A program made the position numbers and the translations under genes. The notes under the pieces are model-generated. The model had not been told where the DNA came from. It worked only from the letters and a program-made list of their open reading frames with translations, and ran no database searches. This document shows, piece by piece, positions 1 through 64,000 of a stretch of 64,000 bases of DNA; position 1 is the stretch's first letter, and every line of letters starts with the position of its first letter. Origin of the DNA: a virus; the IMG/VR virus record IMGVR_UViG_3300018059_000546; one strand, 5' to 3'.

Positions 1-574
1 CGCTCATCCCAAGCATCTTAGAAACGCTATGGATGATGATGGGACCCTGAAGCTGGGGAGTTTCTCCCTCGTGGTAGTAGTGTGGATGGCAGTACGCCGC
101 ATCGTGAATGATCGGAATTCCGAGGTTACGGATCTTCTCCATCTCTTCGTCGTCCGGCACAGAACCGTCCGGGTTGTTTGGAGAGACAAGAAGATAAAAC
201 GTTTTCTCAATCGCGTTAGGTTTCAGATGGGAGACCGAGAAGTCGGGTTTGGCGGTCCAACCAACACCATGGTAGTCCAGGATCTCGATGATGGGACCCC
301 AATGTGGAAGACACAGCTCCGCTCGATCGTGCCCGAATTCTTTCATGGCGCGCACTACGACGTTGAGCCCCTGCATCGCTCCGCAGGTCATGACGCAACG
401 GTATCCCGGATGCGCGTCCTCGACCAATCCGATCAGGCTCGGCAATCCCTTCGAGTCGTCGTAGCTCATGTCACGGTCGAAAGTAACGCCCAGAGTGCTG
501 GGGCACTGAAGGTGTTCTACTGCCCGTCGCCTTACGGCGAGCGCGTCACCGATGGTGAGGTCGATGGGGAGCAA
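1..574 (-). CDS. PLP-dependent aminotransferase class I/II (runs off left edge; not in ORF track)
   Basis: Read by hand in the frame antisense to ORF 29..673. TTG start at 574 after AAGGAGG SD. Motifs IDLTIGD, VMTCGAMQGL, VSPNNPDG, IIHDAAY and HSVSKMLGMS (PLP lysine). Confidence 0.85.
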   Translation of the reverse strand, partial: MLPIDLTIGDALAVRRRAVEHLQCPSTLGVTFDRDMSYDDSKGLPSLIGLVEDAHPGYRCVMTCGAMQGLNVVVRAMKEFGHDRAELCLPHWGPIIEILDYHGVGWTAKPDFSVSHLKPNAIEKTFYLLVSPNNPDGSVPDDEEMEKIRNLGIPIIHDAAYCHPHYYHEGETPQLQGPIIIHSVSKMLGMS

Positions 575-587
575 CTGGGAACCTCCT

Positions 588-833
588 TCACCGGGAACTC
601 CCGGCGATCAGCTTCCAGCTCTCAAAAGGCACAGCTTCAAGCACTCCCACCGCCGCTTTCATCGCTTGGATGAAGCTCTCGACGTCTTCTGGAGAGTTGA
701 TGTCTCCCGACGCGACGCGGTCCGATACCATCTGCTGGAGCTCGGCCCGGACGTGTTCACGCAGCACGTAGCTACGGGAGGTCTTAATGACTTCGTCGAA
801 CACCGTTCGTTTCAGCTCGCTGAACTCTTTCAT
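588..833 (-). CDS. hypothetical protein
   Basis: 81-aa ORF on the coding strand, with TACTTA motif 7 nt upstream. Confidence 0.65.
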   Translation of the reverse strand: MKEFSELKRTVFDEVIKTSRSYVLREHVRAELQQMVSDRVASGDINSPEDVESFIQAMKAAVGVLEAVPFESWKLIAGSSR

Positions 834-864
834 ACGAGCTTAAGTACAACATTCAGAGCAGATG

Positions 865-1194
865 TTAAATGGTGTCGTCGCTGGTTAGCGGATACCAATG
901 AGTATCACTCGCGTAGGAATCTCCCTTGAACGAAAACGCATACTCTGTTCCACCAAATTCTGTGGTCAAAGTTGTTGCTCCGTTGACATTTTTCTTTTGG
1001 AATTGAAATACTTCGAGAAGATCTTGCGGAGACACAATTGGTCTTCCAAGAGCTGTTTCTACTTCGTTTCTGAACATTGGCGCATTTTCTGACCAATCGA
1101 TGTAGTCTAAGAGATACTGCAAAATTTCGTTTTTCGGAACGACAGCCTCTAAAATGAGATTTCTTACGAGAACTCTAACTTCTGATATTTTCAT
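865..1194 (-). CDS. hypothetical protein with N-terminal VRxLVRNLILE motif
   Basis: ATGA-coupled to upstream gene; 109 aa. Confidence 0.65.
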   Translation of the reverse strand: MKISEVRVLVRNLILEAVVPKNEILQYLLDYIDWSENAPMFRNEVETALGRPIVSPQDLLEVFQFQKKNVNGATTLTTEFGGTEYAFSFKGDSYASDTHWYPLTSDDTI

Positions 1195-2336
1195 TGTCCG
1201 ACTTTCGAAAGCAGTCCTTGAAGTGTACGAATGTACGCATTGTTGTTACTGACACCCTCGGATTGGGCCTGTTTGATGCCACCTTCGAGGGACTTCTTGT
1301 AAAAAGCTGAGAGAGCCTGCTTCGTGTTGGCGACGACCGTGGCCTCCGCTTGCTGTTTTTCCTGCGGCTGCATCTGACCGAGGTTGGGAGCCTGCACACG
1401 TCCCTGCGCTAACCGCACGATATCATCCACCGATCCCACCGACTGCGCAGCGGCGATGTCCTTGGACAGCTGACCCGTCACACTCGAGAGGATCTTCTGT
1501 CCGTCCGCGCGCATGGCCTGCGCCGTGGGAGACGCAACGATCTCTTTCTTCAGTTCGGGATTGGAGAGGATCTTACGCATCTTTTGCATGATGGCTTGCT
1601 GGGGATCCGCACCTGGTGCAGGAGCAGCAACCTCGGCCTCCAGAATGGGCTCAGAACCCCTCGTTTGGGATTCCCAAGGCATCATGCCCCGATTCGTGTG
1701 AGCCTGCTTACGAAGCCTGTGAGGAACTGCACGATGATACCGAGAAACGCCCTTGAGCTCCATCTCGAGCTCACGAAGGTAGCGGATCGCTTCGAGAAGG
1801 TGCGAACCCGCCCCAACCGCTCCGTCAGTGAAAACTTCGAGCATGTTGGCAACCACGGCGGGGGAACTTTCAATAGTCTTTGCAGTGACCCATGCTGTCG
1901 GGTCATACAGGAAAGCGAGGAAGCGAGCGTCCTTGTTCTTGAACGCTTCGTCATTCGCCTGGTACACTTTCTCATACTTTTTCTTGACTTCCGCGAGAGA
2001 CTTATCCATCTGCTTGAAGATAGCCGAGTAGTTCGTTTCGTACAGCGGAATCAGCGACGAAAGGATGGTTTCTATTGCGACCTGGATAGCAGCCTTCGCA
2101 CGGGTGGCCAGCTCGGTGCCGACACCCTTGGTGGTCTTGAGAACGTCGAGGAACGGATCGATGAAGACGTTCTTCAATGATCCGCCATAGTTCATGAATC
2201 CGTATCCAGCGCCCATCATCATGCCGCCAGCGCCTCCGAGACCGCTGCCTCCACCGGCCATGCCAGAATCTCCAGCTTCCATTTCCACGAGGATATGCCG
2301 AATGGCGGCTCGCAGGCGAGCTCTATCGTCCATCAT
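1191..2336 (-). CDS. hypothetical, probable virion internal protein
   Basis: Start revised to 2336 (ATGA overlap with 2333..2608). N-terminal LRAAIRHILVE followed by a Gly-rich segment. Confidence 0.65.
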   Translation of the reverse strand: MMDDRARLRAAIRHILVEMEAGDSGMAGGGSGLGGAGGMMMGAGYGFMNYGGSLKNVFIDPFLDVLKTTKGVGTELATRAKAAIQVAIETILSSLIPLYETNYSAIFKQMDKSLAEVKKKYEKVYQANDEAFKNKDARFLAFLYDPTAWVTAKTIESSPAVVANMLEVFTDGAVGAGSHLLEAIRYLRELEMELKGVSRYHRAVPHRLRKQAHTNRGMMPWESQTRGSEPILEAEVAAPAPGADPQQAIMQKMRKILSNPELKKEIVASPTAQAMRADGQKILSSVTGQLSKDIAAAQSVGSVDDIVRLAQGRVQAPNLGQMQPQEKQQAEATVVANTKQALSAFYKKSLEGGIKQAQSEGVSNNNAYIRTLQGLLSKVGQ

Positions 2337-2608
2337 AGAGAGTTCCGTTCTTTCCGTTCCCAAAGTTGGATCAACTGAAGTTCGGTACCGGTGTGGGACT
2401 TCCAATACTCAGCGAGCATGCATTCGAAATCGTTCATACGTTGCTCATATGTCTGTCTGTTGCGCGTAGAGAAGTTCGTACGGAGCTGCCAAGGCAAGCT
2501 CTTCATGATTTCCTTCTTCAGGAGAACCCAATCGTTCGTTCTGTCCGCGTAGGTCATGACGAAGTCGACAGTTTCCTTTAATCGAGGGTCGTAGTCTTCG
2601 ATGTGCAT
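2333..2608 (-). CDS. hypothetical protein
   Basis: 91-aa ORF with TACTTA motif upstream. Confidence 0.65.
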   Translation of the reverse strand: MHIEDYDPRLKETVDFVMTYADRTNDWVLLKKEIMKSLPWQLRTNFSTRNRQTYEQRMNDFECMLAEYWKSHTGTELQLIQLWERKERNSL

Positions 2609-2627
2609 ATCGCCACGAATAAGTAGG

Positions 2628-3011
2628 TCAGACCTCGAAGGCCTTGCGCAAACGTTCTACAGCTTCCTGAACTAACGAAATTTGCCTCTTCTCGATCAGG
2701 GGGAGACTTTCGATGGAATGGTAGCCCGTAGCAAGGATCTCACCTTGCTGCGGAACAGGATCTTGTTCAGGATCGAGCGGAAGGGCGAACCATACGGACA
2801 TTCTACCTTCTTCACCCATGAAACCTATGATCTCGACCTCGATAGAAGTTTCCTCGAGGGTCTCTCGAATGGCCGCAGCCTCTGGATCCTCACCCTCTTC
2901 GACCCCGCCTTTCGGGAATCCCCACTCCTCGCCATTCTCTGTGACGAGGAGGATCTGAATGCTATCCTCTCCAAACCTGATCACTGCGCAGCCGCAAACG
3001 TCCTTCGTCAT
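2628..3011 (-). CDS. NUDIX hydrolase
   Basis: Nudix box FPKGGVEEGEDPEAAAIRETLEETSI. Confidence 0.92.
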   Translation of the reverse strand: MTKDVCGCAVIRFGEDSIQILLVTENGEEWGFPKGGVEEGEDPEAAAIRETLEETSIEVEIIGFMGEEGRMSVWFALPLDPEQDPVPQQGEILATGYHSIESLPLIEKRQISLVQEAVERLRKAFEV

Positions 3012-3850
3012 CTAACGGCCTTCCTGTTAACACGCAAGAAATAACGTCCTTGCTTCGAATTAGCACATTCTATATCGTTCTTTCGATGGAATTCAAGAAC
3101 ATCGCGGCTAGGATCGAAAACGCAAATTCCGACGCAGGTTGAGAATTCTCTCTCGAGTGCTTCTTTTTTGAACTCTTCCCTGAAGATTTCTATCGAGCCG
3201 AAAATTCGTTCGATGCTAGAAGTGTGTTTGTCCAAGAGTTCGTCAGTGATCTTGTTTGCGAATTCCCGATCGATCGACGAGAGCTTGAATGCTGTTTCTG
3301 AAGAACTGTAGCTGGTAGCAGCAGATGTTCCCATTCGGGCCACTTGACGGGCACGATCTATTTTCTTCACGTGCCATTTCTCTCCCATAAGAGAAACGTC
3401 CTCTCTACCCCCGAAAGAACAGGAAGCATCTACCACCATAAACAACAAAACGACCTCACCCGCTCCAAGAGGGGGGCCGCGGTACGAACCCTCTATGCGG
3501 GCGATATCAAGAAGAGGTTTGGGAATGGAAACGAAGCTCAGGCTCTCAGGACGGCGATCGAGCAAAAAGCACGCATCAAAAAACTCCTTTTGATCCCAAT
3601 CAAGGATGCGATCAATGACGTCTGCTGCCAAGCGCACATCGAACATTGCGAGAGATGAAACTACAGCTCTAACAAGTTCCGACTTAGTGTGATCGATTTT
3701 GAAACCTATGTGCAGCCAATCGATCCACTGGTCGTTGCCGATAGGATCGTTAAGGTCGAAATTACAGCTGGTGGGAACCAGCGAAACAAGTTCGGCTTTT
3801 TGCGGAGCTGATAACCGAACCGTGCGTTGCCCGATCGTTTCGAATGACAA
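3008..3850 (-). CDS. hypothetical protein, possible degenerate PD-(D/E)xK fold
   Basis: 280 aa; GAGE...REDV...WHVKK pattern is only suggestive. Confidence 0.5.
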   Translation of the reverse strand: MSFETIGQRTVRLSAPQKAELVSLVPTSCNFDLNDPIGNDQWIDWLHIGFKIDHTKSELVRAVVSSLAMFDVRLAADVIDRILDWDQKEFFDACFLLDRRPESLSFVSIPKPLLDIARIEGSYRGPPLGAGEVVLLFMVVDASCSFGGREDVSLMGEKWHVKKIDRARQVARMGTSAATSYSSSETAFKLSSIDREFANKITDELLDKHTSSIERIFGSIEIFREEFKKEALEREFSTCVGICVFDPSRDVLEFHRKNDIECANSKQGRYFLRVNRKAVR

Positions 3851-3862
3851 GCTTTGAACCAG

Positions 3863-4063
3863 TCATCCCTTCACGACTTCTAAGGAGAGCATCTCGGTAG
3901 ATTGCATGAGATGTTCTTGGATGAATTCTTTGATCTCTTCATCCGTCACATCGGCATACGCATCGCGACCAAGCGCGATGGCAATCTTTCTTTCGAGCTC
4001 GTCCTGGACCTCTATCGTCCAGCGAGTCGCAGACAGGCCGGTTTCAATTTCGATAGTTCTCAT
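3863..4063 (-). CDS. hypothetical protein
   Basis: 66-aa acidic ORF in operon position. Confidence 0.6.
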   Translation of the reverse strand: MRTIEIETGLSATRWTIEVQDELERKIAIALGRDAYADVTDEEIKEFIQEHLMQSTEMLSLEVVKG

Positions 4064-4066
4064 TTG

Positions 4067-4786
4067 TCAACGTACCTTAGCAGTTATCGGGATAGGAGCA
4101 GCGTCCATACCCATTTGAGGGTTGGAAGGAGCGGGCTGTCTATGGATAATATTCGGCTTAATCGTCTTTATCACCTTTTTAGTGGGTGCAGGCGGAGGAG
4201 CCGGAGGTGCGGGTGGAGGCGCTTGCGGAACCGCCTCAGGTTCGGCGTTCGCCGGATTCGGAGGTGTGGGCCCGGGCGGTGGTTCTTCAGCAGGAGGAGG
4301 TTCGGCGCCTTCGGCGGGCGATGCTGCCGCTCCTGGTTCTGCAGGAACTCCAGGAGCGGCAGCAGGAGCTCCGACGTCCGAAGGAGACACTGGGCTGTAG
4401 CCGGTGAATTCTCCAGAAACGATCTGGGAAATTCCCTTCATGAACGCATACAGAGCAACCTTCTCATCGTCGGAAAGTTTTTCGAAGTACGTCATCATCT
4501 GTTGCTTGATGGCCTTGTCCTTAAAGGACCGCCCCGCGCGGATGGCATTGAATTTGTCGATCACCATTTCCATGGTGATTGAACCCTTTTGAATGTCTTC
4601 TGTCGCTTCCTGAGAAACGTCGGTCGTCATCGCGGTGGGATCGACCGCACCCATATCCTGGTTCGGGTCGACAGTCGTCGCGCCGGGCAGATTTGGATCT
4701 GCCTCGTGCAAGAACGAGATTTTTTGCTCCTGCATCCTCCGAAGATGATGCAGGTAGTTTGACACGTCCTGCTTCTTCGTATTCAA
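4067..4786 (-). CDS. Pro/Ala-rich hypothetical protein
   Basis: Likely TTG start at 4786; helical core (IDKFNAIRAGRSFKD) plus long proline-rich low-complexity tail. Confidence 0.65.
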   Translation of the reverse strand: MNTKKQDVSNYLHHLRRMQEQKISFLHEADPNLPGATTVDPNQDMGAVDPTAMTTDVSQEATEDIQKGSITMEMVIDKFNAIRAGRSFKDKAIKQQMMTYFEKLSDDEKVALYAFMKGISQIVSGEFTGYSPVSPSDVGAPAAAPGVPAEPGAAASPAEGAEPPPAEEPPPGPTPPNPANAEPEAVPQAPPPAPPAPPPAPTKKVIKTIKPNIIHRQPAPSNPQMGMDAAPIPITAKVR

Positions 4787-4787
4787 G

Positions 4788-5249
4788 TTATCTCTTCCAA
4801 ACGATTCGGTTGTGAGCCTTCTCACCGTAACGTTTCGCATGCAGCATGCCCGGAGAATCGGGCTGCTCGGCGATCGACTCTTTACGGCCTTCGCTGATGA
4901 GAATGCCCGTCATAAAACGATCCCAGCCTTCGGTCTGAACCGGATCCTTGACGGTGTCCGGAGCGTCTTCGCCGTCGTCGCGCTTGGTATCGGGAGCGTC
5001 ATCAGGACCCTCCTTGACAGCTCCACCCTTGAGTTCGGTGCGCTTCGCGGCTTCGGCCGAATCGTCGCCCTTGGGACCGCCATGGTTCCACATCTTCTCG
5101 TCGCAAGAAACGGGAAGTTCATCAAGCTCAGTAAGATGCTTAACGACATGACGCGCCTGCGTCTCAGTAAGTCCCGCGCGGTGAAGCCGGAGTACGGCTG
5201 ACCCGATCTCTGCCACAGCGAGATCTACCTGTTCGTGATTAATCTTCAT
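4788..5249 (-). CDS. hypothetical acidic protein
   Basis: ATG at 5249 with GGAG SD and TAGTTA motif. Confidence 0.6.
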   Translation of the reverse strand: MKINHEQVDLAVAEIGSAVLRLHRAGLTETQARHVVKHLTELDELPVSCDEKMWNHGGPKGDDSAEAAKRTELKGGAVKEGPDDAPDTKRDDGEDAPDTVKDPVQTEGWDRFMTGILISEGRKESIAEQPDSPGMLHAKRYGEKAHNRIVWKR

Positions 5250-5269
5250 AGTGAATGCTCCGTTGATAA

Positions 5270-5695
5270 CTATTCGCCCATTTCTAACTTGACGATATTG
5301 GGATGGCTTACGTCCAGAATGAGAGAACATGTTTTAGAGTCCTCTTCTGAGCAGGAAACGTGTTCTACGGTGGCAGCGTGCATGGTGATCGTGCAAACAT
5401 CGGTCTTCAGAACAAGACTCTGGAAATGACCAGTAAGAATGTCAGAAACCACTCGTTTGGGGACTTGCCCCAAGGAAATCGTGCACTTGGTGGCAAAATG
5501 AACCTGCGGTTTTGTGAGATCGATGGAGTACAACCGAACCCTCACCGACGAACTTTCTCCTGCAGATTCATTAATCACAGAGAACTCGTGCAGCAGATCT
5601 TCCAAGGCAATAGGGAGGTCATTTTCATCCCCATAGGACGTTCCCATAGAAAATCCTTCGCTGATCATCTCAACGGGCGGTTCGTTTACGATCAA
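5270..5695 (-). CDS. hypothetical protein
   Basis: ATGA-coupled 141-aa ORF. Confidence 0.6.
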   Translation of the reverse strand: MIVNEPPVEMISEGFSMGTSYGDENDLPIALEDLLHEFSVINESAGESSSVRVRLYSIDLTKPQVHFATKCTISLGQVPKRVVSDILTGHFQSLVLKTDVCTITMHAATVEHVSCSEEDSKTCSLILDVSHPNIVKLEMGE

Positions 5696-6057
5696 AGCTT
5701 CCTGCCGCTAACGCAGTACACGACATCTCTCCACAGCGAATCCATCATTTTCGCCCTTTGTTTATCTAGGTCGATCAAAAGACCACCCTGTGTACCGAGT
5801 TCGACTTTGACAAGAAGCCCGTCGATTGTGGTGCGAGAATGGCGTGCGCCGGACTGAGAATCTTGTTGGAAGCAGGTGTAGAGGAACGCGTTGCGTTCTT
5901 CCATGGTCGAGAACTCGTAGGTCTTTCGCAGGATCTTTTCATCCGTAAGTTCCCAATGACCTCTCGAACTTCTAACAGGCGGAGCAGTGACATTCACGGG
6001 CAGTTTTATACCCATGTAAGCGTTCATGATTTCCGTAAGAAGTTTCTTTTCGCTCAT
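5692..6057 (-). CDS. pterin-4a-carbinolamine dehydratase-like protein (degenerate active site)
   Basis: W...LRKTYEF...F...H...VKVELGT..G...LD..AKMMD matches the PCD layout; the HHP and THD motifs are altered. Confidence 0.6.
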   Translation of the reverse strand: MSEKKLLTEIMNAYMGIKLPVNVTAPPVRSSRGHWELTDEKILRKTYEFSTMEERNAFLYTCFQQDSQSGARHSRTTIDGLLVKVELGTQGGLLIDLDKQRAKMMDSLWRDVVYCVSGRKL

Positions 6058-6068
6058 GCGTTCTCCGC

Positions 6069-7415
6069 TTAGCGAGTGGTTCTCTTCATACGATGGAAGA
6101 TGCTGCTCTTATCTTTGTCCTTGGCAGCATCAGCGTGAGAAACCGCGTAGCCATCGACTTCCATCTCGTATTCGAGGCGCTGGTTCAAGAAATCTCTGAA
6201 CCCGTCTAAACCTTGAATCGCCTTACGAATCGCACCGGATTCATCATCCATCTCGCGGGAGGTCTGTTCACCATCGTCATCCTTTTCGAACATCGACGCC
6301 GAGCGGAGATCCATGACCTCTCCCATGCTAAGGAGGGGTTTGCCCTGTTCATCCTTCTCTGCACCCTGCGTGATGAGGAAGTTGATGTACTTGTCCGTCG
6401 CATCATCGTAGAACTCTTGGAACCCGTTCGGTCCGAGGTACTCTCCGATGTACTGCAGTTTGCGGGCGCCGATGGCCGCTGCGCCGTGCGCAGCTCCCTT
6501 GCTGATTCCGAGCGTGGTACCGATATCTTCCCACTTCATTTCTCCGCCGACTGCGTCGGTGGGTCTTTTGGGAGCGTCATCTATGGCAGCTGCTGCCTTA
6601 TCGACCTGGTCAACGATATCGTCCCTTCCTCGGAACTTATCCATTTCGCTGCCGCGGGCATCGGGTTCCCAAGCAGATCCTGCGATCTCCTTTTCGAGGT
6701 CTTCCCATGTCTGATACTCGGGATCCTCTCCGATGTCAGGGTACCCTTGGTTTTTGAGATACTCTTCGGGATAGGGATCGTCTGCCGGATCGGTCTCCGC
6801 AGAACCTGGATCATCGAGTGAGACGTCGTCACTATCCCAATCGTCGCCGACCGTAGGATCCTCGACATCCTTCTCAACTTCTCCGGGGAGGTTAGCAATT
6901 CCTTGACGGTACGGAGGGCGATAGCGGGATCCTCCGGGTCGGAACATGGCAAGAACCTTGTCTCCATCCGAAGAATCTTCGTCGGATTCCGAAACGATCG
7001 ACTTGATCAGTTTTCGAACTTCTGCACGGATCTTGCTCATCTGGTCAGCGGGAGGATTGTGGTTCGACATAGTATTAACATCCTGGGAGTTGGCATCGTC
7101 ATGGGGACAGGGCGAAGATTCCAATTCCGCGGGCACGAAATCTGAAACGAGTTCTCGAAGTTTAAGAAACAATGTCGGAAGGTGATCGTTTTCAACACCA
7201 TCTACGAGCTCTTTAACTGCCAACTCGAACTCGTGTTTATCGGTCGGAACCCTCATGACTCGAACGGGCTGGAGGCCCATTTTTGTCACTATCGGTTCTG
7301 CAAGTGGACTTGGGATGATCGGAAAATTACCGTCTCCATCCAGAGTTGGATACCCGCCGCCACCCAGAGCTTCCTGCACCATTTCACGGATCGAAGCTTC
7401 GCTCAGAAAAACCAT
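6069..7415 (-). CDS. acidic hypothetical, probable virion internal protein
   Basis: Start revised to ATG 7415 (GGAG SD, TATTTA motif); motifs IREMVQEAL and VRKLIKSIVSE. Confidence 0.65.
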   Translation of the reverse strand: MVFLSEASIREMVQEALGGGGYPTLDGDGNFPIIPSPLAEPIVTKMGLQPVRVMRVPTDKHEFELAVKELVDGVENDHLPTLFLKLRELVSDFVPAELESSPCPHDDANSQDVNTMSNHNPPADQMSKIRAEVRKLIKSIVSESDEDSSDGDKVLAMFRPGGSRYRPPYRQGIANLPGEVEKDVEDPTVGDDWDSDDVSLDDPGSAETDPADDPYPEEYLKNQGYPDIGEDPEYQTWEDLEKEIAGSAWEPDARGSEMDKFRGRDDIVDQVDKAAAAIDDAPKRPTDAVGGEMKWEDIGTTLGISKGAAHGAAAIGARKLQYIGEYLGPNGFQEFYDDATDKYINFLITQGAEKDEQGKPLLSMGEVMDLRSASMFEKDDDGEQTSREMDDESGAIRKAIQGLDGFRDFLNQRLEYEMEVDGYAVSHADAAKDKDKSSIFHRMKRTTR

Positions 7416-7467
7416 TAATACTCCGCCGGTGATAAATAGGATGTTTATCAGCGTTGTCCTCAGATGT

Positions 7468-7836
7468 TCAGGGAAGCCGTGGATCGGAAGGAAGTTGGAT
7501 CCCGATGATTCCCGTTTCCGCACCTTCTGGTGCGATGGGATTGGCAGCGATTTGCGCTTGGGTGATACCATTCGCTCCGTCTGACCACTTTCTTCCGAAG
7601 TACAAGCTCAAGATCGGAACGAGGTAGACGCTGCAGGCGCCCACGTCGAAGGATCGAATTTCTACCGGTCCGATCTTGCTAAAGAGCGAGAGGATGAATG
7701 CGATCGTTGTCACGGCGAAAGAAACGATCAGCAGGGTGACGCTGACCGATCGATGACCGGATGCGTCTCGGATCCATATGCTGCGGGATGTGATCTGCTT
7801 CTTGACGAGTTTTTGTGCTGAATTGGTAGCGCTCAT
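7468..7836 (-). CDS. small two-TM membrane protein, holin-like
   Basis: Two hydrophobic segments (SVTLLIVSFAVTTIAFILSLF; VYLVPILSLYFGRK). Confidence 0.5.
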   Translation of the reverse strand: MSATNSAQKLVKKQITSRSIWIRDASGHRSVSVTLLIVSFAVTTIAFILSLFSKIGPVEIRSFDVGACSVYLVPILSLYFGRKWSDGANGITQAQIAANPIAPEGAETGIIGIQLPSDPRLP

Positions 7837-8357
7837 TTTGTTTCCTCCACGACCTCGAACATTTTCTTAATGTGGCCTCTCCAGCTGAGATCGTAAACCC
7901 ATCCCCAGTATTGTACGATCTGTCCAGAGTCAGTCAGGAACCAATGCCGCTCCTTCGCAGCTTCGAAATCTTCGGTGACACCCAGATAGACGAAGATCGA
8001 CCCCGGCAGGTGCATCGTATGGTTTTTTTCGTCCTTGCCCCACATGAACAAAGAGTTCTTGAGCCGCATCGTGCCCATGCTAAACCACTCCGTCCCCGGC
8101 CGAATGCCCTCTGTGAGGTCAGTGTAGCTTGGGGTGCCGAATCTATCAATGCTGATTTCTCCGCACGGATTTATTCCTGCAGTTCCAAGCGGGTAGGGAT
8201 AGTACGTGGCTGAGTGAAGCATCGGAATGTTGACGTAGGGCAAAGAAGTCGTGGTCGTGTTGGTTGTCCATACGGTCGGAATCGTGATCGTATTCGTTGT
8301 GGTTACGGTAGTAGCGTCGGAGTACGACGGCCAACCAGGAGGTCCGTAGTGGCTCAT
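7833..8357 (-). CDS. hypothetical protein, Thr-rich N-terminus
   Basis: ATGA-coupled on both sides. Confidence 0.6.
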   Translation of the reverse strand: MSHYGPPGWPSYSDATTVTTTNTITIPTVWTTNTTTTSLPYVNIPMLHSATYYPYPLGTAGINPCGEISIDRFGTPSYTDLTEGIRPGTEWFSMGTMRLKNSLFMWGKDEKNHTMHLPGSIFVYLGVTEDFEAAKERHWFLTDSGQIVQYWGWVYDLSWRGHIKKMFEVVEETK

Positions 8358-8866
8358 TTGTTGCTATTTCCCACGAGAACCACAGTGGATAGAACGGCTA
8401 CGACGACAGCAGTGGTTCCCGCACCGACGAGAAACCATGTTAGAGGGCTAGGCTTATTTGATTCAGATTTCACGAGATCCTTTTCGAGTTGGAAAATTCG
8501 ATTGTCTCGGATCGTCAATCGTTCTCCTTCAGATTTTTTTCCCGCGTCCAATTCTACCTGCAATCCTCTAATCTGAGCCTGATCCCGAATCATCTGCAAC
8601 TCGGTGGCTCGTACAGCAGCGAGTTCTGCTTCCTTTTGGGCTAGAGCCTGCTTGGCCAGGAGTTCTGCCACCGCGCGCGGCGAAAGAAGGATGCCCGTGA
8701 ATGGTACGAGACTGTCCTTTTTGACAACCGTCAAAACATTGCCCGGATCTTTTTCTCCCAGGGGCTGTGAAATAGTTGGGACAGTTTGATCACCATCCGC
8801 ATACGCACGCGTGGGCGCGAAGAGACAGACGCAAAGAAGCACTGAAATGAAACGTTTGATGTTCAT
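8354..8866 (-). CDS. exported coiled-coil protein with C-terminal TM (spanin-like)
   Basis: Signal peptide ending AYA, coiled coil, C-terminal hydrophobic helix. Confidence 0.5.
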   Translation of the reverse strand: MNIKRFISVLLCVCLFAPTRAYADGDQTVPTISQPLGEKDPGNVLTVVKKDSLVPFTGILLSPRAVAELLAKQALAQKEAELAAVRATELQMIRDQAQIRGLQVELDAGKKSEGERLTIRDNRIFQLEKDLVKSESNKPSPLTWFLVGAGTTAVVVAVLSTVVLVGNSNK

Positions 8867-8871
8867 AAGTT

Positions 8872-9261
8872 TTAGTTGTCCAGTTTCGTGGAGCCCGTGA
8901 GGAGCGCGAGCTGCCTCGCAAGTTCCTCCGGGTCGCCGGCGGTATTCTTCATGATCTCGTCAGCCTTCGCCTGTTGCTCAGCTTCGAGAGCCCTTTTTGC
9001 AGCATCGAACTTCTTGTTAGCAGCATCGAGCTGCTTCTGCTCGTCCGCCACGATCTGCTTCTTAGCATCGGCGATCGATTGATCCTTTTTCTTGATGGAT
9101 TCAAGATCCTTCTTGTGATCGTCGTTGATGCCTTCGATCAGCTTGCCCAGGTCCACATCGCTCCGCTTGAAGAGCAAGTATCCGACGATCGTTCCTGCAA
9201 TAGCCAGTACGTAGAGACCATATTTTTTGACATACGTCCAGAATATTTTCAATGCAATCAT
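8872..9261 (-). CDS. N-terminal TM plus coiled-coil protein (i-spanin-like)
   Basis: YVLAIAGTIVGYLLF TM followed by an AKK/EQ-rich coiled coil. Confidence 0.5.
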   Translation of the reverse strand: MIALKIFWTYVKKYGLYVLAIAGTIVGYLLFKRSDVDLGKLIEGINDDHKKDLESIKKKDQSIADAKKQIVADEQKQLDAANKKFDAAKRALEAEQQAKADEIMKNTAGDPEELARQLALLTGSTKLDN

Positions 9262-9848
9262 TTTCGATTTCGTTTCTTTGCAGAATCAGACATCTTTTTT
9301 CGAGTCTCATCTGACACGATTTTTCCTCGTAGGGACTTCGACAAACTTTCTCTATGTTCTACAGAAAATCTCTTCCCTAGACAAGGAGGAGTTTGTTTCT
9401 TTCTCGCAGCTTTAATTTTAGCTATCGTTTGCGATGTATTTCTAATTCGATATTTTCGTTTCTTTTGTGCTCGAGATGTTTGTTGGGCTATAGACATGCG
9501 TTGTTTACTCTCTGTAGAATAACGTTTTGCACGAAGTTTTTGAATTGTCTTTTCAGATGCTTTTCGGCCACTACAACCGTCACCACCCAAAGTGAAATTA
9601 CACTCTACACCGTTTTTCCAATCAGTTGTAAATGTTCCAAAAAATTCAACGAGCTGGATCTCGTAGGCAAGCGCTTCAGATTCAGAACTTGTACTCCAGA
9701 TAGTTTCTCGTCGAAAACCATAGTTCTTGGCAATTCTGGTGTGCTTTCGATTTCGACGAAGCCCTGCAACTCTGCTACAGATGCCTTTCCCCACATAAAA
9801 GGGACGAGGAGCGGCTTCTAACGTCCAATCGACATAGACGAAGAACAC
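9258..9848 (-). mobile_element. GIY-YIG homing endonuclease with NUMOD3-like repeats
   Basis: FVY...FYVGKG...R...E...NFTLGGDG; repeated SxET(R/K)xK(M/L)S; AT-rich. Confidence 0.85.
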
Positions 9849-9851
9849 AAC

Positions 9852-10112
9852 TCAGTTCATGTCCTTTTTATCGATATCTTCCTCGATGGGGACGAAGAAC
9901 TCATCTTCTTCCGAGAAATTTCCTTGCTCGATCATGACCCGAGCGATCTCTTCTTGGCGAGCGAGGTAGGCTTTGATGTCCGCGATCTCAATTCGAAGCT
10001 CCTTCACATCCCGAGAAATTTCTCCGAGCAATCGAATGGTTTCTACGATGGAAGCTGCCTTGTTAACTGCAGCTTCGAAGGGCTTCAAAAATGCGCTTGT
10101 AAAGTGCTTCAA
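9852..10112 (-). CDS. hypothetical protein
   Basis: 86 aa, coiled coil, acidic tail ending KDMN. Confidence 0.6.
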   Translation of the reverse strand: MKHFTSAFLKPFEAAVNKAASIVETIRLLGEISRDVKELRIEIADIKAYLARQEEIARVMIEQGNFSEEDEFFVPIEEDIDKKDMN

Positions 10113-10131
10113 AATTTCTCCTGCTACCGAA

Positions 10132-10458
10132 TCACTGTCGCTTCTGTGGGTCGTGCTCGTCCAGCAAATCGTAAATTACATCCGAATCGGGAGTCGATAA
10201 ATTCTTCTCCTTCATCATGGTTGCTTTGAACGGTTTCCCACCCTGCTGCTCGATAGCATACTTGAGCTTTTCCTTGACGAGATCATCAACGATCTTTGTA
10301 GCACGATCATCTCCGTTGACTAAAAGGATCGCAAAGTGTTCAAAGAGCTCCTGAAGAGAGAGGTCTTTACGAAAGACGAAGACTCGAAGTTCTGCGACGA
10401 GATCTTTGTTCAATCTCGTTGACAACCGTTTGGTAGAAGCTAACCAGTCCTTCTTCAT
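10132..10458 (-). CDS. hypothetical protein (possible ribbon-helix-helix)
   Basis: RLSTRLNKDLVAELRV...LSLQELFE pattern. Confidence 0.55.
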   Translation of the reverse strand: MKKDWLASTKRLSTRLNKDLVAELRVFVFRKDLSLQELFEHFAILLVNGDDRATKIVDDLVKEKLKYAIEQQGGKPFKATMMKEKNLSTPDSDVIYDLLDEHDPQKRQ

Positions 10459-10460
10459 AC

Positions 10461-10919
10461 TTACGCCGGCGGAGCTCCGCCGATCGCGCCGCTCGGATCC
10501 GGGCCGCCGTCCTTGCTGAGAGGAACTGCGGAGGCGTCCACCGAGCTGGACTGGTAGGAAGGATCGGAACTGACTCCGAACGCGTCCTCAAGCATGCGCA
10601 ATACCTCTTTCGACACCTTTTCATCGTATGCCTTTGTGAGATAGTTTGCAACTCGACGAACAAGAGTACCCTTGAGATCCAGCTGGTCCTCGATGTGATC
10701 CGCCATGATTGCAAGGTCACTTACGAATTTCTCCATCTGGAGCTGTCCGTCCTTGCCCTTGGCGCTCTTGTCGAAGCTGGCGATAGAATGATCCATAGCA
10801 AGGTCGAGAGAATCACCGGACATCTGGTTGATGTCAGTGTCCTTTCGTTGCGGAACGGATTCCATTTCGAGCATGACGAACTCACGAATGAGTTTTTCAA
10901 CTTCCCTTTTGTTGCTCAT
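10461..10919 (-). CDS. hypothetical protein with N-terminal EKLIREFVMLE motif
   Basis: ATGA-coupled to the SOD gene. Confidence 0.65.
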   Translation of the reverse strand: MSNKREVEKLIREFVMLEMESVPQRKDTDINQMSGDSLDLAMDHSIASFDKSAKGKDGQLQMEKFVSDLAIMADHIEDQLDLKGTLVRRVANYLTKAYDEKVSKEVLRMLEDAFGVSSDPSYQSSSVDASAVPLSKDGGPDPSGAIGGAPPA

Positions 10920-11644
10920 TTCATCACCTTCACAAGAACGTCGATCTTCTTGAAGCGTTCCTCAATCAACTCCCAGTTTAATTCTCTCATGCAAGCTACC
11001 AAATAGCTTTTTCTATCGTTAAGATAGTCACGAGAAAACGCATGTTCCCACATGTCGACGACCAGGACGGGAATGAATCCAATCATCACGTCCGTCGAGT
11101 GATCTGTCACGAAAACATTGAGATATCTCTTATGGTAGAGGCTGTACCCGCAGACGACCCAACCGTTTCCTCGACCCGTCAGACCGACGTTCTGGAAATC
11201 CATCTGCCAACGATTGAAATCTCCCCAATCTGCCTGAAGTCGGATGTAGGAAAGCATGTCCTGAAAGAGTTCGGAATTCTGATCGAAGCAGTTCGAGAAG
11301 AACAGCTCGTGGAGATTCACGGCGTTAGAGAGCCGAATCTCCTCCTGCTTCAATCCCGAAAACTTTAGGCGACCGCCGGGGTTCGAAATGTCGACGGCGT
11401 CCAGTTGGGCGCTGACCGAATTCAGCTGTTCGATGTAAGACTTGTACAGCTCGTCATGGGCGTCCTTGCAGTCCTGGGACGTGAAATCCGTCGCCTGCCG
11501 GAAGGGTTTTGGCAGAGCCACATACGCCTCGGTGACAGGGCGACGGGGCTCTCCCATGATCTTCTGGTGGGCTTCGTCCAAGGCAACCTTGACGATGGAG
11601 TCGAGGTCTAATCCTGCCATGAGATCTTTGATATCTTTTTTCAT
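10916..11644 (-). CDS. Fe/Mn superoxide dismutase family protein
   Basis: Four ligands in AHDELY, LHELFF and DMWEHAF; GWVV motif; about 40-aa N-terminal extension. Confidence 0.88.
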   Translation of the reverse strand: MKKDIKDLMAGLDLDSIVKVALDEAHQKIMGEPRRPVTEAYVALPKPFRQATDFTSQDCKDAHDELYKSYIEQLNSVSAQLDAVDISNPGGRLKFSGLKQEEIRLSNAVNLHELFFSNCFDQNSELFQDMLSYIRLQADWGDFNRWQMDFQNVGLTGRGNGWVVCGYSLYHKRYLNVFVTDHSTDVMIGFIPVLVVDMWEHAFSRDYLNDRKSYLVACMRELNWELIEERFKKIDVLVKVMK

Positions 11645-11907
11645 TGGAGATTAAATTCCTTCTCGATCTGGTCCCACGGAATGTTGACATTCTGTCCCAG
11701 GGGGTCTTCGAGGACCGCGCCTCCGTTGCCGACCGATACGATCGTGAAGAGATTTCCCTCTTTATCCACGATCTTCAGACCGGCGGTGACCATGGGCTTA
11801 CCGTCACGGACGAAAGAAACCTCGGAAAGAGCGGACTCCTTGATCTTGGCCCACTCCTCCCTCATAATTTTGACTATGGCTCGATCGTTGAGAACCCTAT
11901 TGGACAT
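11641..11907 (-). CDS. hypothetical protein with IVKIMREE motif
   Basis: Start revised to ATG 11907, TAGTTA motif upstream. Confidence 0.6.
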   Translation of the reverse strand: MSNRVLNDRAIVKIMREEWAKIKESALSEVSFVRDGKPMVTAGLKIVDKEGNLFTIVSVGNGGAVLEDPLGQNVNIPWDQIEKEFNLQ

Positions 11908-11923
11908 ATGACACCGGATATAA

Positions 11924-12355
11924 CTATCGAGTTCCAGAAATGTCCGACAGCTTAGACACCTCAATTCCAGCGTTCTTGAGGATCTGGACTCCTTCTAGAT
12001 CTCGGTACTCTTCATCGTAGACAACTCTGGAGATTCCAGCATTCACAATCATCCTGGCGCACCCTGCGCAAGGAGAAGCTGTCACATACATGGTTTTCTT
12101 CATGATATGATGAAATGGACATTTAATCAGGCAGTTCGCTTCAGCATGAATGAAATTACTTTTACCAGGTTCAAGGCTGGCGGGTTCGTTACTTCCTCCG
12201 ACAACCCCTCCGTTGTATCCAAGAGCAAGCATCGAGGCATTGTCGTCTGTCACAACGATCGCGCAAACTTGGAGCCTGTCATCAGGAGATCGATTTTTCG
12301 CAATGATTCTAGCTGTTTCCATCCATGTTTCTTCCCAACAGATTCTTTCTCTCAT
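11924..12355 (-). CDS. dCMP deaminase
   Basis: LGYNG, HAEANC and SPCAGC zinc motifs. Confidence 0.92.
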   Translation of the reverse strand: MRERICWEETWMETARIIAKNRSPDDRLQVCAIVVTDDNASMLALGYNGGVVGGSNEPASLEPGKSNFIHAEANCLIKCPFHHIMKKTMYVTASPCAGCARMIVNAGISRVVYDEEYRDLEGVQILKNAGIEVSKLSDISGTR

Positions 12356-12588
12356 TCGATTATTTTTACCTTAGTTGGTCCGTTTACGAAGATATGTTCC
12401 CACCAGAATTCTTCATGACCTTTATCGTCTGAAATTCCGAAGGCCCACCTGCACTCAGCTTGATTTTCGATGAATTTTTCCAGAACCTTCTTTTTTGGCT
12501 TGGTGAAGAAAACCCATGGGCCGTAGAACGTACCGTCAAAATCTGTCGCAGTAACTACCCAAACGCATGATATTTTCGTTTTCATCAA
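12352..12588 (-). CDS. hypothetical protein
   Basis: Coupled on both sides. Confidence 0.6.
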   Translation of the reverse strand: MMKTKISCVWVVTATDFDGTFYGPWVFFTKPKKKVLEKFIENQAECRWAFGISDDKGHEEFWWEHIFVNGPTKVKIIE

Positions 12589-13169
12589 ACAACCTTAGAA
12601 AAGAGGGGATGACAGCTAGCACATCGAGCCTCATACGTTTCAACCCCACCCACGAGAATGAAGTCCGAAGCGGCATCGGGCTTTCGATAAGTGAAACTGG
12701 CCGGCGCCTTGCAACAATGACAAACCGCCGTACATCTCTCAATCCGCGTAGTCCATGGCATGATCTTGCTGATCTCAGGAAACGGTTCCATGTGAGATCC
12801 CATGTCCAAGGAAGAGGCAAGGATGCTGAATCCGTTTCTATAGAGCCAAATCAATACGTCTGCAGCACCTTCGATCATGAACACTTCATCCACCAGAACG
12901 GTCGTGAGTTTCGGATCGATGTCTTCGAGGGCAAGAAGATGCTTTCCAAGATCCTCTCCATGTTCAACTAATTCAGCAGGAAGGGACACCATTCCACTAT
13001 GAGTCGTGATCTCGTTCTTAGAAAACCTATCGTCGATCCGGGGTTTGTAAGCTAGGATTCGGCGGCCCCTGTAAATGTGGTTCTGTGCTTCCAGAATGGC
13101 TCTGGAACTCTTTCCAGAGTACATGCAACCGGTAAACAATACGAATTCTGGATTCACACTCAGTGTCAT
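12585..13169 (-). CDS. tdk: thymidine kinase
   Basis: GCMYSGKS P-loop, KPRIDDR, VDEV, CxxC, GGVETYEARCASCH. Confidence 0.95.
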   Translation of the reverse strand: MTLSVNPEFVLFTGCMYSGKSSRAILEAQNHIYRGRRILAYKPRIDDRFSKNEITTHSGMVSLPAELVEHGEDLGKHLLALEDIDPKLTTVLVDEVFMIEGAADVLIWLYRNGFSILASSLDMGSHMEPFPEISKIMPWTTRIERCTAVCHCCKAPASFTYRKPDAASDFILVGGVETYEARCASCHPLFSKVV

Positions 13170-13507
13170 CAGTTCATGTCCTTGTCATCGTCATCGCTCA
13201 TAACAACGGGAGCTGAGAGCAGCTTTCCCTGAGAGTACAGATCGTCGTGTTCACTTGCAGCTTCACTCATCAATTCAGGATCTTCGAAGAACCTGAGCCA
13301 CGCTTGAAGCATCTGCCAACTATCTTCCTTAGAAACACCCACGAAAATGGACAGTTGAGAATGGTAGAAACTCTCTATGTACGATAGCCTTGTTTCCATA
13401 TCGTAGCAAAGTCTCTGCTCCCTCACGAGGAAACAATTCTGCTCCCGTTGGAGGGTGTAACCTTTGGTTGTCATATAAAGTTCCTTCCGTCGTATTTGAT
13501 CGTCCAA
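13169..13507 (-). CDS. hypothetical protein
   Basis: Acidic tail ending KDMN; true start may be later. Confidence 0.55.
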   Translation of the reverse strand: MDDQIRRKELYMTTKGYTLQREQNCFLVREQRLCYDMETRLSYIESFYHSQLSIFVGVSKEDSWQMLQAWLRFFEDPELMSEAASEHDDLYSQGKLLSAPVVMSDDDDKDMN

Positions 13508-13671
13508 TCGCCTTTGTAGTCTTGCACGATGTTAAAATTGTAGAGATGCTTGCCTCCAATAAGGTCTTCTAAGATCATCGAAATTTGTTCATCAGAAGCA
13601 GAGGTCAATGCACGCATGATTTCTGCAACGGCATCGTTTCTCGTAATTTCCATCGTCGAACGAGCACCCAT
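13471..13671 (-). CDS. hypothetical protein
   Basis: TAATG-coupled 66-aa ORF. Confidence 0.55.
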   Translation of the reverse strand: MGARSTMEITRNDAVAEIMRALTSASDEQISMILEDLIGGKHLYNFNIVQDYKGDWTIKYDGRNFI

Positions 13672-14177
13672 TATAGACTATCTACTTTCTTGCAATCAGA
13701 AAGATGGACTCTGAGTTTGCTCTTGTTGCTTTGGGGAACCTGACAAGCGGCATCGAACTCCACTCTAGAGATGTAGTAAACTTCGAACTCGTCCATTGAC
13801 GCATTGAACTTTACTCCGGCGAGTGCCGTGTATGCAGAGGACTTGTGGGTCGTTTCGGTGACCCAGATCTGATCGTATTCGGGAACCCACTTCGCATCGA
13901 TGAGTTCTCCCCCTTTTCCGACAAGATCGAAACCATCCTTCTGCTTACGGTCGCTTCCGAATTGCTCGCGCTTTTCATTCGCCGAGGCGTACCACTTCAA
14001 ACGACCTTCGACCTCACCGTAACGATAGATGAACGCGGCACATTCAGCATGAGCACCCTTGTTCTGTTCGACGAGGAAGTACTTCCTCTCCATCCACTCT
14101 TTGGGATACAGTCCCTTACGAACCCATTCCACGACGGATTTCTCCACGAACTCTGATGTCATCGACGAATATTTCAT
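13671..14177 (-). CDS. putative PD-(D/E)xK nuclease-fold protein
   Basis: GAHAE...DGFDL...IDAK pattern. Confidence 0.5.
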   Translation of the reverse strand: MKYSSMTSEFVEKSVVEWVRKGLYPKEWMERKYFLVEQNKGAHAECAAFIYRYGEVEGRLKWYASANEKREQFGSDRKQKDGFDLVGKGGELIDAKWVPEYDQIWVTETTHKSSAYTALAGVKFNASMDEFEVYYISRVEFDAACQVPQSNKSKLRVHLSDCKKVDSL

Positions 14178-14178
14178 T

Positions 14179-15210
14179 CTAGTCTTTCAAAATGTGAGGT
14201 GTTCCCTCGATTGTACCATGAGACGTCTGTCTCATCCAACGAACTCGCAACATCTCTTCCAGGGTCTTGGCTCCAGCGTAACTCATTCCGCTTTTCAATC
14301 CTGCCGTGAGATCTTCAACCTTACCCTTCACAGATCCGGTCGAGAGGACGACAGCGTCGATTCCTTCTGCAAGAGCGGATGAACCGATTCTTTGACGAGT
14401 CGAGGCGGACGACATACCTCGATACTGCTTGACATAAATCGGCTGAATAGACGTCGAACTTACTACGCTGTCTTCTTCGCCGGGAGTTTCGGACGATCCG
14501 GCCAAGAGCCTGCCGACCATCACACCTGTGGCTCCAGCTACCATGGCTTTCACGATGTCACCCGAAGTTCGAATGCCGCCGTCGGCGACCACTTCAAGTT
14601 GGCTTGATCGAGCGGCCTTAGAACATTCAAGGATGGATGTGAACATCGGAACTCCAAATCCGGTCACCAATCGAGTCGTGCAGATGCTTCCACCACCGAC
14701 TCCCACCTTCACAGCATCGGCTCCCCAGCGCTTAGCAGCATGAACGGCACCTTCGGTGGCGATATTTCCCACCATGATCTTCACCGTGTCACCGAACTCT
14801 TTTCTCAAGCGTTCGACGACGTCCTTGACAAGCACGCTGTGGCCGTGAGCGATGTCGATGACGAATCGTCGGGCTCCTTCTGAATAGAGTGCCTCAGCTC
14901 GGGACCACCAATCGTTCGCACCGATAGACACGAGACACTCAGCACCAGTGATTCGAACGGCCCGATATTCCTCGCAGTTCTTCTCAACATTCATGAACCG
15001 ATGGAGAACTCCCAAACCGCCAGATTCCCACATAGCGATCGCCATCTTCGATTCCGTGATGGTGTCCATGTTAGCAGAAAGAATGGGCGTTTCGAGATCT
15101 AGTCCCATGATCGAACAGCGAGGACTCGGATCCTTACGAGATCTGATCTCAGAATATTCCGGGCAAAGTGTTATGTCATCATACGCTAGAGCAAAGTCTT
15201 GTATACTCAC
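14179..15210 (-). CDS. IMP dehydrogenase / GMP reductase family (no CBS domain)
   Basis: YDDI, SANMDT, IDIAHGHS, GVGGGSICTTR, ADGGI, YRGMSS. Confidence 0.93.
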   Translation of the reverse strand: MSIQDFALAYDDITLCPEYSEIRSRKDPSPRCSIMGLDLETPILSANMDTITESKMAIAMWESGGLGVLHRFMNVEKNCEEYRAVRITGAECLVSIGANDWWSRAEALYSEGARRFVIDIAHGHSVLVKDVVERLRKEFGDTVKIMVGNIATEGAVHAAKRWGADAVKVGVGGGSICTTRLVTGFGVPMFTSILECSKAARSSQLEVVADGGIRTSGDIVKAMVAGATGVMVGRLLAGSSETPGEEDSVVSSTSIQPIYVKQYRGMSSASTRQRIGSSALAEGIDAVVLSTGSVKGKVEDLTAGLKSGMSYAGAKTLEEMLRVRWMRQTSHGTIEGTPHILKD

Positions 15211-15269
15211 TGTACTTCCTTGTCAGTTCGATTTGAAGATCTGTACGAAGGTGAGAAAATTGTCAGAGT

Positions 15270-15623
15270 TCATGTTCTTCCGTAATCGTCCTGGTGGCGC
15301 ACAACATCATCGAGCTCTGGAGTCGAGACTTCGAAGACTGTGCAAGTTTCGAGCGCTTCCATTCGGTGGATCTGTCCGGGCAGCACGCGGACGCTATCTC
15401 CTGCGACTAGCTCCATGACGTGAAGTCCTGTGTCCTTCTCATCGAGAAAAAAACGCATCCGCCCTTCTTGGAGGTAGATAGTTTCATCCTTGACGTTGTG
15501 GTGTTGCAGGCTGAGCTTGTGTCCCGCGTTGATGTACAAAATCTTTCCGACGTACTTGTCGGTGGAAGCCCAGAGGATCTCGTACCCCCACGGTTTAGAA
15601 ACTGTTCCTTGAACTAACTTCAT
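15270..15623 (-). CDS. cupin (mannose-6-phosphate isomerase type II-like)
   Basis: KPWGYE, LSLQHHNVKDE, IHRM, EVSTPELDDVVR. Confidence 0.88.
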   Translation of the reverse strand: MKLVQGTVSKPWGYEILWASTDKYVGKILYINAGHKLSLQHHNVKDETIYLQEGRMRFFLDEKDTGLHVMELVAGDSVRVLPGQIHRMEALETCTVFEVSTPELDDVVRHQDDYGRT

Positions 15624-15951
15624 CTTCCCATTCCTTCCCCAGGTAACGAATTTCGACGGGTCGACCTTCCTTCTTGGCTCGTTCGACTCCACCCTCCATT
15701 CCTCGGCTCATCCCGAGATCGGCATAGACGACTGTCATTTCCGCGACAGGACCCCAGGCCAGCGCAGCTTCGATTCCGAGAGTTCGTTGTTCCGGAATCG
15801 TATCGTCTAAAACTCCCGGTTGCGTGTACAAGAGATGGGAGATCATAGGAGCTTCTCCTCGATTGAGGCAATCTTTCGCAGCACATCGGGCGTACGCGAT
15901 GTTCTTCTTGGTGTCTCCTGCGAAGGGAGACTCTAGGATGACTCTCTTCAT
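15595..15951 (-). CDS. conserved phage protein, nucleoside-deoxyribosyltransferase-like fold
   Basis: VILESPFAG, RGEAP..SHLLY, VYADLGMSRGM motifs. Confidence 0.6.
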   Translation of the reverse strand: MKRVILESPFAGDTKKNIAYARCAAKDCLNRGEAPMISHLLYTQPGVLDDTIPEQRTLGIEAALAWGPVAEMTVVYADLGMSRGMEGGVERAKKEGRPVEIRYLGKEWEDEVSSRNSF

Positions 15952-15973
15952 TGAGATAGTTTCTTCGTCTTTT

Positions 15974-16789
15974 TCATTCTGTCTCCGTTAGCCATTTGGT
16001 GAATTTGAACTCCTGCGGAACTGGTATGTAGTTCTTGTCGCGACCATATCGTTCGGGCCTTCGTAGAAAATCTACTTCTTCGTGGCCAGAAATCCGAGGG
16101 CACTCGATAGGTTCGAACTTGTCGCCATCCAGGATTTTCTGAAGAAGTTCAAAATGACGTTCGTACACGTGGAACGAATCTGCGATGTGAAAGTAATTTC
16201 CGTACTGCAAATTTGGATACGCCGCCTTCATCGTGTTGAACATCATCTCATGGATGAAGCTGAAAGCCGGCGCGTCGTTCCCCATTCCGAAAACAGCATC
16301 CTGCGAGCGCATGTGAACGCTCATATTGAGAACGTCGTTTCGAATTCTGAAATTGATAGAGTACGTGCAGGGCACGTCATTAGTATCCGAAAGGAGATGT
16401 TCTCTCGATAGAATCGAAATGCTAGCGCGGCGAGTGTCTTTGTCGCTTATCAAGGACTCGACGCACTTGTCGAACTGGCTAATTTCACCGAATACGTACT
16501 GACCGTAGTTCGAGTTGATAGATCCGTCCTTGTTGACGACATCTCTCCAAATCTTCGCATGCTCGCAGATGGACGTATCGAATCGATCACCCTTCAAATA
16601 CCAAAGGAACTCCCTTTTGCAATATGGAAGACTTAGTTTCCTCGAAGAGAAATTTTGAAATCTAACATAGGGAGGAAGTTCGTAGTTGAAATTTTCGACT
16701 TCAATCACCAATTGATTTCGGGGCGCAACTTTCTGTCCGTGTTTTGACAAGCGATCGAATATCGATCGAAAAACAATCTCATCATTCAT
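15974..16789 (-). CDS. thymidylate-synthase-family dCMP hydroxymethylase (T4 gp42-like)
   Basis: NSNYG, DTRRA, DVPCT catalytic Cys, MRSQDAVFGMGND (Asp at the specificity position, as in gp42 RSNDVVFGFRND), SFHVYERH. Confidence 0.82.
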   Translation of the reverse strand: MNDEIVFRSIFDRLSKHGQKVAPRNQLVIEVENFNYELPPYVRFQNFSSRKLSLPYCKREFLWYLKGDRFDTSICEHAKIWRDVVNKDGSINSNYGQYVFGEISQFDKCVESLISDKDTRRASISILSREHLLSDTNDVPCTYSINFRIRNDVLNMSVHMRSQDAVFGMGNDAPAFSFIHEMMFNTMKAAYPNLQYGNYFHIADSFHVYERHFELLQKILDGDKFEPIECPRISGHEEVDFLRRPERYGRDKNYIPVPQEFKFTKWLTETE

Positions 16790-17730
16790 GCGCAAAACCT
16801 TTCTAGAAAAACTGACTTGTCAGGTTGGTGGTTGAATTCGACATCTGTTATTCGAACTAACTTCAAAATCTTCTTCGCAAACCAATCGTTCTGACTTTGA
16901 TCAGTCTTCCATTTTTGGAGGATCTTTTTATCACGCAAAGAAGAACTTTGTTCGATTTCTAGAATTGGTCTATCAAGTCCATGCCAATAAACTCCGTCAA
17001 ATTGGACGTAGCAATTAGTGGGTTTGATATAGAAATCAATAGGCCAACGACCGTTTACAACGACAGAGCGTTGTATATCAACTACTTCAAAATGTTTCAA
17101 CAAGAATTCGTAAAACTTTTCTTCGTCCTTCGAAGAATGAATTGGTTGAGTTTCTAAAAGAGTTTGGAATCTTCTGGCGTTTACTTCGGGAGTGTGGCCC
17201 ATCTTAATGGTTGTTGGGAGCTGTAAGATACAATCTACTCCGTAATCTCTTTGAACAGTTTCTTTACGTTTTTGTGCTGCGACAACCGAAGACGTTGCTT
17301 TAATGGCTCTTTCAAGAACAGAAGCAATTTCAAATGGCGTGCGTACACCGTGATTTTTCAAAAAAGTTGTTTGAGATTTTTCAACAATTTCAGGAAGTTT
17401 AAACGGGTGGTCGACTCCGTATAGTTCTATCCATGTCGCTTTGCGATTTTCCTTTGCATTTTCAGAAATGCAACTTTCTCTAACGTGAGGAATTAGAGTG
17501 GGTTCTTCAACCCCATATTCTCTCAACAAAGTTGACTTCATCTTTTCTCGAAGCGGTTGTCCTTTGCGGTAACCGATCTTTTTGCACTCTTTTGAACAAA
17601 AATGTATAGCGTCTATACCCCCACTAGCATAGTGAGGTCGTTCAAAGTTTGTTTTGCAGATTTCGCACTTTAGGACGACGACGATTCGTTTTCGAGCAGA
17701 ATTAGTTTGTCGATATTCAACTACGCTCAT
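16786..17730 (-). mobile_element. homing endonuclease, Vsr/DUF559-like C-terminal domain with YGV repeats
   Basis: CxxC/FCSxxC, YGV repeats, WPIDFYI..VQFDGVYWHGLDRP; AT-rich. Confidence 0.8.
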
Positions 17731-18662
17731 TCTTTATCACCGAACATCCACTGCCGGGTCTTCTCTACACCCTCCCAGAAGGGGACCAAGACCTTGTATC
17801 CGAGCACGTCCTGGGCTCTTGAGATGTCTGCTCTTGTTCTAAAAACGTCGCCCTTGCGAGCAGGAGCATTTACAACTTGACAATTGGAATAGCGTTCACG
17901 AAACCATGCAAGAATTTCGTTGTTCGTTACGATCGTCCCAGTTCCTGCATTAAACGCTTCTCCTACAAATTTTCCTTCGTAGATAGCGCATCGATACATG
18001 ATGTCGACGACATTGTCGACGTATGTTACGTCGCGAGATTGTTCCCCCGTTCCGTCTGAACGAAGTTGACGCCCATCTTTTACAGCACCGAACCATGCAG
18101 CAACAGCCGTAGCGTAAGGACTATCTCCACGACTATTCGGACCGAACACATTGAATGGTCGAACCGAAACCGTGTCCATCCCGTACAATTCTGAAAACAG
18201 CTTACAATATTGTTCTGTAACGCTCTTTTGTAGCGCATACGGCGACGACGGAGCATGAATCGTATGTTCGGGCGTCGGAAGTCTGGTAGCGTTTCCGTAC
18301 ACCGACGAGGAGGACGTATTGACAAAACGGCGGATATTTCCTCTGGCGGCTTCCATCAATTTCAGAGTTTTGCTGACGTTCGTATCGTTTGTTTCGAACG
18401 GATGTTCGACGGAATACCCAACCCGAGGTTTCGCTGCAAGGTGAAAAATGACGTCGAATTTCTTAGCTCGAACCATATCGCAGACGAAATCGGAGGCGAA
18501 ATCCTGGATGTAGTAGTTCTCGAATCCTTCAGGGAGGAACCCGATTTCTCCCGCAGACATGTCGTCTACGCCAGTTACGTCCCATCCCTCATCAAGCATT
18601 CTCTTCGTGAGGTTACTCCCGATGAATCCTGCACAGCCCGTGATCAAACAGCGTCTAAGCAT
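17727..18662 (-). CDS. NAD-dependent nucleotide-sugar epimerase/dehydratase (extended SDR)
   Basis: TGCAGFIG, HLAA, SSSSVYG, YALQK, RPFNVFGP. Confidence 0.93.
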   Translation of the reverse strand: MLRRCLITGCAGFIGSNLTKRMLDEGWDVTGVDDMSAGEIGFLPEGFENYYIQDFASDFVCDMVRAKKFDVIFHLAAKPRVGYSVEHPFETNDTNVSKTLKLMEAARGNIRRFVNTSSSSVYGNATRLPTPEHTIHAPSSPYALQKSVTEQYCKLFSELYGMDTVSVRPFNVFGPNSRGDSPYATAVAAWFGAVKDGRQLRSDGTGEQSRDVTYVDNVVDIMYRCAIYEGKFVGEAFNAGTGTIVTNNEILAWFRERYSNCQVVNAPARKGDVFRTRADISRAQDVLGYKVLVPFWEGVEKTRQWMFGDKE

Positions 18663-18958
18663 TTTTCCTCTTTAGTTGTTTTAATCGATTTTTTCAAAGA
18701 TTGAAATTCCAATCGTCCTTCTGTGCAACTGCCGTATATTCGATAGCAAATGCATATCACTCCAGAAGAAGTCAAAGCAATAATTCGATACGTGTCAAGA
18801 GAAGACCAGTTGTAACCTTTCTCGACCGGAAAAACTTCGACGATCGTAATCTGTTCGTCCAAAAACGAAAAATTAGGACCGTCGTAATCTTCTAAAGACT
18901 TCACGATCACCGGAGTATAGCTCTCGGTGCATCCTAATTTCCTCAATGTGGTGATCAT
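18644..18958 (-). CDS. hypothetical protein
   Basis: ATGA-coupled. Confidence 0.55.
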   Translation of the reverse strand: MITTLRKLGCTESYTPVIVKSLEDYDGPNFSFLDEQITIVEVFPVEKGYNWSSLDTYRIIALTSSGVICICYRIYGSCTEGRLEFQSLKKSIKTTKEEKCLDAV

Positions 18959-19191
18959 TTCTCTTCTCCCAAATCCAAGACCTTGAATGTCCCGTAATAG
19001 CTCGTTTGCACCTGTTTCTTGCCGTAGCGAGTCATCATTCCCTTGCGCACAGCAAAGTCCTCAGGTTTGAGGAAGACCTTCGATACTTGTAATGGAACGT
19101 ACGCGTAACCTGCGTTTGGCATGCGTGTAGCTTTGCGTTTTCTAAACCTTCGGAAGAACGCAAGAACTGCTCTGCAATACTTTCGAAACAT
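18955..19191 (-). CDS. small protein resembling the C-terminal segment of gp23-type major capsid protein
   Basis: GYAYVPLQVS..F..PEDFAVRKGMMTRYGKK.V...YYG. Confidence 0.7.
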   Translation of the reverse strand: MFRKYCRAVLAFFRRFRKRKATRMPNAGYAYVPLQVSKVFLKPEDFAVRKGMMTRYGKKQVQTSYYGTFKVLDLGEEK

Positions 19192-19206
19192 CTTCTACAA
19201 TATACC

Positions 19207-19428
19207 TCAGTGGTCGCTCAAACAGTCGCAACAAAAACATTCTCCGCCCCACATCCCCAGGTCGTCACCGTCAGGATGACTATCAATATCAGGTCCCGGA
19301 ATGTGATTTAGAATTGCGTACAACATCGTATCTAAAAACTCTCCGTTCCACTTACGATCCCAAGCGTAGGAAATTCTAGCTTCTACACTGGGAGCATCCT
19401 TTGGCCAACATATGGTGGTCAATTCCAC
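19207..19428 (-). CDS. hypothetical protein, Cys-rich C-terminus
   Basis: 73-aa ORF ending ECFCCDCLSDH. Confidence 0.55.
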   Translation of the reverse strand: MELTTICWPKDAPSVEARISYAWDRKWNGEFLDTMLYAILNHIPGPDIDSHPDGDDLGMWGGECFCCDCLSDH

Positions 19429-20105
19429 AACCCCCGACGGATCTTCATGAGACGAGTGAGCATTTCGTCTTCCTTAGCTTCGAAATCGTCCCACCTGGTG
19501 AGAGTCGCCTTGGTAGCTTCGGGTGAAGTGTAATCGTCCGAGTTCGACATGCGAATGAAATCGCTCTTACGATCGACGTTCCACCACTTGTAGATAGCGA
19601 TAGCTTCTCTGTACAGTGCGCAATTGTCTTCTAAGGTTCCTCGTCCGGGATCATCCGCATGTGTCGCAACCAATTGAGATTCTAACCACTCCAAATGTTG
19701 GGGAGCGTTCGTTTCCGTGATGAATCTATTGAGAGAATTCATGCAAGCGTACAAAATCTCTGATAGCGGGTCGATGTACCCACCGGAGTAATCATCGCAT
19801 CCCTCGACCCAAGACACCTGACGAAGGTCCAACATGTGGGTGCGGCGAATGAGAGTGTCTCTCACATACCATCGCAACTCCCGCAGGGGCATCGTAACAT
19901 GCACGACGAACCAGTGAACGAACGTTTCCATAATGAAGTACCGCACGGGGTACTTCGCCTTCATCTCCTTGTGGTAGTCTTCCCACGTCCACCCCAAGAC
20001 GTCGGGTTGGAATCGACGGATCGGAAGTGCATTACTCTCTGACCAACCCAGGTCGACCACGCTAGGAAGCGAGATAGCCTTCTTCAGTCTCTTCAATACG
20101 TTCAT
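19419..20105 (-). CDS. hypothetical phage protein
   Basis: 228 aa ending EMLTRLMKIRRGLW. Confidence 0.65.
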   Translation of the reverse strand: MNVLKRLKKAISLPSVVDLGWSESNALPIRRFQPDVLGWTWEDYHKEMKAKYPVRYFIMETFVHWFVVHVTMPLRELRWYVRDTLIRRTHMLDLRQVSWVEGCDDYSGGYIDPLSEILYACMNSLNRFITETNAPQHLEWLESQLVATHADDPGRGTLEDNCALYREAIAIYKWWNVDRKSDFIRMSNSDDYTSPEATKATLTRWDDFEAKEDEMLTRLMKIRRGLWN

Positions 20106-20108
20106 TGT

Positions 20109-20717
20109 TTATCCAAACTTGACATCCACGTTCACCTTCACGTTGAATTCAGGGATGCGGACAGATGTCGCTACCTTGTGTTTGAGAGCTTCGTCGGGCG
20201 CGAGGAACCAATCTGCGTGGCCCCGTGCATGGATGGCATCGAGAAAGTACGTGTCCGAATGTCCGCAGTTCCTAGCGATCATCTTGAACACCAACTGGTT
20301 CAACCTTTCGCTTTCCTCCGCGCTCGCCTTGATTTCTTCGATCTTTCCATGATTGAAACTTGATACGTCGTGAAACATGAGTGTTGCCGCCGGTCCCATG
20401 AACCGCAATCCGTCAGACCCCATGGCGAAAAGCATCGCTCCGCAAGACATGGCCTTTCCAACGACGATGGTTGCGACAGGCTTCTTGCAGTGCTTTACCA
20501 CATCGATCATCGCCAGAAGAGCGTATGCTTCGCCACCGTAAGAATCGATGATGATGGGTACGACTGCTTGATTCCTCTGCTCAGTTTCCATCATCAAAGT
20601 CGTGAACGCTTTCACGGACTCCTCATCGAACTTGTTCACGTACACGAAGGATGGAACGTCGATGAGCTCTTCGAGCTTACGAACTTTGATGTTGGGATCG
20701 ATATCGTACTTTCTCAT
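20109..20717 (-). CDS. clpP: ClpP-like serine protease
   Basis: IDSYGG, AMSCG (catalytic Ser), MFHD; start revised to 20717 (TAATG). Confidence 0.88.
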   Translation of the reverse strand: MRKYDIDPNIKVRKLEELIDVPSFVYVNKFDEESVKAFTTLMMETEQRNQAVVPIIIDSYGGEAYALLAMIDVVKHCKKPVATIVVGKAMSCGAMLFAMGSDGLRFMGPAATLMFHDVSSFNHGKIEEIKASAEESERLNQLVFKMIARNCGHSDTYFLDAIHARGHADWFLAPDEALKHKVATSVRIPEFNVKVNVDVKFG

Positions 20718-21043
20718 TAGAAGCTCACCGAGTTTCCACAACCACATGATCCTGAAGATTTCGGATTGTTAAATTTGAATCCGCCGCCGACCAGATCTTC
20801 TAGATAGTCGATCTCCGAACCATCCAGATATTGGAGGCTCATTTGATCTACTACGATACGAACACCATCGTGATCGAATACCTCATCGATATCGCTGATC
20901 TTGTCCTCATCATCAAAAAAGAATTCTGTAGTAAATCCAGCGCATCCCCCACCACTAAGTTTTGCTCGAACAATACATGCGCACGCATCGGCAGTTGCAA
21001 TTTCAATCAGTTTTTGGTGAGCTTTTTGTGTTAAAGATAACAT
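20717..21043 (-). CDS. A-type Fe-S carrier protein (HesB/IscA/ErpA)
   Basis: GGGCAGF, IDY, FNNP, SCGCGNS. Confidence 0.93.
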   Translation of the reverse strand: MLSLTQKAHQKLIEIATADACACIVRAKLSGGGCAGFTTEFFFDDEDKISDIDEVFDHDGVRIVVDQMSLQYLDGSEIDYLEDLVGGGFKFNNPKSSGSCGCGNSVSF

Positions 21044-21941
21044 CTTTCCATTCTTCTCTTTTAGACATCAAATCTGTAACTCTTACAAGTTTTAGACCGT
21101 TTGTTCGAAACCATTCATCTTTTTCTCGATCATGAAGCCACTTTTTACAAATAGCAATATCAACTTTTCGTGTCGAGTTACGAATTGTTTCAATTGGTCT
21201 GTCTAGACCGTGCCAAAAAATTCCATCGAACTCTACGAATGTATCGCAATCTTCAATATAGAAATCAACGTCCCAACCACGTACGAATACATGATGAATT
21301 ACTTTTGAAAACAATTCTCGTAACTTGCTGTAGAAAATTTTTTCTGACTTCGACGAACGAATTGTACCATTCTTTTTGAATGTTTCAAAACGTTTTTTAT
21401 TTGCATCTGTCGTATGGGCTAACGCGATCACGCGCGGTAGTTGCAGTGGAGTCCTAACACCAAACTTTTCGATATGCGTCGCTTCTATTTGAGCTCGTAT
21501 CGTTGGAGATGAAAACGGATTAGAAACCCCATAACGTGCTAAATTAGTTTCTTGCGCCCTGTTTTGAAACTCAGGAACAAGCCCAGGGTTTGAATATCCG
21601 TATCTTTTCAAGAAGATGTTCTCTAAATTTCCTTTGAATTCAGGACACTGAGTGTGATATTCGACGCCGCGCTTTTTAAGATGCGTCAAACGTATTTTTG
21701 CTTTGACTTCTTCGCACGAAAAAGGATTTTCTGCACCAAATTTTTCGAGATTTGTTTTTCTAATTGTAGTTTGCACTTCAACGCTTTGAAAGGGGTTGAC
21801 AACTCCGTATCTTTCTAAGAAATGTTTTTCTTTCTTCTTTTTAAGAACACCACCATTACGTTGTGCTTCATTAACACAATTAGTTGAACAAAAATGAAAC
21901 TCTCTTTTCCGATATTTTTCTGATGTATCTTTGTCAAACAA
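21003..21941 (-). mobile_element. homing endonuclease, Vsr/DUF559-like with YGV repeats
   Basis: FCSTNC, YGV/FG repeats, WDVDFYI..VEFDGIFWHGLDRP; start uncertain. Confidence 0.8.
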
Positions 21942-22022
21942 CGCTTGACATTGGCTACAGATATAAGTTTCGATAGAACGTATGTTACACTATACTATGT
22001 CACCCAGCTCATCATCCACCTA

Positions 22023-22544
22023 TCATCGAAAAATCCTCAGATTGTTTCTCATGCCAGTGGACGAAGAAATCGTTGCGCGACCATCGCCCAGGCATGCTGC
22101 AGTGTACAAGGAAGTGAATGGGGCGAGCAAGTGAAATTTATCTTCGTATACCTTTTGATCGGCCATACTCATTTTCGCGCAGGAGATCGTCATTTCATCC
22201 TCGTTGAGGTCGAGCACGTCCAAGTAAATGTACTTGATTCCGACCAGAGAAGATCTGTACAGCATGCTTTCTTCGACGATCGATCCCGGGGCGGGTGCTG
22301 CTGTTCTAATGTTGATGAACCCGTGATCGTCGGGAACTACGGTGTCTTCGATGTCTCCATCCCACGATGGAGAGATCGTACAAGCGAGATCGTACCATAT
22401 GCAATCTTCGCTGGACTCCACTTTCGTTATCTTTGAGATCTTAAAGGCTGTCCGTGGAATGGCGTGTGTACCTCTCTCTGGAGAGAGACGTACCCCTCTC
22501 ATCCGTAAATCGTCGACAGTAAAGAGTTCTTTATACAAGGTCAC
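22023..22544 (-). CDS. hypothetical protein
   Basis: GTGA-coupled to the helicase. Confidence 0.55.
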   Translation of the reverse strand: MTLYKELFTVDDLRMRGVRLSPERGTHAIPRTAFKISKITKVESSEDCIWYDLACTISPSWDGDIEDTVVPDDHGFINIRTAAPAPGSIVEESMLYRSSLVGIKYIYLDVLDLNEDEMTISCAKMSMADQKVYEDKFHLLAPFTSLYTAACLGDGRATISSSTGMRNNLRIFR

Positions 22545-25273
22545 GACTTTAGGGACTTTCGAAAGGATTCAGGAAACATGTCCTTGTTCTTTTCGTAGAA
22601 GTAAGCGAACGATTCGTCGAGGACGTAAGTTGTTGCCCTATCCTCCATGTTACGAATGGACCTTCCGACACCCTGGACCATGGTCCGTGTGGTTTCTAGC
22701 GCGTACCACTTAGAGTCCAGTTGCATGCGTTTCGCGATTACAGCGTCACCCATGTTGGGAAATGGAACTTTGACGAAAATCTGAAAACGAGATAGATCGT
22801 CGACCAAGTCGACTCCTTCTGTCATGGACGGGGACAGCATCACAGATGCATCCTTGCGGGTAGCATGCTCTCTGATCATCTCATCTCTGTCACCGTCGTC
22901 TCTGTACAGAAGACGTGGGTCCTTCACCTGTTCCTTGATGAATCGAGCCACCTTGTGCGAAGTCGCGTGGATGATGCCCTTTTCCCCCTTGTGAAGCTCG
23001 AGCAATCCCTTGACAATTTCGACCATCTTCGGTAAGGTAGAATCAATCTCCGCTCTGTTCATCTTTCCAACGGGAAGGAAATGTACCGGCCTGTTCTCGA
23101 TTGGGAACGGACAGTCGATGTTCATGTATGCCACTTCTTCAGGCTTGAGTCCGATCCACTTGCAAAATGTATCTTTGTCTAGAATGCTAGCAGAGAGCAT
23201 GAGAACGTATTTACCTCGTTCGAAGAGCGTTTCGTGGGAGACGCTATCCACACGAATTGGTTTGAAAGACATCACCTTGCCCGATCGACCGTCCTCCATG
23301 CAGTAGATCCAGTCCTCAGGTTTGTAGCGTTCGACAAATCGGTTGACCCGGCACAAGTGTTTGTCGATTCTGGAGTATCGTTCAGCGTTGTCTCCGAGCT
23401 TGCCCTTCGCAATTTCTCTCTGAAGCTTTAACTTGCCGTTCGCAAGAGCTTTTCTGTAAGGATCTGAGATCCATTCGAACGCTTCTTCTTGGGATGATTC
23501 GAAAGGAATTCGGATTCTGGTCTTTCCAAGCACCGACCGATTGATCTGGTCGGAAATATCGACCGATGCGAACTTAGTCAGCACCCCTTCGGTCGTATGG
23601 CAATTCGAGACCAAGATAGAATTTGCAAAATAGTTGTGATTGTCTTCAACCTCAAGATTATACTTGAAGTGTTCTTTCTTGTCGTCCCAATTACGAACTG
23701 TTTCTACGAAAGAAATTTTTTCTACGACAACATCATGATTTGTTGCAAATTTCTGAAGTTGGAGTCGGCAATATTCTTCATCTGCCTCGAGTTGTTTGTT
23801 CGTGACATAGAGGCATTCGTATCCAATCGCTTCGTATTGTTCTACGACATCTCTAATCTCTTCTTCGGTATGCCAAAAGTATACGTCACCAACTTCAATG
23901 ACCTTATTCGTTCCTTCAACAACAAAATCAGGGTTCTTGTGTTTTCCGTTCTTGAACGTTACCCATTTGCTTCCTAGCCCTGTAAACATAACTTTTGGCA
24001 AATCTAGATCGATAACGAACTGTTCAAGTGAATTTGGTTTGTTTCTTTTCTCGTGGCGAGGAGCTGAGGTCCAGTTTTCGATGATTTTTCGTTTTTCTTC
24101 AGGAGATTTGGCATCCCAATTAGCTTTGATCGAAGCTTTCATTTTTTCGACGCACTTTTCGTCATTCATCGGATTGTTGATCAACATCCTTTGCGAACGT
24201 TTTTCACTAGCTTCTTCAGAAGTGCTGAAGCACTCTTTCGAACAAAATCTTTGATCTATGCTGCTTAGAGTAATACGAATTCTACAAGAACAAGTTGGAC
24301 ATGCTCGATATTCTATCGTTCGACCAAGATGGTAATTCAGAGCTTTTTCTGATGCGAAAGAATGTCTGCAGCAAAGGCACGAAACGTTTAGTTCTGGAAA
24401 TGATTTCTCTACCCGACGTTGCATGTAACTACGCGTCGCATTTTCTTTCTCTAAAACGTCATACTTCAAAACGTCGTCTTTAAGAAGATCATCAGCTCTA
24501 ATGTACCCTCTAGTTTTAGTCCAAATCTTATGATTAGCAGTCACCGTAATAGAGCTCTCTAAACATGCATGAGAAACTTTTATCTTTATCCATTTCGTAG
24601 TCTTGTTGTAGGACGTGCGGATTTTTCGAATTATTCGTTTTCGCTCGTACTTGTCGTCAGTCGAGTTGTAAGACATCACGTGCGTGATGTTCGGATTTTG
24701 CCAGATTTCGTGAACGCATACTTCTTGGTCACCGTCGACCCAAATTTTTGTTTCTGGTCGAAGACACTCGTCTAAGATGAGAAGGTTACGAGGTTCGAGT
24801 TTTCCTGCGTACGTCGTTTCGTTCATGAAGTAGGCGTAGTTCGTAACTCCCAAGGGAGATTCGAGGAACGCTTTTTTGTCCGCAGAATAGGGACATGTTG
24901 CAGCACATTCAGGAGCTCTCATGCAGGCCCGTGCAACCCTACGGGTGACAGCGCAGGTCATCCCAGTATCACACATGTAATTATCAGCGGACTTAAGAGA
25001 ACGTAGACCAATCTTGGCAAAGTCCTTCAAGTACTGAGCTTGCAAGATCTTTTGTGTGGTAAGAACGTAGGCTCCTCCGCCCTGGAGACTGTCGAGAAAT
25101 CTCGACACGGTCACAGCGATAGCACTCTTGCCAATCCCGACGCCCAACTCCCCTAAAACAAACTTTTTCTTTTCATTGATGAATTGATTCAAGGTGAAAT
25201 TAATTGCGATAGCTTGTTCGGGGCGAACTTTTTCAAATGGAAAAAAATCAATCCAATCAGATTCAGTTATCAT
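22541..25273 (-). CDS. DinG/Rad3-like SF2 helicase with intein
   Basis: ELGVGIGKS, DE-[intein]-CH, LSAS, EGVDL, QGVGRSIR. Confidence 0.9.
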   Translation of the reverse strand: MITESDWIDFFPFEKVRPEQAIAINFTLNQFINEKKKFVLGELGVGIGKSAIAVTVSRFLDSLQGGGAYVLTTQKILQAQYLKDFAKIGLRSLKSADNYMCDTGMTCAVTRRVARACMRAPECAATCPYSADKKAFLESPLGVTNYAYFMNETTYAGKLEPRNLLILDECLRPETKIWVDGDQEVCVHEIWQNPNITHVMSYNSTDDKYERKRIIRKIRTSYNKTTKWIKIKVSHACLESSITVTANHKIWTKTRGYIRADDLLKDDVLKYDVLEKENATRSYMQRRVEKSFPELNVSCLCCRHSFASEKALNYHLGRTIEYRACPTCSCRIRITLSSIDQRFCSKECFSTSEEASEKRSQRMLINNPMNDEKCVEKMKASIKANWDAKSPEEKRKIIENWTSAPRHEKRNKPNSLEQFVIDLDLPKVMFTGLGSKWVTFKNGKHKNPDFVVEGTNKVIEVGDVYFWHTEEEIRDVVEQYEAIGYECLYVTNKQLEADEEYCRLQLQKFATNHDVVVEKISFVETVRNWDDKKEHFKYNLEVEDNHNYFANSILVSNCHTTEGVLTKFASVDISDQINRSVLGKTRIRIPFESSQEEAFEWISDPYRKALANGKLKLQREIAKGKLGDNAERYSRIDKHLCRVNRFVERYKPEDWIYCMEDGRSGKVMSFKPIRVDSVSHETLFERGKYVLMLSASILDKDTFCKWIGLKPEEVAYMNIDCPFPIENRPVHFLPVGKMNRAEIDSTLPKMVEIVKGLLELHKGEKGIIHATSHKVARFIKEQVKDPRLLYRDDGDRDEMIREHATRKDASVMLSPSMTEGVDLVDDLSRFQIFVKVPFPNMGDAVIAKRMQLDSKWYALETTRTMVQGVGRSIRNMEDRATTYVLDESFAYFYEKNKDMFPESFRKSLKS
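23603..24766 (-). mobile_element. 388-aa intein with Zn-finger/Vsr-like endonuclease
   Basis: Begins CLRPET; block B TANH; ends YNLEVEDNHNYFANSILVSN|C. Confidence 0.92.
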
Positions 25274-26183
25274 TTTTGAAGTATTCAAATGTTCTTTCAT
25301 CCCAAACGATATCTTTATCCAAACGCGCTTCATCGAACGAAATTTTTGGAAAATCTAGTTCTGTCGCTACACGAAAATTCTTTTCGTTCATATCACAAAA
25401 CACCTTGCCTGCTTTAAATTTCTCAACATTTACAGGAAACTCTAAAGCATAACTCTGTTTGATTTCGTACACACAGTTTTCATCGAGCACCAAAAAATCC
25501 GGCCTGTACGTTCGTTTTTGTCCTTCGCTACCAATGTACGGAATTAAGACCTCGTACGGATGAAAATCTTTACCAATTTCTCTTCCCAGACTTTCTTGGT
25601 ATTTCATGAACGAGTACTCGAGAAGACTTCGAAAGAAAAAAGTTTTGTACCAACCCTTGACGCTTCGTCCACCACGGGCGTAAACTTTCCCGTAAGCGGG
25701 ATTTTTGTCTCCAGATGCAGCAATGGATTTTTTCTGGCGAATTCTTTCAGCTTTTTCGTGTCCGTAAAGTTCGATATTCGTTTTCCCGATGTTTGTTCGA
25801 TTCATATCAGAAAATGTTTTTCTGGCAGCTAGTTTCTGCTTACTCATGTCTGCAGACAGTATCGCTTCAGACATCGTCTTTCGATACTCTGCGTCTTTAG
25901 CGTCCGCGTATTCTCCGCCACCTTTTTCAAGCCAATAATCATAAGTTGATCTGCGTGGATCAAATCCCGTGTGCAATACTCCCACGTGATGTCCCCATTT
26001 CGAAAAACACGACTTAGAACAAAAGCGGGGCTGTTTCTCTCTAAGAAATTCGAAATGTTGTTTACAAAATTCACAATCGAATACGAACAATCTCTTTCTT
26101 GAAGAGAACCTACAAGACTTAGAACAAAATTTGCTGTTCCCATGTTTGGGTGCATAGACTTTAGAACAATATGCGCATGTCAT
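25263..26183 (-). mobile_element. homing endonuclease, TnsA-like PD-(D/E)xK domain
   Basis: Two CxxC..FCSKSC modules; FRSLLE, TYRPDF..YEIK; AT-rich. Confidence 0.8.
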
Positions 26184-26228
26184 GTAAATACATATCTATC
26201 CAGCTTAGAACTGGATTCGATCCTTCTG

Positions 26229-26495
26229 TCATTTGACCTCCTCGAAGAGGTATTCCATCTTTTGGTGGAAGGCTTTCGTGTTTACGACGTAACAAGTGAC
26301 TATCTCGATTCCGTTCTTACCCTGCAAAATGATCCCCATCGTCGAAGAAAAAACCCAAAATGGTTTTGTCAAAACTATAAAGTTCTCGTTCGGCCCAATG
26401 TCTCTTCTTTGCCAAGTGGATGTTTTCTCAACAACTCTATCAATCGACCACAGACCAATTGCTTTGACTATCGATCCACGTCTCATAACGGGCAA
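26229..26495 (-). CDS. hypothetical protein
   Basis: 88-aa ORF. Confidence 0.5.
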   Translation of the reverse strand: MPVMRRGSIVKAIGLWSIDRVVEKTSTWQRRDIGPNENFIVLTKPFWVFSSTMGIILQGKNGIEIVTCYVVNTKAFHQKMEYLFEEVK

Positions 26496-26547
26496 AAGGG
26501 GTCCGTCGAATTTCGACGGACCCCTGCAGAGATTTCCCTCTAGCAGA

Positions 26548-28770
26548 TTACCACTTGACAGACTTGACGAGCACCTGGTAGTTCAGAGTAGCACCAGCAG
26601 ATCGAGTCAGATAGAACCCGAACCCATTCTTCCCTTGCGAAAGAACTGACATGGGAACTCCTCCGGTAGGTCGGATCGTGACAAATCCGGTCGTGGCATT
26701 CGTGTTCAGAACTTCTACACCCCACATGCTAGAGATAACATGTCCTCTGAGATCAATCACCATTTCCTGCCACGACAGGTCGACGTTAGCATGAGCATTA
26801 GTCAAAATGACGCTGGCAACGAACGAAGTCTGGTTACTGAACGTTGTTCTAGTCTGAACCGTCATGGCGTACGTTCCTGCAGGAACGTCCATTCCTGTTG
26901 CAACGACCTTCTTCACGGAGATACCTTGGTCTCCTGGAGCTTTCGCGGTCGTATGCGTGGGCACAATGTTCGGAACGGCTGTCGGAGAAGGAACCGGCGT
27001 GGGGGTTGGAACGGGAACCGTTGGAGCTCCCGAAACCCAACCAGCATTCAAGAATGGCAGCAGGAAATTTCGAAGATCGTATGCAGTTCCCGTAGTTCCA
27101 GAGTCGGCATCGTAGTGAGTCCCGGACTTCTCGATGAGAGTGACAGGAAACCCATTGCTGCGGAGAGCTGTCATGTTCGTCCTCGTCGCAGCGATTGGAT
27201 ACGTTGCATCCGACAAGTGCGCCAAATGAGCAATGTTGACCTTCCAACCTGCAGTTTGAGATGCTGTGAAAGCAGAACTATTCGGTGTAGTATTCTCAAA
27301 AATTCCACCCGCGAACAAGTTCGCATTCGTGAACAACAAAGGATACCCGATGTCACCACCTGAAGAGTAACCTCCGAGATAGACCTGTTTCGGGTCGATG
27401 TTGAAATGTGTCTTCATGTCTGCGATTGCAGCCAGAATCTTCGGGCCGTCTGTGGCCATATTCGACCAGCAAGCACCCTCACGACCGCCGACTGCGACGC
27501 TGATCCAGTTCTGACCCGTTACGTAGGATACCATCGACACATCGTACTGGCTCTGCCCACCGCAACCATGGAGCCAAACGAACATCTTCGTCGGAGTTGC
27601 ATGAGAACTATCGTACGACGTTGGAACGTAAACCCAGTAGTTGCTCTGGGGAGTGGTGAGAGTGAAGACCGTGTTTTTGGTAAAGGGTACGGGATTCGTC
27701 GGAACAGATCCTCCCGGAGGGAGAGATGTCGGGACCGGAACCCCCGTGAAATCTCCCGGATTTTGCAACGGAGCCATGAATGGTTTTAACCACGAAATCT
27801 TCACGTTGTCCGTCACGTAGTTGTTCGTTGGGCAAATGGTGAAGGTGTTACCTCCCCACCAGGCCGGAGGTCCGTAACCCCACCAAGCCCATCCCATCAT
27901 AACGTCAGAATTTGCTGCGATGTAGCTACACGCAGAGGCGACTGCTGCGGCGGAGGTCGAGGTCGCAGAAGAAGCTGCGAATTCGCTGAGGTGCACCTTG
28001 AAACCCCTCGTGCGAGCCCAATCAACGACTGGTTGGAGTCGTTGTGCCATGATGTTGGTAGAAACGACGTCATTCGCGCCGCCACCACCAGCAGCGTCGA
28101 AGTAACAATGAACTGACACGACGAGATTTTTCAAAGGATCGTTCAGAGACGACCATGCTGTTGCGTTCGAAACTTTCGTAGTCGCTGTATCGTACCACGA
28201 ATCGTTCCACGACTGGGGCGCTGAGAAACCATTACCATCGACGAAGATCATGGCCGTCGAACCTGTAGACCTGATCCCGGTGATCGCCGTCTGCGCAGCA
28301 GAGAACCACTGGGTGGTGCTCATGTTGTTCGGTTCGTTGGAAAGTCCCAACGCAACGCGGGGATTAGACTTGTAGATAGCTGCGACCTTCGTCCAAAAAT
28401 CTGCGAACGCACTATTCGGGACAGCAGCGCTGCCGACAAGGTCTCCCTTGTACTTAGCAAAATTTCCAAAGGACGCGCCGTGGGGTTCAATGAGAACATA
28501 CAGGCCCTTACTGGTAGCGTAATCAACTCGAGCTTTCAGCGTGGCCCCATATCCTGTCGTAAGAACCGGGCCGTTCAACGTGGGTTGTAAGAGCTCCCAC
28601 GAAAAGACAAGACGGATGAAGTTGAAACCTTTTGTGGCAAGGTAGTCGATGTCTTGGTTGGACACGAACATGTAGTTCTGTCCTTCGACGGGATTCGGGG
28701 TCGAACCCCAATCCCACTCTGCGCCCGCACAGTTAGCTCCGGTCAGGACTGGAAATGCTCTAGTTGCCAT
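26548..28770 (-). CDS. modular GH5 endoglucanase + alpha/beta-hydrolase esterase + CBM-like domain
   Basis: GH5: GANCAGAE, RLVFSWE, NEP, HCYFD, LSEF, WAWW. Esterase: WLHGCGG, GGYSSGG. Pro/Thr linkers and a beta-rich C-terminus. Confidence 0.88.
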   Translation of the reverse strand: MATRAFPVLTGANCAGAEWDWGSTPNPVEGQNYMFVSNQDIDYLATKGFNFIRLVFSWELLQPTLNGPVLTTGYGATLKARVDYATSKGLYVLIEPHGASFGNFAKYKGDLVGSAAVPNSAFADFWTKVAAIYKSNPRVALGLSNEPNNMSTTQWFSAAQTAITGIRSTGSTAMIFVDGNGFSAPQSWNDSWYDTATTKVSNATAWSSLNDPLKNLVVSVHCYFDAAGGGGANDVVSTNIMAQRLQPVVDWARTRGFKVHLSEFAASSATSTSAAAVASACSYIAANSDVMMGWAWWGYGPPAWWGGNTFTICPTNNYVTDNVKISWLKPFMAPLQNPGDFTGVPVPTSLPPGGSVPTNPVPFTKNTVFTLTTPQSNYWVYVPTSYDSSHATPTKMFVWLHGCGGQSQYDVSMVSYVTGQNWISVAVGGREGACWSNMATDGPKILAAIADMKTHFNIDPKQVYLGGYSSGGDIGYPLLFTNANLFAGGIFENTTPNSSAFTASQTAGWKVNIAHLAHLSDATYPIAATRTNMTALRSNGFPVTLIEKSGTHYDADSGTTGTAYDLRNFLLPFLNAGWVSGAPTVPVPTPTPVPSPTAVPNIVPTHTTAKAPGDQGISVKKVVATGMDVPAGTYAMTVQTRTTFSNQTSFVASVILTNAHANVDLSWQEMVIDLRGHVISSMWGVEVLNTNATTGFVTIRPTGGVPMSVLSQGKNGFGFYLTRSAGATLNYQVLVKSVKW

Positions 28771-29305
28771 ATGTGTTTTCTGCTGCCTCTAACGTGAAAA
28801 GGATCTCTGTAACCATCTTGTCCGGATTCCATTCATCAAATTCGAATGTTAGAACCCGACACTTCGACCACTTAGCAAATTCGTCGTACTTTCGAGAAAT
28901 ACTTTCTAGCATATCTGCACCCAGTCTTGGATCATCATCTGTGACACCTGCATACGACTTTCTCTTCAAAACGATTACGATCGCAGGAATTTCCGCGAAC
29001 AGAGCGTCTGACGCTCGAATACCTTTTTCGTCGGTTTCTCTTCCAAGAGCTTGGGAATACACCCATTCAGACGGATATTGACGGTCAATTACGACCGACT
29101 GCTTAGTCTGTTTGAAGATTTCAACCACATAAGGATCAGAGATGCGTAGCATCAAAGATGTCATATTGCTACCGGTCAAAGCTTCCTTGTCTCGAGAGTA
29201 CTTGAAATAGGGAATATTGAGCTTTTCAGCCAACAGCTTACCAACCGTGGACTTGCCAGATCGATCTGCCCCTTCCATGATTAAAACGAGTTGCTTATTT
29301 CCCAT
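28760..29305 (-). CDS. deoxynucleoside monophosphate kinase (candidate hm-dCMP kinase)
   Basis: EGADRSGKST P-loop, IDRQYPSEWVYS. Confidence 0.8.
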   Translation of the reverse strand: MGNKQLVLIMEGADRSGKSTVGKLLAEKLNIPYFKYSRDKEALTGSNMTSLMLRISDPYVVEIFKQTKQSVVIDRQYPSEWVYSQALGRETDEKGIRASDALFAEIPAIVIVLKRKSYAGVTDDDPRLGADMLESISRKYDEFAKWSKCRVLTFEFDEWNPDKMVTEILFTLEAAENTYGN

Positions 29306-29316
29306 TCAACCTACCA

Positions 29317-29345
29317 ATTCTACTAAAAATGACGAGAAAAAGCAA
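29317..29345 (-). promoter_or_regulatory. sigma70-like promoter
   Basis: TTGCTT-17 nt-TAGAAT, 11 nt before the kinase ATG. Confidence 0.6.
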
Positions 29346-29355
29346 TGGTAAACCA

Positions 29356-29619
29356 TCATTTGATGAACTTGAGCAACCGAGAGTTGAACCATGCCTGCCC
29401 TTCGATCTCTTTCTCATGAATCATCATTTTTTCGACACCGCCGGACGAATTTAGGACTACGAGATCGTACAGATTCCCGTCCTGCATGTGAGATTCGTAC
29501 ACAGCACAAATTTCTAACAGAAGCAGCAACTTTCTCTCAGGGGAAGGATTCGTCGGAACGGTGGCTCGTACCTCTATCACCACTCCCGGTTTGAGAGTTT
29601 CATTCAATCTTCCCTGCAT
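29356..29619 (-). CDS. hypothetical protein
   Basis: Start uncertain (29607 or 29619). Confidence 0.5.
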   Translation of the reverse strand: MQGRLNETLKPGVVIEVRATVPTNPSPERKLLLLLEICAVYESHMQDGNLYDLVVLNSSGGVEKMMIHEKEIEGQAWFNSRLLKFIK

Positions 29620-30682
29620 CAATGCTTCCTTGGGTGATACGCCCGTCGGCAACACCGCTAATCGTATCAACTTTTCTAGCAGGACTAAAATCCCCCAACT
29701 TTCTAAGTTCTTGCAGCTGCCTTCCCACAAGGTCACGACGTGCCTCTTGGCTCATCCCCTTCAGATACGTTACTTTACCAATGACATCGTTCGGAGAATC
29801 GATCAGCCAGTCACCCAGGCCCACCGGCGCAAGGTGCTTGTGTTCGACCGGAGTGAGACACGGAATTCCTGTGAGAATCGATTCGTAGATACGAGAAGTG
29901 ACGAACCCGTGTTCGTAGTACTCCTTCTTTGCAAGGTTCGTCGTGCAAATGGAATTTGCCATCATGCGCATGCCGTCCCTGTACGAGAGGCGGGGGCCGA
30001 AATCAACGCACTTGAACTTTCTGAGGATCTCTTCGGGAGATTCTCTTTCACTGGATCTCTCGAGCCAGTTGCCGTGAACTAACGTTTGAATGCCGCGGTC
30101 TCTGAGCTCAACCGCGCAAGCGCCGTAGTACTTCAAGAACTGATCTGTTCTCTCGTAATTGTTACCCAAGTAGCAGTAAGCGATCGGACTGACCGGGGTG
30201 TCGTAGTACGGAACGAAGTCCGTGACCCAATTGAGGCGTATTCTTTTACGGAGGATATGGCTGTGGGAGACCGTCGGTTCACCGATGATCATCCTATTCC
30301 ATCGGAACTCGTCTTCTGGTCTAATCTTCATATCCGTATCAAAGACGATGATGGGTGTCCCGCGTTTATGGTACTCGTTCATCAGCTGGGTCTGACGACT
30401 CCAGTCCGTATCGACGGGATTGGGACCGCTGTTCCGAGCCATCGGCCATCTCCATTCGAAATACGCCACGTCTACTTCGGGTACCTCAACCGATTCGTAA
30501 GTCACTCCCGGATACGGGACAGCTTCTCGACGATCTTGAACAAGGACGAGAGAATGACCTCTCTTCTTGAATTCTTCGACGAGGAGATGTCGTTCTCCGA
30601 CAGCCGAGAAAAGGGTGGTAGCGGTTCCAGCAGCAGCCTCGGGCTTTAGAAGCTCCCCCCAAAATGCGAACGCGATTTTCAT
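29600..30682 (-). CDS. GT-B glycosyltransferase resembling T4 DNA beta-glucosyltransferase
   Basis: MKIAF start; C-terminal ICTTNLAKKEYYEHGFVTSRIYESIL parallels BGT IIGDKNYNDNFITLRVWETMA. Confidence 0.75.
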   Translation of the reverse strand: MKIAFAFWGELLKPEAAAGTATTLFSAVGERHLLVEEFKKRGHSLVLVQDRREAVPYPGVTYESVEVPEVDVAYFEWRWPMARNSGPNPVDTDWSRQTQLMNEYHKRGTPIIVFDTDMKIRPEDEFRWNRMIIGEPTVSHSHILRKRIRLNWVTDFVPYYDTPVSPIAYCYLGNNYERTDQFLKYYGACAVELRDRGIQTLVHGNWLERSSERESPEEILRKFKCVDFGPRLSYRDGMRMMANSICTTNLAKKEYYEHGFVTSRIYESILTGIPCLTPVEHKHLAPVGLGDWLIDSPNDVIGKVTYLKGMSQEARRDLVGRQLQELRKLGDFSPARKVDTISGVADGRITQGSIDAGKIE

Positions 30683-30900
30683 TTCTTTTCCTCGTACACA
30701 ATTTCCATATCGGTCGTTACAACGCATCTTTCGATGTCGTCCAGCTCTCCTCCCCAACCTGAGAAGAGAAATTCTGGGTGTTCACCCGTTAGTTCGAAGT
30801 AGGCTCGTTTGATTGCTTGACGCATCGGTTGATCAGAACCAGGTGGGAGCTTAGAACTATCCACTTCTCCAATCTTACACGTCCAGATGTTTTTCTTCAT
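30679..30900 (-). CDS. hypothetical protein
   Basis: Coupled; WTCKIG..FLFSGWG. Confidence 0.6.
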   Translation of the reverse strand: MKKNIWTCKIGEVDSSKLPPGSDQPMRQAIKRAYFELTGEHPEFLFSGWGGELDDIERCVVTTDMEIVYEEKK

Positions 30901-31238
30901 TTTGATTCTTCTGCGATCTCGTATCCGACGCTTTTGAGAGCCTCAGCGTGGCTCAGTCCACCCCTGTAACCCCCGAGTTCTTGAAATTCAGCAATCTCTC
31001 CCGATGGGTCGCAAGGAAAAATGAGAGTTTCGGGTTCGATATCTAATCGCATGCCAGAATACGATTTCGGAACTTTGAGAGCGGCCGTGAGAGAATTCGA
31101 GAGGGCGTTTATCTCTTCCATATTGGCAGCTGAAACGCAGACAAATTCGTGACCATCCAAAGGAGGAGACACGAGAAAGACCCTTCCGTCAGCTTTGGGA
31201 GTTTTCCTGATGATTCCGGTGAAGATGGCTTTGTTCAT
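30897..31238 (-). CDS. hypothetical protein
   Basis: Start revised to 31238 (ATGA). Confidence 0.6.
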   Translation of the reverse strand: MNKAIFTGIIRKTPKADGRVFLVSPPLDGHEFVCVSAANMEEINALSNSLTAALKVPKSYSGMRLDIEPETLIFPCDPSGEIAEFQELGGYRGGLSHAEALKSVGYEIAEESK

Positions 31239-31372
31239 TTCGATCTCCCGCACATTTTGCAAGTCTTCTTGTGGCATTCGTACATTGCCTTAGTTCTTGT
31301 AGCGTAGAAATACGCACCAATGATTGCTAACCACACCAACCCACCGAAGTAGGGTTTCAACAATTCGATCAT
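31235..31372 (-). CDS. 45-aa membrane protein (not in ORF track)
   Basis: MIELLKPYFGGLVWLAIIGAYFY...CHKKTCKMCG; ATGA overlaps at both ends. Confidence 0.6.
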   Translation of the reverse strand: MIELLKPYFGGLVWLAIIGAYFYATRTKAMYECHKKTCKMCGRSK

Positions 31373-31560
31373 TTCTTAGAACCTTTTCCAATGAGCCTGA
31401 GGGCTTCTGTCGCAATAGAGTCGTCGAACTTCGTGTCGAATTCGATCGTGTCCTGAAATTGCATTTCGATGCCATCGTAGACAGCTATGTGTACGGTCAC
31501 TTCGTACCAGTTCGAATGTTTCACAGATCGGACGGCATGTCCTTTCATGGGAATGATCAT
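31369..31560 (-). CDS. hypothetical protein
   Basis: ATGA-coupled to dnaE. Confidence 0.55.
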   Translation of the reverse strand: MIIPMKGHAVRSVKHSNWYEVTVHIAVYDGIEMQFQDTIEFDTKFDDSIATEALRLIGKGSKK

Positions 31561-34500
31561 GCTACTTCGCTTCTTGTTAGGGTCGTAAGTTCCATCAGAT
31601 CCTTCTTGAGCGTGAAACCGAAGTCCGTCTTCTCGACGACCGCGATGTACGCAGTGTTGTTCTTAGGGATGTCATTCTCGTTGGTGAGGTTCCAACAGAA
31701 CATCCTATTGATCATCCCGTTCTCTCCCACGATGTCAAGTCGAACGTAGGGTTTCGAAGTTGCCTTGGTGTAGCACATCGACCCCTTCATGACGATGAAC
31801 CAAGCCGCTTTGCGCTTGCCATCCGTGGGAACATCATCGATAGAGTGAATGCCTTTATCGAGGAGTAAGCTCCGCATGTCAGGAGATACCAGAGAAAGAG
31901 GAGACACACTTCCGCTGAGTTCTCGATGGAACTCGGCTTTTTCCTGCGGAGCCCAATCCGGAATTTCTCTTGTCTGCATGATGAACTTCTCAAGACGATC
32001 CTTCGGTTCGAGAGAACGATCAGGGGCAGACAAGTCGGGTCCCGTCCCGGGGGCGTATATCTTCGGTTTTTTCAGCTTCTTAGCCTTCAACCCTTCCATG
32101 TTCTCCACGAGAACATGGTGCATGTGACGGTAGTGGACAAATGGTTTACCCTTTCCGACGAGATCTATCGAATCGAACGCCTCAACCTTGATGAGTCCGT
32201 CAAGAACTCTCTTGTTGAACTTCGAATGCTTCCACTCACCGGTCTCTGTCCACAGGAGATCGTTCACATCCTTGTAGGGACGCAACCTTTCAATCTCTTC
32301 GACAGCGGCTTCACCGACGCCTTTCAAGGATGTGAACGACGGATAGAAAGTGTCTCCGCTCTTAGAGAGAGTCCAATCGTTTCCCGATTCGTTGATATCA
32401 ACCTTGCCGATCTTGTAACTGAGCTTACGAACGTCTGTAGAAGCTCTCGCCTTCGATTCGTCATCGTTGGACATCGATTGCAGGTATGTGCAGAGCCATT
32501 CAGGTTCGTAGTACGTCATGAGCCACGCGCACTGGTAGGAAAGCACAGAGTACGTCAAGCTGTGGGAATAGTTGAATGCGTACTTTGCGAACGCTGCGAT
32601 ATCGTCGAACAACTTCTGTGCGATTTTCTCTTCGAGACCGTTCGCAATCGCTCCTGTGACGAACTGTTTTCCAAGTTCGATAGCTTCTAGGGCCTTCGAG
32701 TCGATCTTGTCGACAGACCTCTTCAGAAGAGCCTTGCGAAGTTTGTCGCAATCTCCATGTGACATTCCTGCGAGTTGGTTCGCAAGCTGGATGATCTGCT
32801 CCTGATAGACGATAAATCCGAACGTGGTCTCCAACAAACTGTCGATGACAGGGTGGTCGTACTTCTTGATTTCTTTCTCTCGACGAGCCTTGATGATGAG
32901 CTTGTCGACTTTCGCTGCGAGCGGTCCGGGACGGTAGATCGCAGTGGCCATCGAAAGATCCTGCACGTTTCGAGGAGCGAAATCGTGGATGTACTTCTGG
33001 GTCTGAGGATTTGTGTACTGAAAGATGCCGGCGAATCTTCTAGTTTCGAACACGTGGTCGTAGACCTTCGGGTCGGACATCTCTCCGAGAGCCGCAGGGT
33101 GCAAGTTCTTCTCGTACCATGACTTGATATCTTCCCATGTGGGATTCGGATTGTTATGATGCCTCCGCAGGATCATCCTGATAGTATCTTCAAGCATCCG
33201 CAAAGTCTCAATACCGAGAATGTCGCTCTTCACGAATCCAAGCGGTTCGAGGCAGTGCATGTTCATGCCCTCGGGCCAAGGAGATCTCACCTCTCCCTTG
33301 ATGAAGATCAGGGGCATCTTTTCATCGAGGTCCTCGCAAATGACGACGCCCGAGGCGTGCTTTCCGATCGCTCGATTCTGCTTGTACAAAATCTTGATTG
33401 GTGCAGCTACTTGCGGATACTTGCCCATGAAGTCCCTGAATTTCTCGGAGAACTCCATGCAATCGTCGAACTTCAAGGAAAACAAGCTCTTGTTTTCTCC
33501 GTCGTTCGCTTTTGGCATCACCTCTTCGAGAAGATCTTTTGTGACATCGTTGACCTCTTCAAAGTCAATTCCATGAAGTTTTGAAAGATCCTTCACCAGA
33601 GACTTCAACTGAAGCGTGAGGAAGTTAGAAATCGGAACGACGTTTCTGGTTCCTGCTTTGTCTCTCAGGAGATCGAGAAGCTTGTTTCTATCAGAAACGT
33701 CGTTATCGATATCGGGCGTGTCGTTACGAGCGGGACTGATGAATCGTTCGAACATCAATCCGTACTTCAGGGGATCGATCTGCGTGATTCCCAAAACGTA
33801 ATTGACCAACGAACCGGCTCCAGAACCTCGGCCTGCACCGACGAGCATGTTATCGTAGGCGATATCCATGATGATCTTGGTGAGGAGAAAGTACTGCGAG
33901 AAATTCTTGTCCTTGATGATCGTCAGCTCGTACTTGAGCCGCTGCATGTACTCCTTTTTGCCCCAGAGATTTTTCTGTTGCATTCCGGTCTTGCAGTTCT
34001 CGTACAACGCTTCGAATGGCATTTGCCCAGGTGGGACGACGAACGATGGAAGTTTAATTCCCGTGTCCATCTTGATCGGATTGATCATATCATGGGCGAT
34101 GTCGTGCGTACGTTCGATCGCAGCGCGGACAGTTTCATCATCGTAGAACGGCATACCATTACAGTACTCGTTGTACGAATCCCACATCTGCCCAGCATTC
34201 TTCGGGTACAGCTCGCACTTCAACGCTTCCTTGGACTTGGGAAGCATATCAGGATTGATCTCTTCGTATCGAAGGCGACCCAACTTCTTGTAGATCTCTC
34301 TTTCGAGCCACAGTTCAGGTCGGCAGTAGTGAGAATCAGCTGCGGCAGTGAGTTTGATTCCCGTCTTGTTAGACATCTCAATGAGAGCCCGATTGACAAG
34401 ATGTTGCGGAGCGAGTTTATTGAACTGCAGCTCGGCGAATACGTTTTCTTCACCGACAGCGTCAACGATGGGATCGAATGCTCTTGCGAGTTCTTCCTGA

Positions 34501-35174
34501 ACCTCTCTCATCTTGGACGGATCGTCCAACAGCTCATGTTTGAGCTCGTCGAAAGGAACACCCTGGAACTTATCTAAGGTAGCGTACGCTCCGAAACCAC
34601 CGATGCACGCCGAGGTCACGATGATATCTTCGCCGTGCTCTTTCAACATCTTAGCATCGATTCGAGGAAACCTGTACATGCCCTCGATGTTAGCTCTTGA
34701 AACTAGCTTGAAGAGATTTTGGCGACCCTTGTCACTCTTAGCGAGGAGCACCATGTGGTGGCGTCTATTGACAGGATCTCTCCACTTGGAAACGTTCTTC
34801 GTTTCGTCTTCGTTCTCTGTCGTAGAGGCGTCGCTCTCATCGGATTCTTTAGCAAGTTTCTTCGACTCTTTCTTCGCGTCCTTCTTAGCTTCTTCCTTCT
34901 CGAACTTCTGCTTGCGCCAGTCTTCGAGACTCGGATGGTAGTACGCCTCGCATCCTGCGATTTGTTTGAACTCCCTTCCCTTCTTTTTCAGATCTTCAGA
35001 CTTGAGATAAGCCTGCGCAAAGGAGTTACAATTCCCATGTTCTGTGAAAGCCATCGCATCCATCCCGTTTTCAAGACAGAAGTCGATGTGCTCCTCAACG
35101 GGCCCGAGCCCATCGCTGATCGAGGCATGTGTGTGGCTGTGGAGATTAACGAACCTCTTCGGACTATCGCTCAA
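31557..35174 (-). CDS. dnaE: DNA polymerase III alpha subunit (family C)
   Basis: PHP LHSHT..S..DG, GRGSGAGSLV, FERF, PDIDND, KSDILG, VYQEQ, YAFN.SH. Confidence 0.96.
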   Translation of the reverse strand: MSDSPKRFVNLHSHTHASISDGLGPVEEHIDFCLENGMDAMAFTEHGNCNSFAQAYLKSEDLKKKGREFKQIAGCEAYYHPSLEDWRKQKFEKEEAKKDAKKESKKLAKESDESDASTTENEDETKNVSKWRDPVNRRHHMVLLAKSDKGRQNLFKLVSRANIEGMYRFPRIDAKMLKEHGEDIIVTSACIGGFGAYATLDKFQGVPFDELKHELLDDPSKMREVQEELARAFDPIVDAVGEENVFAELQFNKLAPQHLVNRALIEMSNKTGIKLTAAADSHYCRPELWLEREIYKKLGRLRYEEINPDMLPKSKEALKCELYPKNAGQMWDSYNEYCNGMPFYDDETVRAAIERTHDIAHDMINPIKMDTGIKLPSFVVPPGQMPFEALYENCKTGMQQKNLWGKKEYMQRLKYELTIIKDKNFSQYFLLTKIIMDIAYDNMLVGAGRGSGAGSLVNYVLGITQIDPLKYGLMFERFISPARNDTPDIDNDVSDRNKLLDLLRDKAGTRNVVPISNFLTLQLKSLVKDLSKLHGIDFEEVNDVTKDLLEEVMPKANDGENKSLFSLKFDDCMEFSEKFRDFMGKYPQVAAPIKILYKQNRAIGKHASGVVICEDLDEKMPLIFIKGEVRSPWPEGMNMHCLEPLGFVKSDILGIETLRMLEDTIRMILRRHHNNPNPTWEDIKSWYEKNLHPAALGEMSDPKVYDHVFETRRFAGIFQYTNPQTQKYIHDFAPRNVQDLSMATAIYRPGPLAAKVDKLIIKARREKEIKKYDHPVIDSLLETTFGFIVYQEQIIQLANQLAGMSHGDCDKLRKALLKRSVDKIDSKALEAIELGKQFVTGAIANGLEEKIAQKLFDDIAAFAKYAFNYSHSLTYSVLSYQCAWLMTYYEPEWLCTYLQSMSNDDESKARASTDVRKLSYKIGKVDINESGNDWTLSKSGDTFYPSFTSLKGVGEAAVEEIERLRPYKDVNDLLWTETGEWKHSKFNKRVLDGLIKVEAFDSIDLVGKGKPFVHYRHMHHVLVENMEGLKAKKLKKPKIYAPGTGPDLSAPDRSLEPKDRLEKFIMQTREIPDWAPQEKAEFHRELSGSVSPLSLVSPDMRSLLLDKGIHSIDDVPTDGKRKAAWFIVMKGSMCYTKATSKPYVRLDIVGENGMINRMFCWNLTNENDIPKNNTAYIAVVEKTDFGFTLKKDLMELTTLTRSEVA

Positions 35175-35425
35175 TTATTCTCTCCCAAAATTTCCCATCG
35201 TGTAGATTCACTGTGGCTGTCGTGAACATGGTACACCCTGCCCGACATGAACATGAAGTGATCTTCACCATCGCCCCCAAGGTACAGTGCCTCGAGCCCG
35301 CCTGCATGGATCAGATCAGTTGACCCGAATGTCTCTTGACGAGCAACCCACATATGACCTATCCTACAGCGTACTAGGTCTCCAGTACCTAGCTCATCCA
35401 AGTAGTAGACTTTTTTCGCCGCCAC
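35171..35425 (-). CDS. hypothetical protein
   Basis: Coupled to dnaE. Confidence 0.55.
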   Translation of the reverse strand: MAAKKVYYLDELGTGDLVRCRIGHMWVARQETFGSTDLIHAGGLEALYLGGDGEDHFMFMSGRVYHVHDSHSESTRWEILGENN

Positions 35426-35470
35426 ACTCTAAAGGTATGCTAAAAACGTCAAAACAACCGTCTTAAAGAA

Positions 35471-36463
35471 TCAGAAATTCTGATCGAGCTCGATCGAAAA
35501 ATAGTCGATCGTACGCCTGATTCCTTCTTCGAAGGAAATCTCCGGATTCCAGCCTAGAACTTCTTGAGCAACTTTGATCGTAGGATTCCTACGCTTAGGA
35601 TCGTCCTGTGGAAGCGGGAGATAGGTCACCTTCGAAGTGGAACACATCGTTCGAACGATGAACTCGGCAGCTTCTCCAATTGTTCTTTCTTGCGGGTTTC
35701 CAAGGTTGATCGGAAAAGAATGCGGTTCGTCCTTGTGGAGGTAAGAGATGATTCCTCGAACGAGGTCGTCCACGTAGCAAAAACTCCTAGTTTGGGTTCC
35801 GTCTCCGTAGATCGTGATATCTTGTCCACAGAGAGCTTGGACCACGAAATTAGAAACTACTCGACCATCGTCGACCTGCATTCGCGGTCCGAAAGTATTG
35901 AATATCCGAACGACTCGTACATCGTGCCCCCTTTGAAGATGTTCGTAGCAGATAGTTTCTGCGACGCGCTTCCCTTCGTCGTAATTCGCTCGCGGACCCC
36001 ACGTATTGACGTGACCCTTGTACGATTCCTCCTGCGGATGAACCTCAGGATCTCCGTAGATTTCGCTCGTAGAAGCGTGAAGAACTCTGGAACCCAGGGC
36101 TGCGAACTTCATCGCAGTTTTCGTGCCCACGTAGCATGTATCCAGAGTTCCCATCGGGTCTTTTTGGTAGGCGACTGGTGAAGCGGGACAGGCGAGATTG
36201 AAATATGCGAAGGGTGCTTCACCTCGAGTGAAAGCTAGAACCTTTTCAACCAGAGTGGGTGAACACACATTCTCTTGGATCGTCCACAGAATTTGTCCCT
36301 TCGCAGATGCGAGAATAGATGCTTCGTCAAGATTCTTCCATCGACCTGTGCAGAGATTATCCACGCAGACGACATCGAAACCTTGTTCTATGAGAGAAAG
36401 AGTCAAGTGACTGCCGATGAATCCGGCTGCGCCGGCGATGACCGCGATTTTTCTAGAACTCAA
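35471..36463 (-). CDS. UDP-glucuronate decarboxylase (UDP-xylose synthase family)
   Basis: GAAGFIGSHL, NLACPASP..YQ.DP, STSEIYGDP, GPRANYDEGKR, RIFNTFGPRM..DDGRVVSNF, DDPKRR. Confidence 0.93.
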   Translation of the reverse strand: MSSRKIAVIAGAAGFIGSHLTLSLIEQGFDVVCVDNLCTGRWKNLDEASILASAKGQILWTIQENVCSPTLVEKVLAFTRGEAPFAYFNLACPASPVAYQKDPMGTLDTCYVGTKTAMKFAALGSRVLHASTSEIYGDPEVHPQEESYKGHVNTWGPRANYDEGKRVAETICYEHLQRGHDVRVVRIFNTFGPRMQVDDGRVVSNFVVQALCGQDITIYGDGTQTRSFCYVDDLVRGIISYLHKDEPHSFPINLGNPQERTIGEAAEFIVRTMCSTSKVTYLPLPQDDPKRRNPTIKVAQEVLGWNPEISFEEGIRRTIDYFSIELDQNF

Positions 36464-36957
36464 GATACCTCTTCGAGAAACCATCTAGATCTCGATTCGC
36501 CGATGGATTTCATCTGTTCTCGAAAGATCTGTCCTCGAATCATGAGGAACACGTGCGAATCAGACGTACTCGGAACCGATTTGCGACCAACGCAAGTGAC
36601 AATTTCGCCCGCGACCAGCGTCTGCCGTTGAATTTCTATCGCTCCAGCAAATGGAGGGCAATCTTTGACCTTGTAGGAGTTACCCAAACGAAACTTTTGC
36701 TTCACATCTACATCCTCTCGAAGAAAATGAATAAGATTGTCTCTCTCACCATTCTTGAGCCTGACCATGGAGTTGCCGAAGCTCCCGTTCATGATGTTGA
36801 GGTAAGCTTCCAGGAAATCCTCGTCTGTGAAGTTGCCCTTCAGGATCGTCGCTATTTCCCTGGCTTCGGAACAGTACTCGTCGAAGGGAGCTCCCATGTG
36901 GATCAAACCCATGGGGTCGACCAACGCGATCGCTCGTTCAATCTTATCAGGTGTCAC
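36460..36957 (-). CDS. hypothetical protein
   Basis: DPMGLI..GAP.DEY..EA motif; coupled. Confidence 0.6.
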   Translation of the reverse strand: MTPDKIERAIALVDPMGLIHMGAPFDEYCSEAREIATILKGNFTDEDFLEAYLNIMNGSFGNSMVRLKNGERDNLIHFLREDVDVKQKFRLGNSYKVKDCPPFAGAIEIQRQTLVAGEIVTCVGRKSVPSTSDSHVFLMIRGQIFREQMKSIGESRSRWFLEEVS

Positions 36958-36986
36958 AGACAGAATGTACTATGGTTCGAGCGGAA

Positions 36987-37634
36987 TTATCCGCCCATAC
37001 GTTGTTTCAACAGGTAGATTGAAGCTTCGTGGTTGTCAGCCAGACCCTGGAGGAAATTGTCCACCCCCAAAGAAAGGGTGCCGTTCGTTTCCATGCGCTT
37101 GTACAGAAGTTCGAGTATTCCGAGGAAGTGCATTTCTGCCTCGTAGGACCTCTGAGTTAGGTCGTTGGAGGTCGGCATTTCGGAGAGGTTGGAACACATG
37201 GCTTCTACAACGAGTGCTTCATGCGTCACCTGTTGCACGGGATGGATCATCATCATACTCGACGTGCCGATAGCTTTCTCTGCAACCTTATCGACTTCTT
37301 CATTCGTACTATTGTACAGACGTTCGAACAAAAGATGGTCACCGTAGAATGTATCTGCCGTCGCGGTCCAATGGCCAACCTGGTGAACGAAAGCCAGGGC
37401 TCTCACGCATGACAGAAGGATGGGAAGCTCGCAAGCCTCCGTACCATCGTAATCGACGATCATCTGCTCAAGAAGAGCTTCGTGATTTACGGACTCTGTG
37501 ACAATCTTGAAACTGAGTGTCTCAACGATCTTCTTAGAAGTATTTCGTGTACCATTTCGGGTCGGCATAATATTGCGCTTTCGTTTCCGGATCGGCTTCG
37601 CCGAACTCGTCCTGTTCCTTCTCGGCATGACCAA
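36987..37634 (-). CDS. ferritin/Dps-like protein
   Basis: HQVGHW...FYGDHLLFERLY...DKVAEK; start probably downstream of 37634. Confidence 0.8.
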   Translation of the reverse strand: MVMPRRNRTSSAKPIRKRKRNIMPTRNGTRNTSKKIVETLSFKIVTESVNHEALLEQMIVDYDGTEACELPILLSCVRALAFVHQVGHWTATADTFYGDHLLFERLYNSTNEEVDKVAEKAIGTSSMMMIHPVQQVTHEALVVEAMCSNLSEMPTSNDLTQRSYEAEMHFLGILELLYKRMETNGTLSLGVDNFLQGLADNHEASIYLLKQRMGG

Positions 37635-37923
37635 GTTCAGATTCTAGGTCTTCTTGGTCGATTTCGATTCCCGTCAACTTTCGTTGACGATTTGAGATGT
37701 CTGCGGTCAGCCTACGAATATCCGGATGTTCTTCTCTGGACCTAGCATCCTTGTAGGCTCGGCGGGTCATGTTTGTGAACTGATCACTGTCGAATTCGGC
37801 CTCAATGTCGTCGGGATCTGTCGATGGACGGGTGAAATTGACCATGCCCTCACCATCGTCCGTAGCGATCGGACCCAGTTCTAAAAGAGCCTGGACATAC
37901 TCTTTGATCAGGTCTCTGATCAC
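37534..37923 (-). CDS. acidic hypothetical protein with IRDLIKEY motif
   Basis: GTGA-coupled. Confidence 0.6.
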   Translation of the reverse strand: MIRDLIKEYVQALLELGPIATDDGEGMVNFTRPSTDPDDIEAEFDSDQFTNMTRRAYKDARSREEHPDIRRLTADISNRQRKLTGIEIDQEDLESELGHAEKEQDEFGEADPETKAQYYADPKWYTKYF

Positions 37924-38120
37924 TTCATCAACCCCATGGTCTTCAAAAAGTGGGAGATTTTCGAACGAGCATCGTCAGAAACCATCGTTCCTGGCTCATC
38001 CAGCATCAGAGAATCATCCGTTCCCTGCATCCAACGGTCATCCTTTTCTCGTTCGGATCTCTTCTTGGTTTCATCCAGGAGCTCTCTAAACAAGGAACGG
38101 AAGTTTTGACGGGTGCCCAC
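37920..38120 (-). CDS. hypothetical protein with FRSLFRELLDE motif
   Basis: TACTTA motif 4 nt upstream. Confidence 0.6.
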   Translation of the reverse strand: MGTRQNFRSLFRELLDETKKRSEREKDDRWMQGTDDSLMLDEPGTMVSDDARSKISHFLKTMGLMK

Positions 38121-38134
38121 AATCTAAGTATGGA

Positions 38135-39079
38135 TCAAATGAGACCGAGTAGCGTATCGATGTAAGGATCAGAAGACTTCGCAGACGATTCCGTGTAACC
38201 GTAGGGTAAATCGTATTCCTTCGCCCTGGTGGTGCTGTACGACACTCTCATTTCTGAGAGTTCTGTCTCTTTCTTTTGGAGGCAGCCCAATTGCTCGCTG
38301 GTGAACACCTCGCATGCTATCACACCACCTCGAGGGGGCCCCACATGGATAAAACGCGACAAGTATGTCTCGGCCCTACAGACAGCCCTGAATGAAGGGT
38401 TGTATTCCTTGTCGAACTCTTGTAGGGTGCTCTTCGTCTGGAGCACCAGAGACTTCCCGTGCTCGATCCCCTTGTCTGCGACAGTGTTTAGGTCCGAATA
38501 AAGTCGCTCGCGGATGGCGACGTCGATGGTGTAGTAGCCCTTTTTGAGGTATTTGGACACCCGAGACATGAAAAACGGACTATCTCCGTTAAGAAGGCTC
38601 AATTTCTTTTGTTCGCAAAGGGCTGGTACAGCCTTGTGATACCAAAAGCCCTTTCCGTCGAAAGCTACGGCGCAATTCGTGAAATCGAACTTCGAAATGA
38701 TCTCGACGGGAGTTCCCGTTCGGAACATGATGACCTGCAACTGCGGGCCACCGTCGGTGATATCGAGATCGATCGCATTCCTTCCGAAGGAGGGCCGGAA
38801 AGAAATGTTCCGATCCACGGCGGCAGTTGACAGGTAGACGTCGAGAGATTCTTGATTCGGGAACCACAGATCGACGTCCTTCCACAATCCGTAGCGAATC
38901 GAATTTCGATTTTTTCCTGTGGTCCTAGCTTCGAGTAGAGAAATGGCTGCGCCACCAGCGATGACAGCTCCCAAAGAAATAGCGAGGCGGATCATGTTGG
39001 CAGTAGTCTCATGCCTCGAAAAAGTATCAAGCATGGACAATAGAACTGTTTCATCGGGAAGAAATTCGTAATCGCTCAC
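38135..39079 (-). CDS. nucleotidyltransferase-superfamily protein (CCA/poly(A) polymerase-like head)
   Basis: IAGGA, KDVDLWF, FDFTNCAVAFD, RVSKYLKKGY. Confidence 0.75.
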   Translation of the reverse strand: MSDYEFLPDETVLLSMLDTFSRHETTANMIRLAISLGAVIAGGAAISLLEARTTGKNRNSIRYGLWKDVDLWFPNQESLDVYLSTAAVDRNISFRPSFGRNAIDLDITDGGPQLQVIMFRTGTPVEIISKFDFTNCAVAFDGKGFWYHKAVPALCEQKKLSLLNGDSPFFMSRVSKYLKKGYYTIDVAIRERLYSDLNTVADKGIEHGKSLVLQTKSTLQEFDKEYNPSFRAVCRAETYLSRFIHVGPPRGGVIACEVFTSEQLGCLQKKETELSEMRVSYSTTRAKEYDLPYGYTESSAKSSDPYIDTLLGLI

Positions 39080-39882
39080 TCTGTGACTCCGATCATATTG
39101 CTGTCTGGAGAACCGTAGTCAGAATTTCCGACGACAACTCTCAGGTTAGGGCGAATCGCTATGTCTGAAAAGGAATGTGTGTGGCCACACAGAACCGTGA
39201 AATTGATTGCGGGATGTTTTTCTGAAAGAAGAGACAAAGCTTCTCCCATCATCCTTGATGAGTACCACGGCAACGCGTGCTCATGTGTGCGTTGTCCCCT
39301 GTAGAAGCAAGATTCTGCGAAGGGAGGAAAATGGGTGAGCATGATGATTTTAGTTCGTCCATCATCGATCGCTTTGTTGCATGCATTTTCGATGTGGGTC
39401 ACAGCGCCTGCTGCGAGCTTTCGCGCGGTCGACACGACATTGTGAAGATTGCCACTGAACTCTTCGGTTCTAAACCAATCATTCATTACGAACCGAGACT
39501 TCTTAGGATCTCCGTTCAGCGCGTCGTACCATCCGTCATGGCCGACCAACGCAATGCTCTCTCCGAATGGGACGTACTCCACTCCGCCCAACCAAACGAT
39601 CCCATCCTTTGCAAGATCGCCTTTCAAAATTTCTTTACGAATTTCTACAATAGAACCATCCCAAAAATCGTGGTTTCCACAAACGAACCACAATGGCATT
39701 TCAAGATGTTCTCGAAGAGTTCGTAAACTTGCAAAAAGGATCGGTGCTAACGCAATGTCACCCGTTATAAGGACACCTTCGCAATCAATATTGTTTTGCT
39801 TGACTTTTTGACACCATTCAATGATTTGAGACTGGCCTAAACAATCAAGATGAATGTCTGTCATCCAAACAAATTTCGCCAT
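39076..39882 (-). CDS. calcineurin-like metallophosphoesterase
   Basis: TDIH, TGDI, GNHD, THFPP, GHTH. Confidence 0.92.
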   Translation of the reverse strand: MAKFVWMTDIHLDCLGQSQIIEWCQKVKQNNIDCEGVLITGDIALAPILFASLRTLREHLEMPLWFVCGNHDFWDGSIVEIRKEILKGDLAKDGIVWLGGVEYVPFGESIALVGHDGWYDALNGDPKKSRFVMNDWFRTEEFSGNLHNVVSTARKLAAGAVTHIENACNKAIDDGRTKIIMLTHFPPFAESCFYRGQRTHEHALPWYSSRMMGEALSLLSEKHPAINFTVLCGHTHSFSDIAIRPNLRVVVGNSDYGSPDSNMIGVTE

Positions 39883-40673
39883 GTTCCATCCTTGAAAACA
39901 AATTCTGTAATTCTGATCAACTTTAACCCTTTTTGCGTGAACCATTCTTCTTGATAACGATCAAAAATCCATTTCTGATGGATTCCAATGTCTCGGCTTG
40001 TTTTGCCCTGTTTGATTTCATCTAGAGGACGATCTAAACCGTGCCAATATGCGCCGTCATATTGAACGAATGTGTCAATTTCGGGAATGTAAAAATCGAT
40101 CGGCCAATTTGAATTGACTACCACGTGCCGATGAACATCGTCAAATATTTCAACTAATTCATCGAACATAGCATCTTCATGGGAAGATTTTTTGTATCCT
40201 CCAAAAAGTTTTCTTGTTTCATGGCCTTTCTTCCAAATTGCAGGACATTGCAACGGTTCACTAACACCAAATCTTGCTTGGCAAGTGGTTCGTCTTTTTC
40301 CCTTGACTATTTCAGATTGAAATGTATGTTCTACGCCATAATTTCGCAGAGTTGTTTCTTTCTTTTTAAGTTGCGACTGCGGCGATTTGTCGACGATTTT
40401 TTGTCGAATTTTTTGATCTTTCAACGGATGAATTACACCGTAATTTTGAAGAAATGTTTGTTCTTTCTTCAAATGAAGAAGACCACTAATTTGTGAACGT
40501 GTAACGCACGTAGTTGAACAAAAATGATGTTGTTCATTCACTTTCTTCTTCATGAACCTCCGGTGAAACAACAATCTACATTCATCGCATTGTAACTCTA
40601 ATACACGATGAAATTTTGGACCTTTCGATTCGGGTGGTCGATTATTCGAGATCGAAATCGTAGAAATATACAC
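39861..40673 (-). mobile_element. homing endonuclease, Vsr/DUF559-like with YGV repeats
   Basis: CDEC..FCSTTC, YGV repeats, WPIDFYI..VQYDGAYWHGLDRP. Confidence 0.8.
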
Positions 40674-40702
40674 AAAGATAAGTAATCATGAGTACCAAAA
40701 AA

Positions 40703-41278
40703 TTAGTCTTCATTGACCCTTTTGCTTAAAAGTGAGTGTAGCACGTTCCAATCAGAGGTTCTGACGACTCCTTTGGGAAGAATAGCTACCCGATTGTACG
40801 GGTGATCCCATAATACCGCAATTCCGTCCGGGTTGGCGGCGGCCCAAACAAGCACGTTTGCAGGTTTGTCGTCCACGAACATGTCACCTTGAACCTGCTG
40901 TTTTTCATGAGCGAAGATCACCTTCTTGCGTGAGATACCGAAATGATCTTCGATCCAATGAGCCCGTTCGTACATCCACGGACGAGCATCGACAGGTGCT
41001 GTAACAATGAGAACTTCGCAAGTTTCTCGGAACTTTTTCACGGCTACTAGAGCTTCAGGATAGGGTTTCATGCTCGCGCAATAATCTACCTGGCTGGCAA
41101 GTTCTCCAAATTTGACCCACATTTCAGGATGACCCAAAGATTCGAACACCTCCCAATGAGGGATCTCTTCTGGGGTGTATCGTTTACCTGTCTCTCTTTC
41201 GATGAGTCCCAACGCTTCAGTCGTAAAGTCGGCGAGAACACCGTCGCAATCGAGCAGAACTACAGGTATTTTCTTCAT
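40703..41278 (-). CDS. 5'(3')-deoxyribonucleotidase (HAD)
   Basis: DCDGVLADF, IVTAP, VDDKP, PYN. Confidence 0.9.
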   Translation of the reverse strand: MKKIPVVLLDCDGVLADFTTEALGLIERETGKRYTPEEIPHWEVFESLGHPEMWVKFGELASQVDYCASMKPYPEALVAVKKFRETCEVLIVTAPVDARPWMYERAHWIEDHFGISRKKVIFAHEKQQVQGDMFVDDKPANVLVWAAANPDGIAVLWDHPYNRVAILPKGVVRTSDWNVLHSLLSKRVNED

Positions 41279-41361
41279 TAGAATTGATCTTCTTCCGTAG
41301 AACCTACAAGCTGCAATTTCGTCGAATACGCCAACTTCAAAATCTGGGTTTTATCGAACAA
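41278..41361 (-). CDS. 27-aa small ORF (not in ORF track)
   Basis: GGAGG SD, TTG start, TAATG coupling to the nucleotidase. Confidence 0.45.
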   Translation of the reverse strand: MFDKTQILKLAYSTKLQLVGSTEEDQF

Positions 41362-41391
41362 TGTCAAAGCCTCCAAGTTATAGAAATCCTT

Positions 41392-41425
41392 ATTATATGG
41401 TACTATAAAGTGATCAAATTTGCAA
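41392..41425 (-). promoter_or_regulatory. sigma70-like promoter
   Basis: TTGCAA-17 nt-TACCAT with overlapping TATAAT, in an AT-rich intergenic gap. Confidence 0.55.
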
Positions 41426-41478
41426 AAAAATGGAACGTAGTGAAAACACTCGTTCCTCGATTTGCAAGAGATAAAGAT

Positions 41479-41757
41479 TTAGATGATTCGAAAATTATGC
41501 TGGTGGGGCCAACTCAGAACGACAACAATTCCATCGCTAGCAATTGCCAGCGCGCTCTTCCATCCCCCACCCCACTCTCCGATTTCTGATCTAGAAAGAG
41601 TTTGGATGACAACGAAAGTCTCTCCCGGTATCACGAACTCCCATTCATCCGACCCAGAAGCAGCCGAGTAAAAGTGGGCGGAAGTTTCTTCGGTAGCATG
41701 AAGCACATCTCCATCATGCAAGATGCTGGATCCTGATTTGGGAAGTTTTCGCTTCAT
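41479..41757 (-). CDS. hypothetical protein
   Basis: ATG at 41757. Confidence 0.55.
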   Translation of the reverse strand: MKRKLPKSGSSILHDGDVLHATEETSAHFYSAASGSDEWEFVIPGETFVVIQTLSRSEIGEWGGGWKSALAIASDGIVVVLSWPHQHNFRII

Positions 41758-41773
41758 GTTGTGAAGAGTGATG

Positions 41774-42253
41774 TTAGTAACCCGTATTGATCCTTCGCAC
41801 GTTCTCAAGGCCCTTCTTCATGTACGCTGCGAAGAGTTCTTCCTTAGAGATTCCGGATGCGATTACGATCTCAAGATAGAAGTGTAGAGCATCTGAAAGT
41901 TCTTCGATGTACTCTTCCCTATCGACAGATCCCACGTCGGCGGCCCGATGATCCTTCTGTTTAAGGTGTTGACGGGCTTCGTGGAGCTCGTCCGCACATT
42001 CGTAACTGATTTGTTTGAGAAACTTCTGTCCTGCTTTGGAAGTGAGATCGACCGGAAATTCCGGAAATCCTCTTTTCTCTCGAAGCAAGTTCATGAATGA
42101 TTTCTGTTGTTCCCAAATCGCATCGAAGCGATCGATTTTCTCGTTAGCATCCATGAAGTCCTTGCAATCGCATTGCCCGCAGGCAAAAAAAGCACCGGGC
42201 ATCACAACGTGATCGCTCTCGGTGTGCTTACACTTACACACCGGATCGCTCAT
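41774..42253 (-). CDS. all-alpha dNTP pyrophosphatase (dimeric dUTPase / T4 gp56 dCTPase-like)
   Basis: DELHEA...EELSDALHF...YMKK...N..RI..GY. Confidence 0.82.
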   Translation of the reverse strand: MSDPVCKCKHTESDHVVMPGAFFACGQCDCKDFMDANEKIDRFDAIWEQQKSFMNLLREKRGFPEFPVDLTSKAGQKFLKQISYECADELHEARQHLKQKDHRAADVGSVDREEYIEELSDALHFYLEIVIASGISKEELFAAYMKKGLENVRRINTGY

Positions 42254-42498
42254 TCTGCGTCGCCACCCGTCGAGTTCATACGCTCCGCCATTTCAGCGTT
42301 GATCTTCTCGAATCCTGCCTGAACCTGCTGCAAGTAGGCATCGGTCAGTTGAAGCTTTCCCTCTCCGTCGACGTCGACCCGAATCATTCTCATGTGATCC
42401 GTGATGTCGGTTCCAGACATCATACCCTCTTGGAGGATCTGGACGACGCGGGCAATGACGTTATCACTCAACTGGTACGAATCTTTTTCCTGGCTCAT
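42250..42498 (-). CDS. hypothetical protein
   Basis: Coupled; GTDITDHMRMI. Confidence 0.65.
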   Translation of the reverse strand: MSQEKDSYQLSDNVIARVVQILQEGMMSGTDITDHMRMIRVDVDGEGKLQLTDAYLQQVQAGFEKINAEMAERMNSTGGDAE

Positions 42499-42656
42499 TT
42501 GTTTTCTTTCTTGTTTGGGTAGATCTTCGGAAATTTGTCCCGAATAGTCTCAAGGTACTTCACTACGTCTTCGGGAGGAGTGTCGCCGACATCGACCTCG
42601 TACACAACGTGGTCGGGTGTCGAAAGACCGGGACGAAAATGAGGATTGTCTGTCAA
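42495..42656 (-). CDS. 53-aa protein resembling a gp20 portal segment (not in ORF track)
   Basis: TTGA and ATGA overlaps at its two ends; VYEVDVGDTPPEDVVKYLETIRDKF. Confidence 0.6.
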   Translation of the reverse strand: MTDNPHFRPGLSTPDHVVYEVDVGDTPPEDVVKYLETIRDKFPKIYPNKKENK

Positions 42657-42907
42657 CGGTCTCGCCCTTCGCAGGTAGAGATAGCCGGTGCAAGCAAGAC
42701 TTCCCTGGACTCCACGAGTTTGTCGAGCTTACCTTCGAAGTCCTTAGAGTTGACGAACTCAACCCCCATTTTGGTCTCGTCTCCAACGCGCAGTGCGTAG
42801 GACATTCGAACACCCGCCGTGGTGCGCTTGAACTCAAGCGAGATTGTCTTGACGTTGGGATCACGGCCCATCTGCTGGAGAATCATGTCTAAGTTGTTCA
42901 TTTTCAT
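42653..42907 (-). CDS. hypothetical protein
   Basis: Coupled. Confidence 0.6.
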   Translation of the reverse strand: MKMNNLDMILQQMGRDPNVKTISLEFKRTTAGVRMSYALRVGDETKMGVEFVNSKDFEGKLDKLVESREVLLAPAISTCEGRDR

Positions 42908-43173
42908 TTTCCTTGGAGGACCTGTCGAATCGATTGGACGAGCTCTTTCGGAAGAGCTGACATTTTCACGTAGCTCTCTACGTTCAAGTTGACCTCTGGG
43001 ATATTAGCACCTTCGTGCACGGTTAGACTCTGGGTTGGAACGAGAAAGAACGCATAGTCAGGAGCATTCTCATCGCAAGTCTTGATGATGGGAGTAGATA
43101 GAGACGTGATTGTGTCCGCATCTCGATCGTCGTACAAATGACTTGTACGTTGGTTGTAGTCTCTTGTCGTCAT
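42904..43173 (-). CDS. hypothetical protein
   Basis: Coupled. Confidence 0.6.
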   Translation of the reverse strand: MTTRDYNQRTSHLYDDRDADTITSLSTPIIKTCDENAPDYAFFLVPTQSLTVHEGANIPEVNLNVESYVKMSALPKELVQSIRQVLQGK

Positions 43174-43758
43174 TTAGAACCTAAACTCTCGGAGGATTTC
43201 TCTGAAGGTATCATCCGGATTGTCTGCGACGTAGATGTCGGTGACTTCCGTATATTGATTCCTCCAGGTCCGTGAATTGTAAAACGCAGCCACTGTTTTT
43301 TGCAAGGAATCGTCCTTCTCATAGATGTCACGAGGAACCTCTCTGAGCGTTGGATTTCCTGATAACAGGAATACCTGGTCCGGCTTCACAAGCATCTTGG
43401 ACATGATTCTGATGACAGAGGAAGGTACACCTGTAGCAAGACCGTACGCTTGCATCGACAGGTCCCATCGGTCCATGATGATGACATCCATTTCACGCTT
43501 GAGTTTAGCAAGGCGGCCGTACTGGAAATGCATCTTGTTGATGAACTGCATCACCTGAAAGAGCATAGGGTGCTCCAGAGCCCAACCGCTTTCTAGAGTC
43601 CGATAGATGTCAGCGTAGAAAACAGATTCCATGTCGGGACTCTTGATGTAACACGCCCGAAATCCCGAGTCTTCAAGATATTTGAGAAGTCGTTTGGCGT
43701 GGGTTGTTTTTCCCGCAGAATCGCATCCTTCGAGACTAACAAGGCAACAAATTTTCAT
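43174..43758 (-). CDS. tmk: thymidylate kinase
   Basis: EGCDSAGKTT, IMDRW..S..AYG, KPD, DIYE. Confidence 0.88.
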   Translation of the reverse strand: MKICCLVSLEGCDSAGKTTHAKRLLKYLEDSGFRACYIKSPDMESVFYADIYRTLESGWALEHPMLFQVMQFINKMHFQYGRLAKLKREMDVIIMDRWDLSMQAYGLATGVPSSVIRIMSKMLVKPDQVFLLSGNPTLREVPRDIYEKDDSLQKTVAAFYNSRTWRNQYTEVTDIYVADNPDDTFREILREFRF

Positions 43759-43931
43759 TTTTGAATTCCAAGATCTATTCCTCGAACGATCGCTTCTTCG
43801 ATGAGAAATCTGGACATTGTGTCGTTTGCTGACGAACTCTCGCAGGTCAGATGAAACTCGTACTCGTCAACTAGTTGTTTATCGTCTAATTTTTTGACAA
43901 ATTCCAAAAGAAGTTTTTCAACTGTGTTCAT
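43755..43931 (-). CDS. 58-aa hypothetical protein (not in ORF track)
   Basis: MNTVEKLLLEF...GIQK; ATGA overlaps at both ends. Confidence 0.55.
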   Translation of the reverse strand: MNTVEKLLLEFVKKLDDKQLVDEYEFHLTCESSSANDTMSRFLIEEAIVRGIDLGIQK

Positions 43932-44581
43932 TCAAATGGCTCTCTGATTCTACCATCTATAGTAAGCCCGAAGGCCTCCAAAGACATGGAGAAGTTCTGT
44001 AACTCCGACACTTGCTGAAGCATCTTACGAGCCAAATTTCTGACTTCTAACTGAGCATGTTTCGAATATCGCAGGCGAAGAAAATGAACGAAGCTCCGAA
44101 AGTTGAACATGACGTCCGCCGTCAGTTGGTTTCCGTACGGAATGTAGAGACGAGCAGATTCTTTGGCTCTCTTTCTGTTCATCCCTTTGGCGACGAGACG
44201 TTCGATCGCATCGTGGTACTTCTTGAGACAACCCTCCATGTGCTCAATGTACAGGAGTTGCTCGGCTCCGTCCCAATCCACGGGAACGTAGAATTTGTCG
44301 TCCTTGAGTTCTTTGTACCGAGCAGATTCCGCGTTCACAGACACACCCACCCGGTGCTTGATCAAGTGAATATGGGTTGCAACGTCCGTTGTGACGAGAA
44401 AATGGATGCTCGATTTTTCGAACGGCGTTTCATGGGCATTCGAAGCGAGCATCGTAAGAAGACCCTTGATGCGACATCTTTTATCGTCAGTCAGATCTCT
44501 TGACGTGCTGGTCCATGCTGACAAGGCATGGGTTTCGTCTCCACCGTAGGTACCAATCAACTCGACGAGGTTGTCATTCAT
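43928..44581 (-). CDS. thyX: flavin-dependent thymidylate synthase
   Basis: HETPFE, KHRVGVSVNAESARY, ESAR, NFRSF.HFLRLR..HAQLEVR. Confidence 0.93.
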   Translation of the reverse strand: MNDNLVELIGTYGGDETHALSAWTSTSRDLTDDKRCRIKGLLTMLASNAHETPFEKSSIHFLVTTDVATHIHLIKHRVGVSVNAESARYKELKDDKFYVPVDWDGAEQLLYIEHMEGCLKKYHDAIERLVAKGMNRKRAKESARLYIPYGNQLTADVMFNFRSFVHFLRLRYSKHAQLEVRNLARKMLQQVSELQNFSMSLEAFGLTIDGRIREPFE

Positions 44582-44787
44582 TTGTCTTCTGTTCCGGTTT
44601 CGGCTGGTAGCTCCATTCTCTTCAGAGCTGCTTCTGCGCTGTTTGGTTTCAGATTAATTCTCACGTCTACGGTGTACTCTTGAGAGATGAATCCCTGTTC
44701 GTATAGAGGCGGGAGAATCGTTTCGCTCATGATCTTGTGGACGAAATGACGAAGAGCTTTTAGGGTTTCTCTTTCGATTTTTGTCAT
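44578..44787 (-). CDS. hypothetical protein
   Basis: Coupled. Confidence 0.55.
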   Translation of the reverse strand: MTKIERETLKALRHFVHKIMSETILPPLYEQGFISQEYTVDVRINLKPNSAEAALKRMELPAETGTEDK

Positions 44788-47318
44788 CCGCACTTGCTCC
44801 AAGTGCAGCTCGTGCCGTCGGGATTAGTTCCACCAAGGCATTGCATGCACCCTTGTTGGTATATCAAGGTCAGCCCGCCGCACCCTGGGCATGTCTTTTG
44901 ATTCGTCGACTTCGTTCCATCTACGATGTACTGCTTCAGAACGCGGGCGATGACTCTTGAGAATGATTGCATGTCATCGCTCTCCTGCTTTTGAAGTTGC
45001 TCGACGACGTAGGAAACAGGAATCCCATGACGGAGCGACAGAGAAATCATGCGTGTGAAGGATCCAAAGGTCGGATTATCGAATGTCGATACGACGTCCT
45101 TGATGAGAATTTCATCGTCGTCTCCGATAGGAATAGCGATGTTGTATGTAGAAATACCGTTCACTTTCCCATTCTTGATTAGTCTTCCGTGCTTGCGCTT
45201 CTTTGGAATTTCGATGTACTTCGAGAGGCCGCCAAAAACTTCGAATGGGCGGCCCTCGAACAATCCAACGATGATCGTCCAATCTTCTCCGTGAACCTTC
45301 GCACGATGGATCTCGCACGACAGTTCCTTCGGGCGTTTGGGAGCATGAGATTCGACGATCTGCTCCGGTTGCCCAGTAGCCGATTTCTTTTCTTCGATAG
45401 CAGCAAGAACACCCTTACGAGAATTCTCTCGGAATGCCGTGAGACCCTTGCATCCCGATCTCCACGCTCTCAAATACACATCAGAAAGAGTGTCTACAGG
45501 AACAGTTTCGGGAAGATTGCAAGTCTTCGAAATGCTGTGTTCGACCCACTTTTGAGCTGCGGCTTGCAAGTCGACGCTCGCGACCCAGTCTATCTCGTTA
45601 GCGGTCGCTCCCAAGTAGGGAGATTCTTCGACCTTCGTTTTTCCAGTCTTGTCCATCCAGATCTGGAAGGCACCATGGTAAATGTTGTACTTTTTCCAAT
45701 TGATCCCCGCCGAATCTGTTTCGTCGGCAATCGTACCAGAATCTATTTCGGACTGCGAAACTTTTCTGCGGCGGGAGTACACGAGCTTGTAAGCTGGTTC
45801 AATTCCCGAAGTCGTTCTAGTCAAAATCGACAAGCTACCAGCAGGGGCGGTCGTTGTGAGAGCGATGTTTCGACGCCCGAACTTCTCGAAGTCGGCATTA
45901 GTTTCATCCGATGAGGCATCAATAAGTCGCTGCATAAAAACGTGTCCGTGATGCGCACCCGGAATCCAAACTGGGAATGCGCCACGTTCTTTGGCGAGAT
46001 TCACACTGGAAGCATGACATGCAACCGCCAACGCCTTGTAGATCTGCTCTACAAATTCGATCGACTCCGGACCCGAGTACATCATCCCCAATGCAGCGAC
46101 AGCATCTCCCAGGGCCGTGATTCCCGTTCCCGTCCTACGACCGTTCACGCACTTTTCCCGAATCTTCACCCAGAGTTTGTATTCAGTTTCTTTTTCTTCG
46201 GCCGATTCTGGATCGGACTTGACCTTTTGAATGATCCTGTCAATTGCTTCGAGCTCGAGGTCGATGATATCATCCATGAGCCTCTGTGCTTTTTGTGTGT
46301 GCTCAGAAAAGAGCTTAAAGTCGAAACTAGCTGAGAGCCCGAAGGGATCAGAAACGTACGACAGCAGATTGAGGACGAGCAATCGGCAACTGTCGTACGC
46401 GCACAACGGAAGCTCTCCGCAAGGATTTGTGCATATCGTCTTGAATCCCTGATCAGCATAGATGTCTGCAGGACCGTCGTTAGTGATCCTATCCCAAAAA
46501 AGAATTCCAGGTTCTCCACCCTCTCCGGCAACTCCCCAAACGGAGTCTATCATTTTCTTCCAGAGTTCTTTCGCCCTAACGACCTTGGTAACTTTAGCGT
46601 CTGCGATCGAGGCCTCTACGGGCCAACGTAGGGTGAAGTCTGTATCATCTGTAACGGCCTTCATGAATTCGTCGGTCACACGAACAGAAACATTCGCGCC
46701 CTGAACCTTGCTGCCGTCTAACTTGATCGTAATGAATCTTTCGATATCAGGATGAGCGCAATGAATAGTCAACATCAACGCGCCGCGGCGGCCACCTTGG
46801 GCGACCTCTTCGGTTGTATTGCTGAATCTCTCCATGAAAATTCCAACACCGTCAGAAGTACCAGCAGCGTTAGCAACTTCGACTCCTCTCGGACGAATGT
46901 TCGAGATGTCCGCACCGACGCCTCCTCGACGTTTTTGAATCTGAGCGATCTCTTGGTCTGCTCTTAAAATAGAAGCGTACGAGTCGGCCGGACTTTCTAC
47001 AACGAAGCAATTGGAGAGACTCTGGAATTTGTACGGATTGCCGATAGCCGACATCGGGCTACCTTGTGGAACAACGTACTTGAAATCCTTGAGAAGAGAA
47101 TAGATTTCCTCTACGGTCATTCCTCCCGGGTACTTGGACTCGATTCGTGCGAATTCTTTTGCGAGACGATGATGCATCGAATCGGGAGACTTCTCAAGAA
47201 GTTCTCCCTTCGAATTACGAAGCGCATATTTCCCTATCCAAACGTCCGTAGCAATTTCGTCACCATCAAAGTATTCAAGCGTAGATTTACGGACTTGCTC
47301 AAGAGAAAACACGGCCAT
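44784..47318 (-). CDS. nrdJ: class II (B12-dependent) ribonucleotide reductase
   Basis: LSNCFV, QGGRRGA, TNPCGELPL, APAGS, SGIEP, C-terminal CPGC..GCxxC..WSKCG; no small subunit nearby. Confidence 0.92.
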   Translation of the reverse strand: MAVFSLEQVRKSTLEYFDGDEIATDVWIGKYALRNSKGELLEKSPDSMHHRLAKEFARIESKYPGGMTVEEIYSLLKDFKYVVPQGSPMSAIGNPYKFQSLSNCFVVESPADSYASILRADQEIAQIQKRRGGVGADISNIRPRGVEVANAAGTSDGVGIFMERFSNTTEEVAQGGRRGALMLTIHCAHPDIERFITIKLDGSKVQGANVSVRVTDEFMKAVTDDTDFTLRWPVEASIADAKVTKVVRAKELWKKMIDSVWGVAGEGGEPGILFWDRITNDGPADIYADQGFKTICTNPCGELPLCAYDSCRLLVLNLLSYVSDPFGLSASFDFKLFSEHTQKAQRLMDDIIDLELEAIDRIIQKVKSDPESAEEKETEYKLWVKIREKCVNGRRTGTGITALGDAVAALGMMYSGPESIEFVEQIYKALAVACHASSVNLAKERGAFPVWIPGAHHGHVFMQRLIDASSDETNADFEKFGRRNIALTTTAPAGSLSILTRTTSGIEPAYKLVYSRRRKVSQSEIDSGTIADETDSAGINWKKYNIYHGAFQIWMDKTGKTKVEESPYLGATANEIDWVASVDLQAAAQKWVEHSISKTCNLPETVPVDTLSDVYLRAWRSGCKGLTAFRENSRKGVLAAIEEKKSATGQPEQIVESHAPKRPKELSCEIHRAKVHGEDWTIIVGLFEGRPFEVFGGLSKYIEIPKKRKHGRLIKNGKVNGISTYNIAIPIGDDDEILIKDVVSTFDNPTFGSFTRMISLSLRHGIPVSYVVEQLQKQESDDMQSFSRVIARVLKQYIVDGTKSTNQKTCPGCGGLTLIYQQGCMQCLGGTNPDGTSCTWSKCG

Positions 47319-47363
47319 CTCGACTCCCATTACAGATCGAATATGCAAACTAGGCGTAAGTTA

Positions 47364-48731
47364 TCACGATGCTTGGAATTTCTTCCACTTTTCCAACAAC
47401 GCCTTGTGCATGTCATCCTTATCCTCGGCGCCTGCCGCCTCCGGAGTAGAACTATCACCCACTATTTCAAACGTGCTGCGCGCAGTATTGATCTTGGTAT
47501 TGTACACAAGACCGTCCCGCCCGAATCGATTTTTTGCCATAAAGAGTCGTCCCCATCCAGAAGCCTTTTCCATTGCTCTGCGAGAGATCGTTAGCACCAC
47601 GTCAGCGATAAATACCTTCCCGAAAGCTTCGGACATCTGAGTAACGTCAACAACTTCAGCTTCGGCTCCTTCACGATTGACCTGGCTTGCCGTTGCGATC
47701 GGAAGATTCAATTCTCCTGCAAGTCCCCGTAGCTCCCGATAGATCAAAGTAAGCTCGTGGCGGAGAGAATCGTACTGCCGAGTCGAGCGCATGATATCGG
47801 CATAGTCTACAAGTATCAGATCCGGACGGAAACCTTTCAAAGCAAGTTTCTCGACGTGAGCTTTTAATGTGTGAACTGTCGCGGTGTTCGTAGGGTAGTA
47901 CTTGATAAAGAGACGCCCCATGGGCATTCCCTTGTACATTTCTATAACGACGTTCTTATTCTCAATGAGATCGTTAGAATCGATAGCACAGAGATTAGAA
48001 TCGTAACGAAGGCCCGTTTGTTCTGCTGTCAACTCGAAAGTGTAGTGAAGAACGTTTTTCCCCGCTTTTAGAGCGTTCGCCCCCAACATCGTAAGGAAGT
48101 GGCTCTTTCCCACTCCAGAAGCAGCGGCGACCACGCAGAGTTCACCAGCCGCCAACCCGCCGTTCAAAATCCCTTTCTTGTCAAGTTGGGGTAGACCGGT
48201 CGGAACGCAATTGCGTTTCAGATCGACGAAGCGTTGTTCGAGGTCATTGAAAAAATCGTGTCCCAGGGAAGCTTCTGATCCCGCAAGGACAGCATTTTTG
48301 ACGACATCCACGATGGACTCGTACTTTTCCTTCTGGATGAGGTCAATCGCTTCCTCTAACGCACCCTTGAGAGCCTGCCGCTTGCAGAAATCGAGGGTCT
48401 TATCCTTTACGTACGGAAGATCCTCGAGGTAATCCTCTGCCTTGATGCGACGGACGAAATCGATAACCTGCGTTTTGAGAGCGATGTCAGCCGTAGCTTT
48501 CAGTTCGTCCTTGACGATAGTGATCAGAATTTCTAACGAAGGAAACGTTCGATACTTCTTAGCGTAGGAGAAGTAACGGTCGCTGAGATACTGAAGATAC
48601 TTGAGCGAGAAATACTCAGGCTTCATAACCTCGAGCGTCTGTTCTGCCCATTGTTTGTCTGTCAGCAATGCAACGACGATTTTTTCCTGAAACCCTGTGC
48701 CGTACTGATCGAAAGACGCTTCAACCGCCAT
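47364..48731 (-). CDS. DnaB/gp41-like replicative helicase
   Basis: AASGVGKS, YTFEL, VDYADIM, ASQVNR, KNRFG. Confidence 0.93.
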   Translation of the reverse strand: MAVEASFDQYGTGFQEKIVVALLTDKQWAEQTLEVMKPEYFSLKYLQYLSDRYFSYAKKYRTFPSLEILITIVKDELKATADIALKTQVIDFVRRIKAEDYLEDLPYVKDKTLDFCKRQALKGALEEAIDLIQKEKYESIVDVVKNAVLAGSEASLGHDFFNDLEQRFVDLKRNCVPTGLPQLDKKGILNGGLAAGELCVVAAASGVGKSHFLTMLGANALKAGKNVLHYTFELTAEQTGLRYDSNLCAIDSNDLIENKNVVIEMYKGMPMGRLFIKYYPTNTATVHTLKAHVEKLALKGFRPDLILVDYADIMRSTRQYDSLRHELTLIYRELRGLAGELNLPIATASQVNREGAEAEVVDVTQMSEAFGKVFIADVVLTISRRAMEKASGWGRLFMAKNRFGRDGLVYNTKINTARSTFEIVGDSSTPEAAGAEDKDDMHKALLEKWKKFQAS

Positions 48732-48739
48732 CGAATTCC

Positions 48740-49735
48740 TTACCCTTCATTAGAACTACCGCTCGGATCCTCGTCGATATTCCATCGAGCCGCGAGGTAC
48801 GAGATTGTCGCAAACACATCATCGATGTGCAGATCTTTGATTCCATCATCGATGACCGTCTGAAGAAACTTCAATTTGTCAGAGTATGGTGTGAAATTAT
48901 CCACGGAATGATGGATCTTTGTAACTTGGTCCGCCGTCAAAATGCTCGAATCGAGGTACACCAACTTCCAATTCCTACGAATGAGGTCCTCGTGCTCTAC
49001 GATCTTTGCGTAGAACGGAGTTTCTTCCCTCCGGCTTTGACAGTAGGATATCACCTCGTCTAGACGAATTTCGGTATCTAGAGCAAACAATGGAATTCTC
49101 TTGGCTAGCGTTTTGTATCCAACGCCAGGGACTCCGTCGATGTTGTCGGATCCATCGCCGCAGATAGCTTTCGCCAGAGCAAAATTCTTAGCAGAAACAT
49201 GGAATTCCTTCTTGACATCTTCTCTAAGAACAAAATTCTTTCGAGCAGCATTGTAGATGATCGTCCCATCGACGTCCATCAGTTGGTAGAAGTCTCGATC
49301 CGTTGAAAGAACCGTCTTGTCGTCATCTTTGAATTTGTGTCGACAAAGGTACGAAATGACATCGTCAGCTTCGCAGTCTGTAACGTACACTTGACAAATA
49401 GGCATGCACGTTAGAAGTTTGATGAGGGTTTTTGTTTGATGAAGACGATTTTCGTCCGTGTCTGGAATGTCGTCTTCGTAGAATCGATTGAGCTTTTCGG
49501 GCTTACGATTCATCTTGTATTCGGAGAAGATGCTTCTCCGTCGGGCAGAACCTCCACTTTCCCACACGACCACGACTGCATCGGGTCTAAAGTCGTTGAT
49601 CAAATTTTTCAAGCCTCGGATGAACCCTACGACCCCTCCGATTTGATATCCATGTGCAGACATTGAAGGATTTGCTTGATAGTGACGAACGAATAAATTC
49701 ATTCCGTCGCAAATTATGACTCGTTTTTTAGACAT
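48740..49735 (-). CDS. 5'-3' exonuclease / flap endonuclease (T4 RNase H-like)
   Basis: DGMN, YK.NR, EADD, STDRDF, GDGSDNIDGVPGVG.KT. Confidence 0.93.
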   Translation of the reverse strand: MSKKRVIICDGMNLFVRHYQANPSMSAHGYQIGGVVGFIRGLKNLINDFRPDAVVVVWESGGSARRRSIFSEYKMNRKPEKLNRFYEDDIPDTDENRLHQTKTLIKLLTCMPICQVYVTDCEADDVISYLCRHKFKDDDKTVLSTDRDFYQLMDVDGTIIYNAARKNFVLREDVKKEFHVSAKNFALAKAICGDGSDNIDGVPGVGYKTLAKRIPLFALDTEIRLDEVISYCQSRREETPFYAKIVEHEDLIRRNWKLVYLDSSILTADQVTKIHHSVDNFTPYSDKLKFLQTVIDDGIKDLHIDDVFATISYLAARWNIDEDPSGSSNEG

Positions 49736-49762
49736 CGAACTCCTGATTTTGGAACGAGTTTT

Positions 49763-50500
49763 CTATGATTTGGGAAAATCATTGATTGCCCGCCCTTCAA
49801 AATTCTTTTGCCAGAGAATTTTGACTGTGTACCCTTTCTCAAGAGCAATTGAGTGTCTTTCTAAATCACGTTGCCAAATTTGGTACGCAAACTTCTTTCG
49901 ATATTCGTCCCAAAAATGCCATTGATATATGTCGGGGTTGCAATGCCAGTAATCTCCGTTGATCTCTACGATCAAATTTTGTGACGGGATGAAAACATCA
50001 AAGATGATTCTTCTTTTCTTGCTATCTTTCTCGTAAAAAACTCTATATGAATGAACGGCATCGGGAAATCGTTCAAGTAAAAAATGAAAAATGTACTGTT
50101 CTGTTTGGCTTCTTTTGGGACCAACAACCAATTGGCCATTTCGAATTTTTCTTCGTCTTTCAAGTTCTTCATCTCTACCGATGAAATCGTACCCTTGTTG
50201 TTGAAGTCTTCGACGACTAGCTCGACTCATATTTGCTCGGGCTTCACCAGAAGGAGATTTTCCTTTACCACGAGAGTGACCCAAATTTGCTTTTAGAGCT
50301 CCAGCTTGAAATCGAACCTGCCCACTTCTATGGGCAATTTCTGCATAGAGATTTTTCCCTAGTAGAGAAATTAGAGTTCGTTTTATGATTGCCGGTCCAA
50401 AATCATGATCAGAACACAGTTCTGGAATCACAACACCTGATTGAAAGCGTTCTAACAGGTTCAATGCAAGATCGTTCGGAATAATCTTTTTAGCGATCAT
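49763..50500 (-). mobile_element. homing endonuclease, Vsr/DUF559-like
   Basis: SQTE..FDVFI..VEINGDYWHCNP..RD..KGY.V..LW; AT-rich. Confidence 0.8.
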
Positions 50501-50741
50501 TTCCCAAACCTAGTCGAATTTTAGTTTCGATCCAGTCTCCGTCGAGATCGTTCTGAAACGGAGATGCGTCGAATGGGTTTCCATCTTTCGAACGAACTCG
50601 GACATGTTTTTTATTCAGAGGAGAGGTAACGGCAACCTCAAAAACAAAATCGGGGTGCTCTGCACCATAGTCGTTTACAATCACATCAAATTCTTGATCT
50701 GACAAATCCCGTCGTAGTACATACTCTTTTTGAATTTTCAT
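50490..50741 (-). CDS. hypothetical protein
   Basis: Coupled. Confidence 0.55.
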   Translation of the reverse strand: MKIQKEYVLRRDLSDQEFDVIVNDYGAEHPDFVFEVAVTSPLNKKHVRVRSKDGNPFDASPFQNDLDGDWIETKIRLGLGNDR

Positions 50742-51181
50742 TTTCCCGTCGATCCGAATCCTGAATCACCCCGGTCAGTCTGTTTCAGTTCTCCAATGCA
50801 AATTTCCGGTTGCGCGGTCATGTAAAAGACCATCTGTGCGATACGATCGCCGGCTTTGATGAAATAATCGAGATCCGATCTTGTATTACGAAGCATGACA
50901 ACGAGTTCTCCACGATACCCTGGATCAACGATCCCACCCACAGGATGAATGCCCTTCGCTGCGAGGCCAGAACGACCCTCGATCTTCGGAAAAATGGCCA
51001 TTGCTGACGTAGTGCTCGCTTCGCTGAGAGGGTCGAATCCTCCGTAAGCAATTCCCGTACGAACTTTTGTGACTGTACCTTCGGCAAGGTTGCAATCTTC
51101 TAATGCGTAAAGGTCGTATCCTACGTCAGTCTCGTGGGCCTTGGTGGGAAGCTTTGCTTTCTCACTTAGTAACTTGAACAT
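50738..51181 (-). CDS. dut: trimeric dUTPase
   Basis: GYDL, GRSG, GIVDPGYRGE, GDRIAQ, RGDSGFGSTG. Confidence 0.95.
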   Translation of the reverse strand: MFKLLSEKAKLPTKAHETDVGYDLYALEDCNLAEGTVTKVRTGIAYGGFDPLSEASTTSAMAIFPKIEGRSGLAAKGIHPVGGIVDPGYRGELVVMLRNTRSDLDYFIKAGDRIAQMVFYMTAQPEICIGELKQTDRGDSGFGSTGK

Positions 51182-52127
51182 CGCTCGCATTTTGACTCTC
51201 CAACGCTGCTTTCTTGATGTCTCGTTCCGCTTGTGCTGGAGACTTCACCAACGCAATTTCAAGAAGAAGTTCAAGTTTTTCCTTGTACTTTTCGTCTGTC
51301 CAGAGTTCGTTGAACTTCTCTTTGTAGAACTTCTTTTCATGAGAGAACTTCTCGTCTTCGTGATCCTTCAATGACGTTGCAGTCGTGAAGCTCTTCCATG
51401 CTCCCTTGCCCGAGATTGCCACGAACTCACCGTTAATTTCCTGTGGACCATGAGCGTCGCAATATTCTCTCAGAACGTCGAACATCTCCTCATGGTCTTT
51501 GAGACCAACTCCGAAAATGATTTGAAAACTTGCACGTCTAAAAGGTGCGGCAACTTTGTTTTTGATGAGTTTTGCTTCGACGTTGATGCCGATGAGCTCC
51601 CCGTTCTTTTCAATCTTGCTGCCGCCGATCAGTTGGATCCGAGTCGAAGCATGGAAGGGAATCGCCATACCTCCGGAGGTCGTCGTTGGGTCGCCGTAGA
51701 TTGTATTGTGAGAAAGTATACCATTTGAAAAATAATTGTGATTTTTTTCTACTTCGATATCTAGCACATCCATCATCTCATCGACGAGATGAATGCTCGC
51801 AGCGGTCCATTCTTTTCCGTCGAAGACTTCGAAATTCTTTACATCTAAAAGTGCAGTTGCTTCTACCCAATGCGGTTTTGAACTTTCTATTTTTACATAG
51901 AACGAATGCAACGGAGACACTTTTACTTCAGATTGGGTCGCATTCAAAACGTACTGTTTCGTTGCAGGTTTACGAACTATCTTCAATACGTTCGCGTAAC
52001 AAATTTGTTTTGTTTCAAAATCGAACGATTTTATTTTGAATTTCAGATGTGAAACATCTTTCGGATCGTCATACAACATTTTCGTATAATCGACGTCACA
52101 AAGTTTAAAAAATTCACTAATCTTCAT
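51162..52127 (-). CDS. recA: split-intein C-fragment (141 aa) fused to RecA C-terminal half
   Basis: Block B SPLH; ends DIEVEKNHNYFSNGILSHN|TIYGDPTTTSGG..FHASTRI..KNKVAAPFR. Confidence 0.93.
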   Translation of the reverse strand: MKISEFFKLCDVDYTKMLYDDPKDVSHLKFKIKSFDFETKQICYANVLKIVRKPATKQYVLNATQSEVKVSPLHSFYVKIESSKPHWVEATALLDVKNFEVFDGKEWTAASIHLVDEMMDVLDIEVEKNHNYFSNGILSHNTIYGDPTTTSGGMAIPFHASTRIQLIGGSKIEKNGELIGINVEAKLIKNKVAAPFRRASFQIIFGVGLKDHEEMFDVLREYCDAHGPQEINGEFVAISGKGAWKSFTTATSLKDHEDEKFSHEKKFYKEKFNELWTDEKYKEKLELLLEIALVKSPAQAERDIKKAALESQNASDVQVTK

Positions 52128-53023
52128 TCAATATTTTCCTTTAGTGCAACACGAATTTTAGCAACTAATGCATCTAATTTTTCGTCTGTCAGCCCGCATT
52201 CCCATACAACGTAACGTCGAAATCCTGTTTTTTTAGCTAATTCTCTTTTGGCAAAATCTCGACGCATCATTTTTTTCTGTGTATCATTTATGGGTCCACT
52301 TTTATAAACGTCGGGATTGCAGTGCCAATAATCTCCGTGAACTTCTATCAAAATATTTGTCCCAACAATGTGAACGTCAAAATAGAAAGGTTTCAAAAAA
52401 AACTCTACTTCAAAATCGATATTTTCTCTTCGAAGCCTATCATGCAAAAAACGTTCAGGCTTTGTAGGCGTGCAGAACTTGTATGCATCTGGATTTCGTG
52501 TATTGACAGGAAGCCCTAGTTTGGTTATTAGCGATGCTATAGCTTTTTTCCCATGTCCGACTACACGAGAAATTTCCACAAAGTAAACATGTTGTTTTGC
52601 TAGTTCGATTATCTTACGAATATCATCTGGTTCGAATAAAGAATTGCAATACGGTATCTGCGGTATTTTGCATTTTTCGACGAACAGTTGATTATAGTGG
52701 CGTGATGAAAGTCCAACTTCTTTTCTAATCACGATTGGATTTACACAGCGTAGTTCCCAAAGTTCATCCAATCGATTTAGCTGTTTAGCTGTCAATGCTT
52801 TTCTTTTTGCTGTTTTAGCCTTTGATATTGCCTCGCGTCGTGAAAGTGGAAATACTTTTCCCGTATTGGATTTCGCAATCTTGGCGCATCTGCTAGGTGA
52901 ATGTTTTTTTCCTCGGCGAGATGCACCGTAACATTGTTTACTACAAAATTGTGCCGGCATCGTAACGACCAATACTCCGCAATTTTTACAAGCTATTTGT
53001 AGACGTGTTCGAAGACGACCCAT
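52124..53023 (-). mobile_element. free-standing Vsr/DUF559-like endonuclease between the split recA halves
   Basis: CKNC..FCSKQC, NUMOD3-like repeats, TKPE..FDV..IEVHGDYWHCNP; AT-rich. Confidence 0.85.
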
Positions 53024-53025
53024 TC

Positions 53026-53724
53026 TCAATCTCTGATTATATCTATTTCTGTATCAGGATGTACACACCCGATTTTGTATCGAATCTGGTTCAGGAGGAT
53101 GAAGAGCACGTTGCTACTTCCGATGAGTTGCGTGATTCGACGCATGCCCTTGCTGATCGCACGGGCAGCCTGACCGATTCCGTCCTTGTCGACTTCTGCC
53201 ATGATCTCCGCCTTCGGTGGAGTCGCGGCGACAGAGTCCCAGATGATCGTGACCGGAACGTCCTTATTCGCTTCCTTGACACGGGCGATCGTGCTTTCTA
53301 CGACCTTGAACACGTCTTCGATGCAAGAAGGTTCAGCATAGACGAAGTTCTTACCAACGTCGATACCCAGATCCGAGAGAGTTTCAGGATTGACAGCGTT
53401 TTCCGTGTCGCAGTAAATGACAACTCCGCCCATTCTCTGGGTAGAAATAGCTGCTTGAGTCGCCATGTGCGACTTACCGATCGAAGGAGGTCCAAAGATC
53501 TCAACGATCCTACCTTCGGCGTATCCCCCATTTCGACGATTGCTGATGGCGTAGTCGAGAAGTCGAGAACCCGAAGAGATCCACCTCTTCACGTGGGTGG
53601 GAGAGATATCTGTACCAAGATTCCAAGCGATTCTCGACTGGTGCTCTCTATTCAGAGCGTCGATCAGGTCCTGCGAAAAATCATCATTCGCGTTGTTTTT
53701 TGGTGCATCGCTCTTCTTAGCCAT
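53026..53724 (-). CDS. recA: RecA N-terminal half fused to a 13-aa split-intein N-fragment
   Basis: GPPSIGKS, DTENA, WDSVAA, NQIRYKIG|CVHPDTEIDIIRD-stop. Confidence 0.93.
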   Translation of the reverse strand: MAKKSDAPKNNANDDFSQDLIDALNREHQSRIAWNLGTDISPTHVKRWISSGSRLLDYAISNRRNGGYAEGRIVEIFGPPSIGKSHMATQAAISTQRMGGVVIYCDTENAVNPETLSDLGIDVGKNFVYAEPSCIEDVFKVVESTIARVKEANKDVPVTIIWDSVAATPPKAEIMAEVDKDGIGQAARAISKGMRRITQLIGSSNVLFILLNQIRYKIGCVHPDTEIDIIRD

Positions 53725-53774
53725 TTTTCCTCTTTCGGTCCCCGGATCTTAACCCAGATTCGTCTAGTTGTCCT

Positions 53775-54542
53775 TTAAAATTGGGTCAAAATCTCGTATC
53801 CTGTTGCAGTAACAAGTATGGTATGTTCCCATTGAGCTGACAAAGATCCGTCGACAGTTCTAACTGTCCATTCGTCCGAATCGATTTGTATTTCAGAACT
53901 GCCCACGCATACCATGGGTTCTATTGTAAAAGTCATACCCGGCTGCAATCTCATTCCGGTCCCACGAGTTCCGTGATGGAATACTTGCGGCGGTGTATGG
54001 AATTTTCTTCCGATACCGTGCCCTACGAACTCTCGAACGACGCTGAAACCTTCGCGTTCGACGAACTCTTGGATCGTGGCACCGATATCTCCCAACCTTG
54101 CACCGGGTTTGACCTGCTCAATGCCCATTTGGAGGGCGCGCTCGGCCACCTCGGTGACACGCTGTGCGTCTTTCCCAACCTTGCCGATTAGGAATGTGGC
54201 AGACGTATCTCCGTGAAACTGGTCGTAAATAGATGTCACGTCAACATTGACAAGATCTCCAGATTTCAGCTTGACTTTTCCGGGAATTCCGTGGCACACG
54301 ACGTGATTAATCGACGTGCAACAACTCTTGGGAAATGGCGGAAGAGTTCCGCCCGCTCCCCTGTATCCCAAAGGAGCAGGAATCGCACTTCGACTTAGAG
54401 TGAAGTCGTGAACGAGTGTGTTGATATCGTCCGTCGTCATACCTTCACAGATCGTGCGGCGAACGAGCGAAAGGGTCTCGGCCGCTAAACGACCGGAGAC
54501 CCTCATCGCATCGATTTCTTTCTGAGACTTGATTTCTATCAC
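53775..54542 (-). CDS. map: methionine aminopeptidase type I
   Basis: CTSIN.VVCHGIP, NVDV, HGDTS, GHGIG..FH, TIEPM, AQWEHT. Confidence 0.96.
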   Translation of the reverse strand: MIEIKSQKEIDAMRVSGRLAAETLSLVRRTICEGMTTDDINTLVHDFTLSRSAIPAPLGYRGAGGTLPPFPKSCCTSINHVVCHGIPGKVKLKSGDLVNVDVTSIYDQFHGDTSATFLIGKVGKDAQRVTEVAERALQMGIEQVKPGARLGDIGATIQEFVEREGFSVVREFVGHGIGRKFHTPPQVFHHGTRGTGMRLQPGMTFTIEPMVCVGSSEIQIDSDEWTVRTVDGSLSAQWEHTILVTATGYEILTQF

Positions 54543-54791
54543 TCAAAGACTCTTCATGAAGTCGCCATTCAAAACGCACGACACTGTAAAAAGTTTTTGC
54601 CCAGCACCAAAGAAGACCAAAATGTTTCCGAATTTTGAATCATCCCAGCCCGGCGGGCCTCCGAGATCTGAAAAGAAATTCCCAGGATTTTCGATCTCGC
54701 CTGCTAGGACTGCTACGGCTCCCCGTGGGAGTTCTTTCATGTGGCCACAAGTGGCTAAAAACCACCACGATTGTTGCAACAGGAAAATCAA
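54543..54791 (-). CDS. hypothetical protein
   Basis: TTGA-coupled. Confidence 0.45.
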   Translation of the reverse strand: MIFLLQQSWWFLATCGHMKELPRGAVAVLAGEIENPGNFFSDLGGPPGWDDSKFGNILVFFGAGQKLFTVSCVLNGDFMKSL

Positions 54792-55126
54792 GACAACGCC
54801 AACTTCAAATGAAGCAAGAACTCTCTTGATGCTGAATCTGTTGCGAAAGCCGTAAGACTATCATCTAGATCGGGTTCTCGAAACATCGAAACTCTCATTC
54901 CTTTTCTCGTGAGCCTATCGATCATCTTGAGAAGAGCCACTTCGTTATCGACCTTCAAGAAGGCGATGTGGTTAGAGGCTTCGAACCAATCCTGTTCCAC
55001 CTTGGGGAATTCAGAGATGAACTGCCTCATGGCGTGCATGCCCTGGACCGCTTGGGGACCTGGAGCGAGATCGCTTCGAACGACAACGAAGAACTTGTCT
55101 CCGTGCTTTACTGTTGGCTGATCCAT
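54788..55126 (-). CDS. peptidyl-tRNA hydrolase, Pth2-like
   Basis: VVVRSDL.PG.QAVQ.MHA, FREPDL..SLTA, L.HLKLA. Confidence 0.8.
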   Translation of the reverse strand: MDQPTVKHGDKFFVVVRSDLAPGPQAVQGMHAMRQFISEFPKVEQDWFEASNHIAFLKVDNEVALLKMIDRLTRKGMRVSMFREPDLDDSLTAFATDSASREFLLHLKLALS

Positions 55127-55467
55127 TCGATCAGCACCTCCTCGCTGTGGTACTTCTCCTGCCAAGGACTGACATAGTGCTTTACAAGCCTGGTCAGTTC
55201 TGCAGCAGAAACCTTCTTTTGTACCGACGTCGATTTCTCGATCGTCTTGTAATTCATCCCTTTGAGGTAAGCCCTTACGAGGTTGAGGTAGCGCACCTCA
55301 GACTTCATCTCGAGCAGTTGCATCGCAACTTTCTCTCGCAGGGTTTCTACCTTGCGCAGGCTCTTCCGTTTCCTAATCTCCTCAGAGAGAGATCTCACAT
55401 GAGCCCTAAACGAGATCTTGCGAGCAACGGAAACCGTGTAATACATCTTATTCTTATCGTTCATCAT
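55108..55467 (-). CDS. basic hypothetical protein upstream of Pth2
   Basis: GGAGG SD; RYLNLVRAYLKGMNYKTIE motif. Confidence 0.65.
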   Translation of the reverse strand: MMNDKNKMYYTVSVARKISFRAHVRSLSEEIRKRKSLRKVETLREKVAMQLLEMKSEVRYLNLVRAYLKGMNYKTIEKSTSVQKKVSAAELTRLVKHYVSPWQEKYHSEEVLIEWISQQ

Positions 55468-55572
55468 AGCATCCTCCATCAATCGTTTAGCATCTTCAAA
55501 ATTGTTTTAGAATCTGAAGATGACGGAGGACCTCTGCAGTGCTACCAGAAATTCAACATATCTTTGCTCCTC
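55465..55572 (-). promoter_or_regulatory. putative translational attenuator: minigene MLNFW* with anti-SD helix
   Basis: GAGGAG SD, ATG 55559, TAG 55542-55544; GUCCUCCGUCA can pair with UGAUGGAGGAU, which covers the downstream SD. Confidence 0.6.
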
Positions 55573-55894
55573 GACCCGAAATCGAGACTCCGGTTGCTGA
55601 ACAGTACGACGTCGGCTCCCGGTCCCAAAACCCCCAACGAGTCGTCCCATCAATACGGTCGAGCATTTCTTTACGAAGCTTGTCTCGAGCAGCACGATCG
55701 GTGTCAGTGGGAGTAGCAGTCAGGATCTCCTTCTTTGGTTCTCCTGGCGGCTCGGGCGGAACGATTCCTGTGACGTTGACAAAAACGAGGTTAAGATGTT
55801 GTTTGAGCATCTTCACCTGAGATTCGTTCAGTTCTTTTGGATCTCCCATTTCGAGAAACCCCTGCAACCAGTAGCAAAAATCCTGTGAGTTCAT
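55553..55894 (-). CDS. hypothetical protein (FCYWLQG family, paralog 1)
   Basis: MNSQDFCYWLQGFLE. Confidence 0.7.
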   Translation of the reverse strand: MNSQDFCYWLQGFLEMGDPKELNESQVKMLKQHLNLVFVNVTGIVPPEPPGEPKKEILTATPTDTDRAARDKLRKEMLDRIDGTTRWGFWDREPTSYCSATGVSISGRGAKIC

Positions 55895-56115
55895 TTCGTT
55901 CTTTCGTTGGAAAGTGAGCACGTGAGGATGCCCAGACCTTTTGCGAACGGTGAACTAGATCTGAACCCGATCGCACCCTCAGTAGGTTTAGAATCTTTCT
56001 TGAGAGCGACTTCGAGCTTGCTCTGAATGATTCCTGCTTCGCGAGCAGAAATTCCATCGCTCCCCGCGATATCAAAATAGCCCTGAAGCCAGTAGCAGAA
56101 TTCGTTCGGAGTCAT
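55891..56115 (-). CDS. hypothetical protein (FCYWLQG family, paralog 2)
   Basis: MTPNEFCYWLQGYFD. Confidence 0.7.
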   Translation of the reverse strand: MTPNEFCYWLQGYFDIAGSDGISAREAGIIQSKLEVALKKDSKPTEGAIGFRSSSPFAKGLGILTCSLSNERTK

Positions 56116-56351
56116 AATTCCCTTGAGAGATTGTACTGCAATTCTCTGATCTTATCCATCTGAATCTGTCCTTCAGGGCAGTACTTTCCTTCGGTGTCTT
56201 TTTCTATAATCTCGATGATGCTTTTAACGAAACTAATGTGGAACTTCTTCCTTTGGGCTTCGTCGAACTTTCGACCCAAGAACTTCTCAGCTTCGGGAAA
56301 TTGGTCCTTCAATGCATGTTCGAATGGATTTGAAACGCATACCCAGCACAT
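56112..56351 (-). CDS. hypothetical protein
   Basis: AGGAG SD; coupled. Confidence 0.6.
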   Translation of the reverse strand: MCWVCVSNPFEHALKDQFPEAEKFLGRKFDEAQRKKFHISFVKSIIEIIEKDTEGKYCPEGQIQMDKIRELQYNLSREL

Positions 56352-56360
56352 GTTATACTC

Positions 56361-56576
56361 CTACCACGGATGCTCGTCTTCGGTAGATTCATCGATGACA
56401 TCGTCGCTCTTGAATCGAGTGTACGACAATCCCTCGTTTTTGACGAGCTTGATAACGATGATTCCTCCAAGAGCGAAGGGGCCTTCGTAAATATCCCATC
56501 CGTCAGTAAGAAGTTTCTCAATTTCGGGTTCCTTCGAAAGGAACTGACCCATCTCGGCCATGATTAATTTTTGCAC
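56361..56576 (-). CDS. hypothetical protein
   Basis: LLTDGWDIYEGPF motif. Confidence 0.6.
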   Translation of the reverse strand: MQKLIMAEMGQFLSKEPEIEKLLTDGWDIYEGPFALGGIIVIKLVKNEGLSYTRFKSDDVIDESTEDEHPW

Positions 56577-56770
56577 TACTTGGCACCATTCATTGCTTCT
56601 GTTTGAGATGCACGAGAGTACTTCCTGAGAAAGACGACAAACAAATCTTCATAAATTTGCTTGTCTACAATGTCCCAATTTCCGTCTTTAAGAGTTTCAT
56701 TCAAGTCAGAAAGCTTCGCTCTCGTCTCAATAACTTCGCAAAACCAAACTTTAGAGTCTACTTTTTCCAT
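56576..56770 (-). CDS. hypothetical protein
   Basis: LKDGNWDIV motif, loosely similar to its neighbour. Confidence 0.5.
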   Translation of the reverse strand: MEKVDSKVWFCEVIETRAKLSDLNETLKDGNWDIVDKQIYEDLFVVFLRKYSRASQTEAMNGAK

Positions 56771-56867
56771 CTTTGTTCTTCTTTCTGAGTACAGTAGCGC
56801 CCTCGGCGGATCCTGCCACCACATTGTCCATTTTAGAGATGGATGCTTTGCTTTTAAGCTACGAGGG

Positions 56868-56898
56868 CAAAAACTAGAGAGCCCCTTTCGGGGCTCCC
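56868..56898 (-). terminator. intrinsic terminator
   Basis: GGGAGCCCC-GAAA-GGGGCTCTC hairpin followed by TAGTTTTT on the minus strand. Confidence 0.8.
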
Positions 56899-56905
56899 TT
56901 ACGTT

Positions 56906-57082
56906 CTAGTGGCAGCACGTTGCGATAGTTTGAAGGAAAAAACCCAAACCAATCAGCAGATAAATCATCGTGTGCGCGTTCTTACAATCGCATCCGCAAT
57001 CAGAAGTCGACTCCTTTTCAGAATTAAGCTCTCCTTGATTTTCAGGATGTTCTCTCGAAGGATGTTCACCGCAAGTAATCAT
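56906..57082 (-). CDS. 58-aa Cys-rich membrane protein (not in ORF track)
   Basis: ATGA overlap with SSB stop; DCGCDC, TM MIYLLIGLGFFLQTIA, ends TCCH. Confidence 0.55.
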   Translation of the reverse strand: MITCGEHPSREHPENQGELNSEKESTSDCGCDCKNAHTMIYLLIGLGFFLQTIATCCH

Positions 57083-57975
57083 TCGCTGCTTCCTCCCATG
57101 TCGAGTTCCTGAAGCATCTTGTCGACTTGATCTTCGATGTCTTCAGCTTTCTTGCTACCGGGCTTGCTGCCGGCCTTCTTAGACTCTTTCATCGCCGCGG
57201 CGATCGCTTCCACCTGGTTTTCAGGTGTCGAAACCGTCGCAGGAACGGAAACGGTCACGGGTACACCACCCTTGATGACAGCATCAGGTCCGCCATTCGT
57301 CAGCCACTCTTCGAAAATCGCCTTGATGTCCTCGAATGATTGCGGACGGTAGAATTCGTCAACGTTGGGGAGATTGTCCAGCCACTTCTTCACTTCTTCG
57401 GGATCTTCCGAAGCGGGAGAGGCAGTGAACGAGGGCATGACCTTCGTATCAAAAACGGTCTTACCATTGAACTTCTTCGGAGACGGAGAGAGGGTGATGT
57501 TAAGGTCACGACCCTTCTCGAGATCCATGAAGTTGCCGACCTGCTTGTTGAGGAACAGACCGAAGACGTCTCTCACGACCATGACGTTCATGGCCCAGAG
57601 CTGGACCTCACCGGGGTTGGCTCGATCAACAATGGCTGCGCAGGTTTGCAGCTTGGGACGGAGCTTATCCGCCAGAGCCTTGCTGGCGACCTTTCCCTCA
57701 CGTGCTTCATCGTACAGCTTACGAATGAAATCGTCGATGGGATCGGGCTTGCCAAAAGAACGAGGAGATACGATCGGACGCTTAGCGATTCCGAAGTAAA
57801 TCTGTCGTTCGACGAAGGGCATGCCTTCCTTCGTATCCGAATCCTTCCAGGGGAGGATTCGAATCGTATGTTCACCCTCGGTCGGCTTCCACAGCTTGAC
57901 ATTCGAAAATGCTTGCTTCTTACCGTTCAGTGCGTCGACCCTCTTGCGGATCGCGTCTAAATCGAACTGTGCCAT
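57079..57975 (-). CDS. single-stranded DNA-binding protein (gp32-like)
   Basis: LWKP..G.HTIRILP, SP.SFG.PDPI, D..KGRDL, acidic tail. Confidence 0.85.
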   Translation of the reverse strand: MAQFDLDAIRKRVDALNGKKQAFSNVKLWKPTEGEHTIRILPWKDSDTKEGMPFVERQIYFGIAKRPIVSPRSFGKPDPIDDFIRKLYDEAREGKVASKALADKLRPKLQTCAAIVDRANPGEVQLWAMNVMVVRDVFGLFLNKQVGNFMDLEKGRDLNITLSPSPKKFNGKTVFDTKVMPSFTASPASEDPEEVKKWLDNLPNVDEFYRPQSFEDIKAIFEEWLTNGGPDAVIKGGVPVTVSVPATVSTPENQVEAIAAAMKESKKAGSKPGSKKAEDIEDQVDKMLQELDMGGSSE

Positions 57976-58060
57976 GTCGTATTTCTCTTTTTCTTTCGTG
58001 TTTCTAGAGGTAAACTACCCTCATTACAATGTAATTCGTAGTAGCTTCGTTTACAGTTTT

Positions 58061-58249
58061 TCAGATCTTACGTTTCTTCTTTGCCTTCGGCTTGGGCCAC
58101 TTTCCCTTGAGCTTAAGGGTCGGTGATTCAGGGTCGATGGACATGCCGAGCGGGAGCGTGTAACCTGGGCAAGCCCCGGCACCCGTGAATTCGTTGACAA
58201 TTTCCTCGACAAGTTCCCGAAGAAGTTGGTCAAATTCGTCACCCGACAT
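58061..58249 (-). CDS. small protein with LLRELVEEIVNE motif
   Basis: TACTTA motif 6 nt upstream; GYTLPLG. Confidence 0.6.
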   Translation of the reverse strand: MSGDEFDQLLRELVEEIVNEFTGAGACPGYTLPLGMSIDPESPTLKLKGKWPKPKAKKKRKI

Positions 58250-58275
58250 GCCCTATAAGTATGTCGAATCGGCCT

Positions 58276-58566
58276 CTACTGCCCAAAAATGACTAGAATA
58301 TCGTCTTCTCGGATGATAAGATATTCCTCACCATCGAACTTAATTTCTGTGCCGCTGTACTTCCCAAAGAGGATTCGATCACCGACATTCACAGTCAGGG
58401 GTACTGTGGTGCCGTCCTGAAGGAACCTTCCAGGGCCGACAGCAAGAACCTCTCCCTCAATCGGCTTTTCCTTAGCATTTCCAGGGATGATGATTCCTCC
58501 GGGAGTCATCTCAGCTTCTGGTTGACGCCTGACCACGACTCGATCGTGCAAGGGACGCGCCTTCAT
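58276..58566 (-). CDS. groES: co-chaperonin GroES
   Basis: [32 protein letters not shown]. Confidence 0.97.
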
Positions 58567-58871
58567 GCGACCACCAGTCCGATCGGATTCGCTGATTCTT
58601 GGTTCATCACGTGGAGGTCGGCATTTTCCCCTTCTTTCGCGAATCGAAAGCGACGACCGATCTCCTTTGTGAATTCGGATGGAATGTCCAGATTCGCTTC
58701 ATCCAGCTGCCCATTGATCGTGTAAGTTCGAAGCTGCTCTTCGAAGGTATCTTCCGAGATCTGCTCCACAATCACAATCTTGTAATCGAATGGATAGGTT
58801 CCCGCAGGATCAAATGGGCTCTGCTGCGTTTCGATCTCTTCGGGCGAGGGCCAGTTCGTATTTGTATTCAT
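58563..58871 (-). CDS. hypothetical protein
   Basis: Coupled. Confidence 0.6.
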
Positions 58872-59134
58872 TGCTGGTTTCCGTTTCTCTCTTTCAAAAG
58901 TTTCTCCACATCAGATACAGCGCAAGTGCTCTCGTGACCGTATTCGATCCATTTTTTACAAGAACGGCAGCTCAGACCTGCGAAGGTTCCTTCTTTCGAA
59001 GATCCCATTCCTAAGCTGTACTGCGCATGATAGTACTTTCTTATCTCTCCGAGGGCAAGCATAGCATTTTCTGCTAGAGTTTCCTGCTCTTTCGCAAACG
59101 TAGCTTCGTCAAATAGTTCGTTAGATCTCTTCAC
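58868..59134 (-). CDS. hypothetical protein with CxxC..H..C motif
   Basis: Coupled. Confidence 0.6.
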   Translation of the reverse strand: MKRSNELFDEATFAKEQETLAENAMLALGEIRKYYHAQYSLGMGSSKEGTFAGLSCRSCKKWIEYGHESTCAVSDVEKLLKERNGNQQ

Positions 59135-59958
59135 TTGCTTTCTCTGTTATTCTTTCTTCGAGTTTCCCAACCTTTTCGAGATTTCGCTTGCCGTTGTTCT
59201 ACCGTTTGGCTATCAGCAATCTTTTGAGCACGAATTTTGACCTGCTCAGGATTGTTTTTACACCATTCCGACAACTTCATAGAAATCTTTTTTCCAAACT
59301 CTTCATTGAAGAGTGGGTCAGTTGCGAGCTTATAACACATAGCTGCGTTACCTAATCGAGCATTCGCCGCTTGCGTTTCAAGATATTTCTTTTTAAATTC
59401 TTCATCATTATCCAAGTGATTTCTAAGCGTAATTTGAGCTTTGTTGGCGTGCTCTTTACACTTGTGTAAGTTTTCTTCAAGCCATGAAATTCGAGCGATG
59501 CTCAATTTTTGTCTTGTCTCATTAGAAACATCATTCTCTAGATAAAATGCTAAAAGTTGTTGTTTCTTTGCCTGACGAGCAGTTTGCGATAATTTTCGAA
59601 GTCCTTTGACACTCCCACCGTTGCCACCCTTGTTGAAATTCATTCCGCCGTGCTCGCACCACGTACGATAGACGACAATAGATTCAATTTCAACAGCATC
59701 CATCTCTTCTTTTGAAGAACACCTTCTGATAAGACGAATTTGAAGATTTTCGACTCCTCCGTGAGTTTTCATAAAAGTATGAAATCGAAGAAAGTTTTTT
59801 CCCGGTGGACGATTTTCTGTGAGAAGACATATTGCTCGGCGATGTTCACGAGCACGAACTTCAAATCCATGAAGAGCTTGGCCAACGTAAATGTCTCGAT
59901 CATTGCAAGTTGGGCAGAGGCAACTACAGCAATAGACATCAAACAGATTTATTTTCAT
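59131..59958 (-). mobile_element. GIY-YIG homing endonuclease
   Basis: DVY...IYVGQ...R..EH...E...GMNFNKGG; AT-rich. Confidence 0.8.
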
Positions 59959-60544
59959 CTCGTTTTTCTTCTTCGCAAGAAATCCTATCTGCTTGATGTA
60001 CAAATATAGCAAGCAATGGTTCTTTCATTGCATATGGTTTGTTTTCATCCAATACCGGACCATCGTTCAATAGAATTGCTGCAAATTCGTTGTACGAAAT
60101 TCTAATGTCAAAATGTTGGCACAAAAAGACTCCTGCATGAGAAGTTGTTAGAAATGGCATCTTCTTATTGATTTCGTACACATTTCCCTTATTACGATGC
60201 CAATCGCTAGATTGCGGAAGATATCGTTCTGCGGACGGCATACCGAGCTTTCCAATGTCATGGAACAATGACGCAAATATAAGTTCTTCTTTAGAAAAAT
60301 CAATAGAATCTTTAAACGTTTGCATAAGTTTCATTCCATTTTTAAGAACTCTTAGCGAATGTTCAACAAGTCCGCCAGGTGTCGCTCTGTGAAACTCTGT
60401 TCTACTCGATGCAGGACACATGGCCAATCTCTCTCCGAAATGTTCGAAGAACTGCTTGAGCCCTTCCTGCCGATGCGCTCCGGTTTTACCGGCCAGAGCT
60501 TCGAATTTGTTGTAGTTCTCAACGATCTGTTCAGGTGTCAACAT
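59939..60544 (-). CDS. HD-domain hydrolase (YhaM-like)
   Basis: PAS..FH..PGGLVEHSL, FHDIGK, HQAD. Confidence 0.88.
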   Translation of the reverse strand: MLTPEQIVENYNKFEALAGKTGAHRQEGLKQFFEHFGERLAMCPASSRTEFHRATPGGLVEHSLRVLKNGMKLMQTFKDSIDFSKEELIFASLFHDIGKLGMPSAERYLPQSSDWHRNKGNVYEINKKMPFLTTSHAGVFLCQHFDIRISYNEFAAILLNDGPVLDENKPYAMKEPLLAIFVHQADRISCEEEKRDENKSV

Positions 60545-60550
60545 ACCCTA

Positions 60551-61780
60551 CTAAGGTTCAATAATCGAGGGTGGTTTTGCAAAGTCTCCGATCGTCAAGG
60601 GAAACACACAGTCCAGCTGAGAACAGTAGAATCCCTTGGAAACGAGGGCAGAAAGCTTGGAGAATTCTTCATCGGAAATTTCCCCCACGAGAGCATCGTG
60701 AACAAGGAACATGGGTTTGAATTCTATCCCGAGGAATTCGATGTCCATGACCAACTTATCGAACCCAATGTGTGCCACGTCGACCCCTGAAGACTGGATG
60801 TAGTTGTTCAGAAGGGCTGGCTTATTGATCTCGATCGTCTTACCGAAAAAGTTCTTAGTGCTGTCTCCGTACGTTTCTCTCTCAATCCTAGAAAGAAGCT
60901 CCTTGATTTTGAAGTGCTTCTTGACAGTGGAGAGAATGACACGACAATCATCCGCCGGCATTTCGATGTGAGCCGACAAGGTGTCCACGGACATACCGTA
61001 AAGGATGCCGAGGACCGCGACCTTTGTCTTGTCCCGAGAGAGCTTTCCAGAGAAGCACGCTTCAGTGAGTTCTGTATAGAGATCTCCCTTGGAAGCGGGC
61101 AACTTTGCCAACGCGGCGAGTAACCTTGGCTCTAACGAAGAGAAGTCGATCTGGATGATCCTAGATTTCTTCGGTGCGATGAATAAGTTTCTGTGTTCCT
61201 TGGGAAGGGTTAGAACCATCGGTCCTGTGTTCACGGTCAGACGTCCGGTACGGGTCCCAAAGAAATTGTAGATCGGTGGTCTCACGAACCCATCTTCATG
61301 GGGAAGCAACGAATCTAGATGTGCGAGCAAAGAATCGTTCGCAGAATCGAAAGCTTTGCGAAGCAACCTCTCATCGACCTTGAACGGTTTAAATTTCGAG
61401 ACAAGACGACGGAAATTTCGATATCCAGTCTCGTAGTAGACATCGTTCACGTCCATCAGAGAAACGGCAGTGAGGAAGTTTTTGAGCGTCTCTTTGTAGA
61501 CGGTCGACGGCATGCACAAACTCCACGGAATGGACTTCACATGGGACGGAAGAATGCGAGAGTACACCTTTTGATTCACCACTCCTGGATTGTACTCTAC
61601 TGCCAACCCATTCACTCTCAGAAGGGTTTTCAAGCACTTGTCAACTAACCCTTCGCTTCTATCAAAGATCCATTCTGGTGACACCAGATCGTCCGACCAC
61701 GAAATCTTTCCAGAATCGTAGGCTACATGCTTGAGCGCGCCTACCACATCCCTGTGGACTAGAAATTTCTTAGTCTGCAT
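60551..61780 (-). CDS. family A DNA polymerase, polymerase domain only
   Basis: TRTGRL, IDFSSLEPR (motif A), RDKTK...LYG (motif B), NNYIQS, VHDAL (motif C). Confidence 0.88.
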   Translation of the reverse strand: MQTKKFLVHRDVVGALKHVAYDSGKISWSDDLVSPEWIFDRSEGLVDKCLKTLLRVNGLAVEYNPGVVNQKVYSRILPSHVKSIPWSLCMPSTVYKETLKNFLTAVSLMDVNDVYYETGYRNFRRLVSKFKPFKVDERLLRKAFDSANDSLLAHLDSLLPHEDGFVRPPIYNFFGTRTGRLTVNTGPMVLTLPKEHRNLFIAPKKSRIIQIDFSSLEPRLLAALAKLPASKGDLYTELTEACFSGKLSRDKTKVAVLGILYGMSVDTLSAHIEMPADDCRVILSTVKKHFKIKELLSRIERETYGDSTKNFFGKTIEINKPALLNNYIQSSGVDVAHIGFDKLVMDIEFLGIEFKPMFLVHDALVGEISDEEFSKLSALVSKGFYCSQLDCVFPLTIGDFAKPPSIIEP

Positions 61781-61816
61781 ACCCTGTCAAAGTACTACGC
61801 TATTTGCGCAAGAACT

Positions 61817-64000
61817 TCACTTGGGTTTGATTTTTGCAGCATCTTTCTTGAGGATTGCTGAAAGTTGATCGACTTTAGAGATGATAGATTCGAGAACTCC
61901 GTATGAATCCAGCGGGACGAACTTCAAGTGAGACGTGAACGACCCTTGCTTGATCTTGTGCTCGAGGTTAGTAAGGAGATAGATGTTGTCCGCGGTCGTG
62001 CCGGTGGAGAAGTCTATGAAGAATTGCTGGTTGATGTTCAATAAAGGGCATCCGAATGTCTCCATGTCCAACTGACATGGAATGACCCTAAGAGGGATGC
62101 CACCGACGGCAGAGCCGTTGGGTTCTGTATTGTTCTGCCTTCCAGCCGTGCGAAGCATTTGAACCGTGCTGAGGAGCTGGTTCTGTTGGGTCGCGAGGTT
62201 TGCTGAAATTATCGCTGAGTTGTTAGATCCGTACGTCAGGCTTGGTAGGGCAGACGACACCACGCGCTTGATCTCTTCCGCAGAAGTAGCTCGAACTCTG
62301 ACCTCTCCCGTTTTCGTGTCGTCATCGCTACCGGTCAATCCAACATCGTTCGATTTGATGAGGTTGATGACATCTCGAACCTGCTGGTTCGCGTAGAACT
62401 TGTCCGCTCGTTCAACGATTTGCTGCAACCCAGTTTGGGTCGTGAGCATCTGCATGAACTGGTCGTAGGGTGAAGCCTGCTTGTCGAAGACGTGAATACG
62501 CAGGATGTCGTGCAATGCCTTGTCGTGGGTAGTCTCCCCGTTCTTGAGAACTCGTCCTCCACGCGTTTCGACGTACGCTTCGATGGCAGGAAACTTGAAC
62601 GATCCTCCCTGTCCTTTCATGATCTCGGCGAAGTCGTCTTCGATCTTCGCCCCGCTGTAGACTGCCTTTCCTTCGGAGTCCTTCTTGTACTTGTTTCTAA
62701 GTCCGTAGGCAAGAGCTCTGGGATCGTTGATGATGGCAGATTGCAGGAGCAAAACGAACTCGTTGACGGTCATGTCGACATTTCGTTTGCTGTGAATGTG
62801 ATCGTTGAACACTTCATCGAGTTGAGCGATTTCGACCGGGAAAGATCCGATGGCGACGTCGCGGGCTTTACCAGCTTGGGAATTGAACTGGTAGAAGATC
62901 AGTTGGATTTCGTCGAAATTCGGTGATGCCAGCAACGGCTCGACAGCGAATACGAGCATCACCTTAGCAAGCGATACGAACTTCTTCGGACGTCGTGGGT
63001 CTCCCGGCTTGAAGTCAGCTTGCAGGCCGTTCTTCGCTATTTCGTCGGCGTAGGTCGTAGCATCCAAGAAAGGATCGGGACCCTCTCTGAGCTTGTCCAT
63101 CTTGCCCTTGATGAAGCTCTTGATGGTGCTGTTCTGCTTCTCTAAGAATCCCTCTTTCTCATTGAAGATCTTGTCGAGAGCTTCGGCGAGCTGCTTATGA
63201 GCTTCGCTGTTAGGGTTCTTCGAGAGCTGTGCTATTAGGTTGGGGATCTCTCCCTTCTTGAACCCGGTCATGAGCTGTCCATTAGACACCGAATCTAGAA
63301 TCTGGTAGGAACGAATTTCCTTGTTGACGAACTCTGGTTTCTTGAGTCCAGCCTTCTCACGGAGCCGATTGACGTCTTCCATCAATTTTTCGAGCTCGCG
63401 CTGGTTGTCAGCGTATCCATCTCCCTCAGAGATCTTTACGATCCTCATCTCTTGTGCGCCCTTCATGGCGAGAGAGAGAGTGATGTGAACCTGCTGCGCG
63501 TTATCGAACGAGAATGAAACATTCACGATGCCATATTTTTCGTTCTTCACGATCATCTGATTAAGAAGATCGCCGTAGGCGTTGTCTGAATTAATGCCAT
63601 CAGGATGTTTCCACCCATACGAAATGCTAAGAGTCGTGTTCGTGTAAACTTCTGGTCGAACAAAATCGCTGATCTCTGCGAGACGAGATCGATCATGAAG
63701 AATGAGGTTCAGCTTCGCAGTCTTGTAACTGAACATTCCGGTGGATTTCGTAGCATGCACTTCGAAAGATTCGATAGACATGAACGGACGGAAGGCATCG
63801 AGGATCGGGGCGTGCCGACGAGCCGATCCGCCTTCGATGGACGCGGGATTGAAGAGAGTTTGGGTTGCAGTTGCCAGTTCCATCCCTGCTGTGAAGACCG
63901 TTTTCTTCTGACCGCCAGGACCCGATTCGGTGTCTTGCGCGGCGTTGAACATCGCGAGGTCAGCTTTGCCTGCCCTGCTAAGTTCTAAGCCCCCGTTGAG
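61817..64000 (-). CDS. large hypothetical, probably tail/baseplate protein (N-terminus beyond window)
   Basis: Frame is open to the right edge; C-terminal GCPLL..QQFFIDF.TGTTADNIY...H.I..G.F.S pattern. Confidence 0.6.
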   Translation of the reverse strand, partial: LNGGLELSRAGKADLAMFNAAQDTESGPGGQKKTVFTAGMELATATQTLFNPASIEGGSARRHAPILDAFRPFMSIESFEVHATKSTGMFSYKTAKLNLILHDRSRLAEISDFVRPEVYTNTTLSISYGWKHPDGINSDNAYGDLLNQMIVKNEKYGIVNVSFSFDNAQQVHITLSLAMKGAQEMRIVKISEGDGYADNQRELEKLMEDVNRLREKAGLKKPEFVNKEIRSYQILDSVSNGQLMTGFKKGEIPNLIAQLSKNPNSEAHKQLAEALDKIFNEKEGFLEKQNSTIKSFIKGKMDKLREGPDPFLDATTYADEIAKNGLQADFKPGDPRRPKKFVSLAKVMLVFAVEPLLASPNFDEIQLIFYQFNSQAGKARDVAIGSFPVEIAQLDEVFNDHIHSKRNVDMTVNEFVLLLQSAIINDPRALAYGLRNKYKKDSEGKAVYSGAKIEDDFAEIMKGQGGSFKFPAIEAYVETRGGRVLKNGETTHDKALHDILRIHVFDKQASPYDQFMQMLTTQTGLQQIVERADKFYANQQVRDVINLIKSNDVGLTGSDDDTKTGEVRVRATSAEEIKRVVSSALPSLTYGSNNSAIISANLATQQNQLLSTVQMLRTAGRQNNTEPNGSAVGGIPLRVIPCQLDMETFGCPLLNINQQFFIDFSTGTTADNIYLLTNLEHKIKQGSFTSHLKFVPLDSYGVLESIISKVDQLSAILKKDAAKIKPK

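What the first reader, a model, noticed from the sequence alone, without database searches (positions are those of the whole stretch)
54788..55572. Hidden minigene/anti-Shine-Dalgarno attenuator (MLNFW-amber-HCRGPP) before a peptidyl-tRNA hydrolase operon
Seen: a strong SD (GAGGAG) and ATG at 55559 begin ATG TTG AAT TTC TGG TAG. The same frame continues CAC TGC AGA GGT CCT CCG (H-C-R-G-P-P) and ends at TGA 55479-55481, right before the GGAGG SD of the next gene. The Gly-Pro-Pro codons (GUCCUCCGUCA) can form an 11-bp helix (two G-U pairs) with UGAUGGAGGAU and hide that SD. An inner inverted repeat CATCTTCA/TGAAGATG lies between them. Downstream are an unknown basic protein, a Pth2-like hydrolase and MAP. 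Known: RAPP/RGPP motifs occur in ribosome arrest peptides, and minigenes shed peptidyl-tRNA that needs Pth. Inference: a ribosome lingering at the amber codon, or reading through to RGPP, opens the SD. This would be a phage sensor of termination or tRNA stress that induces translation-rescue genes.
Basis: partly seen in the sequence, partly recalled or inferred. Interest (0 to 1): 0.82.

Follow-up and report, generated by a model that had tools for sequence, protein, structure and literature searches.

The report
Stop-codon-gated ribosome-stalling leader in phage
A roughly 350-kb phage puts a tiny leader gene in front of a small translation-related operon; its ribosome-stalling Arg-Gly-Pro-Pro motif, which also hides the operon's ribosome-binding site, is reached only if a UAG stop is read through. 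The phage carries its own UAG-reading tRNA nearby, so this looks like a natural, untested switch that reports stop-codon read-through.

Summary

Thirteen related phage loci share one design:
- a start codon, then 1-13 codons and an in-frame UAG;
- 2-21 further codons, then R-x-P-P (RGPP in 10, RDPP in 2, RGSP in 1);
- the Pro codons, or those just after them, pair with the SD of a conserved 119-aa gene ("gene X"), which is followed in 12 loci by a PTH2-like gene.

Arg, Gly and Pro vary only synonymously, so this frame is probably translated beyond the UAG.

Eleven of the 13 loci have one, and 15 of 19 stem pairs show compensatory changes. Two further loci with a UCA tRNA carry UGA in the leader instead.

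Folding keeps the SD paired with a ribosome waiting at UAG. It loosens, unevenly, only with a ribosome on the Pro-Pro codons.

Best reading: a suppressor-tRNA-gated RGPP arrest leader that unmasks gene X, PTH2-like and MAP. Nothing has been tested experimentally, and what the operon does is unknown.

This scan noted the same design earlier in at least eight other genomes. I reached this reading before looking those notes up.

The parts
56798..56868 (-). Amber-suppressor tRNA gene, anticodon CUA, anticodon loop CUCUAAA
   Evidence: Rfam RF00005, 41.9 bits against a gathering score of 29. ARAGORN missed it, and it has an odd T-loop. Homologues lie in 8 relatives; across the 9 aligned sequences 15 of 19 stem pairs show compensatory changes and the anticodon loop YUCUAAA is kept.
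55553..55894 (-). Upstream small gene (FCYWLxGFLEMG family). Its last codons (Ile, Cys, stop) overlap the leader start.
   Evidence: ORF list; hit to phrog_28500; protein alignment A3 shows the annotated frame and a C-terminal Cys are conserved.
55567..55572 (-). Shine-Dalgarno sequence of the leader (GAGGAG), 7 nt before its ATG
   Evidence: Sequence. An SD-like core 4-9 nt before an in-frame ATG is present in all 9 close relatives, although the ATG position shifts.
55479..55559 (-). Leader ORF of 26 codons including the in-frame UAG: MLNFW-UAG-HCRGPP, then 14 more codons and TGA
   Evidence: The UAG frame has 4 stops in total across 9 relatives between the UAG and the gene X start, against 19 and 13 in the other two frames.
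55542..55544 (-). Gating stop codon UAG, followed by C
   Evidence: UAG is kept in all 13 loci, while the upstream gene's own stop varies among TGA, TAA and TAG. It is UGA in two loci whose tRNA has anticodon UCA.
55524..55535 (-). Arg-Gly-Pro-Pro codons (AGA GGT CCT CCG): candidate arrest motif
   Evidence: R-x-P-P is in frame after the stop in 13 of 15 loci, RGSP in the other 2. Arg uses 5 different codons, Gly 3, second Pro 3; the first Pro is CCA in L054, which breaks the RNA pair but keeps Pro. RGPP is the strongest RAPP-like arrest core (PMC12992588).
55521..55531 (-). Anti-SD arm (GUCCUCCGUCA), overlapping the Gly-Pro-Pro codons
   Evidence: Minimum-energy fold. Pair counts on alignment A4: the core pairs are invariant, and the inner end shows G-C, G-U and A-U.
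55491..55522 (-). Inner hairpin (8-bp stem) that brings the anti-SD and the SD together
   Evidence: Every relative has an inner hairpin here; in L002, L006 and L012 its sequence is unrelated.
55471..55481 (-). SD arm (UGAUGGAGGAU), holding the GGAGG SD of gene X
   Evidence: GGAGGAT-NN-TATG is invariant in 9 relatives. P(SD paired) is 0.92-1.00 in free RNA.
55108..55467 (-). Gene X: 119 aa, all-helical, no known family
   Evidence: Homologues are 119 aa. A profile search gives 221 hits. No Pfam family and no PDB fold match.
54788..55126 (-). PTH2-like gene; its start overlaps the end of gene X by 19 nt
   Evidence: Pfam PF01981, 28.1 bits, E 2.5e-6. It follows gene X in 12 of the 13 UAG-type loci, directly in most; L016 was not examined downstream.
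54543..54740 (-). Small ORF (about 65 aa). Its stop directly abuts the MAP start.
   Evidence: No family hit.
53775..54542 (-). Methionine aminopeptidase (type I)
   Evidence: Pfam Peptidase_M24, 171.8 bits.

Best explanation
This is a translational switch gated by suppressor tRNA.

OFF state. Ribosomes start at the leader ATG (55559). Its SD lies in the last codons of the upstream gene, so leader translation is probably coupled to that gene. Without efficient amber suppression they terminate at UAG (55544). The Gly-Pro-Pro codons stay paired with the SD of gene X, and gene X with its tightly packed followers (PTH2-like, a small ORF, MAP) is not translated.

ON state. The phage's own tRNA(CUA) (56798..56868) decodes the UAG. 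The ribosome goes on three codons to Arg-Gly-Pro-Pro and stalls there. This is an RGPP-type nascent-peptide arrest; at the least it is a slow Pro-Pro step. Its footprint covers the anti-SD arm and the 5' arm of the inner hairpin, so the SD and AUG of gene X are free for new 30S subunits.

Shown here:
- the anatomy;
- its conservation;
- the synonymous-codon signature of R-G-P-P;
- the predicted masking of the SD;
- a conserved tRNA with covarying stems;
- agreement between the leader's stop codon and the tRNA anticodon.

Inferred:
- that read-through happens;
- that the ribosome arrests;
- that arrest turns the operon on;
- why the phage ties these genes to suppression. My guess is that gene X and PTH2-like deal with the suppressor tRNA or with the consequences of suppression.
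For: 1. Conservation. Thirteen loci share ATG, 1-13 codons, UAG, 2-21 codons, R-x-P-P, and an end near the gene X start. They range from close relatives to ones with about 21% gene X identity or matched only by profile (E 4e-14 and 2e-10), and from GC-rich to AT-rich. The ATG sits at three different positions yet is always in frame with the UAG.

2. Coding signature after the stop. Arg is AGA, AGG, CGA, CGC or CGT. Gly is GGT, GGC or GGA. The second Pro is CCG, CCT or CCA. In L054 the first Pro is CCA, which weakens the RNA pair but keeps Pro. L006 has an in-frame 9-nt insert. The UAG frame holds 4 stops, against 19 and 13 in the other frames. Its register relative to the gene X ATG is the same in 6 of 9, despite lengths of 74-89 nt. 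It ends in an ATGA overlap in three loci and is fused in frame to gene X in two.

3. SD masking. P(SD paired) is 0.92-1.00 in free RNA in 9 relatives. It is unchanged with a ribosome at UAG. With a ribosome on Pro-Pro it is 0.31-0.99: below 0.65 in six, 0.73 and 0.83 in two, unchanged in L007. The same pairing is seen in L052 and L053, and just after RGPP in L054.

4. The tRNA. A tRNA(CUA) is in the window and in 10 of the 12 other UAG-type loci. Fifteen of 19 stem pairs show compensatory changes and the loop YUCUAAA is kept. In L052 and L053 it lies about 35 nt before the leader.

5. Stop and anticodon agree. Two loci found through a tRNA with a UCA loop carry UGA-gated leaders. L198 has FW-UGA-IPPARGPP before a gene X homologue. 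L182 has MI-UGA-...RGSP before a PTH2-like gene and a tRNA(UCA). No UAG-type leader was found in those 22 loci.

6. Literature. RGPP is the most robust RAPP-like arrest core, is refractory to EF-P and is avoided in proteomes (PMC12992588). RxPP was selected as a stalling motif (cited in PMC10951233). SecM and MifM show that an arrested ribosome can open an SD hairpin.
Against: - There is no experimental or expression data of any kind.
- The literature states that a RAPP-like core alone is insufficient and needs the adjacent N-terminal residues. Here the nascent chain at the stall is only about 11 residues.
- Two loci have RGSP and two have RDPP. Their arrest activity is unknown.
- L012 has the leader, but I found no tRNA(CUA) in its 6.7-kb locus or among its 47 clustered tRNAs. 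That record is about 76% complete.
- The window's tRNA has an atypical T-loop and ARAGORN did not call it.
- In L003 and L001 the frame stops again inside the hairpin: a second UAG in L003 and a UGA in L001.
- Predicted unmasking is partial. P(SD paired) stays at 0.99 in L007 because an alternative pairing is predicted.
- The anti-SD helix shows only modest covariation, because the SD cannot vary.
Confidence: 0.7

Rival explanations
1. An ordinary SD-masking hairpin plus a short coupling ORF. The mini-ORF really ends at UAG. It only passes ribosomes on from the upstream gene, which reinitiate or 'shunt' across the base of the hairpin to gene X. The tRNA(CUA) nearby is unrelated.
For: The mini-ORF start overlaps the upstream gene's stop. 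The UAG lies 9 nt before the helix. That geometry recalls short-ORF-dependent shunting, which is from my own knowledge and is known only in eukaryotic viruses. TAG is a normal stop in this window: 9 of 75 long minus-strand ORFs end in it.
Against: - It does not explain why the stop is always UAG while the upstream gene's stop varies.
- It does not explain why Arg before Gly-Pro-Pro is kept through five codons, or why the frame beyond the stop is kept and depleted of stops.
- It does not explain why a matching suppressor tRNA travels with the locus, or why UGA leaders go with UCA tRNAs.
- A ribosome at UAG does not free the SD in the model.
Confidence: 0.12
2. The leader senses host termination or tRNA stress (RF1 shortage, Pth shortage, Trp starvation). 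It does so by pausing at UGG-UAG, or by near-cognate read-through, or as a minigene that sheds peptidyl-tRNA. It then induces rescue genes.
For: UAG followed by C is a weak termination context (my own knowledge). The codon before UAG is UGG in 6 of 13 loci. The operon encodes a PTH2-like protein.
Against: - Pausing at UAG leaves the SD paired.
- The codon before the stop is also AUG, UCG, UAC, AAA or UUC in relatives, so this is not a Trp sensor.
- A dedicated, conserved tRNA(CUA) in the same gene cluster is a simpler source of read-through.
Confidence: 0.1
3. The phage lineage uses TAG as a sense codon late in infection. On this reading the 'leader' is simply a small gene, or an N-terminal extension of gene X, that happens to contain TAG, with no regulatory role for R-x-P-P.
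For: In L007 and L052 the UAG frame runs in frame into gene X. Suppressor tRNAs are typical of recoded phages (bioRxiv 10.1101/2021.08.26.457843, listed).
Against: - No long gene in the 64-kb window has an in-frame TAG. TAG ends genes, and one ends in TAG TAG.
- In L002 the upstream gene ends in TAG where relatives have TGA or TAA.
- In most loci the leader frame is out of frame with gene X.
- Beyond R-x-P-P the peptide is not conserved, whereas the overlap with the anti-SD is.
Confidence: 0.05

Closest known systems
RAPP/RGPP-type regulatory arrest peptides (ApdA, ApdP, ApcA; SecM with RAGP; the Streptomyces lividans RAPP/RGPP uORFs): PMC7897499, PMC10951233, PMC10987492, PMC12992588
   Same: A small ORF directly upstream of the regulated gene. 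An Arg-(Ala/Gly)-Pro-Pro core. As in SecM and MifM, the expected logic is that the arrested ribosome covers an RNA arm that otherwise hides the downstream SD.
   Different: - The motif lies behind an in-frame stop codon, so it is reached only on read-through.
- The nascent chain is about 11 residues, with no signal peptide or membrane segment, so there is no force-dependent release.
- The Pro-Pro codons are themselves the anti-SD.
- It is in a phage, next to a suppressor tRNA.
- Arrest has not been shown.
Leader-peptide translational attenuation (ermC/ErmCL, cat, cmlA)
   Same: A short leader ORF with its own SD. The SD of the downstream gene is held in a hairpin whose 5' arm lies in the leader. 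A stalled ribosome frees it.
   Different: The inducer there is an antibiotic bound in the exit tunnel. Here the proposed inducer is a tRNA that decodes a stop codon.
prfB (RF2) autoregulation through an in-frame UGA
   Same: An in-frame stop codon early in an ORF works as a sensor of decoding or termination capacity at that codon.
   Different: In prfB the outcome is a +1 frameshift within the gene itself. Here it is read-through by a dedicated tRNA, followed by a stall that controls a separate downstream gene. I found no slippery site (see what was rejected).
Phage stop-codon recoding with suppressor tRNAs (code 15 phages; bioRxiv 10.1101/2021.08.26.457843, PMC9523058), and the 'orphan' CUA tRNAs of standard-code jumbo phages such as XacN1 (PMC5852040)
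   Same: A phage-encoded tRNA(CUA). The idea that suppression times or gates gene expression.
   Different: The window uses the standard code, so the only candidate target found here is one codon in a leader. The XacN1 authors report that they found no target for that phage's CUA tRNAs.
AMD1 read-through followed by a stall (PMC13025110)
   Same: Ribosomes that read through a stop codon meet a stalling element downstream.
   Different: It is eukaryotic, the stall is far downstream, and it limits expression of the same mRNA instead of unmasking a start site.

Membership tests
RAPP/RGPP-type arrest-peptide leader | Core motif Arg-(Ala/Gly)-Pro-Pro in the leader's reading frame | tested here: met
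   AGA GGT CCT CCG at 55535..55524, in the frame of the leader ATG. RGPP is in 11 of 15 loci, RDPP in 2 and RGSP in 2.
RAPP/RGPP-type arrest-peptide leader | A small ORF directly upstream of the regulated gene, whose SD is hidden by a structure that a ribosome at the motif would cover | tested here: met
   Folds with and without a ribosome footprint. The leader ends between 14 nt before and 11 nt after the A of the gene X ATG in 8 of 13 loci, or is fused in frame in 2.
RAPP/RGPP-type arrest-peptide leader | Demonstrated elongation arrest (peptidyl-tRNA accumulation, toeprint) at the motif | not testable with these tools
   This needs in vitro translation or a reporter assay.
RAPP/RGPP-type arrest-peptide leader | Residues N-terminal of the core contribute to arrest | tested here: inconclusive
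   In most loci a hydrophobic or aromatic residue lies before the stop, and Leu plus Cys/Ala/Ile/Pro follow it. There is no functional test, and the chain is far shorter than the characterised examples.
Sec/YidC 'monitoring substrate' (SecM, MifM, VemP, ApdA/P) | An N-terminal signal or membrane segment, so that arrest is released by pulling force; the downstream gene encodes localisation machinery | tested here: not met
   The leader is 26 codons with no such segment. The downstream genes are gene X, PTH2-like and MAP.
Amber-suppressor tRNA | A cloverleaf maintained by selection, with anticodon CUA | tested here: met
   Rfam, 41.9 bits; the alignment places CUA at the anticodon. Fifteen of 19 pairs show compensatory changes across 9 sequences.
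Amber-suppressor tRNA | It is aminoacylated and decodes UAG in vivo | not testable with these tools
   The amino-acid identity could not be inferred: comparison with 29 phage tRNAs gave no clear parent.
Stop-codon-recoded phage (TAG as a sense codon) | Many genes with in-frame TAG | tested here: not met
   In the 64-kb window no long gene is split by TAG, and TAG ends 9 of 75 long ORFs. Late genes outside the window were not seen.
Peptidyl-tRNA hydrolase PTH2 (PF01981) | Pfam match above the curated cut-off | tested here: met
   28.1 bits against 23, E 2.5e-6, covering profile positions 3-81 of 115. This is a weak, partial match, and catalytic residues were not checked.

The most novel reading that the evidence does not exclude
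The tRNA(CUA), the UAG/RGPP leader, gene X and the PTH2-like gene form one self-contained module. It measures the phage's own stop-codon read-through and feeds back on it, for example by acting on the suppressor tRNA, on release factor 1, or on the peptidyl-tRNAs and stalled ribosomes that suppression creates. That would give the unexplained suppressor tRNAs of standard-code jumbo phages, XacN1 among them, their first natural target. It would also be the first natural leader peptide that senses a tRNA through a stop codon.
Probability: 0.35. Interest if true: 0.92.

Novelty: new variant of a known kind. Interest (0 to 1): 0.85.

Why it matters
- Arrest-peptide leaders are known to sense protein export, small molecules and antibiotics. 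None is known to sense a tRNA by placing a stop codon in front of the arrest motif.
- Large phages that use the standard code often carry CUA tRNAs with no known purpose. The XacN1 authors searched for targets and found none (PMC5852040). A conserved one-codon target in a regulatory leader would answer that question.
- It would be directly testable with a simple reporter.
- It would also be a ready-made natural part for read-through-dependent gene control.
- It points to gene X and the PTH2-like protein as players in suppression biology.

Tried and rejected
Searches that gave nothing useful:
- DNA and protein searches of the deposited-phage collection found no relative of the region or of gene X. 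The MAP and PTH2-like proteins found only distant hits.
- Protein-pattern scans of viral and metagenome contigs for gene X found nothing. A loose anti-SD-to-SD pattern gave 115 unrelated hits, none encoding gene X.
- Gene X function: no Pfam family, no convincing Foldseek or VIA-align match (best Z 6.0, generic helical hairpins), and no Atlas lead.
- A TAG-recoded genome: no long gene in the window is split by TAG.
- Suppressor tRNA in the L012 phage: none among its 47 tRNAs.
- The tRNA's amino-acid identity could not be inferred.

Readings considered and rejected:
- A +1 or -1 frameshift at the stop. There is no slippery site, and it is the zero frame that is conserved.
- A gene-60-style hop from the codon before UAG. 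Matching landing codons are not conserved.
- A sigma-70-like promoter in the 3' half of the spacer. The spacing is lost in the window.
- Pairing of GUAGC with the bases around the gene X AUG. It would be only 4-5 weak pairs across a 9-nt bulge, and L052 and L053 lack those flanks.
- A small UCUG/CAGA hairpin around the stop. It is not conserved.
- A ribosome waiting at UAG as the opener. The SD stays paired in the model.
- A long open -1 frame over the upstream gene as a frameshift product. It is only 4-9 codons long in L002, L006 and L007.
Full report
**What is there**

The element lies on the minus strand of a window that belongs to an uncultured phage of about 350 kb. The exact gene X protein sits on a 350,418-bp contig.

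Reading 5' to 3', a small gene of the FCYWLxGFLEMG family ends ATA TGT TGA at 55553. Its last codons contain GAGGAG (55572..55567) and, 7 nt later, an ATG (55559) in another frame. That frame reads five codons and then TAG (55544..55542). It continues CAC TGC AGA GGT CCT CCG and closes at TGA (55481..55479).

The Gly-Pro-Pro codons pair with the stretch that holds GGAGG (55477..55473). This is the SD of a 119-aa gene starting at 55467, which I call gene X. An 8-bp inner hairpin lies between the two arms. The helix is in the minimum-energy fold.

Gene X is followed by three tightly packed genes:
- a PTH2-like gene whose start overlaps the end of gene X by 19 nt;
- a small ORF;
- a type I methionine aminopeptidase whose GTG start directly follows the previous stop.

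**Conservation**

The deposited-phage collection has no relative. The large protein collections gave gene X homologues, and their contigs gave nine distinct close sequences: window, L016, L003, L005, L002, L001, L006, L007 and L012.

A profile search found a family of 221 proteins. From it came four more distant loci with the same neighbourhood: L052, L053, L054 and L061.

In all 13, the region before gene X contains:
- a start codon, with an SD-like core 4-9 nt upstream in about 10 of them;
- 1-13 codons, then UAG;
- 2-21 codons, then R-x-P-P, or RGSP in L005.

The anti-SD lies on the Pro codons, or in L054 on the codons just after them.

The ATG is not at a fixed place. In four sequences it overlaps the upstream gene's Cys codon. 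In three it follows that gene's stop. In L012 it stands alone in a 77-nt spacer behind a GGAGG. Yet it is always in frame with the UAG. In L002, L006 and L007 the open stretch before the UAG is only 4-9 codons, so an in-frame ATG there is unlikely by chance.

The upstream gene's own stop varies among TGA, TAA and TAG, while the leader's stop is always UAG.

**Is the frame beyond the UAG translated?**

Several independent signs say yes.

- Synonymous variation. Arg is encoded by five different codons (AGA, AGG, CGA, CGC, CGT), Gly by three, and the second Pro by three.
- In L054 the first Pro is CCA. This puts a mismatch into the RNA helix but keeps Pro.
- The Arg codon lies outside the helix, so RNA pairing does not explain why it is kept.
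- L006 has a 9-nt insert after the UAG, which preserves the frame.
- Between the UAG and the gene X start, the UAG frame has 4 stops in total over nine sequences. The other two frames have 19 and 13.
- The distance from the UAG to the ATG varies (74-89 nt) but keeps the same value modulo 3 in six of nine. As a result the leader frame ends in an ATGA overlap with gene X in L016, L006 and L012. It ends 11 nt before the ATG in the window. In L007 and L052 it runs in frame into gene X.
- Beyond R-x-P-P the peptide is not conserved. That fits a spacer that only has to be translatable and to fold.

**The missing piece: a suppressor tRNA**

ARAGORN found no tRNA in the window. In the distant loci, however, it called a tRNA with anticodon CUA beside the operon. 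In L052 and L053 this tRNA ends about 35 nt before the leader ATG.

Rfam then found the window's copy at 56798..56868 (-), at 41.9 bits against a threshold of 29. CUA is aligned at the anticodon and the loop is CUCUAAA. It lies on the same strand, 1.24 kb upstream of the leader, with five small ORFs between.

Homologous genes are in L016, L003, L006, L002, L001 and L007. L054 has a long-arm CUA tRNA after its PTH2-like gene. L061 has two CUA tRNAs after its PTH2-like gene. That makes 11 of 13 loci. L005's contig is too short to tell, and L012 has none in view.

The nine aligned tRNAs show compensatory changes in 15 of 19 stem pairs and keep the loop YUCUAAA, so the gene is maintained by selection.

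The phage uses TAG as an ordinary stop. Nine of 75 long ORFs end in it, one of them in TAG TAG, and no long gene is split by TAG.

**A covariation test**

Earlier notes of this scan claim that the leader stop always matches the tRNA anticodon. I looked those notes up after reaching the reading above, and tested the claim in a small way.

A scan of viral contigs for the same kind of tRNA with a UCA loop gave 22 loci. Two of them hold the module with UGA in the leader.

- L198 has a tRNA(UCA). Its leader ends its first part in Phe-Trp, then UGA, then four codons and RGPP. This lies directly before a distant gene X homologue (profile E 7.7e-5; hhalign E 5.8e-5 over the conserved C-terminal half).
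- L182 has a leader of Met-Ile-UGA, six codons and RGSP. It ends in an ATGA overlap with the next gene, and is followed by a PTH2-like gene and a tRNA(UCA).

No UAG-type leader was found in those 22 loci. Two cases are few, but they are the kind of paired change that the model predicts.

**How it most likely works**

I folded each leader with a stretch forced single-stranded to mimic a ribosome.

| State | P(SD paired), nine relatives |
|---|---|
| Free RNA | 0.92-1.00 |
| Ribosome with UAG in the A site, up to 16 nt unwound | 0.92-1.00 |
| Ribosome on the Pro-Pro codons | 0.31-0.99 (below 0.65 in six, 0.73 and 0.83 in two, unchanged in L007) |

So waiting at the stop cannot open the site, while a ribosome at R-x-P-P usually can.

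RGPP is reported as the most robust of the RAPP-like arrest cores. It is refractory to EF-P and avoided in proteomes (PMC12992588). RxPP came out of a genetic selection for stalling motifs (cited in PMC10951233).

The logic then parallels SecM and MifM: an arrested ribosome holds the SD hairpin open. The difference is that the arrest motif is locked behind a stop codon, and only the phage's suppressor tRNA can pass it. An arrest, if long-lived as reported for RGPP cores, would also amplify a low read-through rate, since one stalled ribosome allows many initiations.

Read-through, arrest and induction are all inferences; none has been measured. Weak points:
- the nascent chain is very short;
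- the literature finds that the core alone is insufficient;
- some loci carry the RGSP and RDPP variants;
- L012 lacks a visible tRNA;
- the window's tRNA has an odd T-loop.

**What it is for**

This is unknown. Gene X is an all-helical protein with no family and no informative fold match. The PTH2 match is weak.

Leader sensors usually control genes that act on the thing sensed. The tRNA, the leader, gene X and the PTH2-like gene travel together from GC-rich to AT-rich phages. I therefore think the operon either tunes suppression or handles its by-products. That is a guess.

**Comparison and novelty**

The closest known systems are:
- the RAPP/RGPP arrest-peptide leaders;
- ermC-type attenuators;
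- for the idea of an in-frame stop used as a sensor, prfB.

This element meets the sequence and layout features of an RGPP arrest leader. It lacks the export signal of the Sec/YidC monitoring substrates. I found no paper describing a stop-codon-gated arrest leader or a leader that senses a suppressor tRNA. The XacN1 paper states that no target was found for that phage's CUA tRNAs.

I class it as a new variant of a known kind. This scan had already noted the same design in at least eight other genomes. Those notes agree with this report but are not independent evidence.

Noticed in passing
window 51162..53724 (-): The RecA/UvsX-like gene is in pieces. A 232-aa N-terminal part (53026..53724) is followed by an ORF with homing-endonuclease matches in PHROGs (52124..53029) and then a 321-aa ORF (51162..52127). 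Relatives (L001, L002) have one uninterrupted gene of about 398 aa.
   Followed up: no
L060 2223..2259 (Xanthomonas phage XacN1, AP018399 about 243722..243758): ORF364 of XacN1 carries a weak PTH2-like domain. It is preceded by GAGGA, 8 nt, then ATG AAG TAG and four codons that run in frame into the annotated ATG, which has no SD of its own. The gene may really start upstream with an amber at codon 3. If so it is a candidate target for XacN1's two CUA tRNAs, for which the authors found none. There is no R-x-P-P here.
   Followed up: partly
L198 1318..1394 and 4278..4895; L182 (reverse strand) 2959..3768: These are opal versions of the module: tRNAs with anticodon UCA, and leaders gated by UGA instead of UAG.
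   Followed up: partly
window 56798..56868 (-): The window's CUA tRNA and those of its closest relatives share an unusual T-arm: four pairs plus a U-U, and a loop of the type GNCRGRA instead of TTCGAAT. This is probably why ARAGORN missed four of the five copies with this T-arm, and Rfam's standard filters three (neither called L016, L006 or L002). Part of the ORF called at 56576..56824 overlaps the tRNA, so its listed start is probably wrong.
   Followed up: partly
window 55553..56115 (-): Two adjacent paralogous small genes both start with the motif FCYWLQG (55891..56115 and 55553..55894). Both match phrog_28500 and phrog_35763, families of unknown function.
   Followed up: no
L051 (IMG/VR record of L012, bases 22500..38500): The 363-kb relative carries 47 tRNA genes in one 15-kb cluster. 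They cover most amino acids, but ARAGORN called no tRNA-Trp and no suppressor.
   Followed up: partly
window 59939..61780 (-): A 409-aa DNA polymerase A fragment ends in two consecutive TAG codons. It is directly followed, in the same frame, by an HD-domain gene. In a phage that makes an amber suppressor, a double amber is a notable way to end a gene.
   Followed up: no
L054 4560..6552: A UvrD-type helicase gene of more than 1500 aa with Hint/intein Pfam hits lies next to the module in this distant relative.
   Followed up: no
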